From the NCBI GenBank assembly GCA_966427955.1, contig CBJMBI010000001.1:1-54288 (forward strand): 54,288 bases of DNA. The letters run 5' to 3'. Source of the stretch: an uncultured Ktedonobacterales bacterium (lineage in GTDB: Bacteria; Chloroflexota; Ktedonobacteria; Ktedonobacterales; Ktedonobacteraceae). This document shows, one piece after another, positions 1 through 54,288 of the stretch. The number at the start of each line of letters is the position of its first letter. The first letter of the stretch is position 1. The translations under genes were made by a program, and so were the position numbers. The notes below the pieces were generated by a model. The model saw only the letters and a program-made list of their open reading frames with translations. It was not told where the DNA came from and made no database searches.

Positions 1-1289
1 CCTTGAGCACGCATACGAGCTTGGATACTACGTGCTCGGGTAATCTTATCTTTACCGCCATGCTTCAAAGGATAGAGAGTGATGAAGTTATTGTGGCGAA
101 TCATTTCTTCTCGAAGGAATGGTCCAATAGCTTTGGAAACCTGCATTTCTTCGATACCAATTGCTTCAGGTTTATATAACTTCTGCAAAGCAAGTATACA
201 GTCAACAATCTCACGACCATCCATCCGTTCTCGTATAACATTACGAACCTGGATTCGTTTGTCTTCATCCACTGCTCCAACAACAAAAACAGAGTAATCT
301 GCTGTTTCCTTGTCAGAGATAGCCAAGTCGGCTGTAATATAATATCGGACTGGTTTAGTGAGATCACCCTCCCGAAGCGGGAGAAAATCTGCTCTTCGAA
401 AATATGTGGTTGATTCATCAATCGGAATGTTTAAATATTCTTGACTATACCCGTCTGGATTCCCAATACGAAAAGCTTCACTACGAAGCATTCGGAATTC
501 TTCTTCTGACTTCTTTTCAGGCCACAGAAGTTTCTTGTAGTCGTCAGAATGAGCCCGATATTTAATCGCTTTCCACATGGTTCTTTTTGTGGAATATTGT
601 TTAAGACCGTCCGTTACTGTTGCTTTATCGTAAGGTTTCGGCATCAAATTCTCAAGCATACTATCCATATGGAGAATTGTACCAACAATCCGGACAATAC
701 CTTTATCACTGCGGCAAGGAAGAAGTGCATTGGTGAACCACTTACGGAACTTCTCACGACGTTCTTTGTTTAGTACCAATTCATCATTTTCCATGTCGTC
801 GCCGATAATGATATCGGGACGGGTACTATTCCAAAGCAAACCACGAAGTTTTTGTTCAGCACCTTTAGCGATAATCCGGAACTTATGTCCGTCGTTGAAT
901 TCTACAACAATATCGGTTTCGCTATCTTTTAAAAACTGAACAAGGCCTTTTTCATTCTTTTTCAGACCAAACAACTCAATTAATTGCTCATTGCTCTGAA
1001 GAGCATTTTTGATATTCCCGAGGAACAAACTCGCTTGGGCCTCCGTGTCGGAGACAAGTAGCATAAATTTCCTCTCTCGAAAGAGGAGAGTAGCTAACCC
1101 ATATCCCAAAGTAATGGCGGTTGACTTCGCATGACCCCGCGGCGCAGCAATCGCCACAAATCTGTTCGAACTGCAACATAATTCCCACATTTCCCGGTGA
1201 AAAGCCGGAATTGCGGCTTTATCTTCAAATGTTGGTGCCAGAATACTTCCGACAAACCCCGCTACTACTTCCGCTGTAACTACCGTCAT
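1..1289 (-). CDS. terL: Terminase large subunit, N-terminal (ATPase) and central part. The gene is cut by the window edge and continues at 54002..54288.
   Basis: Manual minus-strand translation in the frame of ORF 54002..54247 is stop-free from ATG 1289 down to nt 1. It is absent from the ORF track only because it runs off the edge. Sequence starts MTVVTAEVV...; Walker A-like VAIAAPRGHAKST; Walker B-like DIIIGDDMENDE; later DYSVFVVGAVDEDKRIQV and QEYLNIP. On the circle the gene is 1521 nt (506 aa). Confidence 0.9.
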   Translation of the reverse strand, partial: MTVVTAEVVAGFVGSILAPTFEDKAAIPAFHREMWELCCSSNRFVAIAAPRGHAKSTAITLGYGLATLLFRERKFMLLVSDTEAQASLFLGNIKNALQSNEQLIELFGLKKNEKGLVQFLKDSETDIVVEFNDGHKFRIIAKGAEQKLRGLLWNSTRPDIIIGDDMENDELVLNKERREKFRKWFTNALLPCRSDKGIVRIVGTILHMDSMLENLMPKPYDKATVTDGLKQYSTKRTMWKAIKYRAHSDDYKKLLWPEKKSEEEFRMLRSEAFRIGNPDGYSQEYLNIPIDESTTYFRRADFLPLREGDLTKPVRYYITADLAISDKETADYSVFVVGAVDEDKRIQVRNVIRERMDGREIVDCILALQKLYKPEAIGIEEMQVSKAIGPFLREEMIRHNNFITLYPLKHGGKDKITRARSIQARMRAQ

Positions 1290-1534
1290 TTGTTTTTCTT
1301 CGATCTATTTGAGTGAGCACTGATAGCTCGTAGATTCGATCGGCTGTTATTGCCACCTTTAGATAATGCGCGGATATGGTCAACATCTTTTCCATCGCCT
1401 TTAGAAACTTTCCCTTCTTTTTCCAGTTCTCGTCGTGCAGTAACCCGTTCGGATCGATTGTGTCGTTGGGTTGGGCTAGATTCGTACTTGGTATCATAGG
1501 AATAATCACGTTTCCCGTTCTTCATTCTTGGCAT
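1286..1534 (-). CDS. Small HNH endonuclease (terminase-associated type)
   Basis: 82 aa. DVDHIRALSKGGNNSRSNLRAISAHSNRSK matches the HNH core. Its stop overlaps the terL ATG (ATGA), and it overlaps the upstream ORF by 29 nt. Confidence 0.8.
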   Translation of the reverse strand: MPRMKNGKRDYSYDTKYESSPTQRHNRSERVTARRELEKEGKVSKGDGKDVDHIRALSKGGNNSRSNLRAISAHSNRSKKNK

Positions 1535-2255
1535 CGCCTGTCTCCTGGCCGAAAATTACATCTGTGACTTCCATACTTGGTTTCTTTTGTACTTGGTTCG
1601 CAATTTCAGCAAATTTTTGAGCTAGTTCGTTCAGAGTCTTCTCGATTTTGTCCTCTGTGACTGATTGACCCCCTAGATGGCGGTCTACAAGCTCTTGGCG
1701 GGTCTCGGAGAGGTCTACCGCTACCTTGGTAGCATCTCGCATGGAAACCGGTTTACGGCGCATTTCACCCGTTTTCTGGTCAAATACGAAATCTCCATGT
1801 TCCAACCGGTCTTCCAGGACATCGTAAGACCGAGAAATGATCTTTTTAAGTCGATTACTGAGTTGAAGATCATCTTGGATACGGAGTTCTTCAATTAAAT
1901 CTTTCCACCATTGACTGGATTTCCAGAGTTTGAGAGTGTCAAAGGGGATTTTAAGGGCACCAGCAGTCAATTTGAGACTACCGAGGATTAGATACGTCTG
2001 AACTGCTTCTATTTTCTGGCTGTCAGACCATCGAAAACCTTTCTTTTCTACCGATCTACGTTTACCAGTGGGTCTGTATTTATTTGTTTTGTCGTCTGAG
2101 AGCAATTTTAATTTCCTATTTGACAAATAAGGAGGAGCTTCGCACTCCATTGCAGCAGTTTCCTTTAACGTTGCCTCTGGTACACAACGAGATAACTGGA
2201 TCACCTCCTTAAAGTCGGTAGACCAACTACCATAAAAGCATGAGTTTGTCAACAC
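1506..2255 (-). CDS. Putative terminase small subunit / DNA-binding packaging protein
   Basis: 249-aa ORF directly upstream of HNH and terL. Has an HTH-like segment (KIEAVQTYLILGSLKLTAGALKIPFDTLKLWK). The call rests mainly on position. The true start may be an internal Met (MECEAPP...). Confidence 0.5.
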   Translation of the reverse strand: MLTNSCFYGSWSTDFKEVIQLSRCVPEATLKETAAMECEAPPYLSNRKLKLLSDDKTNKYRPTGKRRSVEKKGFRWSDSQKIEAVQTYLILGSLKLTAGALKIPFDTLKLWKSSQWWKDLIEELRIQDDLQLSNRLKKIISRSYDVLEDRLEHGDFVFDQKTGEMRRKPVSMRDATKVAVDLSETRQELVDRHLGGQSVTEDKIEKTLNELAQKFAEIANQVQKKPSMEVTDVIFGQETGDAKNEERET

Positions 2256-2275
2256 TTTTGTACAACAGATCTATT

Positions 2276-2304
2276 ATACTATATGTTCTTAATGGTTTTG
2301 TCAA
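2276..2304 (-). promoter_or_regulatory. Candidate sigma70-type promoter for the packaging/late operon
   Basis: Minus strand reads TTGACA (2304..2299), a 17-nt spacer, then TAGTAT (2281..2276), just upstream of ORF 1506..2255. Confidence 0.35.
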
Positions 2305-2352
2305 GCTTTTTCTTTACTTTTTTAAATATTTTTACTTTTCTACAAAAAACTC

Positions 2353-2381
2353 TTGACAAATTGATTAAGAATCTATAAAAT
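2353..2381 (+). promoter_or_regulatory. Candidate sigma70-type early promoter
   Basis: TTGACA (2353..2358), a 17-nt spacer, then TAAAAT (2376..2381) in an AT-rich intergenic region, pointing into the plus-strand early genes. Confidence 0.55.
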
Positions 2382-2778
2382 CATTTATTCTTCTTTCTTT
2401 TACGAAAGATTTTTTAATTAAAGTCTTTCGTTTTCTTTCTTCTGTTCCATGTATTTATAAATAAATAATATAGTTGCGAGGATTCGGTGTTTAATCCGAG
2501 CTCCCCAAGAAAAAAATAAATAAAACCCCTTCCCTTTTTAAAAATATATATCACCGTAGTAAGGTGCCTTTCGAGCTTTTCCACCAATCGAAGTTTCCCC
2601 CCACCCCCGGTCAAGTAAAATAGTTGATTTTAAAGGGGATGGATCAATTGAAATTAAAGCCATATTTAATCACCTATTTACATTCAAAGACTTAGTATCA
2701 CTGTTCGATAGGTACAAACCCCTACCAAATACCCGTCCCAAACCTCCTAGAATGTCCTACAATGGTCTGTAAGGCAGT

Positions 2779-2970
2779 GTGAAGTACCAAGGTATGTACT
2801 TTCCTTCTAAAAGGCTTACAGTTATGAATAACATGTACTTGGTGTATCGTTCTGGCACTATGTGGGTGCTTGAAGTGGACTCGATTCTTCGCTTTCACTT
2901 CGTCACCCTTGCTGGTGCCTTGCGGATGGGTGAGAAGTTCTACCCGACTGGTGTAATTGACCCGAGGTGA
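2779..2970 (+). CDS. Hypothetical early protein
   Basis: 63-codon ORF with a GTG start. First ORF downstream of the early promoter. Start uncertain. Confidence 0.3.
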   Translation: MKYQGMYFPSKRLTVMNNMYLVYRSGTMWVLEVDSILRFHFVTLAGALRMGEKFYPTGVIDPR

Positions 2971-2980
2971 GGTGATTTAA

Positions 2981-3184
2981 ATGTATGATGACAACATGGT
3001 TGGTCGGTTGATCGACTGGGAACAAGGTACGATGGAGGGTGAAGCCGTCAAGCAATTCTTTCAAGACTTGGTCGACAACGACCTTGTCGAGAAGATCGCC
3101 GATGACTTCAATCCCAACATTCGGGTATTTGCGAACCATCTTCTCAACCAAGGGGTGATCAAACCCCATTTCGGAGTGAACTAA
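2981..3184 (+). CDS. Hypothetical early protein
   Basis: 67 aa. Strong SD (GAGGTGAGGTGA) a few nt upstream of the ATG. Confidence 0.55.
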   Translation: MYDDNMVGRLIDWEQGTMEGEAVKQFFQDLVDNDLVEKIADDFNPNIRVFANHLLNQGVIKPHFGVN

Positions 3185-3348
3185 TGGAAATGTTTACCGA
3201 TCAAGAATTGCTACTATTGCTCCCCTTTTTGGTGGTGTTTACATCCATCTTTCTATCGCTAACCCTCATAGGATTGTTGGCGGTTGACACTCTCCGGGCT
3301 ATCGAGCGAGTAAAGGAGCTGCAAGGCCTTCGCAACGGTCGTAAGTAG
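3184..3348 (+). CDS. Small single-pass membrane protein (54 aa, below the ORF-track cutoff)
   Basis: Manual translation gives MEMFTDQELLLLLPFLVVFTSIFLSLTLIGLLAVDTLRAIERVKELQGLRNGRK. The ATG overlaps the preceding TAA (TAATG). A hairpin follows. Confidence 0.4.
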   Translation: MEMFTDQELLLLLPFLVVFTSIFLSLTLIGLLAVDTLRAIERVKELQGLRNGRK

Positions 3349-3361
3349 CCGGAGAAGTACC

Positions 3362-3380
3362 AAGCCCCTGTACGGGGCTT
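3362..3380 (+). terminator. Hairpin, weak intrinsic terminator candidate
   Basis: AAGCCCC-TGTAC-GGGGCTT followed by TCATTT. The T tract is poor. Confidence 0.35.
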
Positions 3381-3479
3381 TCATTTACCTTACATATTAA
3401 GTAGGTATTTAATTAGGAAATGTAACAGTTGATATGACCCTAGTATATGTGTGCTAAACTGGAGTTGTAGTGGGAAGTC

Positions 3480-3627
3480 CAACAACAGTTGTTAGGGCTA
3501 TTGGTAGATTGAATCTAATAGCGAGAATTATTTTCTAACAACCTGGAATTTCGCCTATAGTAGTAGGTAACAACTGCGCTCCCAGGTAGCCCGTAAGGGG
3601 AGTGAAAGGAAAGTACCAAGGTTGTTA
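3480..3627. repeat. Cluster of TAACAAC(C) iteron/operator-like sites
   Basis: TAACAACC at 3536..3543 (+) and 3620..3627 (-). TAACAAC at 3568..3574 (+) and 3488..3494 (-), the last paired with CAACAAC at 3480..3486 as an inverted repeat. One further TAACAACC at 5138..5145 (-). Confidence 0.4.
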
Positions 3628-3671
3628 TTTTCTCCGAATCTCGCTTGACTTTTTTGGGGTTTTAGTAGAAG

Positions 3672-4580
3672 ATGGTAGATAAGCACTCAGTAATAGGTGC
3701 GATTACCCAGTCCTTTCTCAATACTAGTGAGACTTACATCATGGAAATTGCTACACAGACGGTCGCGGATGAAAAACGCGAACCGATCACCAAACAAGAG
3801 CCCACACAGCAGTTGCTCGTAACAGGTCAATGGCTCTACGATACATTTGTAGCTGCTGATGACACAACAGTCACCCGCATGCAGCAGATCAAAACCTTGG
3901 TAGAAAAAGGTTGTGATCCGTTTCAGCTGAAAGGCGCGGCTGACAACATGGTCAAGCAAGCCCGGGAACTGGATTTGGCTTCCGGGGTGCCGGCAAAGGT
4001 TTTGGACGAAGAAACCGGCAAGGAACGCGTGAATCGGGGTCCGAAGCAGCAAGCCGCGATGAACGTTCGGACCATCATTCAGAATGCTTACGGTGCCTTG
4101 AAGTTCGCCCGTAAGGAACTAGACACCCTCGGCTATGATGATTCGAAGACGGGCTATCTTGCAATGGCTGTGCTGGCAAAACGTGCCTTGGATGCCAAAG
4201 GTCTTAAGTGGAACGGTGTTTCCGCTCCGACGGAAGAAGAGCAAATGCGGAAGCGTATCGCTCGGGCTCAGAAGCAAGAAACCGGTGCAATGGCAAAGGC
4301 GTTCGCTGACAATCCCCGTATGCCCGGCGAGGATGACTTGGCTTGGACGGCGCGAGTTACACGTATCGCGCATGATATCGTGGAGGACGTTCGTACGAAA
4401 CAAGAAGAAGCAGCTATTTCGGAAATCGTTACGATGTTGTTCGAGAAGTACGACGCTCAACGACTCCAGGCGGTGGCTTGTCGGATTTTCGATCGACTCA
4501 GTGAACAGCACGGTGGCGCTGCCTTCTCTTATACCACGGAAGCGGAACCGGAAGAAGTGCAAGAAGTCGAGCACGTTTAA
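3672..4580 (+). CDS. Hypothetical protein, visibly GC-richer than its neighbours
   Basis: 302-codon ORF. An alternative start is ATG 3741 (MEIATQTV...). No motif recognised. Confidence 0.6.
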   Translation: MVDKHSVIGAITQSFLNTSETYIMEIATQTVADEKREPITKQEPTQQLLVTGQWLYDTFVAADDTTVTRMQQIKTLVEKGCDPFQLKGAADNMVKQARELDLASGVPAKVLDEETGKERVNRGPKQQAAMNVRTIIQNAYGALKFARKELDTLGYDDSKTGYLAMAVLAKRALDAKGLKWNGVSAPTEEEQMRKRIARAQKQETGAMAKAFADNPRMPGEDDLAWTARVTRIAHDIVEDVRTKQEEAAISEIVTMLFEKYDAQRLQAVACRIFDRLSEQHGGAAFSYTTEAEPEEVQEVEHV

Positions 4581-4661
4581 TCAAGCGTGGTGATAGGGCG
4601 AAATACCAAGCGGAAGCGGAAGTCATGGCTTGGTATCCACACGTTAGGCGTGTGCTGATGA

Positions 4662-4750
4662 GCCCGAATGGTGGAACTGGTAGACACAACAGACTTAAAA
4701 TCTGTCGCTACTGATGGGGCGTGCGGGTTCGAATCCCGCTTCGGGCACCA
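4662..4750 (+). tRNA. tRNA-Leu, anticodon UAA, class II (long variable arm), with encoded CCA
   Basis: Hand-folded cloverleaf. Acceptor GCCCGAA/TTCGGGC; anticodon stem ACAGA/TCTGT; loop CTTAAAA (anticodon TAA at 4696..4698); 17-nt variable arm; T arm GCGGG-TTCGAAT-CCCGC; discriminator A then CCA. Confidence 0.85.
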
Positions 4751-5044
4751 CTTTCTTGCGTTGGAGACCTATAGATCATGCTGACCGCTCTTCTCGGGCC
4801 GTACTTGGCCCTTCATTTGATGACTGCTCAGGCAGTGAAAACTCAAGTCCTGGATCAGCAGTTGGTCGTCAACGAAATGTATGATTCCGAGGCCAAATCC
4901 CGGGACCATCGCTCGCATTATGTGGTTCTTCAATGGCTCTACAGGCCGGCTCCCGGCTCAGAACCCGTTCCTTGCTAGATCAATCAGTGTGTTAAGGGAA
5001 AACCCCAAAGGTAAGTCTCACATTCCTTTTCGCACTGGCTCTTG

Positions 5045-5081
5045 CCTACCCTGCTCACAACCAGAGGGTAGGTTTTTTTTT
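5045..5081 (+). terminator. Rho-independent terminator
   Basis: CCTACCCT (5045..5052), a 12-nt loop, AGGGTAGG (5065..5072), then nine T (5073..5081). Confidence 0.8.
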
Positions 5082-5175
5082 GCACCCATTATTTTGTAAA
5101 GGTTACAAGTGTTAGTTGTTTGTAAGCAAAGTCACAAGGTTGTTACTCCAAATATTTGATCAGGTGGCACCAAAA

Positions 5176-5283
5176 ATGAATAAGCAATTGATGACCAAAC
5201 AGCAAGCAAATAACGGGATTTTCGGCAGTATTCTCAATCTTCTCAGCATCTTTCCCATTACCAATTTAGGCCGGCGGGCTTAA
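5176..5283 (+). CDS. Possible 35-aa micro-ORF
   Basis: MNKQLMTKQQANNGIFGSILNLLSIFPITNLGRRA. An AGGTGG box lies 8 nt upstream. Very short, so weak. Confidence 0.2.
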   Translation: MNKQLMTKQQANNGIFGSILNLLSIFPITNLGRRA

Positions 5284-5342
5284 ATTGCGTTTCTTCCCGT
5301 AGTACCTATTCAACAACTCCAACTGTAGTATTTTTCATCTAA

Positions 5343-5400
5343 GGCTCAAACTTATTCATTTTCTTTGAGCCATTTTCAGGCCCCTTTGAGCCATTTTCAG
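5343..5400 (+). promoter_or_regulatory. Operator-like repeat set upstream of ORF 5438
   Basis: The 17-nt direct repeat CTTTGAGCCATTTTCAG occurs at 5363..5379 and 5384..5400 (21-nt period). An inverted copy, GGCTCAAA, sits at 5343..5350. Confidence 0.45.
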
Positions 5401-5437
5401 TCAGTCATTTTTCGTAAATGTCCGGAGAGTTACCACC

Positions 5438-5638
5438 ATGACTACCGCAATGCAATTCGCTTTCTTGCAATCCAAACATGTCAATCAACAAACCCCCTTG
5501 GGTCGAATGATTCTTCAAGTTGCAGCACGCCAAGTCCGGGCGGAAGACAAACGCATTCGCTTGGTTGCAGCAAATAAGGCTGCACAGCGTATCGAACGTG
5601 AAAATAATGCCCTTCTTCAGAGCTTCAACTTCAAATGA
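5438..5638 (+). CDS. Hypothetical protein
   Basis: 66 aa. GGAGAG box upstream. The stop overlaps the next start. Confidence 0.5.
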   Translation: MTTAMQFAFLQSKHVNQQTPLGRMILQVAARQVRAEDKRIRLVAANKAAQRIERENNALLQSFNFK

Positions 5639-5829
5639 TGAAAACGACTAAATGGTTGGTCCGTTGCCAACGCATCTATGCGCCCTTCACGGTCATTCAA
5701 CGGGAAATCGAAGCTGATACCCCCGAAAATGCAATGAAGTCGGCAATGGATAACGAATATTCGGCCGTGTCCGTGCGTCTTAAGCCAATCGACGGGCACG
5801 TTTATGATCAACGCTACGCAACACTTTGA
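5635..5829 (+). CDS. Hypothetical protein
   Basis: 64 aa. ATGATG overlap with the upstream gene. Confidence 0.5.
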   Translation: MMKTTKWLVRCQRIYAPFTVIQREIEADTPENAMKSAMDNEYSAVSVRLKPIDGHVYDQRYATL

Positions 5830-5831
5830 TC

Positions 5832-5993
5832 GTGGATATCAAACATGCGCTCGAAAGGGCGCTTGACCTGGATAAGCAAGGGTGTATTTCTCCAACAGCC
5901 CTTGCTCTGCGCGTAATTGTGAACGAATTTCGCAATCTTGTAGGAGAAGAAACTTTTCAGCAATACCTTTCTAAGGAAGAATCAAATGAGTAA
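5832..5993 (+). CDS. Possible 53-aa protein (below track cutoff)
   Basis: GTG start. VDIKHALERALDLDKQGCISPTALALRVIVNEFRNLVGEETFQQYLSKEESNE. Fills the gap and overlaps the next ATG. Confidence 0.3.
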   Translation: MDIKHALERALDLDKQGCISPTALALRVIVNEFRNLVGEETFQQYLSKEESNE

Positions 5994-6288
5994 CGATAAC
6001 TTGCGGTATTTGCACATGCGAGAATATGACGGTTTCGATATTCTCGGAAGGGGCGGCAAAACCATTTGCTACAAAGAAGAAGATGACGGTACTATTATCT
6101 ATACCATTGCTTATTGTAGTTCTCGGGACAATTTCTGTCGTCGCATCGGTCGGGCGATTAGCCGGGGTCGTTTCCAGAGTTCTCTTCATCGTTGCGAGAT
6201 TCCTAAAGAATTTCGTATGGAGAGGGAAAAATACGGATCGATGGTGGATGTAGTGGACGTAATTTATTCGTGGATGGAGGAAAATTAA
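5986..6288 (+). CDS. Hypothetical protein
   Basis: 100 aa. Contains a CSSRDNFCRRIGRAISRGR motif. A strong terminator follows. Confidence 0.6.
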   Translation: MSNDNLRYLHMREYDGFDILGRGGKTICYKEEDDGTIIYTIAYCSSRDNFCRRIGRAISRGRFQSSLHRCEIPKEFRMEREKYGSMVDVVDVIYSWMEEN

Positions 6289-6371
6289 ATAAAACGAAAC
6301 CTTTTGATCTGAAAAGGAAATCGAGATTGAAGTATAGCGACGTAGAATCTCCCCGTTGTAATAAATGCACG

Positions 6372-6396
6372 GCCCTGCGTAGAGCAGGGCTTTTTT
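6372..6396 (+). terminator. Rho-independent terminator
   Basis: GCCCTGC-GTAGA-GCAGGGC followed by TTTTTT. Confidence 0.8.
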
Positions 6397-6420
6397 GTTG
6401 GTGGTGTGGAGCTAAACAAA

Positions 6421-6591
6421 ATGGCTAGTAAATTTGCTATTTGGAATCAAATGACGAATCGTTTCCTTAAGCCGGAATTCAGCAGTCGTGCTGAGGCAGA
6501 GTCCTATATGACGGAAAAGGGAATGCTTCACGGTTTGAATAAGAAATATCACATCATTAATTTTGGGGAAAATAAAGATTATGTACAATAG
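6421..6591 (+). CDS. Hypothetical protein
   Basis: ATG 6421 lies in the frame of track ORF 6406..6591, with GGAG 9 nt upstream. 56 aa. Confidence 0.45.
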   Translation: MASKFAIWNQMTNRFLKPEFSSRAEAESYMTEKGMLHGLNKKYHIINFGENKDYVQ

Positions 6592-6751
6592 TAACTACGA
6601 AGACAACTACGACGACATCAATGCCTTATTGCAAGAAATTGCACTTATGGCTGACAGCGTCCAAGTACACAACTGCTCAAAACTGTGTATTGGTAGTGGT
6701 GAAGATAATCAAGCGTTATTGTTTAAGGAAAACTACCACTATGGTGACTGA
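6581..6751 (+). CDS. Hypothetical acidic protein
   Basis: ATG 6581 lies within track ORF 6563..6751 (MYNSNYEDNYDD...). Confidence 0.4.
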   Translation: MYNSNYEDNYDDINALLQEIALMADSVQVHNCSKLCIGSGEDNQALLFKENYHYGD

Positions 6752-7571
6752 TACCCGTCCATTTCATAATGCCTTTAACACTTTTGAATATGTTTCAGAG
6801 GGCTTAACGAGGGCGATCACATTTCAAAAAAGAAAGCAGGGTGATTATTTCATGGTACCGAAGCTATCATATGGCGGAGGATTATATTTTCGTCTTAAAA
6901 TAGATATTAATGAAAATATCGATTTTCCTTATGGGGCAACACATTGCTGCGGGTGCCGGATTCTTAGCCACCTAAACGGTGGTTTTGCGGAAGAGATTCC
7001 TTTAGAAAGACAATATCAAGAGTTTGTTTCCACTTTGTGGAACCAGTTTGGAGCGTGTTATGCCTATTATTTTGTTCTTTCAAGTGAACAGCTGAAGAAT
7101 CACAATTCCGAACTGTCGTTGATTCGTTTCTTTATGGAAACAGGGGCGAAATGTCTCGATACTAGGCCAAATCGATATCACGCACCTAATGATATTAGTA
7201 TGTTTGTGTGGGATGGTTCCACGAATAACCCGAAACTAACTTCCCTTGTTGACTCGAATAATTATTACTACGAACCTAAATGGTGGGGTGAACTGGATGA
7301 TCACGAATATGCAAAATTTATGAGCCAACACCACGGACTAATCGATGATCGGAAAGAGTATTTCAAACACCAAGAAGAATTAAGAAACCAAGAAAAGGAT
7401 CGCCGCACAAATGAGGCCTGTCTTCAGGCCTTTTATGATGTAGAAAAATTAGAGACATTGTTGAGAAATTGGTCCAAAAGCGGATCGACCCGATCGTATT
7501 TATCGAAGACTATTCAAAAACTACCTAAACTTTTGAAGCAATATTTTGGAGATCTGGGATATGACGAATGA
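6741..7571 (+). CDS. Hypothetical protein (276 aa) with a CCG motif
   Basis: ATG 6741 lies within track ORF 6621..7571. Contains ATHCCGCRILSHLNGGF and FVLSSEQ...NDISMFVW, which resemble the motifs of ORF 8944..9399. Confidence 0.6.
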   Translation: MVTDTRPFHNAFNTFEYVSEGLTRAITFQKRKQGDYFMVPKLSYGGGLYFRLKIDINENIDFPYGATHCCGCRILSHLNGGFAEEIPLERQYQEFVSTLWNQFGACYAYYFVLSSEQLKNHNSELSLIRFFMETGAKCLDTRPNRYHAPNDISMFVWDGSTNNPKLTSLVDSNNYYYEPKWWGELDDHEYAKFMSQHHGLIDDRKEYFKHQEELRNQEKDRRTNEACLQAFYDVEKLETLLRNWSKSGSTRSYLSKTIQKLPKLLKQYFGDLGYDE

Positions 7572-7821
7572 TCAGAAATACCTCGATATATGGAACCGAA
7601 AGAATCAGACGCTATCAAATGGTTCGAAATTAATCCGAGTCTACGGAAATGTGTATGACTTCTTTCCAGGTCGATATGGATGGTCCACTCCTTGTCGGTT
7701 AAAGATTAACAAGCAAACAACTGGATTAACGGGAATTCGCTCCAAAGCAGCAACCTTAATTTCTGGAAATATCCCAAGTCCGGCATTACTGGATTTGATC
7801 CTCCAAGAGATGGTGATCTAA
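7561..7821 (+). CDS. Hypothetical protein
   Basis: ATG 7561 lies within track ORF 7546..7821 and overlaps the upstream stop. Confidence 0.5.
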   Translation: MTNDQKYLDIWNRKNQTLSNGSKLIRVYGNVYDFFPGRYGWSTPCRLKINKQTTGLTGIRSKAATLISGNIPSPALLDLILQEMVI

Positions 7822-8343
7822 TTGCAAAAACTTTATTTTGATAAACCCCAGTTAATGACAATTGGGACCCCCGAACCTGAACTCACTACAATTATCACTT
7901 CAACAGGTGATAAGAGGTGTCGTACTAAATCAATCGACCGAATTTTGCACGACACTCCGGGACTGCTAGATGCTCCGATTTCGTATGCAATTAGTCAACA
8001 ACCGTCCTCATCAGATCTGGCTGAATACTTGCAACGGATCGAGATCGATGGTTATGGGGAAGGGGCGATCGTTGTCCCGAAATGGCAACGAACCGAGTTT
8101 GCATATTTGTACCCACACCAATGGGGCTTGATCTATCACATTCACAAACACCCTGTTTTTGGTCCCTGGTGGGGACCTTTGCAAATAAAGTGGGGTAATA
8201 ATGAAACTGAGGGTTCCTGGGCTGAGGATCTTTATGTGATCCACGCCTGCTTGTCTAAGAATCTCATCTGCGATATCTTGGAAGCCCAGGGAGCAAAGAT
8301 CGATAAACTTCGGGAAACTGTTCAAAAATTGAAGGCTTTTTAA
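7822..8343 (+). CDS. Hypothetical protein
   Basis: 173 codons, TTG start, tight packing. No motif recognised. Confidence 0.55.
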   Translation: MQKLYFDKPQLMTIGTPEPELTTIITSTGDKRCRTKSIDRILHDTPGLLDAPISYAISQQPSSSDLAEYLQRIEIDGYGEGAIVVPKWQRTEFAYLYPHQWGLIYHIHKHPVFGPWWGPLQIKWGNNETEGSWAEDLYVIHACLSKNLICDILEAQGAKIDKLRETVQKLKAF

Positions 8344-8344
8344 T

Positions 8345-8593
8345 ATGGTCCCCACCCATGATTTTTCTCGATTCTCTGTCCTTTCAACATTTATTGTTGG
8401 ACATTCATATGTCACCGTATTTTCAAAAAAGTATTTATTTGAGGAAGTGCTTAGGAGTGTTTTTGAGTTCGTAGAGGAAGAGGATAGTACATCACTTAAA
8501 AAACCGTTTGTGTATCTCAGTGGGGTGCTTTGCAGTGAGAGTCACGCTGAATTTCTCATTGAGAATGAGTGGATTGACATCGTCTTATCTTAA
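8345..8593 (+). CDS. Hypothetical protein
   Basis: 82 aa. Starts 1 nt after the upstream stop. Confidence 0.5.
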   Translation: MVPTHDFSRFSVLSTFIVGHSYVTVFSKKYLFEEVLRSVFEFVEEEDSTSLKKPFVYLSGVLCSESHAEFLIENEWIDIVLS

Positions 8594-8611
8594 TGAAATA
8601 GGTGAATTAAA

Positions 8612-8938
8612 ATGCCTCGTAAATTGTGGTTTGTAGTTCCAGTTGAATTGGATATGGATGCAGGTAAAGGTGAAATTTATCCGGATGGAGGTGGGATAGG
8701 TGGCTTGGCAGCCGAAGGCCCGGCGGGATATTTTCTTGCCAATACCGCCAAGAAAAGTTTTGATCGAGTCTTCTACTCGCAACATGCTGCGGAAGATTAT
8801 GCACGATCACAAGCTGAGACTTCTCCAAAAACTCAATTTGGAGTGTTTGAGTGTGGAAATATCTTTGAAACAACGACTCCAACAATCATCATAAAGGAAT
8901 TCAATGATGCTGGTGAATTGCGCGTTAAAGGGACGTAA
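8612..8938 (+). CDS. Hypothetical protein
   Basis: 108 aa. AGGTGA SD upstream. Confidence 0.6.
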   Translation: MPRKLWFVVPVELDMDAGKGEIYPDGGGIGGLAAEGPAGYFLANTAKKSFDRVFYSQHAAEDYARSQAETSPKTQFGVFECGNIFETTTPTIIIKEFNDAGELRVKGT

Positions 8939-8943
8939 CTAAA

Positions 8944-9399
8944 ATGTCATCCGAAACGGTTTCTGCGCGGCTGGTGGGTGTATTTTGTTGTTGTGGGGTC
9001 AATGTTCTTGGTGATTTTGCCAATGAGGAACAAGACGATGATGTTTGGTCCGACTATGGCGACATTGAGTATTTTGAAGCATCGAGTAAGACAAGTCGAC
9101 AACGAGCATGGGAAAAACTTCTAGCAAAAGTTAGAAAATCTAACGACCCCAAGGAAGACACACAGTGGGTTAGAGGTCAATTTAACCAGAACTATAATGA
9201 TGAAGACAGGGAAAAATATAAGAAACCCTCAGTTGTCATTATGTTAAATTTTGTAAAACAAATTGGGATGGATAAGTTTGATTATCATGAATTCATGGAA
9301 GTAGTTGAAGCACAACCAGACGTCAAATTGGTGGCAGAATGGGTCAATTCGAATACAACGAATATAATTCGTACGTACATGTTGATGGGGAATGTTTAA
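8944..9399 (+). CDS. Hypothetical protein with a CCG motif (possible paralog of 6741..7571)
   Basis: 151 aa. Contains GVFCCCGVNVLGDFANE and VVIMLNFVKQ...NTTNIIRTYML. Confidence 0.55.
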   Translation: MSSETVSARLVGVFCCCGVNVLGDFANEEQDDDVWSDYGDIEYFEASSKTSRQRAWEKLLAKVRKSNDPKEDTQWVRGQFNQNYNDEDREKYKKPSVVIMLNFVKQIGMDKFDYHEFMEVVEAQPDVKLVAEWVNSNTTNIIRTYMLMGNV

Positions 9400-9401
9400 C
9401 T

Positions 9402-10088
9402 ATGATGAGTATGAATAATATGGATATGGAAAATAAGGTGTTGGTTCTTGGGCATGTGGGCATGGGTACAGGTGAAGTAGAGCCGTTTGACCAAGTCTTT
9501 AAGCAAGGAAAGCTGCTTCATAGAGATCCCAATGTTGATGGAATTGACGCGCTTGTAATTTGGGGTGGTGAAGATATCAGCCCCAGTCTATATAATGAGG
9601 AAACAAGTAAGTATACAGGGGCTTCCGATACACCATCTTATCGGGATCGAGTAGAAGTTGCGGCGGCACAAGCATGTATCGATGCCGGAATTCCGATTAT
9701 CGGTGTATGTCGTGGAGCACAATTGTTGTGTGCTCTGGCTGGAGGAAAATTAATCCAACATGTGAACCATCATACACGGGACCATTTTATTCGTACCAAC
9801 GACGGGCGACGGATCATGTCCTCCTCGGTACACCATCAAATGATGTACCCGTTTGATGTAGAACATGAATTGTTGGCTTGGTCGGATGTGCGTCAATCGA
9901 ATGTGTATATTGTTGGAGACGATTCGAATTTCGAAACGATGTATGATTATGAGGAACCTGAAGTTGTGTGGTTCCCGAAGATCAAAGGTTTGGCTATCCA
10001 AGGTCATCCGGAATTCCACATGAATCCGGAAATCGATCCCTTTGTACAGTATTGTATCGAACTGGTGAAGAAATATGTCGTGGCCTGA
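9402..10088 (+). CDS. Class-I glutamine amidotransferase-like / peptidase C26 (gamma-glutamyl hydrolase, PuuD-like)
   Basis: Nucleophile-elbow context IIGVCRGAQLL, and a His context AIQGHPEF. The start is chosen at ATG 9402 within track ORF 9339..10088. Confidence 0.8.
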   Translation: MMSMNNMDMENKVLVLGHVGMGTGEVEPFDQVFKQGKLLHRDPNVDGIDALVIWGGEDISPSLYNEETSKYTGASDTPSYRDRVEVAAAQACIDAGIPIIGVCRGAQLLCALAGGKLIQHVNHHTRDHFIRTNDGRRIMSSSVHHQMMYPFDVEHELLAWSDVRQSNVYIVGDDSNFETMYDYEEPEVVWFPKIKGLAIQGHPEFHMNPEIDPFVQYCIELVKKYVVA

Positions 10089-10140
10089 GTGCATTGCCTT
10101 CTGTGTGTTTATTATCGTAATTTTCTGGAGTTAATTTAAA

Positions 10141-10911
10141 ATGTTGACAAATCTTGGTTGTGATCCGGAAGTGTTTCTTGTAGACAACACGGGTAAGTTT
10201 ATTTCGTCTGTTGGTCTTATTGGGGGTTCCAAAGATGCGCCGATGCCCATCGACGATCTGGGAAATGCGGTCCAGGAAGATAACGTGGCCGTCGAATTTA
10301 ACACTCCACCGTGCAGCACTAAGGAGATGTTCATTGAGAACATTCGAAAAAATAAGGAGTGGCTTGCCCAGAAAGCGAAGAGTTTGCAATTATCGGTGGC
10401 GATCACGCCGTCCGCGATTCTAGACGATGATCAATTGCAGACACGGGCCGCTCAAACATTCGGCTGTGAACCTGATTTCAATGCGTGGAAAGGTGGGCGT
10501 ATGAATCCCCGTCCTCGTGCAATGAACCCGAATCTTCGTTCGTGTGGTGGGCACATTCACATTGAATTGCCAGAGTTTGTAGACAAGTGTTTGGTTGTTC
10601 AATGGATGGATCTTTATGTTGGTTGTTTGATGTTGGAATTTGATGATGACACGGCGCGCAGGCAGCTCTATGGTCGGCCTGGGGCTTTTCGTCCTAAGTC
10701 CTATGGCGTGGAGTATCGCACAGTTTCGAATCGTTGGATTGAAGATGATGAAAAGATTTCGTGGATCTGGGATCAAACAGACAAGGCAGTAGATCAGGCA
10801 ATGATGGGCAGAACATTCACGGAAGAACAGGCCCAAAAGATTCAACAGTGTTTGAATACCAGTGACTTGAAGTTACTTGAAGAACTCAAGACGGAGTTTG
10901 AGTTGGTATGA
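10141..10911 (+). CDS. COOH-NH2 ligase, phage phiEco32-like type 2 (GCS2 / glutamine-synthetase-like amidoligase)
   Basis: Motifs GCDPEVFLV, RSCGGHIHIE and YGVEYRTVSNRW, recalled as characteristic of this phage amidoligase family. Confidence 0.7.
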   Translation: MLTNLGCDPEVFLVDNTGKFISSVGLIGGSKDAPMPIDDLGNAVQEDNVAVEFNTPPCSTKEMFIENIRKNKEWLAQKAKSLQLSVAITPSAILDDDQLQTRAAQTFGCEPDFNAWKGGRMNPRPRAMNPNLRSCGGHIHIELPEFVDKCLVVQWMDLYVGCLMLEFDDDTARRQLYGRPGAFRPKSYGVEYRTVSNRWIEDDEKISWIWDQTDKAVDQAMMGRTFTEEQAQKIQQCLNTSDLKLLEELKTEFELV

Positions 10912-11531
10912 ATAACGAACAAATCCTTAACGATTTTCGACGGCGTTATGAGTCAACATATGTTGGCTTGAAACTTCAAAAGGAAAATCGGGAAGTTCTT
11001 GCACATATTGACGTAATCAATTATCATCCCAGTAAGATTGGGATATTAGAGATTACAACCGAAGAATTTGGGAAGTTATCCCTGAATCTTGGGTCAAGCG
11101 GACACTCCTTAATCTTCCATTATCCTAAGACCGGGGTATTCCAATATGGAAGGGAAGCTTGTATTTTTACACGAGAACCTCGTCGACAATACAAACGTGG
11201 ATTGTGTCCGGATAATTCAAATCTTGTTAACACTACGGTAAGAGTATTCGGGAATCTAATTCCATTTAGATTTGCAGCTATTGCCGCCGCATTCAAGCAT
11301 CAAACGTATACTTTGCCGCAAGCATTAGCAATGCTGCAAAATGGTACAGCCCGTAGTGTTGCTTTAGAAAATGATTTTTCAATTTCATTATCACTAACTC
11401 GTGATAAGAAAACATATTTATTATGGTATTGCACCACCATTATTGGAGAATGTGATTCACAGGGAACATTACTTAATGTATTTGAACCGATTTATAAGCA
11501 GCAATTGGAACAATTAATTTACAGAATGTAA
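10908..11531 (+). CDS. Hypothetical protein embedded in the ligase operon
   Basis: 207 aa. ATGA overlap with the upstream ligase. No motif recognised. Confidence 0.6.
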   Translation: MNNEQILNDFRRRYESTYVGLKLQKENREVLAHIDVINYHPSKIGILEITTEEFGKLSLNLGSSGHSLIFHYPKTGVFQYGREACIFTREPRRQYKRGLCPDNSNLVNTTVRVFGNLIPFRFAAIAAAFKHQTYTLPQALAMLQNGTARSVALENDFSISLSLTRDKKTYLLWYCTTIIGECDSQGTLLNVFEPIYKQQLEQLIYRM

Positions 11532-11540
11532 AGTCCTATT

Positions 11541-12437
11541 ATGACAACACCATTGGCTATCTGGGGATTAAAAGCTGTAAAGGCAATTGCGCCGGCGCAA
11601 CGGTTTCTTTCTCCGAAAAATATTCAACTACCTGTGATTGACTCGTCTCAAGTCCTGGGTATTGAGGTTGAAGTTGAAAATCAGTCTGTCATAGAAGGTG
11701 CGGAAATTTCGCGGATTTGGACTATCAAAGATGACGGGTCACTACGGAACAATGGTGCAGAGTGGGTTTCCGCTCCAATGATGGCATCATATGTCCCGGC
11801 AGCGATTCATAATCTTTTTTCGCAACTATCGCCTGATTGCTGTTTCGGTCCACGTACCAGCATCCATGTGCATTTAAATATGCAAGATTGGGAAGAGGAA
11901 CAGATTCAGAATTTGGTTCTCTGGTATTGTGTGTTTGAGAGAATTTTTTATCGATTCACGGGTCGACATCGGCAAGAGAATATTTATTGTGTTCCTTTAT
12001 TGGATACAAACCTCTTAGCTCATCTTAAATCCTATTCGATTTCGAGTTGGGTCGACCGCTGGTCAAAATACACCGGATTGAATTTGATTCCTCTCACAAA
12101 TTACGGGACGATTGAATTCCGGCATATGCATGGTACTTTTAAAACCGAAAAGATTTGTGTGTGGGTGCGAATCTTATGTCGGTTGTGTGAGTTTGTGAAG
12201 AACCATACTCCTGAGTACCATCAAAGTACCTTAATGAGTTTGGATTCAAATAGCAGTGAACTCTCAAATATTTTCAATGAGATTTTTAAAGAAGAGCTAT
12301 CATATTTGAAGACAGTAAATTTAGGAGAAGACACAGTAGAACCTATTCTACGAATGAAATCGGCATTCACTCCAGAGCCGATTCCCCGTCAAGTAGATGT
12401 TGATTTTCGGATTAGTCCTTATATTTTGTTTAAATAA
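11541..12437 (+). CDS. Putative amidoligase (Amidoligase_2-like)
   Basis: Motifs LGIEVEVEN, DGSLRNNGAEWVS, SIHVHLN and YGTIEFRHMHGT. Confidence 0.7.
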   Translation: MTTPLAIWGLKAVKAIAPAQRFLSPKNIQLPVIDSSQVLGIEVEVENQSVIEGAEISRIWTIKDDGSLRNNGAEWVSAPMMASYVPAAIHNLFSQLSPDCCFGPRTSIHVHLNMQDWEEEQIQNLVLWYCVFERIFYRFTGRHRQENIYCVPLLDTNLLAHLKSYSISSWVDRWSKYTGLNLIPLTNYGTIEFRHMHGTFKTEKICVWVRILCRLCEFVKNHTPEYHQSTLMSLDSNSSELSNIFNEIFKEELSYLKTVNLGEDTVEPILRMKSAFTPEPIPRQVDVDFRISPYILFK

Positions 12438-12451
12438 CAGGTACAAAAATT

Positions 12452-14119
12452 ATGTGTGGTATTGTTGGCCTAATTAATCGAACCAAACAAAATTTCACAA
12501 CTCGTGATACTGAGTTACTTGAACAACTGCTTATCGTAGATTCACTGCGTGGGAAAGATTCGGTGGGTGTTTTTAATACCTATCGTAATAACCAAGTAGA
12601 AGCAATCAAACTCGGTAGTAATGTGTTTAATCTACTTCGCTGTCACGAGTGGGCACCGTTCAAAGAACGTATCCAAAAACGGGCTCGCTTTGTGATTGGG
12701 CACAATCGTGCGGCAACTCGTGGATCAGTTACTACAGAGAATGCCCATCCCTTTGCTGAAGATAATATCATGCTGGTCCATAATGGTACGTTATGGAACC
12801 ATGAGGTTTTGACCACTAAGAATTTTGAAGTGGATAGCCAAGCCATTGCACATGCTTTGTCCCAATCCACTCCTGAGAAAGTTCTCCCGTCGTTAATGGG
12901 AGCATTTGCCTTGGTTTGGTACGACACCACAAAGAAAAAGTTGTTCGCAATCAGAAATAAAGAACGTCCGCTTTGCTTGATCCGGACCCGGGAAATGTAT
13001 GTAATCTCATCGGAACCTGCAATCGCTGCTGTTCCAATTACTCGACAAGATCGTAAGATTGAATCGATTGATGAAATTCCGCCGTGGACTTTATTTGAAT
13101 TCTCTATGGATGGGGAGCTTCAAACCCGTGAGATTGAGGAATACGTAACTCGTGTGTATCACTCGAATCATCACTACCACGGAAATAAGTATATGGACTC
13201 GATTCACGAAGCCATCCATGAAATGGACGAAGATAATACGGCTGGATGGGGTACTGATTGTTGTGGTGATGTAACCGATGATCAAGTGGGAGGTATGGTT
13301 GACGCCCCTTTTGTCGAAGAGGGTTCGACGGGAACGAAGACTTGCGCCCTGACATCGCCCTCAAAAAACAACGACAGCGACAAAAACGCGACTGGAATTA
13401 AAAAGTCGGTACAAGATTTAGATGCCCAAGCATTTAATAACACGCGACAATTACATGTCGCTCATGAAACATTACAACGTGGGCGATTGGTGTTATTCAA
13501 GGTAATTGAAATTCGTCCAAATGAAGTATCCGGGCAACGACAATTTAGAGGTAAACTGCACGAAGCTGGCGAACTATTGTATGATGTAGTTGGTTGTTTC
13601 CCAGAAGGAACAACCTTAAAAGAACTAGAAGCACAGTGGTTGGGTAAGTATTGCATGGGCCGAGTGCATTATGTAACTGAATCAATCGGCGGGATTAGTG
13701 CTTATCTGGTGAATACCCATTTGGCTACGATGACCACTTGTTTTGGTAATCAACGTATCCCGCTGGCTGCGTGGAGCATAGCATTGTCAAAATGCAAATG
13801 TTATAAATGTAACGCCACCATTAAGGGACTGGATAAAGATTTTACACAGATTAATGTCCGTAATTTACTGGAGAATTCGTCCACTGATCCACGTAATGAT
13901 ATCCAGGTAATGTGTGCAGATTGTATTGAGAATACATTAACAAAACAACTAAAAGAGGAATTCATTGAAAAACGCAACGACGTCTGGCAAAGGGCGGGCT
14001 ACGGTAGCCCGTACCCCAATCGTAATTCTTCCGTACAAACAGGAGAGCAGGTCGGCAAAGGCACTAGCACAACGAATGGAAAGTCTATTGAACTACCGGG
14101 TTCGGAGACGATCCAGTGA
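12452..14119 (+). CDS. Class-II (Ntn) glutamine amidotransferase domain fused to an unassigned Cys-rich C-terminal half
   Basis: N-terminus MCGIVG (Cys nucleophile), then GHNRAATRG, HPF and HNGTLWN. The C-terminal ~300 aa are unknown and contain CKCYKC...CADC. Confidence 0.8.
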   Translation: MCGIVGLINRTKQNFTTRDTELLEQLLIVDSLRGKDSVGVFNTYRNNQVEAIKLGSNVFNLLRCHEWAPFKERIQKRARFVIGHNRAATRGSVTTENAHPFAEDNIMLVHNGTLWNHEVLTTKNFEVDSQAIAHALSQSTPEKVLPSLMGAFALVWYDTTKKKLFAIRNKERPLCLIRTREMYVISSEPAIAAVPITRQDRKIESIDEIPPWTLFEFSMDGELQTREIEEYVTRVYHSNHHYHGNKYMDSIHEAIHEMDEDNTAGWGTDCCGDVTDDQVGGMVDAPFVEEGSTGTKTCALTSPSKNNDSDKNATGIKKSVQDLDAQAFNNTRQLHVAHETLQRGRLVLFKVIEIRPNEVSGQRQFRGKLHEAGELLYDVVGCFPEGTTLKELEAQWLGKYCMGRVHYVTESIGGISAYLVNTHLATMTTCFGNQRIPLAAWSIALSKCKCYKCNATIKGLDKDFTQINVRNLLENSSTDPRNDIQVMCADCIENTLTKQLKEEFIEKRNDVWQRAGYGSPYPNRNSSVQTGEQVGKGTSTTNGKSIELPGSETIQ

Positions 14120-14798
14120 ACGTACCGATTTTGAAGCCAAGTCTTGGCACCAGTTTATTAATTGGGGAAGTAGCCGGACTATCAACACAAAGACCAATTT
14201 AGTTATCAATCCGCCAGAAGTTGTGCAACGGGCAGGTAATAAACTGCTGACGTTTCAAGCTTTACAAAATAAAGAAGGGATTAATATCCCAGAGTTTACA
14301 ACGGATCGGGGTGTTGCAAGTGGATGGATTGGAACTGGTAAATCTACTGTTGTTTGTCGTACTAAGTTGTCTGGTCATAGTGGTGACGGTATTGTTCTTG
14401 CATCTACGGAAGATCAAATTGTTGATGCTCCATTGTATGTCAAGTATGTTAAAAAGCAGAGAGAGTTCCGAATCCACGTCAGTTTTGGAGAAGTGATTGA
14501 TGTTCAAGAGAAACGAAAACGTCGGGATTTGCCGGAGGAGTTTTCGACAAACTTTCAGGTGCGTAATCATCACACCGGATGGGTCTATTGTCGTGAAAAC
14601 GTGGAACTCTCGGAAGATGCAACAAGAATGGCTGTTGAGGCTTGCCGACAATTGGGACTCGATTTTGGTGCTGTTGACATCATCTATAACGCCAGACAAA
14701 ACTTGTATTACGTGTTGGAAGTTAACACCGCACCGGGCCTTGAAGGAACAACCGTTGACAAATATGCTGAATCTTTTGTAAAGAAATTATCCTTATGA
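13965..14798 (+). CDS. ATP-grasp ligase (RimK/LysX-like)
   Basis: TTG start with AAGAGGA 5 nt upstream. Contains INWGSS, KLSGHSGDGIVL, YVKKQREFRIHV and YYVLEVNTAPGL. Overlaps the upstream gene by 155 nt in another frame. Confidence 0.75.
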   Translation: MKNATTSGKGRATVARTPIVILPYKQESRSAKALAQRMESLLNYRVRRRSSERTDFEAKSWHQFINWGSSRTINTKTNLVINPPEVVQRAGNKLLTFQALQNKEGINIPEFTTDRGVASGWIGTGKSTVVCRTKLSGHSGDGIVLASTEDQIVDAPLYVKYVKKQREFRIHVSFGEVIDVQEKRKRRDLPEEFSTNFQVRNHHTGWVYCRENVELSEDATRMAVEACRQLGLDFGAVDIIYNARQNLYYVLEVNTAPGLEGTTVDKYAESFVKKLSL

Positions 14799-15337
14799 AA
14801 AAAGTTCTAGGTGATATCTGGATCGAAGAGATTCCAGAGAATGGGGAAATTCATTGTGGATTTGTCCAGCAATTCATAGATGAAAACTTAGCAGAATGTT
14901 TTCACATTGTTCCAGCAGACATTGCCAAAACTCATAAAGAAAATCCGATGTTGGTCGTCGAAACTAATACCGGATTGCAGAGTATTAATGCACCAATTGA
15001 TGGTCATATTCTGTTCTTTAATGACAAAGCCCGGGATTTTCCGGAACAGTTAGTTGAAGAGGATGTGGTACTCGGTATCCTGACGATTGAGGAATATAAA
15101 AAACGAAGGGCGACTGTTCCAGCAAAACCGGCACTGGGACCAGCACCGACGCTAAATGATGAGGGTCTCCAGGCTCTTATTAATGGTCAACTAAGGAACC
15201 TACGGGTTAATATAATGCCACCAGTGCGGCCGGCTGCTCCCCGAGGATGGAATTGGGATCCGCAACTGGAGGAAGTAGAGGCGAATAATCGCAATCTGTG
15301 GCCCGATGACGCTGACGATAATGACAACGAAGAATAA
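14795..15337 (+). CDS. GcvH-like (lipoyl/biotinyl-type barrel) protein that lacks the swinging-arm lysine, with a Pro-rich linker and an acidic C-terminal tail
   Basis: VVETNTGLQSINAPIDGHILFFNDKARDFPEQLV aligns by eye with the GcvH segment [33 protein letters not shown] (K replaced by T). The C-terminus is ...DDADDNDNEE. ATGA overlap with the ATP-grasp gene. Confidence 0.45.
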   Translation: MKKVLGDIWIEEIPENGEIHCGFVQQFIDENLAECFHIVPADIAKTHKENPMLVVETNTGLQSINAPIDGHILFFNDKARDFPEQLVEEDVVLGILTIEEYKKRRATVPAKPALGPAPTLNDEGLQALINGQLRNLRVNIMPPVRPAAPRGWNWDPQLEEVEANNRNLWPDDADDNDNEE

Positions 15338-15366
15338 TTACTACTATAACAATAACGAGAGTTTTG

Positions 15367-15621
15367 ATGCGATGCTTAAGCTGTAATCGTCGATTGAATG
15401 ACAAGGAAGCTACACGTAAATACAGTAACAGTGGGGAATATATTGATCTTTGTGATCGTTGTTTCGGTTACATTGCTGATGATGTTCCTGATGTTGACGA
15501 ACCACTAGGGAGTAGTGTCTACGATGATATTGATGATGGCGCTGGCGGTGAACTGGTGGGACGCGACAGTGAAATCGATGGCTTCTACGGAGAAACAGGA
15601 GACAGTAATGAGCAGTGGTAA
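15367..15621 (+). CDS. Zinc-ribbon protein with a strongly acidic C-terminal half
   Basis: MRCLSCNRRL...CDRC, then DDVPDVDEPLGSSVYDDIDDGAGGE...GDSNEQW. GAGAG box 7 nt upstream. Confidence 0.55.
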   Translation: MRCLSCNRRLNDKEATRKYSNSGEYIDLCDRCFGYIADDVPDVDEPLGSSVYDDIDDGAGGELVGRDSEIDGFYGETGDSNEQW

Positions 15622-15898
15622 GGTCACCTGTAAGCAATGTAAAAAGCAATTCTCTTTTGAAGAATGGAATTCAAATAAAGTTTGTGATAATGAAAATTGT
15701 CAACGACCGTGTGCTCAAACGTCAATGCAAATGGCGAAGAAAGTAATTCATCAAATCCAAGAAAACTTAAGGAATAATATCGAAGTAAAGTACAACGATA
15801 TTCCTAACAATTACAATGATGAATCTAAATCATTGTATTATTATGAAGTACCACAAGTCATGGTCACATTGGTAACACCTAAGAACCGGAAGGGGTAA
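15608..15898 (+). CDS. Zinc-ribbon protein
   Basis: ATG 15608 with GGAGA upstream. MSSGKVTCKQCKKQ...CDNENC. Confidence 0.5.
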   Translation: MSSGKVTCKQCKKQFSFEEWNSNKVCDNENCQRPCAQTSMQMAKKVIHQIQENLRNNIEVKYNDIPNNYNDESKSLYYYEVPQVMVTLVTPKNRKG

Positions 15899-16669
15899 AT
15901 GTTTAATGTTAAATCACACTTTCTCCGTCATGAAGCCTGTGAGAACTGTGGTTCAAAAGATAACGTCGGCGTATACTCCGGAGGAACGAGTTATTGTTTT
16001 GGATGCGGAAGCTTTAAAAGGCTACCAAGATCCGAGTCAGGTGCATTTCATGAATCTAACCTTTACGAGATGGGAACAATCCGATCCGAAAAACAGAAAG
16101 GTCAGGTACGATCCTATCCGGATGATGCTAACTATCATTTCCCACACACCGTAATTGAATGGATTAAGAAGTATCACTTAACTGCTGCTGACTTAATTAA
16201 AAATCATGTCTATTGGAGCCCTTCACGTGAACAACTCTTGTACACATTTTTTGGAGACGGTAAGGACGTGGTCTTGTGGCAAGCCCGTAACTTCAAATCC
16301 GGCACAACCCACAAACGTCGATTCTTTACTGGAGGTTCACCAGAAAACATTATTGCAACTTATCATCAAGGCGAAGAGAGAAGCACGAAATGTTGTATTG
16401 TCGAAGATTGCGTCAGCGGAATCAAAGTCAGCTATTCAGGCATTGACGGAATACCATGCTTTGGTTCAACGCTGTCAAGGGAAAAGCTCACACGACTAGC
16501 ACAATTCTACGATAAATTATATGTCTGGTTAGACAGCGATAAGTATTCAAACTCCCAAAAGATCTGCCAACAAGCAGCATCCCTTGGGCTTCAGTCACGA
16601 GTTATTTATACCGAATTAGATCCAAAGGAATATTCGGTAGAGGATATTAAGGAGAAGCTATGTCTGTAA
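15899..16669 (+). CDS. DNA primase (zinc finger + TOPRIM, T7 gp4 primase-domain-like)
   Basis: CENCGSKDN...CFGCGS zinc finger. TOPRIM acidic motifs CIVEDCVSGIKV and WLDSDKY. Confidence 0.8.
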   Translation: MFNVKSHFLRHEACENCGSKDNVGVYSGGTSYCFGCGSFKRLPRSESGAFHESNLYEMGTIRSEKQKGQVRSYPDDANYHFPHTVIEWIKKYHLTAADLIKNHVYWSPSREQLLYTFFGDGKDVVLWQARNFKSGTTHKRRFFTGGSPENIIATYHQGEERSTKCCIVEDCVSGIKVSYSGIDGIPCFGSTLSREKLTRLAQFYDKLYVWLDSDKYSNSQKICQQAASLGLQSRVIYTELDPKEYSVEDIKEKLCL

Positions 16670-16863
16670 TTCTATCTTCGGAAAAGGAACGTCTTCTTTG
16701 TTATTCGGCAGGTATTCTTGGTAGTATGTTATCTGCCCGTAATGAAAATGAATCCACTGTCCATGATTGGATGGTACGTCGTAGTATCAAAGCAGCAAAT
16801 AAACTCATCTCTCTAATTGGGGATGATGTTAGATTACAAGAGATCCTAAATGAAAATCTATAA
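16660..16863 (+). CDS. Hypothetical protein
   Basis: 67 aa, overlapping its neighbours on both sides. Confidence 0.45.
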   Translation: MSVILSSEKERLLCYSAGILGSMLSARNENESTVHDWMVRRSIKAANKLISLIGDDVRLQEILNENL

Positions 16864-17560
16864 TGCAGTTTGTCAAATTCTTGCTGTAGCTCTTTGTGTG
16901 TTCGCAACTGGTTGTGGTTATTTAGCTTTAACAACACCGGAACCAGCAGCCTTACTTGAATCAAATCTACAGAATGTTGTATCTGTAACGACAGATAGTG
17001 GTTATTGTAGTGGGTGGGTAAAGACCGATACTCATGAGATTGTTACTGCTGCTCATTGTGGTGATGGGACCTCCTCTCAGATCTTTGATGTAGATTTTGG
17101 GGATGGAGTTAAACATCACTTTCACATTAAATATCTTGGAGATGAGTCCTTAACTGCCGCGACTGATATCATGGTGTTGTACACTACGAGTGAAGAGCAG
17201 CACAAGATTAAATGGCCTAAGGGGTTTAATCTTTGTAACTTTAAACCGTACTACGGGGAAGAAGTGGAACTCTATGGCGGACCTCTCGGCCGAGCGAAGA
17301 GTATTTTCTTCGGGCGGATTGGTAATCCCGACGTAGATATTTCAGCAATGCTTGGGAAAGCACCATTCACATCTCATATGGTAGAGTATGATGGTGAAAT
17401 GTTCCCTGGTAACAGTGGCGGTCCTGCGATTGATATTAGACACAATTGTGTTATGGGATCAGCAGAAGTTGTGCAACGAGAAGATCACGGTCTTGGGACT
17501 AGTTCTTGGGGAGTGAACTTCTTTATTCCCGGTAGTGATATTGAAAAGGTGGTTGTATGA
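16850..17560 (+). CDS. Trypsin-like (S1) serine protease with a lipoprotein-type signal peptide
   Basis: Triad contexts VTAAHCGDG, TDIMVL and PGNSGGPA. The N-terminus MKIYNAVCQILAVALCVFATGCGY carries a lipobox-like ATGC. Confidence 0.8.
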   Translation: MKIYNAVCQILAVALCVFATGCGYLALTTPEPAALLESNLQNVVSVTTDSGYCSGWVKTDTHEIVTAAHCGDGTSSQIFDVDFGDGVKHHFHIKYLGDESLTAATDIMVLYTTSEEQHKIKWPKGFNLCNFKPYYGEEVELYGGPLGRAKSIFFGRIGNPDVDISAMLGKAPFTSHMVEYDGEMFPGNSGGPAIDIRHNCVMGSAEVVQREDHGLGTSSWGVNFFIPGSDIEKVVV

Positions 17561-18003
17561 CAAACGGTAAAGATAAAAAAATCATTGAAACCGGTAACCA
17601 TCCCAAGATGACGGTTAATCAATGTGATGGGTGCCAAGCAGACTATCCGATAAATGATCGTGGGAACCATGTCTATCCAGATGGGAGCAGGGCACGGTGT
17701 ACCAAAACAGTATACCATTCTCCGGTAGCTATGGGCCATCCCTTACCAGATAACAGTTATCGAGAAATTGAATTGAAAGATTATATTGAAAGGAAATTCA
17801 CACGGCTAGCCGATGAATTCAAAAAGCAAACGGCCGTAACACTTCCCGCGAGCTGCGCAAACGAATGTGCTATTCCATTGTCGACGTTGCCCACCAAACA
17901 GATCATCGACATTTACAAAAAGATGCAATGGGAAATGCGCACTTATGGTATCGAAGAGGCGGCACGGAGGGTCCTCCGCCAGCTCGAAGACAAAGGAGAG
18001 TGA
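17557..18003 (+). CDS. Hypothetical protein (Cys cluster CDGCQ...C)
   Basis: 148 aa. ATGA overlap with the protease gene. Confidence 0.55.
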   Translation: MTNGKDKKIIETGNHPKMTVNQCDGCQADYPINDRGNHVYPDGSRARCTKTVYHSPVAMGHPLPDNSYREIELKDYIERKFTRLADEFKKQTAVTLPASCANECAIPLSTLPTKQIIDIYKKMQWEMRTYGIEEAARRVLRQLEDKGE

Positions 18004-18004
18004 C

Positions 18005-18541
18005 ATGCAACTGACCGATGAACAAATTAAAGTTATCGCCGCAAAGCACGTCTCGATATGCAGTGACTACGTGAGATGTGCCTCCGTGGAGGATGTGGAA
18101 AACGCCATCTATGAAGCGCTCGCCGCCCACAGCGCCAAGTCACATGACGCTTGGAAACTTGCTGTCGATCACGAATTGGTCACTATCGGCAGTACCGCAG
18201 ATTCATTTGCATCCCCCAAAGACGCCATACAAGCGTTAATCGATTGGCACGTCGCAGTATCACTCGACCCCGCAGTATCGACGGATGCGCAAGCCCTAAT
18301 CGCCCGAGGGCGTCGTGAGTCAATGACGGCCGCGGCGCGCACGCCTGACTTTGCGGCCGTCAAGGACAAGCGCATGTCCGAACTCACGCCCGACCAACGG
18401 GATGACGCACGCGAGTTATGGATACGCAACAACGTCGGCTGGGTGGGCGAGTACCACCGGCGGAAGTACACCTTCCTGCTCAAGCGGCTAGACGCCGCGC
18501 GCGCCGAAATCGAGCGCAGCGAGCGGGAGGGGGAAGCGTGA
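18005..18541 (+). CDS. Hypothetical protein encoded in a GC-rich island
   Basis: ATG 18005 (AGGAGAG upstream) within track ORF 17867..18541. MQLTDEQIKVIAAKH... Its 3' half is extremely GC-rich. Confidence 0.55.
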   Translation: MQLTDEQIKVIAAKHVSICSDYVRCASVEDVENAIYEALAAHSAKSHDAWKLAVDHELVTIGSTADSFASPKDAIQALIDWHVAVSLDPAVSTDAQALIARGRRESMTAAARTPDFAAVKDKRMSELTPDQRDDARELWIRNNVGWVGEYHRRKYTFLLKRLDAARAEIERSEREGEA

Positions 18542-18882
18542 ATAAAATCCTGTTGTATTTTCGTAACATCATTACTGTGTTAGTACATATTCCCCTGGCA
18601 GTAGTGGGAAAGTACAAGTACCACCCGAATGACAGCTATCTCAAGAATCTCATTGTGACGGCCTTGGACCTGCCTCTGAATACCCTCCTAGGGGGTGACC
18701 CTAACGAGACGCTCTCAAGCCGTTCTGGTAAGGCTGAGGCCTATGAACAGAGCAAGGGAATCTGGGGATGGGGGTGTAGGTTGTGTTCTTTCCTCGGAGT
18801 CTTCCAAAAGGACCACTGTCAGCGGGCTGTGGATCGGAACCGGGGAAGAGAAGCTGTAATCCCGGATGAAGAAAAAGTTTGA
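18538..18882 (+). CDS. Hypothetical protein with an N-terminal hydrophobic helix
   Basis: GTG start overlapping the upstream TGA. VNKILLYFRNIITVLVHIPLAVVGKY...LNTLLGGDPNETLSSRSGKA... Confidence 0.5.
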   Translation: MNKILLYFRNIITVLVHIPLAVVGKYKYHPNDSYLKNLIVTALDLPLNTLLGGDPNETLSSRSGKAEAYEQSKGIWGWGCRLCSFLGVFQKDHCQRAVDRNRGREAVIPDEEKV

Positions 18883-18907
18883 CAAACCTATTAAAATATG
18901 ATATACT
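18879..18907 (+). promoter_or_regulatory. Near-consensus sigma70 promoter
   Basis: TTGACA (18879..18884), a 17-nt spacer, then TATACT (18902..18907). Confidence 0.65.
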
Positions 18908-19196
18908 ATATATGTCAAGTGAAAATTTATTCGTAGGTTGCGGTTAGCCAAGTCCTGGCGAGATGTGGGACCTACGTCTGTGATATCCTTCTACCAGAGT
19001 TCCCAAAAGAAGGTACGGTGTGCGCAACTAGAGCCAATGGGAGGCCCATCCCGGTTTGTTGGGGGTCTAAGTCTAGGTTGAATAGCAGAAACCTCAGGTG
19101 ATACCTAGGAGGTTTAGTTATAGCTGGTTATCTACTTAATTGTGGAGGCCCTTGCTTTAGCTAAATTTCCTAGGTGATAATATATAATTAATATAT

Positions 19197-19640
19197 ATGA
19201 AAGAATTATTTGAAGAATTAAGACAAGAATTAATTTACTATCCTGAATCGGGTGTGTTCTTTTGGGTACACCCGAAGAAAGGTAGACCCCTTGATATTGA
19301 AGCAGGTACTACCAATATCTATGGATACAGAATTATTACTTACAATAATCATAAGATATCTTGTAATAAACTTGCTTGGTATTTTATGACTGGAGAATAT
19401 CCTGAATTCTTAATTGGACCGAAGGATGGTAATCCCTCTAATTTAAAATGGGATAATCTTATTCGAACTACTCGGGCTGAAATACAACACGCTTTTCGTA
19501 AGAAAGGAGAAGAACTTAATAAAAAGGTAATTCCTAGTAAACCAGTTAAACATGCTACCTTTAGTAATAAACAAGTAAAAGAAGCAGTAGAAGAGTATAT
19601 TAAGCTGCAAGAGCTTCAACGCAGCGCTGAGCGCAGCTAA
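19197..19640 (+). CDS. HNH_3-type homing-endonuclease-like protein with a degenerate catalytic motif
   Basis: LIYYPESGVFFWV...GYRIITYNNHKISCNKLAWYFMTGEYP...IGPKDGNPSNLKWDNLIRTTRAE fits the HNH_3 layout, but the usual DH(I/V)DGN is GPKDGN here. The coding sequence is very AT-rich. Confidence 0.6.
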   Translation: MKELFEELRQELIYYPESGVFFWVHPKKGRPLDIEAGTTNIYGYRIITYNNHKISCNKLAWYFMTGEYPEFLIGPKDGNPSNLKWDNLIRTTRAEIQHAFRKKGEELNKKVIPSKPVKHATFSNKQVKEAVEEYIKLQELQRSAERS

Positions 19641-19674
19641 TTAAAACTAAAACATTAGTTAATGGTGTATATGT

Positions 19675-20916
19675 GTGATTGATATCTCTGTAATTAAATT
19701 ATTATTAAATAGAGAACATTACCAAACCTATCGTGATCAATTACAAGTCTCTGACTTCTCCAAAGACCTCCAAGGTATTGTCCGGGTAATTGATAACTAC
19801 TACAAAGACGAAACCCATAATGACATTGACCTTAATCCTGATTCTCTTAGCAATCTTTATTTTGCTGTAAACAATCGAGATATCGAGTACTACTCGGGTA
19901 TCTTTGATAACATCCGTAAGAGTGAAGCCTCAGTAGAAAGTACGAGTGCTCTTATCGATGGTATCCGACGGGTACGGTTACTCCGAGAATTATCTCTTGA
20001 TGCATATGAAGCAAGTGAAGGTCGTAAATCAATAGAGGAGATCTCCACCAAATATAAATCTCTTACTGAAGGAATCGTAACTCGTGATACTGATAAAGAT
20101 GAAGTTGATTTCGTTACTGATGATCTTGTGGAGATCGTTAACGCAAGTCGTCGTGTGGCAGGTCTGCGCTGGCGTCTTAAATCTCTTAATCAAGCTCTTG
20201 GGAGTATTCGCAAAGGGAACTTTGGATTCATATTTGCTCGACCAGAAACAGGGAAAACAACTTTCCTGGCTAGCGAAGTCACTTATATGGCTGAACAATT
20301 GTCGGACGAAGCTGGACCGATCCTCTGGTTCAACAATGAACAAGTAGGTACAGAGGTAATGCTACGGTGTTATCAAGCGTCTCTTGGATTTGATCTAACC
20401 CAACTGTATGCCAACCTAGAAGAGAATAGGAATGCATATTTACGAAAGACAAAAGGAAGTATTAAACTTCTCGACTCCGCATCGATTTCAAAGACGCACG
20501 TCGAAAAGGTATGCGAGAAACACAAACCATCCCTTGTGGTATTTGACCAGATCGACAAGATCAAGGGATTTGAAAGTGATCGCGAGGATCTACGGTTGGG
20601 AGCTATTTATATCTGGGCGCGTGAACTCGCGAAAGCGTATTGCCCGGTGGTCGGAGTCTGCCAAGCCGACGGTAGTGGTGAAGGTCAGAGGTGGCTTTCA
20701 ATGGCTAACGTTGCTAACGCCAAAACAAGTAAACAAGCTGAGGCGGACTGGATTCTGGGTATCGGCAAAATCAATGATCCCGGCTATGACAACCTACGCT
20801 TTATGCACCTGAGTAAGAATAAGTTAGCTGGTGATGAAGACAGTGATCCTCACAAGAGACACGGTCGGTGGGAATGTTTAATTGAACCTATGGTTGGAAG
20901 ATATCGGGATCTATAA
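19675..20916 (+). CDS. DnaB-like / T7 gp4-like replicative helicase
   Basis: 413 codons, GTG start. Walker A FIFARPETGKTTF, Walker B-like SLVVFDQID, and a RecA-like core. Confidence 0.85.
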   Translation: MIDISVIKLLLNREHYQTYRDQLQVSDFSKDLQGIVRVIDNYYKDETHNDIDLNPDSLSNLYFAVNNRDIEYYSGIFDNIRKSEASVESTSALIDGIRRVRLLRELSLDAYEASEGRKSIEEISTKYKSLTEGIVTRDTDKDEVDFVTDDLVEIVNASRRVAGLRWRLKSLNQALGSIRKGNFGFIFARPETGKTTFLASEVTYMAEQLSDEAGPILWFNNEQVGTEVMLRCYQASLGFDLTQLYANLEENRNAYLRKTKGSIKLLDSASISKTHVEKVCEKHKPSLVVFDQIDKIKGFESDREDLRLGAIYIWARELAKAYCPVVGVCQADGSGEGQRWLSMANVANAKTSKQAEADWILGIGKINDPGYDNLRFMHLSKNKLAGDEDSDPHKRHGRWECLIEPMVGRYRDL

Positions 20917-21092
20917 TGCATCTATTCCACAAGTGGCAAGAATGGCATGTAATCAAGACTACTTTTAAAGAGAAATTTTGGCAGGACTATACGTATCAAC
21001 GAGAAGTACATGTTCAGTATTATGAGATCCATGAGCGAAGAGTTTGTGATAAGTGTGGTAGAGTTGAATATCGTATAAGGAATTCCCCGTGA
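20916..21092 (+). CDS. Small hypothetical protein (58 aa, below cutoff)
   Basis: MHLFHKWQEWHVIKTTF...CDKCGRVEYRIRNSP. The ATG overlaps the helicase TAA. Confidence 0.4.
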   Translation: MHLFHKWQEWHVIKTTFKEKFWQDYTYQREVHVQYYEIHERRVCDKCGRVEYRIRNSP

Positions 21093-21136
21093 TCTTTGAT
21101 TTTTTATTCGGTAAGAAGCGTAAAGAGAATTAATCC

Positions 21137-21268
21137 GTGCCTTCTTATAATTGGACCTGTAAAGAATGTGGGTATAATTTAAATACCTCAAAATGGACTT
21201 ATACAGAATTCTTTCAAAGACGGCAGTGTCAACGATGTGGTTGGCTGGAGAAGAGTTTTGAGTTATAA
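21137..21268 (+). CDS. Small zinc-ribbon protein (43 aa)
   Basis: GTG start. VPSYNWTCKECGYNL...CQRCGW... Confidence 0.35.
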   Translation: MPSYNWTCKECGYNLNTSKWTYTEFFQRRQCQRCGWLEKSFEL

Positions 21269-21431
21269 AGTTTATATAGTATTTCATTGTTACGGTGATT
21301 GGGAAGAACATAACGAGTTCACTAATATTTATTCAACTCGACAATTAGCTGAAGAGCATATCAAGCGTTTTGGTAACCCTTTTGATGACTGGATTATGGA
21401 GGTAGAGGTAAGAGATGAGTTACAAAGCTAA
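21258..21431 (+). CDS. Hypothetical protein
   Basis: TTG 21258 with GGAGAAG 5 nt upstream, within track ORF 21237..21431. Confidence 0.4.
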   Translation: MSYKVYIVFHCYGDWEEHNEFTNIYSTRQLAEEHIKRFGNPFDDWIMEVEVRDELQS

Positions 21432-21606
21432 GCAAGTATATATCGTAATGCGTACGGATGATGTAACAGGTACTTGTCTACCAGTGGCCGTATTCAATGA
21501 TCTAGAGACAGCAGAGGGTAATGCAGAGGGATACAATCTCGATATGCAAGAAAGGACTATCAACGGTATCAAGTTTAGCGTCGCAACGACGATGTACTAT
21601 GAGTAA
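21415..21606 (+). CDS. Hypothetical protein
   Basis: 63 aa. Overlaps both neighbours. Confidence 0.45.
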   Translation: MSYKAKQVYIVMRTDDVTGTCLPVAVFNDLETAEGNAEGYNLDMQERTINGIKFSVATTMYYE

Positions 21607-22285
21607 TTTAATTACGGTTCTTGATTATGGACATATCCGTCTTGTTGAGCACATGGGTAGTGATCTTTCCATTGTTCGGAATGCTCGCGTTAGCTATGAT
21701 GCGGAGTGGAGAACAGGAGAAGATGCCGGAAAGGATGAGAAGCTTATCCGGTACTTGTTGAACAATAAGCACACCAGTCCTTTTGAATCGGTGACCTTTA
21801 CCTTTGATATTAAAGCACCGATCTTTGTGGTGCGTCAATGGCAACGTCACCGTACGTGGTCATTCAATGAAATCTCAGGACGATACGCTGAACTACCGGA
21901 GGAGTATTACACTCCACAAATTGGAGATATTACTACACAGCACAGTTCTAATAAACAGATGCGTACTGATGAGGTACATCCAGATGCCGCCGAGTGGCAA
22001 CTGCTGATGTATCAGACTTGTCAAAATGCATTTTATGTTTATCATGAAATGTTAGAAGCCGGAGTACCCCGTGAGTTAGCACGAAGTGTATTACCTCTTA
22101 GTACATATACACATATGTTTGCTACTGTGGATCTTCACAATCTGATGCATTTTCTGCGACTTCGATTGCACGAGCATGCACAGAAAGAGATTCGGGTATA
22201 TGCACAAGCTATCCTGGATCTAATTGAACCTATTGTACCGGTAACATTGAATGCCTTCAAAGAATCTCTTGGCGCTGGATACTGA
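21599..22285 (+). CDS. thyX: FAD-dependent thymidylate synthase ThyX
   Basis: ThyX signature QRHRTWSFNEISGRY. The start is ATG 21599 (MSNLITVLDYGHIRLVEHMG). Confidence 0.9.
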   Translation: MSNLITVLDYGHIRLVEHMGSDLSIVRNARVSYDAEWRTGEDAGKDEKLIRYLLNNKHTSPFESVTFTFDIKAPIFVVRQWQRHRTWSFNEISGRYAELPEEYYTPQIGDITTQHSSNKQMRTDEVHPDAAEWQLLMYQTCQNAFYVYHEMLEAGVPRELARSVLPLSTYTHMFATVDLHNLMHFLRLRLHEHAQKEIRVYAQAILDLIEPIVPVTLNAFKESLGAGY

Positions 22286-23396
22286 AAATAATATTTGGAA
22301 CAATGGAAACCCCTTCGACCGACGATTTAAAAATGTATGCTTTAGTTGGGCAGATTCAAGTAGCTCTGGAGCAAGTAAGACAGACTCGGATTCAATTGCT
22401 TGGCTTACGGAACGAATTAGAGGGGCTTCATGTCTCATTGGTTTCAATGCGAAGTATGATTGCCATGTCCTCCGGAAACTCGGAATCATAGAGCACCTAG
22501 AAAAGGAGTGGTGGGATTGTCAAATCGCCGAATTCATCCTAAGCAATCAAACGTGGAGGTATCCGAGTCTAGACGAGAGTTGTCTGAATCGTGGCCTTGG
22601 CTCGAAGCTGGATGTTGTGGCAAACGAGTATTGGGCAAAAGGCATTCAGACGGAGGATGTTCCTTGGGAGGTTTTGTCCGCTTATGCCGAGATGGATGCC
22701 CAACTTACTTTAAAGCTTTACGAGAAGCAGCAGGAAGTCATGTCTCCCACACAAAAGAGACTGTGTCGTCTTCAGTGCATGGACATGATGGTACTGGAGG
22801 AGATGGAGTGGAACGGGATTAAGTTTGACCAAGAACTCTGTGAGAAACGCGCTGCGGAACTTGAGGAAAAAATACAAGAAATCACAAATGAACTTTCTGG
22901 AGTATATCCTGGGATACCTATTAATTTTGGTAGTGGGGACCATCTGTCTGCCTTTCTATATGGTGGAGTGGTTAAAGAGGAAACTAAAGAACACATAGGA
23001 TTCTTTAAGACCGGAGAACGTAGTGGACAACCTAAATACAAGAATGTAATTGTTGAACATGAATTGCCACGATTAGTTGAACCACTAAAGGGAAGTGAGT
23101 TAAAGAAAGAGGGATATTTTGCTACAAATGCCGATACTCTTCTTAAACTTAAACCACGTGGTAAGACAAAACATATTGTTGAATTGATCCAGAAACAAAC
23201 TCGATTGGATAGTTTATTAACGAAAACCTATCGAGGAATTACCAAAGCAAATGAGACAGGTAATTGGAATCCAGGAATGTTGCACGGACAATTCAATCAA
23301 TGTGTAGCACAAACAGGTCGTCTTAGTTCTAGTAATCCAAATCTCCAGAACTTAGATGGTGAAGCACAAGATATTTTTATTTCAAGGTTTGAATAA
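22251..23396 (+). CDS. Family-A DNA polymerase, part 1 (3'-5' exonuclease domain plus fingers, ending just before motif A)
   Basis: Exo motifs LALDTENN, NAKYDCHVL and YAEMDAQLT. Pre-motif-A QTGRLSSSNPNLQNL. The ORF then ends ...DIFISRFE-TAA. Confidence 0.9.
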   Translation: MPSKNLLALDTENNIWNNGNPFDRRFKNVCFSWADSSSSGASKTDSDSIAWLTERIRGASCLIGFNAKYDCHVLRKLGIIEHLEKEWWDCQIAEFILSNQTWRYPSLDESCLNRGLGSKLDVVANEYWAKGIQTEDVPWEVLSAYAEMDAQLTLKLYEKQQEVMSPTQKRLCRLQCMDMMVLEEMEWNGIKFDQELCEKRAAELEEKIQEITNELSGVYPGIPINFGSGDHLSAFLYGGVVKEETKEHIGFFKTGERSGQPKYKNVIVEHELPRLVEPLKGSELKKEGYFATNADTLLKLKPRGKTKHIVELIQKQTRLDSLLTKTYRGITKANETGNWNPGMLHGQFNQCVAQTGRLSSSNPNLQNLDGEAQDIFISRFE

Positions 23397-23399
23397 GAT

Positions 23400-23570
23400 A
23401 TGAAAGTTTATGGTCCAGATAATTGTGGTATGGTACAGATCCAATGTGATGAAGAAGAGTGGGAAGAGATTCAGGAGAAGTTAAAATGGTGTGATGCTCT
23501 GGACGCTGCTGGCGTTGACAACTGGGACGGTATTGATTATGCCCAAGATCTTTTAAGGAAAATGCAATAA
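23400..23570 (+). CDS. 56-aa acidic micro-protein between the polymerase halves
   Basis: MKVYGPDNCGMVQIQCDEEEWEEIQEKLKWCDALDAAGVDNWDGIDYAQDLLRKMQ. The ATG lies 3 nt after the pol part-1 stop, in the same frame. Confidence 0.45.
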   Translation: MKVYGPDNCGMVQIQCDEEEWEEIQEKLKWCDALDAAGVDNWDGIDYAQDLLRKMQ

Positions 23571-23571
23571 T

Positions 23572-23730
23572 ATGTCCGAATCGGAAGTGCTTGATAAGAT
23601 TTTGGAAGCTTTTGTGGGTGATGAGTATACGTCAGGGTGGGATACACTGGCGGAATTTCTTAATCACATTGGAAATGATGAAGCAGTATTAATGCTGCAC
23701 CAAGCTATTCATAAATACTTTGGAGACTGA
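23572..23730 (+). CDS. 52-aa micro-protein between the polymerase halves
   Basis: MSESEVLDKILEAFVGDEYTSGWDTLAEFLNHIGNDEAVLMLHQAIHKYFGD. Its TGA overlaps the ATG of pol part 2 (TGATG). Confidence 0.45.
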   Translation: MSESEVLDKILEAFVGDEYTSGWDTLAEFLNHIGNDEAVLMLHQAIHKYFGD

Positions 23731-24458
23731 TGCCTCTTGTTGCATGTGATGCAAGTCAACTCGAATGGCGGACAATATTGCAATTGTCCCAGGACCAAGT
23801 CGGGATCGCGGAGGTTGTTGAAGGCCAAGATACACACTCGCTTAATGAAAAAGCCTTCTCCCTTCCTTCTCGCCTTATTGCAAAGATCTACTTATTTCGT
23901 ACCATCTTCCGGGGTTCTGGATATGCATTCTCTGTTGATCCCGCCTTCATGCATGTATCCTCAGATCCAAAATATTGGGATGCTGTCGGAGAGAAGTTCT
24001 ATGCTAAATATTACGGGATCGATGCTCAACACAAATACTGGTGGGAAGTGGTGCAGCGAGGAGATCCAATCGTCGGTCCGACAGGTCGGCAGTGGACAAT
24101 CAATATTGGGAGAGATCGTTGGGGCAATCTCAAGATTCCTTGGACGACATTAACAAACTATCCAGTGCAGGGTACTGGTGCCGACGTGATGATGATTGCT
24201 CGCATCTCGTTCCACCGAAGATTGAAGGCGGCTGGTATTCCAGTTCTACTGGTCAGTACGGTACACGACTCAATCGTGGTAGATACACCGAGTATGTATG
24301 TGGATCATGTGGTGGAACTTATGTATTCTGTCTTCGACGATCTGGTGATTAACATTAACCGGACCTTTAAATGTGGGTGGAATGTTCCACTTGGATGTGA
24401 AGTGAAGGTGGGGCCAGATATGTTAAACATGAAGAAGGTAGATCGAAATGGCGTATGA
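23730..24458 (+). CDS. Family-A DNA polymerase, part 2 (motifs A, B and C)
   Basis: Begins with motif A, LVACDASQLEWR. Motif B-like SRLIAKIYLFRTIFRGSG. Motif C STVHDSIVVD. Confidence 0.9.
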   Translation: MPLVACDASQLEWRTILQLSQDQVGIAEVVEGQDTHSLNEKAFSLPSRLIAKIYLFRTIFRGSGYAFSVDPAFMHVSSDPKYWDAVGEKFYAKYYGIDAQHKYWWEVVQRGDPIVGPTGRQWTINIGRDRWGNLKIPWTTLTNYPVQGTGADVMMIARISFHRRLKAAGIPVLLVSTVHDSIVVDTPSMYVDHVVELMYSVFDDLVININRTFKCGWNVPLGCEVKVGPDMLNMKKVDRNGV

Positions 24459-24708
24459 ACGATGGTCGAATGGAAACTGGTATGCGTTCCATTCTTGCGA
24501 TAGTGGTGATACAAAGGATGACCAGGTTCTGAGTTTATGGTTTCGTTGGGGTCCATCAAAAGACTGGACTTATGCGGAGTTGTCCAACCTGGATCTAAAG
24601 ACTCTCGGGGATTTTTATCCGGATGCCTGGCCAAAAGATCTGGTTCGAGCACGTACTTTGATCGGTCAGTTCCTAGATGATATTGACAACGACTTTAAGA
24701 ATATATAA
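24448..24708 (+). CDS. Hypothetical protein
   Basis: 86 aa. Overlaps the pol part-2 end by 11 nt. Confidence 0.5.
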   Translation: MAYERWSNGNWYAFHSCDSGDTKDDQVLSLWFRWGPSKDWTYAELSNLDLKTLGDFYPDAWPKDLVRARTLIGQFLDDIDNDFKNI

Positions 24709-24729
24709 GATAGTAGTTTTACTAGGAGA

Positions 24730-25311
24730 ATGAATTTGCAGATTCAAGTTTTATCGACAAGTGTCGAAACCAAGCCGACAGCTAAGGGTAGTTACCAGAT
24801 TGCTGAAGTAGCATATAAGAATCTTACCTTCCAGGGTAAGGTGGAAGCCAAGAAGCTTATGTCTTTTGGGACGAATGCAGCAGCGTTTAAGGAAATGGTA
24901 CTGGCTCAAGCTGGTAGTGTGTGGGAAGTGGATGTGGTTAAGAATGAAAAGGGATATAACGATTGGGTAAAGGTGACGAAATCAACTGGCGCTGCACCAA
25001 ATGCTTCTGCACCACAAGGCACGTCCGCTCAGCGTGCTATCACGCCTACAAAGAGTGGGGGCAATTGGGAAACACCGGAAGAACGAGCCAAGAAGCAAGT
25101 GTACATCATTCGACAATCGAGTCTGAATGTGGCAACAACTGCTTTGACTGCAAGTGCAAAGACCGGGTATCAACCGACAGCTGATGAAATTATTGATCTC
25201 GCCAAGAAGTTGGAGAATTATGTATTGGATCTTAGTATTGCTGAACCTTGTGAAAAACAAGATACAAGTCTTGAAGCCGGTGGCGACGATCTCACGGATC
25301 TTCCGTGGTAA
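24730..25311 (+). CDS. Putative single-stranded DNA-binding protein
   Basis: Lies in the replication block. Has a Gly/Ala/Ser-rich linker and an acidic aromatic C-terminal tail, GGDDLTDLPW, analogous to the SSB ...DDDIPF. Confidence 0.5.
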   Translation: MNLQIQVLSTSVETKPTAKGSYQIAEVAYKNLTFQGKVEAKKLMSFGTNAAAFKEMVLAQAGSVWEVDVVKNEKGYNDWVKVTKSTGAAPNASAPQGTSAQRAITPTKSGGNWETPEERAKKQVYIIRQSSLNVATTALTASAKTGYQPTADEIIDLAKKLENYVLDLSIAEPCEKQDTSLEAGGDDLTDLPW

Positions 25312-25351
25312 ATTGATTGAGAATTTTCTACTTTTTTATAAGGTAATCGAT

Positions 25352-25594
25352 ATGTTTAATTTCTTTTCTAGTTTTAAGAATGATGTGAAGGCGTTTATGC
25401 AGGAAGTTAAGGACGCCTTTATTGCCGCGCATACACGCATTGCTGTGTTGGAGAATCAAGTTAAGACACTCATGGGGGATAAGGTAGATGCCGTCCAAGT
25501 CAAAGAAACAAGCCCGAACGATGGCAGCAGCAGCGCACAACCCGCAATTAGCCAAGAAACTGGGAATTCCACAGAAGGTAGCAAGGGAGTTTAA
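25352..25594 (+). CDS. Hypothetical coiled-coil protein
   Basis: ATG 25352 within track ORF 25154..25594. Confidence 0.45.
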   Translation: MFNFFSSFKNDVKAFMQEVKDAFIAAHTRIAVLENQVKTLMGDKVDAVQVKETSPNDGSSSAQPAISQETGNSTEGSKGV

Positions 25595-25645
25595 TCAAGC
25601 GGATAAGGGTACTGGTATCTTGAAGGAGAGTAAATCACGAAAGCG

Positions 25646-26326
25646 TTGATTGATGCCGACATTGTTGGCTACTCAGTAGCAGCTTATGTAGAGTCTTGGG
25701 ACGGTCCTTTCGAGGCGGTGCAAGTGGATATTGATAATCTTATGAAACGGATTATCGAGTCCACTGACAGTGATTCTTATCTCGCTGTACTTACTGGTGA
25801 CGATACTTACCGATACGAGATTTATCCTGAATACAAAGCCAATCGAAAAGGAAAACCTCGACCAGTCTATTTGGAAGATGCACGAGCACATCTCGTCACA
25901 GCTTGGGGAGCTATCCTCACTTCTGAAATCGAGGCAGATGACCGTCTTGGAATTGAACAGTGTAGTGAAGAGTTTGGAACGACTGTTATCTGCTCTATCG
26001 ACAAAGATCTAAAGCAAATTCCGGGCTATCATTTCAATTGGAGAAAGAATGAACGTGATCTTGTTACTCCATTGGATGGGTTACGTACTTTCTATCGTCA
26101 GCTTCTTACTGGTGATACCGCTGATAATATTCCTGGGGTGGGTGGTATTGGTCCCGTTAAGTCAGCCCGGGCTATCGATCACCTCGAAGATGAATTTGAT
26201 ATGTACGAGACTTGCAAATACTTTTACGGTCCTGAAAGGTTAGAGGATATGCACCGTAACGCAAAGCTTCTATATATCTGGAAGAAGGAAAACGATGAAT
26301 GGAGCCCGCCTAATGCAAATAACTGA
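25646..26326 (+). CDS. 5'-3' exonuclease / flap endonuclease (PIN-like 53EXO)
   Basis: LIDADIVGY, YPEYKANRKGKPRP, EADDRLG, SIDKDLKQIP and LLTGDTADNIPGVGGIGPVKSA. The first canonical start is TTG 25646, but see the finding on a possible ATC 25634 start. Confidence 0.85.
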   Translation: MIDADIVGYSVAAYVESWDGPFEAVQVDIDNLMKRIIESTDSDSYLAVLTGDDTYRYEIYPEYKANRKGKPRPVYLEDARAHLVTAWGAILTSEIEADDRLGIEQCSEEFGTTVICSIDKDLKQIPGYHFNWRKNERDLVTPLDGLRTFYRQLLTGDTADNIPGVGGIGPVKSARAIDHLEDEFDMYETCKYFYGPERLEDMHRNAKLLYIWKKENDEWSPPNANN

Positions 26327-26495
26327 ACGTCAACTTGAGGATATTTGTATTGCACTAATGGTAGCAAAAGATTCACATAATCGTTATCGATTAGATCTAG
26401 GACAACTTTCAGCTTATATCTTTGAGGAATGGAAAGAAACCGGGGGAGTAGTATTTGACATCATTACCACGAAAGAAAAGTCTAAAGAAACATAA
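26295..26495 (+). CDS. Hypothetical protein
   Basis: 66 aa. AAGGAA 5 nt upstream. Confidence 0.45.
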   Translation: MNGARLMQITERQLEDICIALMVAKDSHNRYRLDLGQLSAYIFEEWKETGGVVFDIITTKEKSKET

Positions 26496-26832
26496 TTACA
26501 AGAGCAATTTCGAAGCTGAATTCGCCAAGCGCTATCCACAAGTAAAATATGAAAGTGATGTGCTTGAGTATCACGTAGTTCACAAATACCATCCAGATTG
26601 GAAGATCAAGGAAAATACTTACATTGAGACAAAGGGTCTATGGACGGCCCAAGATCGTGCCAAGCATCTCCACATTAAAGAACAACATCCGGAGGTGACT
26701 GTCTATCTCGTATTTATGAATCCTCGCAATAAGCTCAGCCGAGTCTCGAAGACTACATATGGTGAGTGGGCCACTAAGCATGGAATTCCTTGGGCTACTC
26801 TGGATACAATTCCGGAGGAATGGTTCAAGTAA
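26455..26832 (+). CDS. T7-type endonuclease I (Holliday junction resolvase)
   Basis: YHPDWKIKENTYIETKGLWTAQDRAKHLHIKEQHPEVTVYLVF...TTYGEWATKHGIPWA closely parallels T7 gp3 as I recall it (...FVETKGLWESDDRKKHLLIREQHPELDIRIVF...). TTG start with GGGGGAG upstream. Confidence 0.85.
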   Translation: MTSLPRKKSLKKHNYKSNFEAEFAKRYPQVKYESDVLEYHVVHKYHPDWKIKENTYIETKGLWTAQDRAKHLHIKEQHPEVTVYLVFMNPRNKLSRVSKTTYGEWATKHGIPWATLDTIPEEWFK

Positions 26833-26833
26833 T

Positions 26834-27025
26834 ATGGAAATCAAAAAAGTAGTTGAACGCCAAGACGGCAGTGTAGTTTTCCAAGGGATTCTTGAGGGAC
26901 CGGAATTAGCATTTGTAATTGAGTGCGGCTTAGATGCGATTTTTCAAATGACTAACAGTCCCTTTATCAGTACACAGAACCATGATCTTTGTGATCTTCA
27001 TGAGTTACCGGAAGGAGAACAATGA
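26834..27025 (+). CDS. Hypothetical protein
   Basis: ATG 26834 within track ORF 26759..27025. Confidence 0.45.
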   Translation: MEIKKVVERQDGSVVFQGILEGPELAFVIECGLDAIFQMTNSPFISTQNHDLCDLHELPEGEQ

Positions 27026-27156
27026 CGTTTGATCGATTAGCTTGGCAGAGAGAACATAGACGTAGGAATGCAAATTCCGATATTGGTAATATGGAATGGG
27101 TAACTATGTCAGAAAATAGTCGTCGAGGTGCTTTAGCGAGACACAATAAAAATTGA
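27022..27156 (+). CDS. Possible 44-aa basic protein
   Basis: MTFDRLAWQREHRRRNANSD... ATGA overlap upstream; its stop overlaps the next start. Confidence 0.3.
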   Translation: MTFDRLAWQREHRRRNANSDIGNMEWVTMSENSRRGALARHNKN

Positions 27157-27917
27157 AAACTCACGTCATTATTCCAGATACACAAATTCGTCCAGGAGAT
27201 TCTTTAGATTTTATTGAACGAATTGGATGTTATATTCGAGATAAACAGCCCGATGTTGTAGTTTGTATTGGCGATTGGGCAGATATGCCATCATTGAGTT
27301 CTTATGATAAAGGCAAAAAGACTTTTGAAGGTCGGCGATATGTAGCTGATATCGAAGCTGCGCGGGAGGGAATGCGGAGGTTATTTCAACCGATTCATGA
27401 CTACAATATTCGTCAACGAAAGAATGGTAAAAAGCAATATAAGCCAGATTATTATCTCACTTTAGGAAATCACTGTGATCGTATCATTCGTGCTATTAAT
27501 GACGATCCTAAACTTGATGGGACTATTGGGATCAATGATTTGGGTTATGAAGAGTTCGGTTGGAAGGTTTCACCTTTTCTGGAGGTTGTTGTTATTGATG
27601 GTATTGCTTATAGCCATTATTTTAGCTCCGGTGTTCTCAACAAACCTATATCATCTGCTCAGCTTCTTCTTAATAAAAAACATATGTCTGTGATCGCCGG
27701 GCATCAACAGGGCAGACAGACTGCTACTGCTTATAGGGCAGATGGTAAACGAATCACTGGAATTATTGCTGGTAGTTGCTATGAGCATGATGAAGATTAT
27801 ATGGGTCCCCAAGGTAACAATCATTGGCGAGGTTTGGTTCATCTTCACGAAGTAAACGACGGTGAATTCGATGAAATGTTTGTCAGTTTAGATTATTTAA
27901 AAAGACGATATGGATGA
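27153..27917 (+). CDS. Calcineurin-like metallophosphoesterase
   Basis: IIPDTQI, CIGDWADM, LGNHCDR and GHQQG. Confidence 0.75.
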   Translation: MKTHVIIPDTQIRPGDSLDFIERIGCYIRDKQPDVVVCIGDWADMPSLSSYDKGKKTFEGRRYVADIEAAREGMRRLFQPIHDYNIRQRKNGKKQYKPDYYLTLGNHCDRIIRAINDDPKLDGTIGINDLGYEEFGWKVSPFLEVVVIDGIAYSHYFSSGVLNKPISSAQLLLNKKHMSVIAGHQQGRQTATAYRADGKRITGIIAGSCYEHDEDYMGPQGNNHWRGLVHLHEVNDGEFDEMFVSLDYLKRRYG

Positions 27918-28116
27918 TAACGATTGGAAACGGTTTGAGGAACTTGTGTACCAAGCTGGTGGGGTTCTTCACGATGGGAGTGCCCTTACACAAGACCAAG
28001 CAGCACATGCAATGTCTTTCCACACTTTAGGATTAGCGATTCTTGATTTATTGGCCCGATTTAACGCTACCCCCAATCAACCTGAACAACGTAGGATCAT
28101 TGTACCGCATGGCTGA
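27910..28116 (+). CDS. Hypothetical protein
   Basis: 68 aa. Confidence 0.4.
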   Translation: MDDNDWKRFEELVYQAGGVLHDGSALTQDQAAHAMSFHTLGLAILDLLARFNATPNQPEQRRIIVPHG

Positions 28117-28474
28117 ACTACAACAGTTAATTGGACGTAAAGAGGATCATGAAAAGCCTCGAATGGATCTACTTGATCCTTGGGCATTGGAGGGGTTGGC
28201 TGCCGTACTTACCTTTGGTGCCAGAAAATATGAAGCCTATAACTGGGCACATGGAATTCACTATAGTCGGTTGGTTGCTGCTTTGGAGCGCCATCTTGGG
28301 TCTATCAAGAAAGGTGAGTATATTGATGGCGAAAGCGGGTTACCTCACATTGATCATCTTGGTTGTTGTTGGTTGTTTCTTTCTGCTCTTATGAAAAAGG
28401 ATCCAAAACAACCTTGGGACGATTTACCATATGGACCACATGGCATACTCCGAGCACAAAAAGAAAATCTATAA
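28109..28474 (+). CDS. dATP/dGTP diphosphohydrolase N-terminal-domain-like protein (DUF5664-type)
   Basis: KPRMDLLDPWALEGLAAVLTFGARKYEAYNWAHG matches the family signature as recalled. ATG 28109 within track ORF 28043..28474. Confidence 0.6.
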   Translation: MAELQQLIGRKEDHEKPRMDLLDPWALEGLAAVLTFGARKYEAYNWAHGIHYSRLVAALERHLGSIKKGEYIDGESGLPHIDHLGCCWLFLSALMKKDPKQPWDDLPYGPHGILRAQKENL

Positions 28475-28616
28475 ACAACATTATGATAACAATAAGCAAG
28501 AACTTTTAGCCCGTAATAAAAAGTGGGCTGAAGATAATTTTGAGAAATATATTTTGAATAATTTCAAGCGGCGTCCTGACTTGAATGACTTATGGATACC
28601 TGATGACAATCATTAA
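28431..28616 (+). CDS. Hypothetical protein
   Basis: 61 aa, Lys-rich. Confidence 0.4.
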   Translation: MDHMAYSEHKKKIYKQHYDNNKQELLARNKKWAEDNFEKYILNNFKRRPDLNDLWIPDDNH

Positions 28617-28962
28617 AATGTTAAAAGATATGGAAGCTACGGGCCAGTTTAACTATTACCAGCACGAAGCAAGTACATTTGCGAAGTACCCTAAAGAAGG
28701 TGATAAACCCGAGTTAATGTATTTAGCATTAGGGCTTACGGGTGAATCTGGTGAAGTGGCTGAGAAAATTAAGAAATTCTATCGGGACGGATCTTTAGAT
28801 CGTGACAATTTAGCTAAAGAGCTTGGTGATGTTCTTTGGTATCTTAGTCAGATTGCACGACATATTAGTTGGGATTTAAACAGTATTGTTGATTTAAATC
28901 TTTCTAAACTTCATAGTCGAAAAGAACGTGGAGTATTAGGTGGATCAGGTGACGACCGTTAA
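28603..28962 (+). CDS. mazG: MazG-like nucleoside triphosphate pyrophosphohydrolase
   Basis: LALGLTGESGEVAEKIKK and KELGDVLWYL (the EXXE...D motifs). The start is uncertain (28585, 28603 or 28618). Confidence 0.85.
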   Translation: MTIIKMLKDMEATGQFNYYQHEASTFAKYPKEGDKPELMYLALGLTGESGEVAEKIKKFYRDGSLDRDNLAKELGDVLWYLSQIARHISWDLNSIVDLNLSKLHSRKERGVLGGSGDDR

Positions 28963-29278
28963 AAAGATTTATGTGGCCGGTCCAATGACGGGATACCCGG
29001 AGTGGAATTTCCCGGCATTTAATTTTGTGTCTTCTGGATTGCGTAGTGTAGGGTGGAAAGTGGTAAATCCAGCTGAACTGAATATCGGTTGTCAAGATGA
29101 CTGGAAAGCATGTATGATTGAAGATATTAGACAATTAATGACGTGTGATGCAATCTTTATGTTAAATGGTTGGAAGCAATCCAAGGGAGCTTCTCTTGAA
29201 CATCACATTGCAAAAGAACTGGGGTTAAAGGTGTATTATGAACAAGATTATTTCCGAGAAAACAATCGAGGAACTTAA
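28949..29278 (+). CDS. DUF4406 / nucleoside 2-deoxyribosyltransferase-like protein
   Basis: KKIYVAGPMTGYPEWNFPAF and WKQSKGASLEHHIAKELGL. GTG 28949 with AGGTGG 5 nt upstream. Confidence 0.75.
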   Translation: MTTVKKIYVAGPMTGYPEWNFPAFNFVSSGLRSVGWKVVNPAELNIGCQDDWKACMIEDIRQLMTCDAIFMLNGWKQSKGASLEHHIAKELGLKVYYEQDYFRENNRGT

Positions 29279-29435
29279 GGAGAAGTTGATTCAATGTGAC
29301 GAGTTGACTATCCTGGAACTTCTCGATATTACTAGTGAAGAGTTGGTTGAGTTTCTTCACGACCAGATTGAATATAAGTACGATGAATTGATTGAGTATT
29401 TCGATGAAAACGAATTCGATGCGGACGAAGCGTAA
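29238..29435 (+). CDS. Hypothetical acidic protein
   Basis: 65 aa. Confidence 0.4.
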   Translation: MNKIISEKTIEELKEKLIQCDELTILELLDITSEELVEFLHDQIEYKYDELIEYFDENEFDADEA

Positions 29436-29577
29436 ACAAAAGAACGAAGCAGAAGCAGCTGAAGATCGTCGAGAGATTGACGATTTTCTCCACGAACAAT
29501 ATTTGAACCGGGCCAAAGCTCGTGAGATTCTTGAGGATTATTTTGAAGGAAAAGAAAATACTGGTGAACGGGAATGA
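29392..29577 (+). CDS. Hypothetical protein
   Basis: 61 codons. The start may be ATG 29404. Confidence 0.35.
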   Translation: MSISMKTNSMRTKRKQKNEAEAAEDRREIDDFLHEQYLNRAKAREILEDYFEGKENTGERE

Positions 29578-29860
29578 TTTATTTCCCCGAAGACCTTGGT
29601 GGCAATTTAAAAAAGGCGAAGCATTTGATTATACAAATGCAAAGTTGGCTCAGCCGGAATCGAAGCTCTTAGATGATGGTGGTTGGGATATCACATACAT
29701 GATCAAACCCGAAGGTGAGCCAGTAAAAATGCACGATGGGTTTTATAATGCCATCAAGTTGGGGGTTTGGTGGACGTTCCGACTGGATATTCGACGTTTT
29801 CATTTTTATTTTCGATATCGCAGTTGGACAACGAATATTTTCTATATTACATGGGACTAA
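29543..29860 (+). CDS. Hypothetical protein
   Basis: TTG 29543 with GAGGA 5 nt upstream, within track ORF 29522..29860. Confidence 0.4.
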   Translation: MKEKKILVNGNDLFPRRPWWQFKKGEAFDYTNAKLAQPESKLLDDGGWDITYMIKPEGEPVKMHDGFYNAIKLGVWWTFRLDIRRFHFYFRYRSWTTNIFYITWD

Positions 29861-29866
29861 ATTAAT

Positions 29867-31744
29867 TTGAATGACCTTCAGTATTACGTTTATAAATCGC
29901 GGTACGCCCGGTGGATTCCCGAACTTGGGCGACGTGAGCATTGGGGAGAAACAGTAGCACGGTATTGTGATTTCTGGAAGCAGCGTTATCCCGATATCTT
30001 TTCTTATCAAGAAGTCTTTGATGCCATTTATCAAATGGAAGTGATGCCTTCCATGCGAGCATTGATGACTGCTGGAGAGGCCTTGGAACGGGATAATATC
30101 GCCGGATACAATTGCTCGTATATCCCAATCATTGATTACAAGTGTTTCGATGAAGTCATGTACATTCTTATGAATGGTACAGGTGTCGGGTTCTCCGTAG
30201 AACGACAATACATTAATAAACTTCCGGAGGTCCCTGACAAGATCTATGATAGCGAAACAACCATTGTTGTGGCTGACAGTAAGCAGGGCTGGGCCAGTGC
30301 ATTTAGACAACTCGTATCCCTTCTATATTCAGGCCAAGCGCCACGATGGGATCTATCTCGAATTCGTCCTGCCGGTGCAAGACTCCGAACGTTTGGTGGA
30401 CGTGCTAGTGGACCTGATCCGCTGGCCGAGCTTTTCCGATTTACAGTCTCCTTATTCCGACAAGCCGTTGGACGAAAATTAACTTCTTTGGAATGCCATG
30501 ATCTTGTTTGCAAAATTGCTCAAATCGTTGTCGTTGGTGGTGTTCGACGCAGTGCTCTCATTTCTCTCAGCAATCTTACAGATGAGCGCATGCGTAATGC
30601 AAAAAATGGGGCTTGGTGGGAATCTTCCGGTCAGCGTGCTCTTGCTAACAATTCGGTTGCATACACTGAGACTCCGGATGTGGGGATCTTCTTAAAGGAA
30701 TGGCATGCCCTCTATGAAAGTAAGTCAGGAGAACGTGGAATATTTAACCGAGTATCTGCGCGAAAGCAGGCAGAAGCTACAGGACGTAGAGAGATTGACT
30801 GGGACTTTGGAACGAATCCTTGTGGGGAAATTATCCTGCGACCTTTCGGTTTTTGCAATCTTACAGAATGCGTCCTACGATCTAATGATACAATCCAAGA
30901 TCTTAAGCGAAAGGTTCGAATTGCTTCGATCCTTGGCACGTTCCAGTCGACTCTCACAGACTTCCGATACATCCGAAAACAGTGGAAAGTGAATGCTGAA
31001 GAAGAACGTCTTCTGGGTGTATCCCTTACTGGTATTATGGATCATCCTGTACTCAATGGGTCTGGGAACGAAGATCTTAAAGTCCTTCTCACGGAATTAA
31101 AGAATGAAACTATTACCACAAACGCCGAGTGGGCTGCTAAGCTTGGGATCAATCCTTCTGCTGCTATCACTACAGTTAAGCCCTCCGGAACTGTCTCACA
31201 GTTGGTTGATTCCAGTAGTGGTATTCATCCAAGGCATAATCCTTACTATATCCGAACAGTAAGAGCGGACGTAAAAGATCCATTGGCAGTATTTCTTAAA
31301 GACAAAGGAGTTCCTTGTGAAGTTGATGTCACTAATTCTTCCAATTACGTATTTAGTTTCCCTGTTGCTGCTCCTAGTGGAAGCACGACACGGAACGAAA
31401 AGTCTGCTATTGACCAGCTTGGTCATTATCTCATTTTTAAGCGGTATTGGTGTGAGCATAATCCTTCTATTACAGTCTATGTAAAAGAACATGAATGGTT
31501 TGACGTTGGCGCATGGGTATATCGCCATATGGATGACATTGGTGGAGTATCCTTTTTGCCTCATAGTGAACACGTATATCAACAAGCCCCATATCAAGAC
31601 ATCACAGAGGAACAGTATAATCTGCTTAGGGATTCTTTTCCTAAACTTGATTGGGGTTCTTTTGATGAGTATGAATTAGATGAAGACACCACACAAGGTG
31701 CTAAAGAGTATGCCTGTTCGGCGGGGAGTTGCGAAATTCTATGA
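29867..31744 (+). CDS. Ribonucleotide reductase, probably class II (adenosylcobalamin-dependent, monomeric type)
   Basis: SMRALMTAG, NPCGEIILRPFGFCNLTE, TTVKPSGTVSQL, and a C-terminal Cys pair CSAGSCEIL. No separate beta subunit is encoded. Confidence 0.8.
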   Translation: MNDLQYYVYKSRYARWIPELGRREHWGETVARYCDFWKQRYPDIFSYQEVFDAIYQMEVMPSMRALMTAGEALERDNIAGYNCSYIPIIDYKCFDEVMYILMNGTGVGFSVERQYINKLPEVPDKIYDSETTIVVADSKQGWASAFRQLVSLLYSGQAPRWDLSRIRPAGARLRTFGGRASGPDPLAELFRFTVSLFRQAVGRKLTSLECHDLVCKIAQIVVVGGVRRSALISLSNLTDERMRNAKNGAWWESSGQRALANNSVAYTETPDVGIFLKEWHALYESKSGERGIFNRVSARKQAEATGRREIDWDFGTNPCGEIILRPFGFCNLTECVLRSNDTIQDLKRKVRIASILGTFQSTLTDFRYIRKQWKVNAEEERLLGVSLTGIMDHPVLNGSGNEDLKVLLTELKNETITTNAEWAAKLGINPSAAITTVKPSGTVSQLVDSSSGIHPRHNPYYIRTVRADVKDPLAVFLKDKGVPCEVDVTNSSNYVFSFPVAAPSGSTTRNEKSAIDQLGHYLIFKRYWCEHNPSITVYVKEHEWFDVGAWVYRHMDDIGGVSFLPHSEHVYQQAPYQDITEEQYNLLRDSFPKLDWGSFDEYELDEDTTQGAKEYACSAGSCEIL

Positions 31745-31896
31745 TGTTACAAGTGATGCCCATTAAGGGCTTTTCTGTTGGTATTGAGTATGATGAACGT
31801 GAGGATTTTGGATTCCTCATTAATTGTGATCTAGGTCTTCTGAGATTTACTTGGTTTAAAGATTTAGATATTGAAGACGACGAAGGGGACGATTAA
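31741..31896 (+). CDS. Possible 51-aa acidic protein
   Basis: MMLQVMPIKGFSVGIEYDEREDFGFLINCDLGLLRFTWFKDLDIEDDEGDD. ATGA overlap with the RNR stop. Confidence 0.35.
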   Translation: MMLQVMPIKGFSVGIEYDEREDFGFLINCDLGLLRFTWFKDLDIEDDEGDD

Positions 31897-31903
31897 GTCC
31901 CCT
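31884..31903. terminator. Hairpin at the convergence point of the two transcription arms
   Basis: AGGGGAC-GATTAA-GTCCCCT lies between the last plus-strand ORF and the endolysin stop. No clear T tract on either side. Confidence 0.35.
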
Positions 31904-31908
31904 CCTTA

Positions 31909-32334
31909 TTATTGATTAGCTTCAATAAACTTGACTAGATCGTTTACCCGATTAAGCCAGCCATTTAGGTATTTGCCTAAGGCTGGTTTTTGTTTTACTA
32001 AATTAGTATAGTAATCTTTACGGAGTTGAATAAATTGTCTCCAGTCCTTAGTTTCATTGAGAAACTGCTTAGCACGGGATACACCCATGTTCACGGCACA
32101 GTCCAATGCCGCACACGCGAGGGACGGGTCGAGAGTATCCCCGCCTATGGCATTCCAATAGTCACGCTGATAGATCGCTTGCGCAGCTTGCTTGGTGAGG
32201 TTTTTGATATCGACGTTCGGGTAACTGTGTTTGCTGATCCCGAAGTTGGTCTCCCCTCCCGGATCATCCACATCGTTAACATAACCACCCTCCCATTTAA
32301 AAATGAAGGTCATATCGATTCCGAAAGTTAACAT
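31909..32334 (-). CDS. Endolysin, glycoside hydrolase family 108 with a PG_binding_3-like C-terminus
   Basis: FKWEGGYVNDVDDPGGETNFGIS, the hallmark EGGY...DPGG.T..GI motif. Confidence 0.85.
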   Translation of the reverse strand: MLTFGIDMTFIFKWEGGYVNDVDDPGGETNFGISKHSYPNVDIKNLTKQAAQAIYQRDYWNAIGGDTLDPSLACAALDCAVNMGVSRAKQFLNETKDWRQFIQLRKDYYTNLVKQKPALGKYLNGWLNRVNDLVKFIEANQ

Positions 32335-32335
32335 T

Positions 32336-35300
32336 TTATTTTTTCTCTCCTTTCATTGCATTGATATCTAGTACTCGGTACATATCACTAAGGGTATTCG
32401 GATTGACACCCCGAGCCCTTTGCATCTGGGTTTCGTGACGTTCCGTCTGCCACTTAGTGATAGCATTAGCTAGGTCTTGACCAGTACCTCTATGACTTAC
32501 CCAATCTTGTTGTAATTGATGAAGTTCATCTTGAGTAGGCTGCCGATTCTGTAAGATATCAGTAAATTTCTTAAGATCACGTTCTCGTAAGTACGCGTAA
32601 TCATTTGCTGTGTTTTTAGCTTCCGCTGCTACGTCATAGTTCCGTGCTTCAGTGAACGGATGGAATGCAAAGTTTCGTTTACCCGTATCCGTGGTAAGAT
32701 CGAACGGATTGTTCGGATTGTTGGTACGGATTGATTGTAGCTCATCACTTCCAGGTCGATGGAATTCTTTATTTCCATTCCCTGCGTCTTTAGAGAACAT
32801 ATAATTCTCTTCCACACCTTTCAGAGAAGTGGGACTGTAATTATACAGGACTTGCTTCAATGTTGCCTTGTCTCGGTTCCTTGCTAGATCAATCATACTT
32901 CCGGCCATTCCAGCTAAAGTACTTCCAGTGGGGAATAATGTAGCCCATGGATTATCTGGGATAATATCAGCATTGGAATAACTCCCTTGCATGTTGATGC
33001 CAAGTTGGCTAAACATTCCGTAATTTGCCCAGTCCGGTAAGTTCCGTAAGAACACTCCTTTAAGAGAATCTGGTTTACCAACAATATGGGTAGAGAACTG
33101 ACGATACAACTCATTCGCCCAGTTAAAACCAAGCATACCGGAAGCACCAGCAAATGCAATACTCGTACCCAACATTACCATCAAGGGAGTAATTTGACCT
33201 TCCTTGATAGCATTCTTACCAAAGTAGATGTGTTGACTCAACTGATTCATTTTGAATCGAGTAAGTGTAGACGCAATGTCTCCCATGAAACCCATCTTAC
33301 CGTAGACTAGTGGCCGTTCAATAGGACGGTAATCCACCATAGCACCACGAGTAAAGTTCTCAGCAGTCCCCAAAGCATCTTTCATTTCCATACCAGCATC
33401 TACAAGAGCGTGGGTCCATGTACTAAATGTCACTGCCCGTAAGGCCAATTCAGGATAGATTACATTGGCTTCTACAGTATTGTCTATAATCCGCTTAATT
33501 GGTGATCTAGAGATATCCTCTAGATGGTTCTTCAGATTTACTGCAAACACTGCATTGGTCTTGTTATAATTCCAGATTGCCTTTTCAGTCGGATTCAGAT
33601 GACTGGTATCTCCGTTTCGGACAAACGCCTTCATAAGATTCAAAGAAGTGTTGGTTCCCTTAAGAGTACTAGACCAAAAATGAACATCATCAATACCACG
33701 TGCCTTGACCATTCGAGCAAACTGCGGGTTCGACTGAAAGAACTGGGTGAGTGTCAGCATCGAGTGTGGAATACGAAAGAATCCTAACCACATCTGAAGC
33801 AAGGCACTCTTCTGGAAATTATTAAGTCCACGGAAATAACTAGGACCCATCCCCGTAGCATTAGCAATACCATTTAGAATACCATTCATAGCATCCCTAA
33901 GAGGTGATGCAGTATGTCCGATAGCATTGTTCAAATAGTCGTTCACATATGATTTGGCATTGGGTTTATCCACATCTGGATCAACAAGCATCTGCTTAAC
34001 TTCATGGGCTGCATCTTGAAGGTTAGACCATTTGATCATATTCTCAGCATACTTCAACTGAGATTGCATTCCATTCACGGCATTAGTCTTCTGGTTCTCC
34101 CAGGCTTTCTTCCCTTCAGCACCAAAAATACCTTCTTTATCTTTAGCATGTTTCAATGCTCCAAGCATCTTTGCAGCATCATTGGTCAAGTACGAACGAT
34201 AAGAATCAAGAATACCTTTAACATCACTATCTGTCTTACTCAAGAGATCCAAAGCATTCATATATCCTTGGAACATGTTTTGAGGGTGTTGATTATCAGG
34301 ACGATTTAAGGTCGGTTTCTCAAAATCATATTTACCCGGATTCTGCTCATCGATATGCTTGATGATCTGATTAAGCATCCATCGATTATCGTGGCCTACG
34401 AATCCAACGATTCTTCCTGTTCCCTTTTGATATACAAGACTACGGAAGTCACCAACGAAACGAGAAGACATATAAGCGATACGAGGATCAATGGCAGGCA
34501 AACCAATCTTATTACGAGCGTCATTAACTTGACCAAGGATCTTGTCCATAACGTCAAAGTGTGTTTTATAGTAGTCAATTTGTTTTTCATTGAAACCCTT
34601 TGCTCGAAGTTCACCTTCCGTAAATCGTTTCTCACCTTCATTCAAATCCATTAAGGCATAGATTTCGCCCTTCTCCGAATCATTAAGGGCACGCATCTTA
34701 GCTTGCAGACCGTTTGATTTGTCCGTCAGAAGTTGTTTGACTTGGTAATCAATCATCTTTTGAGCACCACTGATCTTTGTATAGGCCCATTTAACTACCG
34801 GACTTTTACTAATCGTGGATGCCCATAGACCTCCTTGAGCCACATTCTTGGTCAACATATTACTGTCCATATCAGGAGCTTGTTGGAAATCTTGTTTTAC
34901 TTCTTCATAAGGACGATCATCGGGAATCCACTCCTTAATGGCGTCGAACTTTCCCAGAGGAGAATTTCCTCCTTGAATACGATCAACTGCATTACCATTC
35001 TTTTGAACTTCCCAATTCTTATTAGCTTGCTTATTGATTGCATCAGCAATACCAGATTTAATAATCTTAGCAGTAGAATCAATAGTAGATGGTTTGGAAA
35101 TCATTCGACTGAGTTGCTTGAACACAATGCCGTGGAAGGCTTTGAGCATACGTCCAATACCATCCATTAACCATTGAGGGGGTTTCAAGCCCATGTTCAT
35201 TTCGATAACACCATCTTTATCAAAAGGGTGGACCTTAGCCGCCACACTATCCATCGATCCTTGGAAGAACTTGGTAATGTTCTCTTTCGATTTCTCCAGA

Positions 35301-37054
35301 GTTTTCTGGGCATCTTCCAATCGACCTTCCAGCGTACGTCGAGATTTACCCGGTTGCATAGATGCTATTTGAGCTTGTAGAGCATCTACTCGTCCTTGAT
35401 TTGCCTTTACTGTGAGCTGCTCATTCACTTTTCGTTCAAGAATCGAATCGTTAACTGCCTTAGCAAAGTTCTTGGCAATAGTCGGACGATCGAATAAACC
35501 ACCTTGACGATCACTCACAGTATCTAGATATTTATCGTAGGCTTGATCCCGATCTTCAGGAACTTCAAATGCTGTCTCAGGACGACTAGCAAGGTTATCC
35601 ATTGTTTGATCAAACTCTTCACGAGACAAGGTCCGGGGTTCTTCATCAGGACCATACTGATCATACCGTCGTTGATCTAGATCATTAAACAGATCTCCTT
35701 GTACAGGTTCATTATTGAATTCTTGAACCCGACGTTCCATCTCGTCTTTGAATGGACGGATGGCCTCCATCTCAGACATAGGTGCTGCTTCACCTTCTTG
35801 ATTGACAGCAATCGGTTCATTAGGCCCAACTCGATCATTACCATTCTCAAAATCAAGTTCCATCTGCCGCAAGTTACGTCCTTGTTGGATGGGAACTTGT
35901 TCCTCCACTGGAGCTTCTTCAACAGGTTTACCCGGACCAAATGCACCATTCTGTTGATCAGCCCTGTTCATCATCTCTTCAAAAGAAGAGGTGGGTTCAT
36001 CAGCCGGACCTCGCATATCTTGTAACTTTTGAGCAGCTAATTCGGCTTCGCCCGCACCACCGGCTTTACCAGTCACGTGGGCTAATGATCCTGCTACTGG
36101 AGCTGTCAGCAGTAGACCTTGTTCAAGGTTAGTGATGTCTTTTACATCTTGTGCATTAATAGCTTTATCATACCCCGTTTGATTGGCAATACCTTGGGCC
36201 AGATACGGAGCTAATTTATTCGGAACGGTATTGAATGCAAAATCCAAAGCTTTTTGCGGTAACTGATACCCCTGAGTCTCATGTAATGCTGAGGTGTCTA
36301 CACCAGCTTTATTTAAAAGGTTCTCCGGACTAAATTGAGAGAACTCTTGCTGACCCGATTGAACAGCATTACCAAGAGCTTCACTGAGACCTTGTCCGTT
36401 GGCAAGATTCTCGACACCGTGAAGAGCAGTGCTAATACCAATCGGTAAGGCTTCTAGAGCACCCCCCGCAAAGTTAGCTGCTTGCATTCCCAAACCTTTC
36501 AGACTGTCCCAATTAGATGGGGATTTCGGTGCATCCTCCCAACTACCAGATTGTGCTTCTTGAGTGGGTTGTTGAGTAGGGGCGTCTTCCCATCCATTAC
36601 TCGACGAAGGACTATCAACATTATTACTATTCGTCTTGGCAGCGAAGTTCGATACGTAATTCTTAGTTTCCGTATTGTCTGGAGTAGCTCGACCACTATT
36701 ATATAAACTCAATGCGCCATTGACATCTCCGTTGGTTCGTTGAAGATTTTGCTCCATTAAGTAGCGATGGATGAACAATGAATCGTTAACATTGTGGGGA
36801 TCTAGTTTACGGCCCGTTTGCTGTTCGATAGCCCGGAGAGTGGCTGGCATAACCTGTGCCATACCTGTAGCACCCTTAGGGCCGACAGCATTTGGATTAT
36901 ACTTGGACTCGATTCCTAATTGCGCAGCAGTGCCTCCCGAAGGCCACTTGGGATATCGGGATTGAATATCGGCGTCACTTACAGCCATTGCTGTTTGAAG
37001 TGGAAGCGCCCCTTGCGGGGCGTCTTCCCAACCACCATTGTCATTAGTTGCCAT
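32336..37054 (-). CDS. Giant internal virion / ejection protein with an N-terminal SLT lytic transglycosylase domain (T7 gp16-like role)
   Basis: 1572 aa. LGIESKYNPNAVGPKGATGMAQVMPAT ... LSLYNSG. Confidence 0.85.
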   Translation of the reverse strand: MATNDNGGWEDAPQGALPLQTAMAVSDADIQSRYPKWPSGGTAAQLGIESKYNPNAVGPKGATGMAQVMPATLRAIEQQTGRKLDPHNVNDSLFIHRYLMEQNLQRTNGDVNGALSLYNSGRATPDNTETKNYVSNFAAKTNSNNVDSPSSSNGWEDAPTQQPTQEAQSGSWEDAPKSPSNWDSLKGLGMQAANFAGGALEALPIGISTALHGVENLANGQGLSEALGNAVQSGQQEFSQFSPENLLNKAGVDTSALHETQGYQLPQKALDFAFNTVPNKLAPYLAQGIANQTGYDKAINAQDVKDITNLEQGLLLTAPVAGSLAHVTGKAGGAGEAELAAQKLQDMRGPADEPTSSFEEMMNRADQQNGAFGPGKPVEEAPVEEQVPIQQGRNLRQMELDFENGNDRVGPNEPIAVNQEGEAAPMSEMEAIRPFKDEMERRVQEFNNEPVQGDLFNDLDQRRYDQYGPDEEPRTLSREEFDQTMDNLASRPETAFEVPEDRDQAYDKYLDTVSDRQGGLFDRPTIAKNFAKAVNDSILERKVNEQLTVKANQGRVDALQAQIASMQPGKSRRTLEGRLEDAQKTLEKSKENITKFFQGSMDSVAAKVHPFDKDGVIEMNMGLKPPQWLMDGIGRMLKAFHGIVFKQLSRMISKPSTIDSTAKIIKSGIADAINKQANKNWEVQKNGNAVDRIQGGNSPLGKFDAIKEWIPDDRPYEEVKQDFQQAPDMDSNMLTKNVAQGGLWASTISKSPVVKWAYTKISGAQKMIDYQVKQLLTDKSNGLQAKMRALNDSEKGEIYALMDLNEGEKRFTEGELRAKGFNEKQIDYYKTHFDVMDKILGQVNDARNKIGLPAIDPRIAYMSSRFVGDFRSLVYQKGTGRIVGFVGHDNRWMLNQIIKHIDEQNPGKYDFEKPTLNRPDNQHPQNMFQGYMNALDLLSKTDSDVKGILDSYRSYLTNDAAKMLGALKHAKDKEGIFGAEGKKAWENQKTNAVNGMQSQLKYAENMIKWSNLQDAAHEVKQMLVDPDVDKPNAKSYVNDYLNNAIGHTASPLRDAMNGILNGIANATGMGPSYFRGLNNFQKSALLQMWLGFFRIPHSMLTLTQFFQSNPQFARMVKARGIDDVHFWSSTLKGTNTSLNLMKAFVRNGDTSHLNPTEKAIWNYNKTNAVFAVNLKNHLEDISRSPIKRIIDNTVEANVIYPELALRAVTFSTWTHALVDAGMEMKDALGTAENFTRGAMVDYRPIERPLVYGKMGFMGDIASTLTRFKMNQLSQHIYFGKNAIKEGQITPLMVMLGTSIAFAGASGMLGFNWANELYRQFSTHIVGKPDSLKGVFLRNLPDWANYGMFSQLGINMQGSYSNADIIPDNPWATLFPTGSTLAGMAGSMIDLARNRDKATLKQVLYNYSPTSLKGVEENYMFSKDAGNGNKEFHRPGSDELQSIRTNNPNNPFDLTTDTGKRNFAFHPFTEARNYDVAAEAKNTANDYAYLRERDLKKFTDILQNRQPTQDELHQLQQDWVSHRGTGQDLANAITKWQTERHETQMQRARGVNPNTLSDMYRVLDINAMKGEKK

Positions 37055-37059
37055 AATTA

Positions 37060-38070
37060 TTACTTTCCTTTAAGGCGACGTCCAAAGTTTCCAGTTGCCG
37101 GATTAATTCCGTATTCATACTTATCTGGTTCATATTTACCAAAGGCCGATACTGCGGCCGATTGAACTGCATTGCCTTGTAGAGGCTGTGTTGGTTGATT
37201 AGCCAGCGCAGGGGCTTGTTGTGGTCCTCCTTGGGGACTTGGCTGTCCTTGGTCAAATCCTCCGAACTGGGGTTGTACACCAACCAAAGTTTGAGTTGTT
37301 TGGGCGGCCAACTGTCGTACACTCGCAGCAGCTTGACGAAGTTGTTCTGCACCTTTCAAATCACCCGCAGCATAACGTTGTGCTGCAAGTTGTTCAAAGT
37401 TCAAGGCCTGTTGTCGCGCTTGTCGTTGAATCTCCGCTGCCTGGATGCGAGCATTTGCCATTGTTTCGGCCGATTGAACACGTCCTGCACTGGTGATATT
37501 AGCAACGTTTTCTCGACCTTGATTTTCAAGTTCTTTCTCGGCCATTGTTTGTTGGAATCCGGAACTAGCTTGAATCATTTTTTGGGAAACATTACGGAGC
37601 ATATCAGGATCGCCCGAGGCTAACGGTCCAAGAGTCTCGGGATTTAAATGGTATTGGGCCATAATCTGCTGCATCATTGCAGGCCGTGCTGGAGCAGGCA
37701 CACCGTCCATAATCCCAGCAATCTGACCTGCCATTTGACCGACCGTAGTTAGCTTCTGCGCTTGATCAGTGGTAAGTTTAAGCTGATTACCTGCTATCTG
37801 AGCTTCTGCACCACTAGGAGCAGCAGCCATATCTACCAAACCCTTGGCTTGAGACTGCATTCCCATACCTTGTTCATAACCAGTCTGAGCTTTTTTAAAA
37901 AGATTCTCAAGGCCGGGTTGTTGAGCTAGATCTGGAGCTTGTTGTTGTAAGATATCCTGTTTGGTTTGGGCTTCTTGATTGGCAATTGAATTTTGGATGC
38001 CCATCTGTGCTGCCGCATCAACCGGACTTACAACTTGAGCTAGTGTTTGTTGATCATTAATATAAGGCAT
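37060..38070 (-). CDS. Gln/Ala-rich internal virion protein (gp15-like position)
   Basis: 336 aa of low complexity, lying between two other internal-protein genes. Confidence 0.5.
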   Translation of the reverse strand: MPYINDQQTLAQVVSPVDAAAQMGIQNSIANQEAQTKQDILQQQAPDLAQQPGLENLFKKAQTGYEQGMGMQSQAKGLVDMAAAPSGAEAQIAGNQLKLTTDQAQKLTTVGQMAGQIAGIMDGVPAPARPAMMQQIMAQYHLNPETLGPLASGDPDMLRNVSQKMIQASSGFQQTMAEKELENQGRENVANITSAGRVQSAETMANARIQAAEIQRQARQQALNFEQLAAQRYAAGDLKGAEQLRQAAASVRQLAAQTTQTLVGVQPQFGGFDQGQPSPQGGPQQAPALANQPTQPLQGNAVQSAAVSAFGKYEPDKYEYGINPATGNFGRRLKGK

Positions 38071-38078
38071 ATTAGAGA

Positions 38079-39482
38079 TTACCCGCCAAAAAGACTACTA
38101 AGACTATTTAATCCTGCACTACCTGCTTGCATAAGACCCTGCATACCTTGAGGATTCGCAAAGTTATAGAACAAACTATTTAACATTGAGGCACCTGGAG
38201 TAGCAGTAGCAGCTTGGTAGTAATTATTATTCCCCAAAGCATTTGCTCTGGCTTTGGTTAATTCGGCGGCCAATTGAACTGCACGATTACCATATTGACT
38301 ATTACGACCAGCAGCGGCATCTTGGCGGGCCAAGGACTGCATCATTTGTTGAGCATATGGACTATTCGGCGAGAACTCATTGTTAATTTGATTGGCATAG
38401 TTATTTTGAGCTTGCTGTTGCCTAAATTGTTGATAAGCACCAAGTCCCGATTTTGCTAAATTCATCCAGGGACTAATCTGTTTGTATAGATCAGCTAACG
38501 ACGAAAGGTCCATATTTCCTCCGGCAGTGGGTTGTCCTAAAGCACCCGCTTGAACATTGTTGAAACCATATTGAGAAGTATTACCAAAAGTTTGTCCCAT
38601 CGGACTACCCGTTGCAGTAGACTCAGGACCATATAACGAAGAGAGGCCTTGTGTACCCGGCATCGCTTGTGACGCTGCGTCGCTACCAGTTGTAGCCGGT
38701 GCAACACTATTAGGACTTGCTGCGGCTGCTTGAAGTGCTCCATTATCTCCAGAACTCATTCCCATCTGTAGACTGTTTGACATATCTGCCATCGGAGCAT
38801 TACCAGTCGCCCCCGTCGCACTTACAGGAGAAGCCCCTGAGGCAAGAGCATTCTGTTGCACAGTAGCATTAAGATCCGGAACACTTCCCGCACCAATACC
38901 TGTACCTTGCGTACCACCACCTAAACCTCCCGAGAACTGTCCCGCTGATGAACCAACACCCTCTAATGAACTAGGTCCAGCGATTCCCATATTACCAGCT
39001 CCCATAGCAGTCGCTGTACCAGGACCCATTGCAGTACCTGTACCCGCTGCTGGACCCCACATTGCACCACCACCTGTACCGGCTTCTAATCCTCCCATAG
39101 AGGTTGTACCAGAAGAACTAAAATCCCCAGCAAATGAAGCACCATCCCCCGTACCACCCATAGCACCCGTTAGGGCAGGTCCGGCATACATACCAGCGAT
39201 AGCCGGGGCTACTTTATCTGCAACACTGTTGATACCACTAAACAATCCAAGGGCACCTGAATCTCCTGGATTGTCTTGATACATATCCTGCCATGCACCA
39301 GATGTGAAGTTCCCAGTCGGACTAATTAAAGCGCCACCCGGACCGTTATTAAACAATCCGCCAAAGAATGGATCATAACCCGGGACTCCGAATGCTGCCC
39401 CTAGAGCCTGAAATGGATGATTGAATAATTCTCCAACGGAATCTTTTACAAAACTAAAGGCGTCATCGATAATCCCGCACAT
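38079..39482 (-). CDS. Gly/Ala/Ser-rich internal virion protein (gp14-like position)
   Basis: 467 aa. Long G/A/S/T tracts with a Q/N-rich C-terminus. Confidence 0.5.
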   Translation of the reverse strand: MCGIIDDAFSFVKDSVGELFNHPFQALGAAFGVPGYDPFFGGLFNNGPGGALISPTGNFTSGAWQDMYQDNPGDSGALGLFSGINSVADKVAPAIAGMYAGPALTGAMGGTGDGASFAGDFSSSGTTSMGGLEAGTGGGAMWGPAAGTGTAMGPGTATAMGAGNMGIAGPSSLEGVGSSAGQFSGGLGGGTQGTGIGAGSVPDLNATVQQNALASGASPVSATGATGNAPMADMSNSLQMGMSSGDNGALQAAAASPNSVAPATTGSDAASQAMPGTQGLSSLYGPESTATGSPMGQTFGNTSQYGFNNVQAGALGQPTAGGNMDLSSLADLYKQISPWMNLAKSGLGAYQQFRQQQAQNNYANQINNEFSPNSPYAQQMMQSLARQDAAAGRNSQYGNRAVQLAAELTKARANALGNNNYYQAATATPGASMLNSLFYNFANPQGMQGLMQAGSAGLNSLSSLFGG

Positions 39483-39484
39483 AC

Positions 39485-39928
39485 TTACAATTCCTTAGTA
39501 AAAATATAACCGGCTGTTTGGAACCCTTGATGATGAAAAAATCTCTGGGCTTTTTCAATATTAATTCCGGTATTATGGAAAATAGTAAACTCTTTTGCTC
39601 CAACCCCTTTTGCCCACTTCTCAGCAGCTTGAACTAATTCACTAGCCACATTACTTCCTCGAAATTCAGGTTTTACATAGAACGCTAAATCTGCTACCCA
39701 AATCTCTCCAGAAAAATAATGTGTGGTTTTTTGCACTACAATAAACCCACGAAAATCTTCATCGTAAGCTAGAAAAAAATCTGGATTTTGTTGGGTATTC
39801 CAGACAAGTTTCCAACAACGATCTTCATTGTAGGGCGTATTCTTGTATTTAGATTCCTGATGAAGTTCCTTCCCTAAATTGATTAATTCCAGTCCTGTTT
39901 CTTTATCAAGTACTTTATTTAGAATCAT
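39485..39928 (-). CDS. GNAT-family N-acetyltransferase embedded in the virion module
   Basis: FIVVQKT...WVADLAFYVKPEFRGSNVASELVQAAEKWAKGVGAKEF...FFHHQGF fits the GNAT beta4-alpha3 / alpha4 layout. ATGA overlap with the upstream fibre-like gene. Confidence 0.75.
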   Translation of the reverse strand: MILNKVLDKETGLELINLGKELHQESKYKNTPYNEDRCWKLVWNTQQNPDFFLAYDEDFRGFIVVQKTTHYFSGEIWVADLAFYVKPEFRGSNVASELVQAAEKWAKGVGAKEFTIFHNTGINIEKAQRFFHHQGFQTAGYIFTKEL

Positions 39929-40404
39929 GTGTAAATAGCCAAAGTAAAATCACCGGTGCCTGTTAAGTGCACTACTGCGGTATTGACATTTGAGAGATCG
40001 ATCCATTGAACTGAAACTCCGTTTGTCATTGAAGTTGCTGTAGCACCAATAGAGGGAAAAGCTGCATTCAGATTGTGAGTGATCGTGTATACACTACCAC
40101 CACCACTTACTGTCCAGCCAGTTGGGAATCCAGTTCCTACTCCCGATTGAACCATTCCCCGACCTGTCATATGCCATGCATTTCCGGTAGAAGTTTGCCC
40201 ACCACTTGCATTACCACCCTGAATATTCTGAAGCATATTGTGATTCCGATGGGTAATATCAGACAAATATGCATTAGAGAAATTTAAACTGGACCAGGGA
40301 ATATTTTGTCCATTAAGAAAATTTGTTAAGTTTGTATACCATTCAATCCAATAATAACTTCCATTGGGAGAGTTGAGCGGCGGCGGAGGTACTCCAGCAG
40401 TCAT
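39925..40404 (-). CDS. Small tail-fibre-like protein
   Basis: THRNHNMLQNIQGGNASG...AWHMTG resembles the H..L..lqGG...H motif of fibre proteins. Confidence 0.45.
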   Translation of the reverse strand: MTAGVPPPPLNSPNGSYYWIEWYTNLTNFLNGQNIPWSSLNFSNAYLSDITHRNHNMLQNIQGGNASGGQTSTGNAWHMTGRGMVQSGVGTGFPTGWTVSGGGSVYTITHNLNAAFPSIGATATSMTNGVSVQWIDLSNVNTAVVHLTGTGDFTLAIYT

Positions 40405-40408
40405 TAAA

Positions 40409-41743
40409 TCATCTCCTCACTTCTTGAATAATATCAACCTCAAAAGATTCTAAACGCAAGGGATAGGGTTGATTAAATATAAACTTAAAAGCACGTCTTC
40501 GACTTATCCCTAGTTGAGTAATTGTGGGATAAGTTCCATTAATATTTAATGTGGTCCCAGTGATCCAGGTATTATAGTCATCATCCGACCAATACACTTG
40601 AATTGGAGTATTTGTATCTCCATTTGGAGAATCCCCGTTTAAAGATAAACGATAGAATCTTTTACGTTTAATCGTGTCAAAATCTACTTTAGAAGTAATG
40701 ACTGTGCAGGTGATCGCCCCAGAAAAATCAGTATACCATTGGGGATTTAGTGTTACAACTCCCGGACCCTGGGTACTAATTAGATAGGGATTCCCACTGG
40801 GATTATCCGCAGCGTAATCATAAATAAATCGATTTCCACCAGTTGCCCATTCGTGCCACATCTGTTCTTCGAAATCATAAACAAACGTTCGATTCGTTGC
40901 ATTTAAGTTGAGAACATACCACTTATGACCAGCACATTGAATTGAGAATGCGGTTGCACTATTTATACTAGCACCCTCTAAATCTAAAGCTTCTCGAACG
41001 GGTTCATTTGCAATCTCAGTTGGCTGAAAACCGTCGATAACCCAAACAGTACGTCCACCTGCTGAAGTTGATGCTACTAGAATTAATTGTTTTTCTGTTT
41101 GAACAACTGCCCGGGGAGCCGGAGAACCAAATTGTGTAACAGCCGGCGCGTTACGTTGTAATGGAGATCCTGTAGCATTACCATTATCATATAACCACTC
41201 AATGGAGGTTTGGCCGATACAAGCAATATAGTTCTGGACTTTTGCTAATCCTACTAAGGAATCCGGGAACATTTCAGCATCGATGAATCCATCAGCTGGC
41301 CATGTTAATGGATCAGTTACATTACTATTGTGAACTGTTTGTGAATTCGCAGCAGCTAAAAATATATAACCATCAAAGAAGATTGGAGTTGGAATATGCG
41401 GGTTAGGAAAATTCGGACTCGATATCTGCGTGAAGGAACTATCTGTATTAATCACATACCCATTGGTCCCATCTACCAGTATTAATTGGACCGCTGAATC
41501 AGTTCTGTATTCACAAAAACCAACAGGTCCTCCACTTGTAGCGAGAGTAATTACTCCAACCCCATTAGCAAACACAGTATTACCAAAGACTGAATAGAGA
41601 TTATTATTAGCTGCCCAGAAATGACATCCACGGCCACCACCACTCCCAAACATTCCCCATAAAGCTGTGCCAGGACGTTTCTTCAGATAATACTTCTTAC
41701 CATCACTGATCGGGCTTTTAATAAGTTCTGGATACATATTCAC
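40409..41743 (-). CDS. Tail tubular protein B / nozzle-hub protein (P22 gp10-like). The true start is probably upstream of GTG 41743.
   Basis: VNMYPELIKSPISDGKKYYLKKRPGT and the C-terminal ...RRRAFKFIFNQPYPLRLESFEVDI resemble P22 gp10 termini as recalled. The frame stays open upstream to 41896. Confidence 0.55.
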   Translation of the reverse strand: MNMYPELIKSPISDGKKYYLKKRPGTALWGMFGSGGGRGCHFWAANNNLYSVFGNTVFANGVGVITLATSGGPVGFCEYRTDSAVQLILVDGTNGYVINTDSSFTQISSPNFPNPHIPTPIFFDGYIFLAAANSQTVHNSNVTDPLTWPADGFIDAEMFPDSLVGLAKVQNYIACIGQTSIEWLYDNGNATGSPLQRNAPAVTQFGSPAPRAVVQTEKQLILVASTSAGGRTVWVIDGFQPTEIANEPVREALDLEGASINSATAFSIQCAGHKWYVLNLNATNRTFVYDFEEQMWHEWATGGNRFIYDYAADNPSGNPYLISTQGPGVVTLNPQWYTDFSGAITCTVITSKVDFDTIKRKRFYRLSLNGDSPNGDTNTPIQVYWSDDDYNTWITGTTLNINGTYPTITQLGISRRRAFKFIFNQPYPLRLESFEVDIIQEVRR

Positions 41744-41874
41744 AAAACGCTGATCCTTCCCAGGACTACCATCACGTTGTTGTGGCGATCCAATAAAAGA
41801 GAAACGCTGTGTGTGATACTGGGTAAAATATGGATTAGTAGCGATGATATCTCTCCATCGCGCTATGTGCGCTC

Positions 41875-42216
41875 TTAGTTGCCATCCTTTACCTCTTCAT
41901 GAATTTCTTCAACAGTTTCCAGAATTTCTTCATCCGTCTTCTTAGCTTGTTCTAGCATGGACTTAATGGCATTCATTACTTCGGAATGCTGGATATCTGT
42001 TTGTTCTTGCATCATTGCAAAGAATGCCAAGGACACTGAAGCTTCTGAACTAAGGATCAGATTGATAATTCCGAAGTCCGGATCAAACTTAAGCATTCCA
42101 TGTAGCACCGTGAGCCACAGGGCAATAAAGCCCAACAATCCCCATAGGAACGTTGCAGAGCCTCTAAACTTGGCATACCACGTTGCAAGATTATTGTCCA
42201 TAAGGATTGCCTCCAC
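41875..42216 (-). CDS. DUF1003-like two-TM membrane protein
   Basis: FRGSATFLWGLLGFIALWLTVLHGMLKFDPDFGIINLILSSEASVSLAFFAMMQEQ, followed by an acidic coiled tail. Confidence 0.5.
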   Translation of the reverse strand: MEAILMDNNLATWYAKFRGSATFLWGLLGFIALWLTVLHGMLKFDPDFGIINLILSSEASVSLAFFAMMQEQTDIQHSEVMNAIKSMLEQAKKTDEEILETVEEIHEEVKDGN

Positions 42217-42955
42217 CCATTCCCATAACTACCCAGTCGGGTTGAATGAAGAAGCTACCTTCCTCCGTGCCAAAACTCAAGGCATTTGTAATTAGATTGT
42301 TTGCCATTTCATTTAACTTATCTTGCTCACTCAAAGGAACACCGTATTCGGGAGCCAATCGATGGGCGAGAGAATAAATTAAAGGCTCAATCCAAACTTG
42401 TGGAAAATCGGGAGTGTCTGTACCCGCATTAAACTGATCAAAAGGTCGTTGATACACAAACCAGATTTGCCGATGAGTAGCACTGTATGCATCTGGTGCC
42501 GGCCAGATATTGATTGTACCCTGTTGATTTCCTGGTTGATACCAGAAGTGTACTGGATATCCTTGGTTATTTGGTGAGTTCAGTAAGTTGTAGTTATATT
42601 GCGTATAGATATTCATTGGAATCCGATATGTATTCATCGGATTAGATACATCAAGATTCCATGCTTGTGTTACTTTTAATGGTGCTGTAATGTTTAAATT
42701 ACCAGTCCCAATGCCCAATCCTACTGGGTAGGCAGTCTGTCCTTGCGTCAACGTAAAGAACGTTGTAGTCATTGCCCAGACCGGCATACCTTGGGCATAT
42801 AAGGTAAAAATGATATTATTTAATGCTTCTTGGGCCGCCGTCTGTTGTGTTGATGTGGCTGTACCTCCGTCATTGATTACATCCAATTTACGGAAAGCTG
42901 CATTAATAATTTGATCCCGTGTGTAATTCCAGTTTGCCGATCCAGAGATGGTCAT
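42191..42955 (-). CDS. Tail tubular protein A / gatekeeper (T7 gp11-like)
   Basis: TRDQIINAAFRKLDVINDGGTATSTQQTAAQEALNNIIFTLYAQGMPVW parallels the T7 gp11 segment AVNDILASIGEPP...[21 protein letters not shown], as recalled. Confidence 0.6.
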   Translation of the reverse strand: MTISGSANWNYTRDQIINAAFRKLDVINDGGTATSTQQTAAQEALNNIIFTLYAQGMPVWAMTTTFFTLTQGQTAYPVGLGIGTGNLNITAPLKVTQAWNLDVSNPMNTYRIPMNIYTQYNYNLLNSPNNQGYPVHFWYQPGNQQGTINIWPAPDAYSATHRQIWFVYQRPFDQFNAGTDTPDFPQVWIEPLIYSLAHRLAPEYGVPLSEQDKLNEMANNLITNALSFGTEEGSFFIQPDWVVMGMGGGNPYGQ

Positions 42956-44358
42956 TATCGTCCTCTAGCAATGATATTAAATGACGGTGTTCCTGACGCC
43001 GAGAAAATAGTAACCCCAGAAGGTTGTGGCGACGCACTGTATGATACTACTTGATTGGTTGGAGTAATCACACAAGAATCACACTGTGTCGGGAAGGTCA
43101 CCGGAAAGGCAGTAAAAACCCCTCCGGTACTACTACCAGCATTATTAATGGTTTGGATAATCGTCCCATCCGGTTCATAGATTACGGTAAAGTTCGGATT
43201 ATAGATATTATTGGGTTTCGCGGCACCAAAGACATAGTTATTAAGGCCCTGGTTTTGAAGAGTCGTGCCGCCACTTCCTGGAATCGATGTGCCCACATAC
43301 ACTGTGTTTTGATATGAACCATTCGAGAATACGACGCCCGGACCAGTATTACCAATGATACCACCAACTTGAACGTTATTACCATTAGCTCCTACGTTAC
43401 AGACAATACCGTTGTTGAACGCCCCCTCTTCATTGGTAATCATCCCAATACGAACCAGATCTCCTTCACCAAAGGTATCGAAACCATAGGCGGTAGGTTG
43501 TCCAGAGCACTTAATAGAACCAATGTCCCAGATGTTACCTCGCATATTTGTCTGGTTCGTTTGAGTGGTACCAATTTGGACACCCGTATGTATACATTCA
43601 TGGACGTGACCAAGTGTAATCTTGTTCATTTCGAACGAAGTATTAGCTTGCGGATTTCCCACCAACACGCCATATAAACATACTGGAGGTTGATTGGCTG
43701 CACCAGCACCATTCAACTCATTACATGAGAAGTCAAGGAATGAAATACTAGCTGCCCCGGCACTGGTATCGAAGATCACACAACAATTAGGATTTCCACC
43801 ATTTGTCGCAATTGCATCGATATGAACACGCGAAGCGTCAATAAAAGTCCCGCCATCAACGGGAACCGGATTTACAGGACGAAAACTTACAGCATTACCA
43901 TTACCTTGGTACACAATTTCACCGTTGATTTGGATATCTACTTCATCCATACTGTCAAAGGTAATACCGGCTCCAGTGACGGCAGATGTAAAGATAATGT
44001 GAACCCCAACCATACGAATAGTTGTTGTACGAAGAGCCGGGAAAACAAGACCAGTTGAACAGAAGATAATTCCAAATTGATTACCAGGATAAGGCGGTGT
44101 GGTACACCCAATAACTTCTAGATTGTATCCATAAGTTGTAATATAGTTGATGGCTTCTTGTAGACCATTGGTTGTTGTACCAATCGTCGGGATCACTCCC
44201 CCCGTAGGATTATATAATGTCCAAGTATTCGTCGTACCTGGAGTGTTAATCAATCGAACAACATTATGACTATTAACAAAACTATTTACATTATTCAACC
44301 AATCTGCTGGAACAATAGTTTGAAAATCAGTAAAAGTCATATTAGTGGCCATTCGCAA
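42955..44358 (-). CDS. Tailspike / tail fibre with a probable right-handed beta-helix
   Basis: 467 aa. Repetitive short beta-strand and Gly/Asn-turn pattern. ATGA-type junction with the tubular A gene. Confidence 0.55.
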   Translation of the reverse strand: MRMATNMTFTDFQTIVPADWLNNVNSFVNSHNVVRLINTPGTTNTWTLYNPTGGVIPTIGTTTNGLQEAINYITTYGYNLEVIGCTTPPYPGNQFGIIFCSTGLVFPALRTTTIRMVGVHIIFTSAVTGAGITFDSMDEVDIQINGEIVYQGNGNAVSFRPVNPVPVDGGTFIDASRVHIDAIATNGGNPNCCVIFDTSAGAASISFLDFSCNELNGAGAANQPPVCLYGVLVGNPQANTSFEMNKITLGHVHECIHTGVQIGTTQTNQTNMRGNIWDIGSIKCSGQPTAYGFDTFGEGDLVRIGMITNEEGAFNNGIVCNVGANGNNVQVGGIIGNTGPGVVFSNGSYQNTVYVGTSIPGSGGTTLQNQGLNNYVFGAAKPNNIYNPNFTVIYEPDGTIIQTINNAGSSTGGVFTAFPVTFPTQCDSCVITPTNQVVSYSASPQPSGVTIFSASGTPSFNIIARGR

Positions 44359-44731
44359 CTCCGTTTAATTTTTCATATGTGCGCATACCACCCAGACCAA
44401 GCATACCAATCAATAATGGCATCATTTCGCTAAGATCCGCAGCGTGAAGATTCAAAGGATGTCCAAATAAAGTAGTAAGGAAATTTGCTACAGGTAAGCC
44501 AACCCAGTTCCATGCACAACCACTCCCGCACACCCAACCAATGAATGGTCTCCATCCAGCCACAAAAACACTTTGACTTGCTGCCTCAGCTTTATTAGTG
44601 TCAAGTTGTCCTTGAACAACAGCCACTGCATAAGCAATCTGTTGTTGTTCTTCTTGAGTCTTGTCTGGCCAGATTTTATTAACAACTGTAGTTGCCAGAT
44701 CTGCAACTTCCCCAATTCCTGTAATACTCAT
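44342..44731 (-). CDS. Holin, 3-TM GTA-type (Holin_3TMs)
   Basis: NKAEAASQSVFVAGWRPFIGWVCGSGCAWNW...LIGMLGLGGMRTYEKLNGV matches the family signature. Confidence 0.8.
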   Translation of the reverse strand: MSITGIGEVADLATTVVNKIWPDKTQEEQQQIAYAVAVVQGQLDTNKAEAASQSVFVAGWRPFIGWVCGSGCAWNWVGLPVANFLTTLFGHPLNLHAADLSEMMPLLIGMLGLGGMRTYEKLNGVANGH

Positions 44732-44739
44732 TTTAGTGA

Positions 44740-44937
44740 TTACCTATGAAAGAATTTAAATGCACTGAAGAAAATACCAATGCAACTAATCACAAACCAG
44801 ACGGCCCCAATAAATCCTTTGTATTTATTTAGACTCTCATCAATGGATTTTACATGGGCCAGAACACGTTCCATTAATTCTTTATCTTCTTTTCGCCCTT
44901 GTTCTAAGGCAGCCACTCGCTCATGTAGTTCAATCAT
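44740..44937 (-). CDS. Small C-terminally anchored membrane protein (holin partner / antiholin candidate)
   Basis: A coiled N-terminus, then FIGAVWFVISCIGIFFSAFKFF. Confidence 0.45.
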   Translation of the reverse strand: MIELHERVAALEQGRKEDKELMERVLAHVKSIDESLNKYKGFIGAVWFVISCIGIFFSAFKFFHR

Positions 44938-45373
44938 CTAAATTCACCGTAACAAGATTTTGATTTGTCATTGTAACCCAATTACCACCAGACATTAAGA
45001 GAAGAGTTACGAAAGTAGCTTCATCTGGAATTTCAGGTTGTGGTACTGGAAGGCCATTGGGGAAGCCCAATCCTGGTCGCATACAACCAGCAACTGCTAA
45101 TCCCGCGACCCCACTAGCTCCCTCTGCTGTGCAGAAAGGATAACTAGGATAATTCGGTCCATTAAATTGATCAAAAGAAGTATCTGAAGTAAAGGGAACG
45201 GTAATTCGTTCTTGACGGGTTCTAAGAAAATCCAGAGGCTGACGATTTTCATAATCATCCCGACAAACAATCAAACCGTCCCAACGCTTTAAAGCCGATC
45301 CACTTTTGATCTTACGGTTACAAACCATGCAAAAGACATTCCATTCACCTGATTTGTACCAATTGCGACTCAT
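44930..45373 (-). CDS. Zinc-ribbon protein associated with the tail-fibre genes
   Basis: WNVFCMVCNRKIKSGSALKRWDGLIVCRDDYENRQP. Confidence 0.5.
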   Translation of the reverse strand: MSRNWYKSGEWNVFCMVCNRKIKSGSALKRWDGLIVCRDDYENRQPLDFLRTRQERITVPFTSDTSFDQFNGPNYPSYPFCTAEGASGVAGLAVAGCMRPGLGFPNGLPVPQPEIPDEATFVTLLLMSGGNWVTMTNQNLVTVNLDD

Positions 45374-46725
45374 CCTAAGAACTCCACCTTAATATGAGCA
45401 CCATACTGCATAGCTGTAGCGCCACTTGATGCGTAGTTACTTGTCTGGTATTGGATATTAGTACTTGCTTTTGCATAGATAATAATCGATCCAGTACCAA
45501 AAGCACCTAAAGTATTTGCCGTATTTGTGGGAGTTACTGTTGTCGATGACAAGGCTACACCGGAATCATTATCAGTCCAAAGCACTCCAATATTTGGCAA
45601 CGTCGAAGAAGTAGTCGCTGCTTGAGTTACTGATGCATAACAAGAGATGCGGTACATACCAGCACCACCGGCGGGCACAGCATAAATAGTAGTAGCTGCC
45701 ACGTTAGCTGCTTGTGCTGACAAGTTAGCTTGAGCGTACTCAGCTGGAACACCATTTGCCACCGTATTAATACTATTGTACGATCCTACTGTAGCCATTG
45801 TAATCGTACCAGAACCCTTCGTACTAAGAGTTAAGCCAACATTCGTATCTGATCCTGTAGCGGTAACAGCGGCATTCGAACCAGTAGCAGCACCAGCTAA
45901 TTGAACAAAATTCGCTGGAGTTGTGGGGCCGGTAACCGTAGCCCAGTCCCCAGTGGCGTTACCAATATGCACTGTTGTAGACCCTTTAACAACCAAACCA
46001 AGGCCGACATTGGTGTCACTACCTGAAGTCGTAATGGTTGGCCGATTACCTGTAGTAGCACCAGCAAATGTAACTAAGTTAGTTCCCGAAGCCACTACTG
46101 AGGTATTCCCGGTAACAGTAGTGAAGGTGCCCGCTGCCGGAGTAGTACCTCCAATTGCCGGAGGAGAAGCTAAATAACTAGAAAAACCTGTGCCGCTAAC
46201 CGCGCCACTAGCCGCTAAAGTGGTAAAAGAACCAGTACTAGGAGTCGTTGCACCCACTGAAGTACCATTAATGGAACCGCCAGTAAGGGTTGCTGATGCC
46301 GTCGATAGACTTGATAATGTTGCTAGACCACTTGTACTAAGAGTTGTAAAAGCACCCGTATTGGGTGTAGTATTACCAATCGCCGGAGGCGTTGCATAAC
46401 TAGTCAGTACATAAGCCGTAGAGGCAATTTGAGTCGTATTGGTGCCCGCTGCTGCCGTAGGAACTGTTGGAGTACCGCTAAATCCCGGAGAGATTAGGGG
46501 AGCATAATATGTGGCAACATAAGCTCCATTGACAATTTGAGTGGTACCGATCACCGAACCAGGAGTCGGCGTTGTAGGTACACCAGTAAGGCCCAGGTTG
46601 TGAACAAGAACCGCTAACGGTAAGCCAGTATCTACGGACCCGCCAGTGACAGCATAAAACAAAGATGTCGAGTCTGCACTACCAGTTTGTTGAGTTAGTT
46701 GTGTTACATTTTGATTAGCTGCCAT
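45370..46725 (-). CDS. Tail fibre protein with internal repeats
   Basis: TTQIASTAYV motif. Repeated PPAIG(N/G)TTP..G.FTT and ATGSDTNVGL segments. T/S/G/A-rich. Confidence 0.65.
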   Translation of the reverse strand: MAANQNVTQLTQQTGSADSTSLFYAVTGGSVDTGLPLAVLVHNLGLTGVPTTPTPGSVIGTTQIVNGAYVATYYAPLISPGFSGTPTVPTAAAGTNTTQIASTAYVLTSYATPPAIGNTTPNTGAFTTLSTSGLATLSSLSTASATLTGGSINGTSVGATTPSTGSFTTLAASGAVSGTGFSSYLASPPAIGGTTPAAGTFTTVTGNTSVVASGTNLVTFAGATTGNRPTITTSGSDTNVGLGLVVKGSTTVHIGNATGDWATVTGPTTPANFVQLAGAATGSNAAVTATGSDTNVGLTLSTKGSGTITMATVGSYNSINTVANGVPAEYAQANLSAQAANVAATTIYAVPAGGAGMYRISCYASVTQAATTSSTLPNIGVLWTDNDSGVALSSTTVTPTNTANTLGAFGTGSIIIYAKASTNIQYQTSNYASSGATAMQYGAHIKVEFLG

Positions 46726-46728
46726 TTG

Positions 46729-46917
46729 TTATATCCCACCTTGATTTACTTGGAGAAGACCTCCTCCAGTCATTAAAAGTAAAACTCCTCCAGTCATTAA
46801 ATCAACGTACCAGGGAATTGCTCCGGCAACTGTTGAGTTCCATTCAGTAACACTAGGATACTGGGTGACTCCAGGACCATCTTCTACATGCTGAACAATG
46901 GTAACATTAGAGGTCAT
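46729..46917 (-). CDS. Hypothetical small virion-module protein
   Basis: 62 aa. Confidence 0.4.
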   Translation of the reverse strand: MTSNVTIVQHVEDGPGVTQYPSVTEWNSTVAGAIPWYVDLMTGGVLLLMTGGGLLQVNQGGI

Positions 46918-46925
46918 AGTAATAA

Positions 46926-47318
46926 TTAAGCAGGTTCAAAAATCTCGTAAGCTACTGTACTGGTATCAGTATTAGAGCTAGAGGTAATGGTAAAAGAAGT
47001 GCCTGCTGTACGAGTAGAAACTCGAAGAAAACCGGGAGTACCCCCATCCACTTGGGAAGTTAGAAAAATCCGACTATTTGCCGTAACATTTGTATTTGCA
47101 ACGGTAGCAGAACCTGCAACAAGGGTAACAGTTCCTTGTTTGGCATTTGAGCCCTCAGCTACACGAATCCCAGAACCAGTATTGATTACCGACACAGTTC
47201 CATTAACTTGAAGTGCAGTAGAGTTGAAGTTGTTCGTTGTTCCTACCAATACGACAGGATAATTCAATGTACTTGGCAATCCACCAGAAACACCTTGAAT
47301 AGTGGTAATTGTCGGCAT
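46926..47318 (-). CDS. Hypothetical structural protein
   Basis: 130 aa. Beta-rich, T/S/V-rich. Confidence 0.5.
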   Translation of the reverse strand: MPTITTIQGVSGGLPSTLNYPVVLVGTTNNFNSTALQVNGTVSVINTGSGIRVAEGSNAKQGTVTLVAGSATVANTNVTANSRIFLTSQVDGGTPGFLRVSTRTAGTSFTITSSSNTDTSTVAYEIFEPA

Positions 47319-47324
47319 TTAGAC

Positions 47325-47639
47325 TTACCCCTGTCCAGACGTTTGTAGAATATTGATCGTTACACTGCCCGTACCTGCTGTAACATTCAGACGCATAGCA
47401 GAAATAGGGAAGGCATAGTTCCCGTCTTGACTAGTACTTGAAGCATTAACGAATGCGTGATTAAACCATACCGGTGTAATTGCAGTGTTGTAGATATCAT
47501 CAAAGGTATGTTGTACCGAATACGTCACCGTACCAGTTACTTCACAACCAAAGCCCACGTTAAAAACCTGGGCTCGGAAATCCATAGGAAGGATCGGCGA
47601 AGTACCGACCCCAGTTACAGTTTCAGTAATTCGCCGCAT
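47325..47639 (-). CDS. Hypothetical structural protein
   Basis: 104 aa. Confidence 0.5.
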   Translation of the reverse strand: MRRITETVTGVGTSPILPMDFRAQVFNVGFGCEVTGTVTYSVQHTFDDIYNTAITPVWFNHAFVNASSTSQDGNYAFPISAMRLNVTAGTGSVTINILQTSGQG

Positions 47640-47641
47640 AT

Positions 47642-48103
47642 TTACCTCGTATATTCAATCAAGAAGATCCACGGACCACCTGCCGAAGAGGCAGTACCAG
47701 TTTCTGCATACGTGGCTTTAATCAGGATATCGCCCAATTGAGCACCTTGTCGTTGCAGATTGAACTCCGTCGACGAGCTCACAAACCCAGAGCCAGTTGC
47801 TGTACCCTTGGCATCGTAAGTCCCTAGAGTGTATTGACCACCAGAACCCGGACCAAGCGGAGTAGCCGTAATTGTCACCGTAGCCGTAGTACCAGCGTTA
47901 GAAGCTGCCGTGTTGTTGTAGTACCGGATACCGAGAATCGTTGCATCTTCAGGAAGTACTGCTACCTTAAATGCTGTCGTATTCGAACGGGTAACCTGGA
48001 ACGGAACAATTGCATATTCCTTACGAACCGGATTCAGGGGCGACGGATAATCAGGATTAAGCGGAGTTAAGTCCTGTGCGTTATAACCCATATTATTCTC
48101 CAA
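47642..48103 (-). CDS. Hypothetical structural protein
   Basis: 153 aa. Lies directly downstream of the capsid gene. Confidence 0.5.
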   Translation of the reverse strand: MENNMGYNAQDLTPLNPDYPSPLNPVRKEYAIVPFQVTRSNTTAFKVAVLPEDATILGIRYYNNTAASNAGTTATVTITATPLGPGSGGQYTLGTYDAKGTATGSGFVSSSTEFNLQRQGAQLGDILIKATYAETGTASSAGGPWIFLIEYTR

Positions 48104-48132
48104 TAAGAGGGGGCACGGAGGCCCCCGTTACA

Positions 48133-49047
48133 TTAGACGCCAGCCGAGCCGTACAGGCAACGCGGATCAGTCCAACCAAAGCTGTAACGCGAAGTGGCCT
48201 TGAAGCGGGCATTTTCTGTATCGAAATCATTGTCCATTTCGAATTCGTCACCACGACGTTCAAACATCTTCATACCATTCTTCACATCCGTGCGGATGAA
48301 CCATGCCAGAGAGTTCGTGAAATAGTGGTTAAGGACGATACCCTTCGGGAAACGACCAGTTTGACGGAGTGCGTTGATATCGTTGTTATCCGTACCAACA
48401 CGACGTTCCGTCTTCAAAATACGCTCAGCTTCAAATTCAAGTTGAATCGGAAGAATAAGCGATTCCGGACGAACAGCGATACGCAGACCACGATCGTTCG
48501 TGAAGTTTGCAATATCAATACAAGCCTGCTCAAGCGCCGCTTCCGAGAGGTCAGCAGCCGTAGCGATTTGATTCGACCACGTACCACCAGCAAAGTTCGG
48601 ATGCGAAGCGTTGATCAACGACACACCATCACCGCCAACATACGAGCTGTTGAAAGCACGGTTGTAGACGTTAGCACCAACAACTTCTTTCGTTTGACGA
48701 ACCGAGAAGGCAAGACCTTGGGCCTTACGTTGACCGACCACATCATATTGATCATCTTCCATGATTTCACGGGTAATGATAAATCCGAGAGCATAGACGA
48801 CGTGCGTATAACGCGTCGTGAAGGTTTGGGTTTCGCTATCATACTGGATCGGCGAACCTTCCGGTTTTACATTAGCAAGACCGAACGACGAAATACCAAC
48901 ATCTTCTTCATATTGCTTACGCGATGTGAACTTCTCAAAGAGTTTATCCCATTCAACCGGATACTCATCATAAGCCTTACCATACCATGCATTGACTCCA
49001 GGCCAAAGGGCTTTAGCAAAGCTAGAACTATTAATAATACCAGCCAT
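48133..49047 (-). CDS. Major capsid protein (HK97-fold type)
   Basis: 304 aa, after the scaffold. FEKFTSRKQYEEDVGISSFGLANVKPEGSPIQYD...YTHVVYALGFIITREIMEDDQYD is a pattern typical of podovirus major capsid proteins. Extreme codon bias (see finding). Confidence 0.8.
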   Translation of the reverse strand: MAGIINSSSFAKALWPGVNAWYGKAYDEYPVEWDKLFEKFTSRKQYEEDVGISSFGLANVKPEGSPIQYDSETQTFTTRYTHVVYALGFIITREIMEDDQYDVVGQRKAQGLAFSVRQTKEVVGANVYNRAFNSSYVGGDGVSLINASHPNFAGGTWSNQIATAADLSEAALEQACIDIANFTNDRGLRIAVRPESLILPIQLEFEAERILKTERRVGTDNNDINALRQTGRFPKGIVLNHYFTNSLAWFIRTDVKNGMKMFERRGDEFEMDNDFDTENARFKATSRYSFGWTDPRCLYGSAGV

Positions 49048-49063
49048 TTTCTAATCCTCCTAA

Positions 49064-49696
49064 TTATACACCAGCCGAACCAGTACCAGCGTTCAGTTGA
49101 TGGTTATTGATGTAAACGAGGACTTTGGGGTTAGCCGCAGTGATATCGTTGTCCACCTTTTGAACAGCACCGTGGATACGCAAAGGAAGCGTAGCCGTCG
49201 TAGCAACCGTCGTCCCATCCACCGTTTCACCCGAGAGGCCCGTGGTCGTCGAACCACCAGCATCAGTAACATTGGCGTTCTTGTTGAACGACGTGGCTGC
49301 AATCGTACCCGTATACTGAACTTCAAACACCGTATCCGGTGCGTCAGCAACCAGAACATACGATGCCGTAGAAGCGGCACGATATTGCGGACTATTCAGA
49401 TTAAGAGGATTGATGGTGAAACCAACCGCTACACCAACTGCGGCACTATCCGTACCAGCAACGAACTTAGTGCAACCCGGAGTACCACCAATAGAACCCA
49501 CGCCCGGAATAACAACTTGACCCGCTGTATCCGAAGCAGTGGAGAGTTTTACCAAGTCACCTTGGAAGATTGCCGTACCATCACTGGCGGAGGCAAAATA
49601 CCGAGTAACTTGGCCATTCCACGGACTACCGTCGATGTGCATCACAGGACGGAAGCCATTAACACGACTTACGTTAGCCATCTTATTTATCTCCAA
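49064..49696 (-). CDS. Abundant head protein candidate (decoration or second capsid-associated protein)
   Basis: 210 aa, immediately upstream of the capsid gene. Shares the same total avoidance of TTA/CTA/TCA codons. Confidence 0.45.
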   Translation of the reverse strand: MEINKMANVSRVNGFRPVMHIDGSPWNGQVTRYFASASDGTAIFQGDLVKLSTASDTAGQVVIPGVGSIGGTPGCTKFVAGTDSAAVGVAVGFTINPLNLNSPQYRAASTASYVLVADAPDTVFEVQYTGTIAATSFNKNANVTDAGGSTTTGLSGETVDGTTVATTATLPLRIHGAVQKVDNDITAANPKVLVYINNHQLNAGTGSAGV

Positions 49697-49731
49697 AAAG
49701 AGTATTAAATTTCTGATGGCTTACGGTATAT

Positions 49732-50172
49732 TTATCGTCGACCAGAACGATCAATAGAAATTTTCCCATATTCACCATCAGTTTCATTTGGTCGGAGTGT
49801 TTCTTCCATAGCACGAGATTCTCGTTCATATGCATCTTGGATTTCTTGGAATTCTTCTTTGGAAATCTTCATCACATATGCCCGCATACCCGTACCACCA
49901 TCAACGACCATCGATGCCAAGGAACCTACTTCCGAAGCCTGTTCAGCACGGAAATTCCCAGTATCAATTTCTTCGTTAGTACACAACTGCCAACCATTAT
50001 GTTTCATTAAAGCAACATTGCCCGGAGTATCATTGACAATCCGGTATTCAAAATTAGGATCCTTGCCAAAAACTGCAAGGCGAGGGCGAAGTCCAACCGG
50101 GACTCGCTTGGGGCGCACGCTCGTGGCCTTCACTGCTTGATCTTCTGTGGGGAGAGTATTTCTACGATTCAT
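49732..50172 (-). CDS. Hypothetical head-module protein
   Basis: 146 aa. RPKRVPVGLRPRLAVFGKDPNFEYRIVND... Confidence 0.5.
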   Translation of the reverse strand: MNRRNTLPTEDQAVKATSVRPKRVPVGLRPRLAVFGKDPNFEYRIVNDTPGNVALMKHNGWQLCTNEEIDTGNFRAEQASEVGSLASMVVDGGTGMRAYVMKISKEEFQEIQDAYERESRAMEETLRPNETDGEYGKISIDRSGRR

Positions 50173-50207
50173 TTTATGTATGTCCTCTTGGATAAATATA
50201 CTTATGT

Positions 50208-50999
50208 TTAACGGCTTTTAATATCTTTCAATTGCCGCAGATACTCTTCTTTGGTAATATGACCACCATCGACAAGAGTTTTCATCACTGTCTTCTCGAC
50301 ATCTGACAATTCAATATCCGCTTCCTTAGTACGACCCCGAGGAGTATTCCCCTCTACAGCCGCCGGCCGGTCACGATTTGAATTGTGGAACTTTTCTTTA
50401 AATCGGTCCTTAACTTCTTTTTCAAGTTGGGTCAAGACTTCATTCGGAGCCTTACCTTCTTGTGCTAATTGGACACCTCGGGCATCAGCCCAACCACGCA
50501 TTGCAACATCGGTTTCATACCAACCATTCCGACCCTTCCAACTAGCAAATACCGGATGTTCTTGAGCAACATCTTGAGCAATTTGTTGGACCGGTTCATT
50601 ACGAAGTTGACGTTGTTGCTCTTTAACCAGATCAAGTTGATCGTCAATTTCAACAACCCGTTCAGCATCAGCTTCTGCAATAGCGCGTTTCTTTTCTTCT
50701 TTTAATTGCTTCAGAGCACGTTCGTACTCTACTTGTCGAACTTGTGAATTGTGTTTAGCAAGTTCATTAAGAGCTTTCTTAAGCTCCTTCATTTCCTTCG
50801 ATTGAGATTCAATCTTACGGAATAATTCACCACGACGGATAAATTCCCCTGCATCTACCCACCGTTCCGGATCACCATCAAATTCCTCTTTCGGGACCCA
50901 GCCCATTGAAAGGGCTTCTTGTTGTACCGGACTTGGTTGTTCACCAGGAACATTAGTACCTTGGTTGTTTTGTGCCTCTTGGTTAATTTCCTCAGCCAT
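50208..50999 (-). CDS. Scaffolding protein
   Basis: Acidic coiled coil. GWVPKEEFDGDPERWVDAGEFIRRG is typical of T7 gp9-like scaffolds. Lies between portal and capsid. Confidence 0.7.
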   Translation of the reverse strand: MAEEINQEAQNNQGTNVPGEQPSPVQQEALSMGWVPKEEFDGDPERWVDAGEFIRRGELFRKIESQSKEMKELKKALNELAKHNSQVRQVEYERALKQLKEEKKRAIAEADAERVVEIDDQLDLVKEQQRQLRNEPVQQIAQDVAQEHPVFASWKGRNGWYETDVAMRGWADARGVQLAQEGKAPNEVLTQLEKEVKDRFKEKFHNSNRDRPAAVEGNTPRGRTKEADIELSDVEKTVMKTLVDGGHITKEEYLRQLKDIKSR

Positions 51000-51339
51000 T
51001 TGCTTGTTCCTCTTGGTGGATGGCGATTACATCGTCATCATTAATAACTACTACTGTTTCTTCTCCATCCTTCACAGATTTCCCACTGTGTCGAGCATAG
51101 GTAACTAGAGTACCAATCTTTACCGGAACATCTAGATTATATTTAACTACATAATCCAGGAAAGCCGTCGGACCCACATCCAGGACATAACCCTGATCAA
51201 TCTGGGTATGTTGATACTTACTTTCTTCGGTGACTGCTTTAATAAACCCAAGTTCCTTTAACTTGGCATCAACTTCGTCATACTTCTCAAGTTCTACCGG
51301 TTTTACCACTAAACGATGTAAGACTGCCTTAACGGTCAT
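50992..51339 (-). CDS. GroES / Cpn10-like co-chaperonin
   Basis: MTVKAVLHRLVVKPVELE, GYVLDVGP and VKIGTLVTYARHSGKSVKDGEETVVVINDDDVIAIHQ align by eye with GroES (IRPLHDRVIVKR ... VKVGDIVIF...EEVLIMSESDILAIVE). Confidence 0.7.
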   Translation of the reverse strand: MTVKAVLHRLVVKPVELEKYDEVDAKLKELGFIKAVTEESKYQHTQIDQGYVLDVGPTAFLDYVVKYNLDVPVKIGTLVTYARHSGKSVKDGEETVVVINDDDVIAIHQEEQANG

Positions 51340-51559
51340 CTTCTTCAATCTCCTCTACAAGATCGTCCAATCGGACATTAAGCACTGCATTTAAGCCGGC
51401 AATGAATCCTACATGGTATCGATCTTCAGTGGGATCTTTCCCGGCATTAAACTCTAAATACTCCAAACTAACTGCTTTTAACTGCCTAAGTGTTTCAAAA
51501 ATACAGACGGTTATTTCTTGCTTCCGCCAGTCGCTGAGGGCTTGTTGTGCGCTAATGAT
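51329..51559 (-). CDS. Possible 76-aa protein that initiates at ATC
   Basis: Stop-free frame IISAQQALSDWRKQEITVCIFETLRQLKAVSLEYLEFNAGKDPTEDRYHVGFIAGLNAVLNVRLDDLVEEIEEDDR. AAGGAG lies 5 nt upstream of ATC 51559. The only canonical start is TTG 51466. Confidence 0.3.
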   Translation of the reverse strand: MISAQQALSDWRKQEITVCIFETLRQLKAVSLEYLEFNAGKDPTEDRYHVGFIAGLNAVLNVRLDDLVEEIEEDDR

Positions 51560-53811
51560 TGCGTCTCCTTCTTCTGTTGAATAGTCGCTTTGTGCGCTTC
51601 AGCACCTTGTTTCATCTGTTGTTGGTGATTCTCTTTAGTCATCGCCAACTCTTGATGATTCATTTGTTGTTGGTGCTGCATCATCATTTGTTCTTGGGCC
51701 ATCTTGGCTTGCAACTGATGTTGTTCAGCAGCAGCATTCATTTGGGCTTCTTGGGCAGTCATTTGCATCTTCTGTTGATGCTCTTGTTGTGCCATTGCCA
51801 TTTGTTGCTGCTTATCTCGTGCATTCAACTCCATCTCTTGTTGTTGTTGTGCACTCTTTAATTGCAGTTCTTGCTGCTTGGACTGCATCTGCATCTGAAG
51901 TTCTTGGACCTTCGGATCAGGCGGAGGCGGAGGCATCTGCCCTGTTTGCTGCACAGCTTGGTTGAGAAGCTGTTCATAGTTCGGCTGCTCTTGCGCCTTA
52001 AGTACTCGAATAATGACTTGGACCGGATCAAGCACCCCAATCGGAAGGAGTTGTAATAATGCCTCTGCTTTTTGGAGTTTTTCCTGTGCAGATACAGCAT
52101 TTGGATCTGCTGCGGGAATGACTCGGTATGTCGTTTCATCAAAATCATCCGGGCCGATCGGCTCATTGATAACTGCTGCATAGGTCTTCGGATTGAGGTA
52201 AGTAGCATTTAATTTAAATAACTTACAGAATTCTTCACTGAGACTACGATAAATACGCTTGTAGATCGCAGTAAAGACCTTCATTCCCTGTTCGACCGTA
52301 GCCATTGTCGTAGTGGCGGGAGTATTTTGACCCGGCATTTTACCAGTGAAAATCTCAGCAACCGACGCCAATTCCTTAGCAGAAGTGACAAGAGTTCCCA
52401 TCAATTGGAATAAAACAGCACTCGGTTCCTTCGTAGGAAGCGGGAAAATCTGTTTCTTCAGATCATCACCAACAGCATTCACTGCCTTCCATTCCCCCGG
52501 CATAAACCGGTGATCACCCATACGAAGACGCAGACCTTTACCAATAAAACCACTTTGTAAGTTGTTCAACGTACCTGCATCGACCAATTGGTTAATGAGA
52601 GTGTTTACCGATTCATTAAGTGGTCCAAGAAGCATACCAAACCCAATGTCATAAAAGCTGCCGTCGGGATTAGGAATGAATCCAAATTTCGTGTAATACT
52701 GAATAGGCTCAATCCCAGCAAGCTCACCGTCATCAGTAAATAAAATAGTCGATTCGTCATATCGAGCAGTTATTCGTAGAATTTTCTTTGTTTGTCGGTG
52801 AAAAGTGACGATATACGGCTCTGGATAATCATCGTCATCAAGATCGTAATAACAATGTTGTTCAACGATTTCATACGGAGTAGTTTCATCTGTACTAGGC
52901 ATCCAAGGAGTTTGTCGAGGATGAGTGTCAAAAGGAATGGCCGGAGGGTCTCCAAGATCAACATCATCACAGAAAATACCACTCATTTGACGTTGTTTGA
53001 TCATCCGTTTAGTCATTGGGATGATTTCACTGATCCGTTCACAGTCATCCAAACAGGTAGTCCAGTAATTAACGACAACGTGTTTCGGCATCAAAACATG
53101 ACTGCAATTAACCTTTTTAACACTATCCCAGTACGTCTTCTTGAACATCATACCAACAATCGGAAGAGTAATGAGAAGTTTATCCATTCCCTCTTCCCAT
53201 CCATACATTTGATGCATAATGTCATAAGACATATATGTGCCAATACGATCTGCTTGATCTTGTTTCGAATCGTCCGGATCTTTACCAATCACTTGCCCAA
53301 TAACGATCTTACCATCACTAGGAACCAATGTTGGATAAGCTCGTGCAGCAAACTGCATAGAAGCAGTAGATAAAAGGGGATACTTAATGTTAGAGGCGCG
53401 CGGCCACGGATAGGCACGTTGTTCTTGGACTTGTTGGGCAAGTTTTGTCCATTCGTCGATTTTGTGTTCCCACTCCTTACGAGATTGCAGGTCCACTTCA
53501 AACCCTTCGCTAACTTGGTTAGCAATCTTTCTAAGAGTATCCTCGTCAAGTTTTTCAGCAATATTTACAGATTCAATATATCCGCGTAAACGGTTATCCG
53601 GACCAGGATTAGCATCAGGATGGGGAATATCCGGTTGCTCCGGTTCTTGGGGCATCTGGTTCATCTGTTGCTGTTGTTGCCCCGCCATCTGAGCTACACC
53701 AGCCAGATTAAAAGGATCTTGATTCGGATCAAAACCTCCACCAAGACCTTCCCCTTGGGCACCACTTTGCATAGCTTGTAATGCCCCGCCGGGCGTTCCA
53801 TTAATAGGCAT
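51511..53811 (-). CDS. Portal protein with Gln-rich N- and C-terminal extensions
   Basis: 766 aa, second gene downstream of terL. The size and position are typical of a portal. The C-terminal ~150 aa are Q/M/E-rich. Confidence 0.75.
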   Translation of the reverse strand: MPINGTPGGALQAMQSGAQGEGLGGGFDPNQDPFNLAGVAQMAGQQQQQMNQMPQEPEQPDIPHPDANPGPDNRLRGYIESVNIAEKLDEDTLRKIANQVSEGFEVDLQSRKEWEHKIDEWTKLAQQVQEQRAYPWPRASNIKYPLLSTASMQFAARAYPTLVPSDGKIVIGQVIGKDPDDSKQDQADRIGTYMSYDIMHQMYGWEEGMDKLLITLPIVGMMFKKTYWDSVKKVNCSHVLMPKHVVVNYWTTCLDDCERISEIIPMTKRMIKQRQMSGIFCDDVDLGDPPAIPFDTHPRQTPWMPSTDETTPYEIVEQHCYYDLDDDDYPEPYIVTFHRQTKKILRITARYDESTILFTDDGELAGIEPIQYYTKFGFIPNPDGSFYDIGFGMLLGPLNESVNTLINQLVDAGTLNNLQSGFIGKGLRLRMGDHRFMPGEWKAVNAVGDDLKKQIFPLPTKEPSAVLFQLMGTLVTSAKELASVAEIFTGKMPGQNTPATTTMATVEQGMKVFTAIYKRIYRSLSEEFCKLFKLNATYLNPKTYAAVINEPIGPDDFDETTYRVIPAADPNAVSAQEKLQKAEALLQLLPIGVLDPVQVIIRVLKAQEQPNYEQLLNQAVQQTGQMPPPPPDPKVQELQMQMQSKQQELQLKSAQQQQEMELNARDKQQQMAMAQQEHQQKMQMTAQEAQMNAAAEQHQLQAKMAQEQMMMQHQQQMNHQELAMTKENHQQQMKQGAEAHKATIQQKKETQSLAHNKPSATGGSKK

Positions 53812-54001
53812 CTATTTTCCTTCGGCAAATATGGGCTAATATTCTACGATAATAGGCTGAACCTTTTTTAGTTTTAAAAAAGGCGACCTCTTCCGGGGTA
53901 TATTCTGCATACAAAGGTCGCTGGAGATTGTGTTGAACACCACAGAGTAGTGTTCCAACAGGAAATTCTTTTATATGACCATCTTCCCAAATGAATTTCA
54001 T
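53801..54001 (-). CDS. Hypothetical protein between terL and portal
   Basis: 66 aa, tightly packed on both sides. Confidence 0.45.
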   Translation of the reverse strand: MKFIWEDGHIKEFPVGTLLCGVQHNLQRPLYAEYTPEEVAFFKTKKGSAYYRRILAHICRRKIDAY

Positions 54002-54288
54002 TTAATATCCCGTTGTCGAGTTGCGCCCTTCGTCAGAAAGGCCACTTTGTTCATATTCCATTTGGTAATCCTCTTCTTCGAGTTCTTCTTTTGTCGGGGC
54101 TTCAATTAGCACATCAAGCATAAGACCTAGATAACTAAAAGCATCTACTTGGTCATCATGCTTATCCCGAGGGAATCGCATTAACTCATCTTCAAAGATT
54201 TGATACCAATCACCAGATTTATCAAACTTACACCCTTGAGCACGCATACGAGCTTGGATACTACGTGCTCGGGTAATCTTATCTTTAC
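54002..54288 (-). CDS. terL: Terminase large subunit, C-terminal (nuclease) end. Continuation of 1..1289 across the circular junction.
   Basis: ...GGKDKITRARSIQARMRAQGCKFDKSGDWYQIFEDELMRFPRDKHDDQVDAFSYLG. The HDDxVDA acidic motif is typical of TerL nuclease domains. Confidence 0.9.
   Translation of the reverse strand, partial: KDKITRARSIQARMRAQGCKFDKSGDWYQIFEDELMRFPRDKHDDQVDAFSYLGLMLDVLIEAPTKEELEEEDYQMEYEQSGLSDEGRNSTTGY
54234..54288. repeat. 55-nt exact duplicate of 1..55 (circular-assembly overlap or terminal redundancy)
   Basis: Direct comparison: both copies read CCTTGAGCACGCATACGAGCTTGGATACTACGTGCTCGGGTAATCTTATCTTTAC. Confidence 0.95.

Follow-up and report, generated by a model that had tools for sequence, protein, structure and literature searches.

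The window analysed here, a 54,288-nucleotide stretch of DNA, holds a compact run of genes for enzymes that form or hydrolyse amide bonds, which raises the question of what these enzymes make together and on which acceptor. An initial annotation had read the run as a five-enzyme operon with an uncharacterised 207-aa gene mid-way, and we found all seven ORFs on the plus strand, every motif that it had cited in their translations, and an ATGA junction at each of 10908 and 14795. Tight coupling plus overlaps give the cassette genes an operon structure, and the cassette (9402-14798), together with an accessory gene (14795-15337), occupies a place immediately upstream of primase within the early/replication arm. 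All cassette proteins were checked for signal or transmembrane segments; none has any, and the proteins are cytoplasmic.

9402..10088, plus strand: C26 hydrolase of class-I GATase fold (Pfam Peptidase_C26, 4.6e-20); accessory
10141..10911, plus strand: phiEco32-type COOH-NH2 ligase of the GS/GCS superfamily (Pfam PF14395, 1e-8); core
10908..11531, plus strand: U207, predicted beta-barrel protein with no Pfam family; core
11541..12437, plus strand: Amidoligase_2, a second GS-type carboxylate-amine ligase (Pfam PF12224, 1e-9); core
12452..14119, plus strand: class-II (Ntn) GATase-fold protein (Pfam GATase_6, 1.6e-17); core
13965..14798, plus strand: RimK-type ATP-grasp ligase, alpha-L-glutamate-ligase-like (Pfam RimK, 4.2e-9); core
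14795..15337, plus strand: GcvH-like protein without the lipoyl-lysine (profile against GcvH structures); clade-specific accessory
15364..15621: Zn-ribbon acidic protein

Enzyme families and conserved residues

The five families originally assigned (C26, COOH-NH2 ligase, Amidoligase_2, GATase and ATP-grasp) were all recovered by Pfam and PHROG profiles with their catalytic residues kept, and the Pfam matches of the cassette ORFs all exceed the gathering cut-offs. The COOH-NH2 ligase matches PHROG 3815 (1.9e-70) and has 42 invariant residues, including E10, E52, E110, H138, H140, E191 and R193; no solved structure was detectable for it by sequence. Amidoligase_2 matches PHROG 7469 (1.4e-40) and is invariant at E42, E44, E46, D65, S67, R105, H109, H111, E192 and R194. 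Both GS-type ligases keep an E-x-E / H-x-H / E-x-R pattern, of which the H-x-H motif alone aligned when the two were compared with hhalign.

The ATP-grasp protein (PHROG 2599, 6e-80) has invariant K93, R132, E167, K183, R200, D238 and N254, and its profile matched RimK in the PDB (5zct/4iwx, 5.5e-12). In NCBIfam it matched rimK_fam (1.1e-17; 64 bits against a cut-off of 143), MptN (2e-15) and CofF (1.2e-5), all under their cut-offs. Its gene starts at a TTG at 13965 behind a good Shine-Dalgarno sequence (AAGAGG), and over its first 155 nt it shares sequence with the GATase tail in a different frame, an overlap kept in the clade. The C26 protein, which also matches Pfam GATase (1.1e-8), has a C103/H202/E204 triad kept in 100% of 36 homologues, and its best NCBIfam matches were gamma-glutamyl-CDP-amidate hydrolase (1.4e-11) and PuuD (6.4e-5), again under the equivalog cut-offs; its sequence suggests a peptidase C26 hydrolase of the gamma-glutamyl-amide type. 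Because the cassette's NCBIfam scores fall far under the equivalog cut-offs, substrate specificity is not transferable from these relatives.

The GATase-fold protein, of which the protein database contains at least 2001 homologues, is invariant at C2, R33-G34, H84-x-R86, N111-G112 and D128, and its GATase_6 match covers residues 1 to ~220 only. What had been described as an unassigned, Cys-rich half of ~300 aa indeed has no family match, and the AlphaFold2 model (pLDDT >90 for the folded domains) refines it: after an N-terminal glutaminase/gamma-glutamyl-binding domain (aa 1-237) come a disordered linker (238-312), a beta-barrel and CxxC..CxxC Zn-ribbon domain (320-515) and, last, a tail that is again disordered. 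Foldseek matched the N-domain to the glutaminase domains of GlmS, PurF, GFAT and EgtC (1e-14 to 1e-11). No sequence match to the C-domain was found in Pfam or the PDB, and the model depicts it as a novel beta-barrel plus Zn-ribbon domain, whose ribbon cysteines (C450, C453, C488 and C491) are invariant among homologues.

U207 occurs in 41 of 45 loci, always between the two ligase genes in an invariant Lig-U207-Amid2 order, and is translationally coupled via ATGA. It matches gp033 of Cronobacter phage A24 and, weakly, orf47 of PaP3. Searches with its AlphaFold2 model (pLDDT 89.9, pTM 0.83) returned nothing significant from the PDB, the best matches being weak Tudor/SH3-like barrels (E of at least 0.014), and in BFVD it matched only proteins, themselves uncharacterised, of phages that carry the cassette (CW02, for example). 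A loop, RxPxRQ[WY][KR][RK]G, is near-invariant, with P91 and Q94. The model confidently predicts a non-enzymatic beta-barrel protein, which we regard as a putative adaptor or substrate-binding subunit.

Distribution and earlier descriptions of the cassette

The order C26-Lig-U207-Amid2-GATase-Grasp recurred in at least 40 of the 45 viral loci that were retrieved independently, and cassette synteny was also found in Alcaligenes phage QDWS535, PaP3 and Cronobacter A24, in phage contigs binned into MAGs, and in two more contigs with independent gene calls. Because corresponding genes recur in one and the same order across viral loci, their clustering is far beyond chance, and 9402-14798 is almost certainly a member of a conserved phage amidoligase cassette. 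By tblastn the COOH-NH2 ligase had matches in 314 phage records, including PaP3/LUZ24, phiEco32-like, Vibrio and Aeromonas phages. Judged from sequence searches, the two ligase families are essentially phage-restricted: among 185,579 species genomes they occur in only 26 loci, and almost all of these lie on contigs of phage size.

Ligase, U207, amidoligase, GATase and ATP-grasp form the universal core, which revises the five-enzyme operon in two respects: the 207-aa gene belongs to the core, and C26 (40 of 45 viral loci, not detected in PaP3) is accessory, as are GGCT and the GcvH-like protein. The window shares with the known phage cassette the COOH-NH2 ligase, ~200-aa uncharacterised protein, Amidoligase_2, class-II GATase and RimK-like ATP-grasp in the same order, and the position in the early arm upstream of primase/helicase. 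Whereas PaP3 has GGCT and no C26, the window's clade has C26 and no GGCT; it further adds the GcvH-like protein and a GATase tail of ~40-60 aa that ends in [TS]-hydrophobic-[Q/H] and overlaps the ATP-grasp gene. Identity of the cassette proteins to those of isolated phages is only 33-52%.

Iyer in 2009 and Hardies in 2013 reportedly treated the phage amidoligase cassette as a module that putatively modifies peptidoglycan. The cassettes of phiEco32, PaP3/LUZ24/tf/UFV-P2, RIO-1/PSA-HP1, CW02 and 7-11 have been described (PMC5498523, PMC11945000, PMC3890496; see also PMC10580990), with cell-wall modification or superinfection exclusion as the published interpretation. Because it had already been described, the window's cassette is not a novel system; the initial annotation's statement that comparative genomics had noted related phage neighbourhoods was correct. 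In the searchable literature we found, as the initial annotation had stated, no experimentally defined product, and no experiments on any cassette homologue.

Chemistry and candidate acceptors

The idea of a multi-step amide-bond pathway built on gamma-glutamyl/glutamate chemistry held up. Every one of the closest characterised relatives is a glutamyl enzyme: RimK, MptN and CofF; gamma-glutamyl-CDP-amidate hydrolase and PuuD; and the glutaminase domains of GlmS, PurF and EgtC. We think it probable that the cassette performs a glutamate-centred ligate-and-trim chemistry. Both GS/GCS-type ligases would couple an amine to a carboxylate activated with ATP, so forming gamma-glutamyl-type bonds, and the ATP-grasp would extend a terminal carboxylate by an alpha-linked L-glutamate or a similar amino acid. 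For the Ntn GATase there are two options, amidation of a carboxylate with glutamine-derived ammonia or removal of a gamma-glutamyl group in the manner of EgtC, while the C26 hydrolase would act on N5-substituted glutamines and take off their gamma-glutamyl groups. U207 and the beta-barrel/Zn-ribbon domain of the GATase, presumed non-catalytic, may hold the acceptor or assemble the enzymes.

Known gamma-glutamyl handle pathways use a GS/GCS-type ligase to form a gamma-glutamyl amide, which a C26 or Ntn hydrolase later removes, as in PuuA/PuuD (GS-like ligase and C26) and EgtA/EgtC (GCS-type ligase and Ntn amidohydrolase); Cj1417 is a gamma-glutamyl-CDP-amidate hydrolase. The cassette has matching enzyme-family pairings, its C26 being nearest to Cj1417-type enzymes and PuuD and EgtC appearing among its GATase fold matches, but it lacks the oxidases, sulfoxide synthase, kinases and cytidylyltransferase of those pathways and has two ligases plus an ATP-grasp.

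Taken whole, the reading that we tentatively prefer is of a cytoplasmic, early-expressed, glutamate-centred ligate-and-trim assembly with a non-DNA acceptor, to which we give somewhat less than even confidence. The homologous cassette of phage HP1 is expressed immediately on infection (PMC7082346). That the acceptor is a small molecule or precursor is possible to a similar, not quite even, degree. The leading named candidate would be a host cytoplasmic envelope precursor, either the UDP-MurNAc stem peptide or some other carboxylated precursor of an envelope glycan, in which case the cell surface would be altered after infection. A peptidoglycan precursor specifically, argued from enzyme-family analogy, is doubtful: the known stem-peptide enzymes are Mur ligases, and none is present in the cassette. 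Small molecules of other kinds that bear a Glu tail (cofactor polyglutamate tails, gamma-glutamyl amines or thiols) would be nearly as likely. The neighbourhood of the only clearly chromosomal ligase homologue (an alpha/beta-hydrolase, an NAD sugar epimerase/dehydratase and a TPR-heptosyltransferase) hints at the envelope, as a single case. A hint of a phenotype comes from a LUZ24-like phage evolved on biofilm, in which parallel missense mutations arose in amidoligase and GATase in two lines (PMC11450229).

Alternative readings

U207, the GATase C-domain and conserved C-terminus, and the GcvH-like carrier fold are easier to reconcile with a substrate that is macromolecular or tethered than with a free metabolite. 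They would suit a carrier-tethered or protein-tagging system in the style of LysW/LysX, PEARL scaffolds or Pup/PafA/Dop, in which residues are built or attached on a phage protein and hydrolases trim or release them; we consider such a system unlikely. Candidate sites would be the GATase tail, the invariant-Gln loop of U207, which is conserved and locked between both ligases, and the acidic hairpin of the GcvH-like protein. Linker and tail of the GATase are disordered, and the tail, which ends ...ETIQ in the window, closes with Q or H after T/S-hydrophobic in 51 of 60 homologues, even where the gene does not overlap that of the ATP-grasp. However, the tail is clade-specific (the PaP3 GATase has none), and beyond its last three residues it is no better conserved than the overlapping ATP-grasp frame (0.19 versus 0.23 identity). 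Half of the tails end in His, which, unlike the Gln of Pup, is not deamidatable. GS-superfamily ligases and a disordered, often Gln-terminated tail do recall Pup-PafA-Dop, but the phage tail belongs to an enzyme instead of a small tag protein, homology of the ligases to PafA or Dop was not detected, and the cassette has no proteasome genes.

The closest solved ATP-grasp relatives target C-terminal glutamates of proteins or cofactors, and the gene 3' of the ATP-grasp, coupled to it by ATGA, encodes a GcvH-like swinging-arm fold (aa 1-112) followed by a non-conserved C-terminal extension; a profile of nine homologues matched 12 distinct GcvH structures (best 2ka7_A, E=1.2e-4). Its lipoyl-lysine column is, however, variable (T, D, E or Y; T in the window), and the protein occurs in only 11-12 loci, always immediately after the ATP-grasp; the proteins in the equivalent position in PaP3 (orf44) and A24 (gp036) have no common conserved C-terminus. 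The acidic-tailed proteins encoded just downstream had been proposed as tag targets, and we found no support for them: the tails of 14795-15337 and 15364-15621 vary in length, sequence and terminal residue, and the Zn-ribbon protein accompanies primase even in MEP402, a phage without the ATP-grasp. A RimK/LysX-type ATP-grasp adjoining small Zn-ribbon or acidic proteins resembles LysW/LysX, but the window's Zn-ribbon protein lacks a conserved C-terminal motif and tracks primase, and no Lys/Arg biosynthetic enzymes accompany the cassette.

It is improbable that the RimK-like ligase and its partners glutamylate or otherwise modify S6 or another acidic C-terminus of a host protein, reprogramming translation or another process. 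By solved structure and by curated family, the ATP-grasp has its best relatives in S6-glutamate ligases (RimK, like MptN and CofF, shares its fold and conserved K, R and Mg ligands), expression is early, and the cassette spans phages of very different hosts, so that the target should be universal. RimK alone, however, is enough for S6, which leaves four more conserved enzymes and an adaptor over; the ATP-grasp scores under the curated family cut-offs, the cassette lacks RimA/RimB partners, and nothing was found tying any host protein to it.

Hypermodification of DNA or nucleotides, in which a carboxylated base would be amidated or phage DNA would receive amino acids or amines, on the model of CmoY or thymidine-hypermodification pathways, is very improbable. 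The cassette always adjoins replication and nucleotide-metabolism genes, some viral contigs carry Pfam domains of amidoligase and GATase together with thymidine-hypermodification genes (PMC8989533), an ATP-dependent amide ligase for 5-carboxymethylcytosine is known (PMC12783734), and the predicted secondary structure suggests an OB-like strand order beside the Zn-ribbon of the GATase C-domain. Against this, the scanned plus-strand genes include no base-activating enzyme (dUMP hydroxymethylase, 5-HMUDK, aGPT-Pplase, CmoA/CmoX or TET/JBP), CmoY is an asparagine-synthetase homologue and not a GS-type ligase (PMC12783734), and 11 of 16 restriction enzymes cut the DNA of U17, a LUZ24-like phage that carries the cassette, making it the most sensitive of four phages tested (PMC11945000).

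The idea that the genes simply enhance the host's synthesis of glutamine, asparagine, purines or amino sugars, as database names such as 'GlmS' and 'S6 glutaminyl transferase' would have it, draws on the likeness of the GATase N-domain to the GlmS and PurF glutaminase domains, but is at odds with the phage restriction of the ligases and with NCBIfam scores far below cut-off (glmS 62 versus 418, purF 46 versus 350, asn_synth 48 versus 267), and is effectively ruled out by the GATase architecture, in which the apparently novel barrel/Zn-ribbon half stands in place of a GlmS isomerase, PurF PRTase or AsnB synthetase domain.

Gene layout and enzyme families

The initial annotation had proposed an operon of amide-bond enzymes in this region, and all of the ORFs that it claimed were present, every quoted motif included, at 9.3–15.7 kb of the + strand. 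Profile searches bore out its five family assignments, all with scores exceeding the Pfam cut-offs, and the ATGA overlaps at 10908 and 14795 were verified; these overlaps aside, the intergenic gaps in the cassette were 2–52 nt.

Genes of the cassette, with profile matches
9402–10088, + strand: Peptidase_C26 (C26); Pfam 4.6e-20
10141–10911, + strand: COOH-NH2_lig (PF14395), the COOH-NH2 ligase; Pfam 1e-8, above GA; PHROG 3815 1.9e-70
10908–11531, + strand: U207, a protein of 207 aa; no family in a Pfam scan
11541–12437, + strand: Amidoligase_2; Pfam 1e-9; PHROG 1.4e-40
12452–14119, + strand: GATase_6, the class-II GATase; Pfam 1.6e-17, first ~220 residues only
13965–14798, + strand: RimK-type ATP-grasp; Pfam 4.2e-9, 36.7 bits versus a GA of 21; PHROG 6e-80

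PHROG profiles matched the ligase, amidoligase and ATP-grasp far more strongly than did Pfam. The Cys-His-Glu triad of C26 (C103/H202/E204) was kept in 36 of 36 homologues, the ATP-grasp conserved the K/R/E/D/N set of ATP/Mg residues, and both GS-type ligases had invariant E-x-E, H-x-H and E-x-R patterns. PDB profile searches found no solved homologue of either GS-type ligase by sequence, and when the two were aligned against each other with hhalign, the H-x-H motif alone aligned. The invariant residues of the GATase were C2, R33-G34, H84-x-R86, N111-G112 and D128, which we take to be the Ntn Cys nucleophile and the Arg, Asn-Gly and Asp residues that bind glutamine. The end of the GATase gene overlapped the N terminus of the ATP-grasp out of frame by 155 nt (13965–14119), and we regard this overlap as genuine because the TTG start of the ATP-grasp is preceded by an AAGAGG Shine-Dalgarno sequence. 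The overlap was kept across the clade of the window's close relatives, spanning 76–257 nt by ORF and 59–95 nt into the conserved ATP-grasp domain.

The ATP-grasp resembled RimK (PDB RimK structures at 5.5e-12; Pfam RimK above GA), and its curated-model matches were rimK_fam, MptN and CofF, all of them alpha-L-glutamate ligases that extend a terminal glutamate. It nevertheless scored below the curated cut-offs, at 64.3 versus 143.4 bits for rimK_fam and 32 versus 331 bits for the S6-ligase model. The best curated matches of C26 were gamma-glutamyl-CDP-amidate hydrolase and PuuD, both of which cleave N5-substituted glutamines; the GATase had EgtC among its fold matches and presumably retains the residues for binding glutamine or a gamma-glutamyl group through its free alpha-amino and alpha-carboxylate groups. 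The nearest characterised relatives of these three enzymes handle glutamyl amides, and the reading of the cassette as amide-bond chemistry holds. Because the scores were far below the equivalog cut-offs, the specificity of these relatives is not transferable to the cassette enzymes.

In layout the window resembles a complete bidirectional genome of podovirus type, with early and replication genes on the + strand (3.6–31.7 kb) and late genes on the − strand. Directly 3′ of the cassette were genes for two small Zn-ribbon proteins, primase, a trypsin-like lipoprotein, DnaB and ThyX, followed by a split family-A polymerase, a 5′-3′ exonuclease, Endonuclease I, a MazZ-like N-domain protein, MazG and a class-II RNR. 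Consensus scans placed a strong intrinsic-terminator-like hairpin at 6371–6391 (8 bp, 6 GC, T-run) and a sigma-70-like promoter at 18879–18907 (11/12 match, extended −10), positions which suggest that the cassette probably belongs to a longer early/middle transcript rather than forming its own operon. The two elements may bracket a transcription unit that holds the cassette and the primase.

Distribution and conserved core

With the phiEco32/PaP3/RIO-1-type cassette the window shares the ligase, a ~200-aa gene between the ligases, Amidoligase_2, GATase and ATP-grasp, but whereas PaP3 has a gamma-glutamyl cyclotransferase (AIG2/GGCT), none was found in the window by tblastn. The cassette order was the same in PaP3 and Cronobacter phage A24, as it is in UFV-P2 (PMC3890496), and the nearest isolated phage, Alcaligenes phage QDWS535, carried a run of COOH-NH2 ligase, hypothetical protein, amidoligase, Gn_AT_II and ATP-grasp. 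Amidoligase_2, the class-II GATase and the RimK-like ATP-grasp stood in one strand block 5′ of primase/helicase, and two more contigs, for which genes had been called independently and Pfam annotation precomputed, had the same layout. By tblastn, 314 phage records contained the ligase and 344 the GATase, the hosts including Pseudomonas, Escherichia, Vibrio, Aeromonas, Proteus and Cronobacter. The GATase had at least 2001 database homologues, and carriers of the ligase include therapy-relevant LUZ24/PaP3-like Pseudomonas phages and phiEco32-like coliphages. At the DNA level, megablast against phage records found no close relatives of the region.

The window copy is a divergent member of a known phage cassette characterised by sequence alone. 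Its novelty had been overstated, since the literature already treats the cassette as a unit, under the name 'putative peptidoglycan modification module' (PMC11945000), and a passage elsewhere attributes to Iyer et al. 2009 a role for it in cell-wall modification and superinfection blocking (PMC10580990). In the papers cited, these two included, the peptidoglycan function is an inference, and the label has been passed from paper to paper as such. Full-text literature searches found no experimental test of any cassette member, and the statement in the initial annotation that no product had been experimentally defined stood up in the same searches. Two published observations bear on it indirectly: in phage HP1, transcription of the cassette starts immediately on infection (PMC7082346), and missense changes in the amidoligase and GATase arose in two lines of a LUZ24-like phage that had evolved independently (PMC11450229).

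For a census of gene content, we retrieved 43 ligase-carrying loci from IMG/VR and queried them with an iterated profile for each protein of the window, counting out of 45 loci. The ligase was present in 44/45, Amidoligase_2 in 42/45, the ATP-grasp in 42/45, U207 in 41/45, the GATase N-domain in 41/45 and C26 in 40/45; GGCT occurred in 7/44 related loci, and PaP3 has GGCT and not C26. From these counts, the universal core is four enzymes plus U207, and the pattern of C26 and GGCT suggests that they are alternative or additional accessories for removing gamma-glutamyl groups and do not define the cassette. The order ligase-U207-amidoligase was invariant (41 loci), even where C26, GATase and ATP-grasp were permuted. 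A second arrangement, without a separate U207, ran ATP-grasp, C26, ligase, long GATase (650–800 aa) and long amidoligase (490–616 aa), and was found in loci L054, L057, L058, L061, L062, L065 and L013. Its amidoligase had an N-terminal extension of 190–300 aa, a size fitting a fused adaptor; we rejected fusion of U207 itself, as there was no detectable similarity. The long versions of the GATase, amidoligase and ATP-grasp contained no informative fused Pfam domains.

Across 185,579 species, each represented by a single genome, a scan returned only 26 loci, nearly all of them on phage-sized MAG contigs with the full cassette, so the ligase family is essentially phage-restricted. The single clearly chromosomal homologue (L072, 8995–9951) was a ligase alone on a 546-kb Bacteriovoracaceae contig, adjoining genes for an alpha/beta-hydrolase, an NAD-dependent sugar epimerase/dehydratase and a TPR-heptosyltransferase, a neighbourhood which, as one anecdote, points to envelope glycan chemistry. 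An intein-containing subtilase gene lies upstream of this ligase. In the phiEco32-like Cronobacter phage A24 (L047, 1–2258), genes for a ribose-phosphate pyrophosphokinase and a nicotinamide phosphoribosyltransferase lie ~7 kb 5′ of the cassette, with no counterpart among the scanned window ORFs.

Putative non-catalytic modules and downstream proteins

The predicted fold of U207 was confident (pLDDT 89.9, pTM 0.83) and mostly beta. Neither profile nor structure searches gave a significant PDB match, the closest resemblance being a weak one to Tudor/SH3-like barrels (E >= 0.014), and its structural relatives among viral models were only uncharacterised proteins of cassette phages such as CW02 and Vp_R1. 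The U207 profile matched A24 gp033, as well as PaP3 orf47 at E=8.6e-4, and the family had a near-invariant loop, RxPxRQ[WY][KR][RK]G. We read U207 as a putative non-catalytic adaptor or substrate-binding subunit.

Residues 1–237 of the GATase formed an Ntn glutaminase domain, with Foldseek matches at 1e-14 to 1e-11 to GlmS, PurF, GFAT and EgtC (the query was the full model, and its matches were dominated by the N-domain). In the structure model, a disordered linker (238–312) led to a confident domain (320–515), its strands ordered b1-b2-b3-a-b4-b5 ahead of a Zn-ribbon whose four cysteines are invariant, and then to a disordered tail (524–555). The C-domain had no sequence relative in Pfam or PDB. 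Of 60 full-length homologues, 51 had a tail ending in [TS]-hydrophobic-[Q/H]; this ending also occurred in loci without the GATase/ATP-grasp overlap, and the tail was missing from the PaP3 GATase. Only the last three residues were robust; the part upstream was no better conserved than the overlapping frame, and independent selection on the tail could not be demonstrated (the last 15 aa were 0.19 identical, versus 0.23 for the overlapping ATP-grasp frame).

The acidic-tailed proteins encoded downstream had been put forward as possible substrates, a suggestion that failed: the tails were not conserved, and neither protein behaved like LysW or S6. The first, at 14795–15337, begins with a GcvH-like domain (14795–15130) directly 3′ of the ATP-grasp; a 9-sequence profile of this domain matched 12 GcvH structures (best E=1.2e-4). 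In place of the lipoyl-lysine of the E-S-V-K hairpin it has T, and its homologues have D, E or Y, making it a carrier fold minus the attachment lysine within an amide-ligase cassette. The protein was confined to the window's immediate clade, and its acidic tail was rejected as a RimK-type acceptor, being variable, with conservation limited to the GcvH-like N-domain. The second, which we call ZnAc (15364–15621), had a conserved Zn-ribbon (MRCxxCN...DLCNxC) and an acidic tail that varied in length, sequence and terminus, the C-terminal residue being Y, E, D, W, N, Q, R, P or L. Its family recurred in 26/45 loci, and its homologue in phage MEP402, where the ATP-grasp is missing, overlaps the primase start. 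With a variable C terminus and a gene linked to primase, ZnAc was rejected as a LysW-like amino-group carrier and is probably a replication accessory outside the cassette. A second small Zn-ribbon protein (15608–15898) likewise lies just 5′ of the primase. We also discarded PaP3 orf44 and A24 gp036 as conserved C-terminal-Glu acceptors, on the grounds of a restricted family and differing termini.

Candidate pathways and acceptors

The glutamyl-amide chemistry of the relatives, and the absence of signal or membrane segments from every cassette protein, lead us to propose that the cassette would encode a cytoplasmic, early, glutamate-centred pathway that ligates and trims, acting on an acceptor other than DNA. 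The envelope precursor of the published proposal is the leading named candidate for this acceptor, though itself somewhat unlikely; other small molecules with a Glu tail come close behind it. Archaeal-virus occurrence, considered as a test against the peptidoglycan idea, was uninformative, as the virus concerned had only two of the cassette genes and a predicted host.

Against a small-molecule acceptor stands a serious rival, a substrate that is tethered or a protein, which the conserved non-catalytic modules would fit better and which we hold to be somewhat unlikely. More improbable still is that the cassette represents a new kind of protein-templated amide-bond machine, in which a glutamate-containing moiety would be built up on a swinging arm encoded by the phage, to be freed or passed on by the C26 and Ntn hydrolases. 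Candidate arms are the [TS]-hydrophobic-[Q/H] tail of the GATase, the invariant-Gln loop of U207 and the lysine-less GcvH-like hairpin, and in a phage such a machine would parallel LysW/PEARL scaffolded biosynthesis or Pup-like tagging.

DNA hypermodification is unlikely. A Pfam scan of 29 larger + strand ORFs of the early arm found no dUMP hydroxymethylase/5-HMUDK/aGPT-Pplase, CmoA/CmoX, TET/JBP or DpdA, and the only nucleotide-metabolism genes among these ORFs were ThyX, MazG, the MazZ-like N-domain and RNR. Moreover, the characterised DNA amide ligase CmoY has a different fold (PMC12783734), and the DNA of a cassette-bearing LUZ24-like phage is cut normally by most restriction enzymes (PMC11945000). 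Ordinary GlmS, PurF or AsnB metabolism is excluded by the domain architecture of the GATase, which has a novel barrel and Zn-ribbon as its C-half and no cognate synthase domain (sugar isomerase, PRTase or Asn synthetase), and by its low NCBIfam scores (bits versus cut-off: GlmS 62/418, PurF 46/350, AsnB 48/267).

The interest of the cassette rests in this family-wide question and not in the window copy: few multi-enzyme modules without an experimentally known product are as widespread among lytic phages. Solving it would reveal either a new early phage remodelling of host envelope or metabolism or an amide chemistry of a new type, based on a protein or a carrier, and would also mend database labels that mislead, 'GlmS' and 'S6 glutaminyl transferase' among them. 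Cultured phages are better experimental entry points than the window copy, which adds a divergent clade and three leads: the putative U207 adaptor, the GATase barrel/Zn-ribbon with its conserved C terminus, and the lysine-less GcvH-like protein.

Several other features of the window were observed alongside the cassette. PADLOC defence models gave no matches. A MazZ-like dATP/dGTP diphosphohydrolase N-terminal domain (28043–28474; PF18909, 4.6e-27) is adjoined by MazG (28585–28962); the scanned ORFs included no PurZ-like gene, which leaves a 2-aminoadenine genome without support. The ORF at 16850–17560, conserved in 4 close loci only, encodes a trypsin-like serine protease of the replication arm (Trypsin_2, 6e-9); it has a hydrophobic segment at the N terminus and a lipobox-like FATGC, and is predicted to be an exported lipoprotein. 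A weak HNH_3 endonuclease-like ORF (19197–19640) lies directly 5′ of the DnaB helicase gene. The family-A DNA polymerase is divided between two ORFs (22251–23396 and 23730–24458), separated by a gap of ~330 nt with a possible small ORF inside; split polymerases are also reported from LUZ24-like and phiEco32-like phages.

Follow-up and report, generated by a model that had tools for sequence, protein, structure and literature searches.

Results

The gene and its neighbors

The window, by which we mean the whole stretch of DNA analyzed (54,288 nt), carries an amidoligase cluster of the phiEco32 type on its forward strand (9339..14119), the strand on which all of the features described here lie. 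The cluster encodes a C26/class-I GATase (9339-10088), a COOH-NH2 ligase type 2 (10141-10911), a protein of phrog_11055 (10908-11531), an Amidoligase_2 (11541-12437) and a class-II GATase with a long C-terminal extension (12452-14119), and this gene order was repeated at the loci L001, L021 and L022. Together with the ATP-grasp gene that follows, the C26 GATase, COOH-NH2 ligase type 2, Amidoligase_2 and class-II GATase make up the same set, in the same order, as in phiEco32-type clusters elsewhere, although most of those lack the GcvH-like gene that we describe here.

The ATP-grasp gene (13965..14798) encodes a RimK-like ligase. Its product matched Pfam RimK with 36.7 bits (cut-off 21) and phrog_2599 with an E-value of 6e-80, and its matches in the PDB were to RimK only (E = 3e-5). 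Its match to NCBIfam rimK_fam (1e-17) was below the cut-off; in bits, it fell short for TIGR00768 (64 vs. 143 bits) and NF007764 (32 vs. 331 bits), whilst LysX (TIGR02144) was matched weakly and in part (1.7e-6 over 50 residues). Judged by sequence, its closest characterized relatives appear to be the RimK-family alpha-L-glutamate ligases. Homolog alignments to this protein start near residue 16, and the true start is probably about 15 codons 3′ of the TTG at 13965.

Directly downstream, at 14795..15337, lies the gene for a GcvH-like protein of 180 amino acids. The ORF starts at the first ATG past a stop, and the N-terminus of its product (MK...IW) matches the starts of its homologs in the alignment. 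This ATG overlaps the TGA of the ATP-grasp ORF (...TTATCCTT-ATGA-AAAAAG), which the initial annotation had taken as translational coupling. The overlap is present in the window, but by itself it is weakly informative, because overlaps of 1–10 nt are common there (10908/10911, 17557/17560 and 16660/16669), and it is not kept across the family: 16 of 28 loci have a gap of 31–733 nt between the two genes, in which a small extra ORF often sits. A promoter and terminator scan returned sites no commoner than in shuffled sequences, and no element dividing the GcvH-like gene from its neighbors.

The next gene (15364..15621) encodes a small Zn-ribbon protein with an acidic tail, a neighbor from the replication module that lies outside the ligase module. 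The distance from the GcvH-like gene to the Zn-ribbon gene is always 41 nt or less (median −1 nt), tighter than that to the ATP-grasp. The Zn-ribbon gene is widespread, being present at a minimum of 544 IMG/VR loci. A LysW-like role for the Zn-ribbon protein was considered and rejected, as it shows no similarity to LysW and its gene is widespread without an ATP-grasp. At all loci examined the GcvH-like gene had amidoligase-cluster and replication genes as its neighbors; among the subset of window ORFs that was scanned, there was no match to gcvT/P or lplA-type genes.

A phage family with the GcvH fold and no lipoyl-lysine

An exhaustive HMMER scan recovered at least 155 cluster representatives of the GcvH-like family. 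A word-indexed homolog search and tblastn with the window protein gave no match in 50,697 phage genomes, and the family motif was absent from the 185,579 species genomes scanned. The family is phage-only, almost entirely metagenomic and previously unstudied, with one isolated phage, Alcaligenes phage vB_Af_QDWS535, carrying a tail-less member as an unannotated ORF at about 35401-35685 of record OK172329.1. All family matches were of 265 amino acids or fewer and none was a fusion of barrel and ligase; the fused C-terminal domain of the phiEco32-like ATP-grasp showed no GcvH likeness and no Pfam match. In IMG, some of the family are automatically labeled ‘glycine cleavage system H lipoate-binding protein’, a misleading annotation that the present analysis corrects.

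The likeness to the GcvH core, which had been aligned by eye in the initial annotation, was reproduced by pairwise BLASTP against E. coli GcvH (residues 54–84 vs. 60–90, 12/31 identical, E = 9e-5 for this single comparison). Taken alone, the window protein scored 13.1 bits against Pfam GCV_H (PF01597) and 17.8 bits against TIGR00527, both below the respective cut-offs (GA 22.2 and 115.85). Pfam GCV_H was matched individually by 134 of 146 members; most of the family, the window protein included, falls below the Pfam and TIGRFAM cut-offs for GcvH. A profile of the 146 homologs matched solved GcvH structures nearly end to end (2ka7/1zko, E = 5e-6), and hhalign against E. coli GcvH gave a probability of 94.3% (E = 1e-7, 84 columns).

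AlphaFold2 modeling with the alignment gave a pLDDT of 96–98 across residues 1–100. When the model was compared with the PDB in Foldseek, the best 22 matches were all GcvH or GcvH-L (E = 2e-5 to 4e-4, probability 1.00), and a fold search of BFVD found no viral structural relative. The GcvH likeness of the product of 14795..15337 is thus far above chance, and sequence comparison and model agree in confirming a predicted GcvH barrel, not an unrelated fold.

Barrel and C-terminal helix (residues 1–108, 14795..15118; pLDDT 93–98) are the conserved unit of the family, and the tail-less homologs consist of this part alone. Sequence conservation is restricted to residues 1–97. Within the barrel G22, E56, P67 and P83 are invariant, and W9, C35, H37, P51, G70, A79 and F82 nearly so. 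The likeness to GcvH and GcvH-L (S. pyogenes, PDB 5a35) extends over the whole barrel and the C-terminal helix, with the W of ‘HEW’, G-x-T, the hairpin E-x-x-[K], S/A-P-x-x-G and N...P-x-L as common motifs. Unlike GcvH, the phage family has a conserved C35-W/F-H37 and N-F-P-D of its own, continues into a long Ala/Pro-rich linker and tail, and adjoins a RimK-like ligase instead of gcvT/gcvP.

A further departure from GcvH concerns the lipoyl-lysine. BLASTP, hhalign and profile alignments all place Thr59 of the window protein in this column, which in the AlphaFold2 model lies at the tip of a β-hairpin between strands 51–57 and 60–66. The hairpin-tip codons E56-T57-N58-T59 (14960..14971) are equivalent to the E-S-V-K lipoylation motif of GcvH, where the initial annotation had read ETNTG in place of ESVKA. 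The absence of the prosthetic-group lysine holds for the whole family: none of 172 members has Lys there (residue counts throughout use these 172 members, whilst the solved-structure profile used 146 homologs).

Association with the RimK-like ATP-grasp

An ATP-grasp gene lies directly 5′ of the GcvH-like gene at 28/28 loci and in 4/4 deep-branching members, giving 32/32 informative cases and establishing the co-occurrence as exclusive. Among 62 loci anchored on the Zn-ribbon gene, 42 have no ATP-grasp in the 4 kb upstream; the GcvH-like gene was present at 7 of the 20 loci with an ATP-grasp and at 0 of the 42 without one (Fisher p = 1.6e-4, a test that is phylogenetically non-independent). At 13 loci no GcvH-like gene separates the ATP-grasp from a Zn-ribbon gene 2 kb or less to its 3′ side, and in five of these the two adjoin directly (gap of −1 to 13 nt); the GcvH-like gene is therefore an insertion that goes with the ligase. 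This evidence for coupling is one of gene neighborhood within a single phage lineage, and as the loci share ancestry the co-occurrence counts are inflated. Counting against a partnership with the ligase, the ATP-grasp was found in 313 phage records and a GcvH-like family member in just one of them, so that in most phages the cluster functions without this protein.

We tentatively favor, with somewhat less than even confidence, the reading that the GcvH-like product is a dedicated, non-lipoylatable accessory or substrate-like partner of the RimK-like ATP-grasp/amidoligase module, and that it acts via its barrel. Its functional core would be the barrel of about 100 residues, presenting a hairpin with the invariant E56 and, usually, Asp or Glu at the lipoyl-lysine site; we infer that this barrel either docks on the neighboring ligase or serves as its target. 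The Ala/Pro/Gln/Arg-rich linker and tail would then form a flexible, lineage-variable extension bearing short linear motifs, aromatic-acidic in the window clade, RRPR-type elsewhere and none in some lineages; these probably serve to tether the barrel to a variable partner or to direct it there. The initial annotation had proposed the protein as a dedicated substrate or carrier of the neighboring ligases, tagged at its C-terminal Glu; the upstream ATP-grasp in 32/32 cases agrees with the first part of that proposal, whilst the tagging at the C-terminal Glu found no support.

The nearest logic may be that of BCCP being offered to biotin carboxylase, or of a lipoyl domain visiting its enzymes. 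Biotin carboxylase is itself an ATP-grasp enzyme, and BCCP, encoded beside it, is its dedicated partner. With the lipoyl domains of E2 the phage family shares a barrel-sandwich-hybrid carrier domain followed by a flexible Ala/Pro-rich linker: its profile aligns with E. coli E2p (7b9k) over the latter's three lipoyl domains and their Ala/Pro linkers, and 18 members matched Pfam Biotin_lipoyl. However, the modifiable Lys at the hairpin tip of E2 and BCCP (DKA / EAMKM) is missing from the phage family, a Pfam scan detected neither an E2 catalytic core nor a peripheral-subunit-binding domain in it, and its partner ATP-grasp is RimK-like and not a biotin carboxylase.

The hairpin as a possible site of modification

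The lipoyl-lysine column holds Asp in 128 members, Glu in 26 and Thr in six, so that it is acidic in 154/172. E56 is present in all 172, T57 in 153 and N58 in 151. The tail-less members of 83–106 amino acids also retain the hairpin Glu, the distant ones carrying E-G-S-D/E.

One alternative, which we consider unlikely, is that the side chain of E56 or of D/E59 is amidated by one of the three carboxylate-amine ligases of the cluster, making the hairpin itself a carrier. Such amidation would provide a synthetic swinging arm, or else anchor an intermediate for the GATases and ligases to elaborate. The reversal of charge at the Lys site and the strong conservation of E-T-N-D, even though lipoylation is impossible, are consistent with this, as is the persistence of the hairpin motif in distant members that have no tail. 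The ATP-grasp, the GCS2-like ligase and the GS-like ligase of the cluster all activate carboxylates, and in E2 and BCCP, too, an Ala/Pro linker comes after the carrier domain. Against it, the window protein (with Thr) and about 10% of members have no acidic residue at position 59, and a non-acidic residue there showed no correlation with the acidic class of tail. The Glu that matches E56 is moreover conserved in ordinary GcvH (E-S-V-K), and E56 may therefore be mere inheritance. The fuller version of this proposal, a new type of carrier in which the ligases amidate the hairpin (E56, usually also D/E59) and so build or carry a glutamyl-peptide-type moiety on a linker-tethered domain, is a shade less probable again.

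A variable linker and C-terminal tail

Both features that had been read from the C-terminal part of the window protein, a Pro/Ala-rich linker and a ...NLWPDDADDNDNEE terminus, are present. A Lys/Ala/Pro-rich flexible linker (about residues 98–121, 15086..15157) is followed by a predicted amphipathic, semi-conserved tail helix (residues 122–137, 15158..15205; pLDDT about 72–86), columns 120–125 of which are filled in about 94 of 150 sequences. Comparable R/Q/A/L-rich helices are found in the tails of homologs, and tail composition across the family is 13.6% A, 9.6% P, 8.2% Q and 10.6% R. The protein ends in an aromatic-acidic motif (residues 167–180, 15293..15334), its last residues being ...DDADDNDNEE.

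Across the 172 members the C-terminal residue was most often R, in 48, followed by F in 39 and E in 15. Over the final ten residues, 41 members had a net basic and 39 a net acidic tail, the other 92 being mixed. Arg-ended tails often read RRPR, and 20 of the Phe-ended tails were of the form [DE]x?F. Tails are lacking altogether in five lineages, whose members are still 3′ of an ATP-grasp. In 27% of tails the motif [WF].?[DEN][DE] fell within the final 40 residues, compared with 9% in shuffles (z = 8.4); the tail motifs are non-random and fall into several classes. In the window clade the termini repeatedly read ...DDDEE, ...DVDDE, ...DNDEE, ...NNDEEE or ...DDAE, even though the linkers cannot be aligned, and the aromatic-acidic, S6-like end is a feature of this clade and not of the family. 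The unit that the family conserves is the barrel, and not the acidic tail.

These counts bear on the proposal that the tail is the tagging site. E. coli S6 ends in ...DDAEAGDSEE, and the ...NDNEE of the window protein could mimic its ...GDSEE, with the terminal Glu extended or loaded by the ATP-grasp and the protein serving as a tagged substrate or as a LysW-like carrier. Restricted to the window clade, we give this only a slight chance. The RimK-family alpha-L-glutamate ligases, to which the ATP-grasp comes closest, all work on the carboxylate of a terminal Glu, the C26 gamma-glutamyl-hydrolase-type enzyme of the cluster could release a product, and the recurrent acidic ends of the window clade and the enrichment of the aromatic-acidic motif near the C-terminus would fit. 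However, two terminal acidic residues are found in only 9/172 members (about 5%), sisters switch between ...NNNNDEEE and ...NNNNNRGR, and Arg-ended, Phe-ended, net-basic and tail-less members all exist, so that neither a conserved S6-like C-terminal Glu nor conservation of the acidic ...EE terminus across homologous operons was found. Among the isolated phages that bear the cluster, roughly 300, nothing similar comes after the ATP-grasp, and no consistent small acidic-tailed protein takes that place in phages lacking the GcvH-like gene. Since neither the acidic tail nor the ATGA overlap is conserved, tail tagging could apply only as a clade-specific add-on.

The resemblance to S6 and RimK lies in the RimK-nearest neighboring enzyme and in the acidic end of the window protein, which is otherwise unrelated to S6, and the phage ATP-grasp is below both the rimK_fam and the S6-ligase equivalog cut-offs. 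With LysW/ArgW and LysX/ArgX the concept is shared, a small acidic carrier beside a RimK-family ATP-grasp that loads its terminal Glu. LysW is a Zn-ribbon protein with a conserved EDWGE end; the phage protein, in contrast, is a predicted GcvH barrel with no Cys4 ribbon, no EDWGE motif and a C-terminus that is not conserved.

Roles independent of the ligase

Very unlikely, in our view, is a host-directed decoy, in which an apo-GcvH or lipoyl-domain mimic would, independently of the ligase cluster, bind and block those host enzymes that recognize H-protein or lipoyl domains (LplA/LipB/LipA, the glycine-cleavage P/T/L proteins or E1/E3). The protein keeps the GcvH fold and most of the core motifs, loss of the lysine is what a non-consumable mimic would require, and the variability of the tail could mirror adaptation to differing hosts. 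Yet a decoy leaves the exclusive association with the ATP-grasp unexplained, its spread among phages should not depend on the cluster, and the family-specific conserved C35, H37 and N81-F-P-D are foreign to GcvH.

Least probable of all is a replication accessory that works with the acidic Zn-ribbon protein, primase and helicase and has acidic, Phe-ended tails resembling those of SSB or T7 gp2.5: the tight coupling to the Zn-ribbon gene, the 39 Phe-ended tails and the lack of a recognized SSB among the window ORFs scanned with PHROGs are in its favor, but we ruled it out on the absence of the GcvH-like gene from all 42 Zn-ribbon loci without an ATP-grasp, and basic and tail-less variants do not match an SSB-tail model, whilst locus L058 has an HNH gene in place of the Zn-ribbon gene and retains the ATP-grasp overlap. 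We know of no DNA-binding role for the GcvH fold.

Discussion

Hundreds of phages, among them those of Pseudomonas, Escherichia and Vibrio, carry the phiEco32-type amidoligase cluster. Iyer and colleagues reportedly described it computationally in 2009 (Pfam PF14395 and PF12224), and to our knowledge no substrate or product has been known since that description. In the literature covered here it is cited only as a predicted cell-wall or peptide modification (PMC10580990), with no mention of a GcvH-like component.

A small ligase-tied protein with the fold of a swinging-arm carrier, but without the lysine of the arm, offers a concrete experimental handle on this cluster, and Alcaligenes phage vB_Af_QDWS535, being culturable, is suited to genetics. 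If our preferred reading of a dedicated partner of the ligase module involved no covalent modification, the protein would be a lineage-specific accessory subunit of modest interest. Covalent modification of the barrel or of the tail, if true, would instead represent a new type of carrier or tagging system. Were the hairpin to be amidated, it would be a phage-encoded, enzymatically installed counterpart of the lipoyl or biotinyl arm, and such a carrier would reveal the product of the phiEco32-type amidoligase cluster.

The amidoligase cluster and its last gene

The GcvH-like gene is an ORF of 180 aa on the + strand (14795..15337), starting at the first ATG following a stop codon, and all cluster and replication genes named in the window lie on this strand. 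Upstream is a phiEco32-type amidoligase cluster encoding a C26/class-I GATase (9339-10088), a COOH-NH2 ligase type 2 (10141-10911), a protein of phrog_11055 (10908-11531), an Amidoligase_2 (11541-12437), a class-II GATase (12452-14119) and, as its last gene, a RimK-like ATP-grasp (13965..14798). The ATP-grasp matched Pfam RimK (36.7 bits, cut-off 21) and phrog_2599 (E 6e-80), and its only solved relatives by sequence were RimK enzymes (E about 3e-5); NCBIfam rimK_fam, MptN, S6-Glu ligase, LysX and CofF were all matched, all under their cut-offs. Its listed TTG start gives a 155-nt overlap with the class-II GATase, and the true start is probably later, because homolog alignments begin near residue 16. 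The class-II GATase is extended at its C-terminus by ~340 aa, a stretch that contains Cys-rich motifs (CKCYKCN...CADC) and matched no family.

Downstream of the GcvH-like gene, 15364-15621 encodes a small Zn-ribbon protein whose tail is acidic, and beyond it lie genes for primase, DnaB-type helicase, thymidylate synthase, split family-A DNA polymerase, exonuclease and ribonucleotide reductase; the window looks like a podovirus genome of ~54 kb. The polymerase is encoded by two ORFs (22251..23396 and 23730..24458) with ~330 nt between them, and the same split was seen in two compared loci, L021 and L022. An HNH endonuclease gene (19197..19640) lies directly upstream of the helicase gene. The window also encodes a trypsin-like protease (16850..17560, + strand, phrog_9683), kept in related contigs L004 (5887-6597), L005 (7063-7749) and L007 (7233-7928), whose N-terminus (...LAVALCVFATGCGY) resembles a lipoprotein signal peptide with lipobox.

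A GcvH fold without the lipoyl lysine

The initial annotation had aligned the protein with GcvH by eye, and BLASTP reproduced this alignment, with 12/31 residues identical between residues 54-84 and residues 60-90 of E. coli GcvH and Thr59 opposite the lipoyl-Lys. Alone, the protein scored 13.1 bits against Pfam GCV_H, under threshold. An exhaustive HMMER scan gave a family of 155 cluster representatives, in which conservation was limited to residues 1-97. A profile built from 146 of these matched solved GcvH proteins over nearly their full length (E 5e-6), as well as E2 lipoyl domains and their Ala/Pro linkers; hhalign against E. coli GcvH gave 94% probability over 84 columns, and 134/146 members individually matched Pfam GCV_H. 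An AlphaFold2 model with the family alignment as input reached pLDDT 96-98 for residues 1-100, and the proposed barrel was borne out by its top 22 PDB fold matches, all of which were GcvH or GcvH-L.

Residue 59 forms the tip of a hairpin in this model, between strands 51-57 and 60-66. The absence of the prosthetic-group lysine, also proposed initially, extended to the whole family: the column held D in 128, E in 26 and T in 6 of 172 members, and Lys in none. E56, G22, P67 and P83 were invariant, and W9, C35, H37, P51, G70, A79 and F82 nearly so. Amidation of the hairpin carboxylates (E56, D/E59) by the cluster ligases would make a new kind of carrier arm, which would suit both the K-to-D/E reversal at the lysine column and the strong conservation of E-T-N-D. 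We consider this unlikely, as position 59 is non-acidic in the window's protein and in about 10% of members, and ordinary GcvH conserves the same Glu.

The family motif had no matches in 185,579 bacterial and archaeal species (one genome each); it was present in 10 contigs of IMG/VR and in 19 from metagenomes. Alcaligenes phage vB_Af_QDWS535 was the only carrier among 50,697 isolated phage genomes, and is the only isolated, culturable phage found with a family member. Its copy (6788..7072 of locus L001; OK172329.1, about 35401-35685, minus strand) is 94 aa long, divergent and tail-less, overlaps the ATP-grasp stop and is absent from the record's annotation; the Zn-ribbon ORF that follows (7075..7275) is likewise unannotated. 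The family is a real, phage-only variant of the GcvH fold, previously unstudied. A few metagenomic members (P0004, P0151, P0152) carry the IMG pipeline name 'glycine cleavage system H lipoate-binding protein', which is functionally misleading because the lysine is absent, and is likely to spread as a mis-annotation.

The GcvH-like gene tracks the ligase

A RimK-like ATP-grasp gene lay just upstream of the GcvH-like gene in 28/28 unique loci with upstream room and in 4/4 deep-branching members. The gap between the two ranged from -53 to +733 nt, so that the overlap described initially, in which the ATG shares bases with the TGA of 13965..14798 (ATGA), is present in the window but not conserved across loci. 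About half of the loci had a small extra ORF in between (~50 aa at L005 4804-4971, L007 about 4800-4974 and L004 about 3490-3611); the window has none.

The Zn-ribbon gene was always <=41 nt downstream, which raised the possibility that the GcvH-like gene belongs to the replication module. The Zn-ribbon family is far more widespread than the GcvH-like family (at least 544 IMG/VR loci), and 62 loci anchored on it, each with >=1.5 kb upstream, were compared. Neither gene was upstream in 42/62 loci, the ATP-grasp only in 13, both in 7, and the GcvH-like gene without the ATP-grasp in 0 (Fisher p 1.6e-4 for co-occurrence in these loci, which are not phylogenetically independent). No GcvH-like gene lay between the ATP-grasp and Zn-ribbon genes of the 13 ATP-grasp-only loci; the two were directly adjacent (-1 to 13 nt) in five and 119-1782 nt apart in the remaining eight. 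The presence of the GcvH-like gene thus follows that of the ligase and not that of the Zn-ribbon. The reverse linkage fails: almost none of 313 phage records with the ATP-grasp have the GcvH-like gene. It is an accessory in a single sub-lineage, the one with an ATP-grasp sharing roughly >=50% identity with the window's.

A decoy of GcvH directed at the host fits less of the evidence and appears improbable, since it leaves the exclusive ligase linkage unexplained. Despite the constant proximity of the Zn-ribbon gene, a replication accessory also fits less of it and is very improbable, being contradicted by the absence of the GcvH-like gene from all 42 Zn-ribbon loci without an ATP-grasp.

The Zn-ribbon protein, found also at L003 5251-5502, L021 9642-9818 and others, has the pattern MRCLxCNxxLxDxESTRKYxxSGxFVDLCxxCF, after which comes a tail that is uniformly acidic (net charge -7 to -14 for 24/25 sequences). 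Its gene is usually directly upstream of the primase gene, with no ATP-grasp nearby in 42/62 loci, and comparisons with LysW, Pfam and PDB gave no match.

The C-terminal tails are variable

The initial annotation had proposed an S6-like acidic C-terminus as the ligase acceptor, and this found no support family-wide. Only 9/172 members ended in two acidic residues; 48 ended in R, 39 in F and 15 in E. Over the last ten residues, 41 members had a net basic tail and 39 a net acidic one, and 92 were mixed. Tail classes were broadly clade-specific, yet recurrent, and close relatives flipped class (e.g., ...NNNNDEEE vs ...NNNNNRGR). Five lineages (L001, L006, L075, L103 and L135; 83-106 aa) were tail-less, still downstream of the ATP-grasp and with the hairpin Glu kept. 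An acidic ...EE tail is thus not conserved in homologs.

The tails are non-random: an aromatic-acidic motif occurs near the end of 27% of them, against 9% of shuffles (z 8.4), and 9% have an RRPR-type terminus, against about 0%. Their composition, with much Ala, Pro, Gln and Arg, is similar to that of E2 linkers. The linkers of the window's clade were unalignable and their ends recurrent (...MQWDDGFEDVDDE, ...LDWRFENIDDDEE, ...LEWFDNPQVDNDEE, ...EAWLEDDAE, ...NLWPDDADDNDNEE), so the acidic end could have a clade-specific role, perhaps as a docking site or even, at best within this clade, as a glutamylation site.

In Salinivibrio phage CW02 (L002) the ATP-grasp is followed by three small paralogs, gp13, gp14 and gp17 (6447-6692, 6689-6922 and 7442-7801), which have no Pfam matches and all terminate ...LLEENV or ...LLEENA; this conserved acidic motif might have an analogous role. 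In phiEco32-like contigs (~77 kb) the ATP-grasp (398-415 aa; L015 3995-5191, L016 3995-5242, L019 3995-5212) carries two fused parts, a strongly acidic linker (...EEVEEEFAESADDENFAL...) and a ~70-aa C-terminal domain that matched nothing in Pfam and does not resemble the GcvH-like proteins.

A possible accessory of the ligase module

As the barrel is the conserved, ligase-linked unit, we tentatively regard the protein as an accessory dedicated to the RimK-like ligase/amidoligase module, working via its barrel. The barrel would dock on the ligase or be presented to it, by analogy with BCCP and biotin carboxylase, or a lipoyl domain and its enzymes, and the linker and tail may serve as a variable tether or targeting element. 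Biotin carboxylase, to which BCCP is presented, is also an ATP-grasp enzyme. The fold, lysine loss, conservation pattern and co-occurrence are observed here; physical coupling of barrel to ligase, and any modification, are inferred.

The protein shares its fold with GcvH, but lacks the defining lysine, scores under the curated thresholds and has a different genomic context. Like E2 and BCCP it combines a carrier domain with a linker, without their modifiable lysine, and it is similar to S6/RimK and LysW/LysX in concept only. In PMC10580990 (see also PMC4431377) the phage cluster is presented, with reference to Iyer et al. 2009, only as a system predicted to modify the cell wall or peptides, and neither of these two papers mentions a GcvH-like component. 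The main value of the family is that it offers a testable protein partner for an enigmatic ligase cluster.
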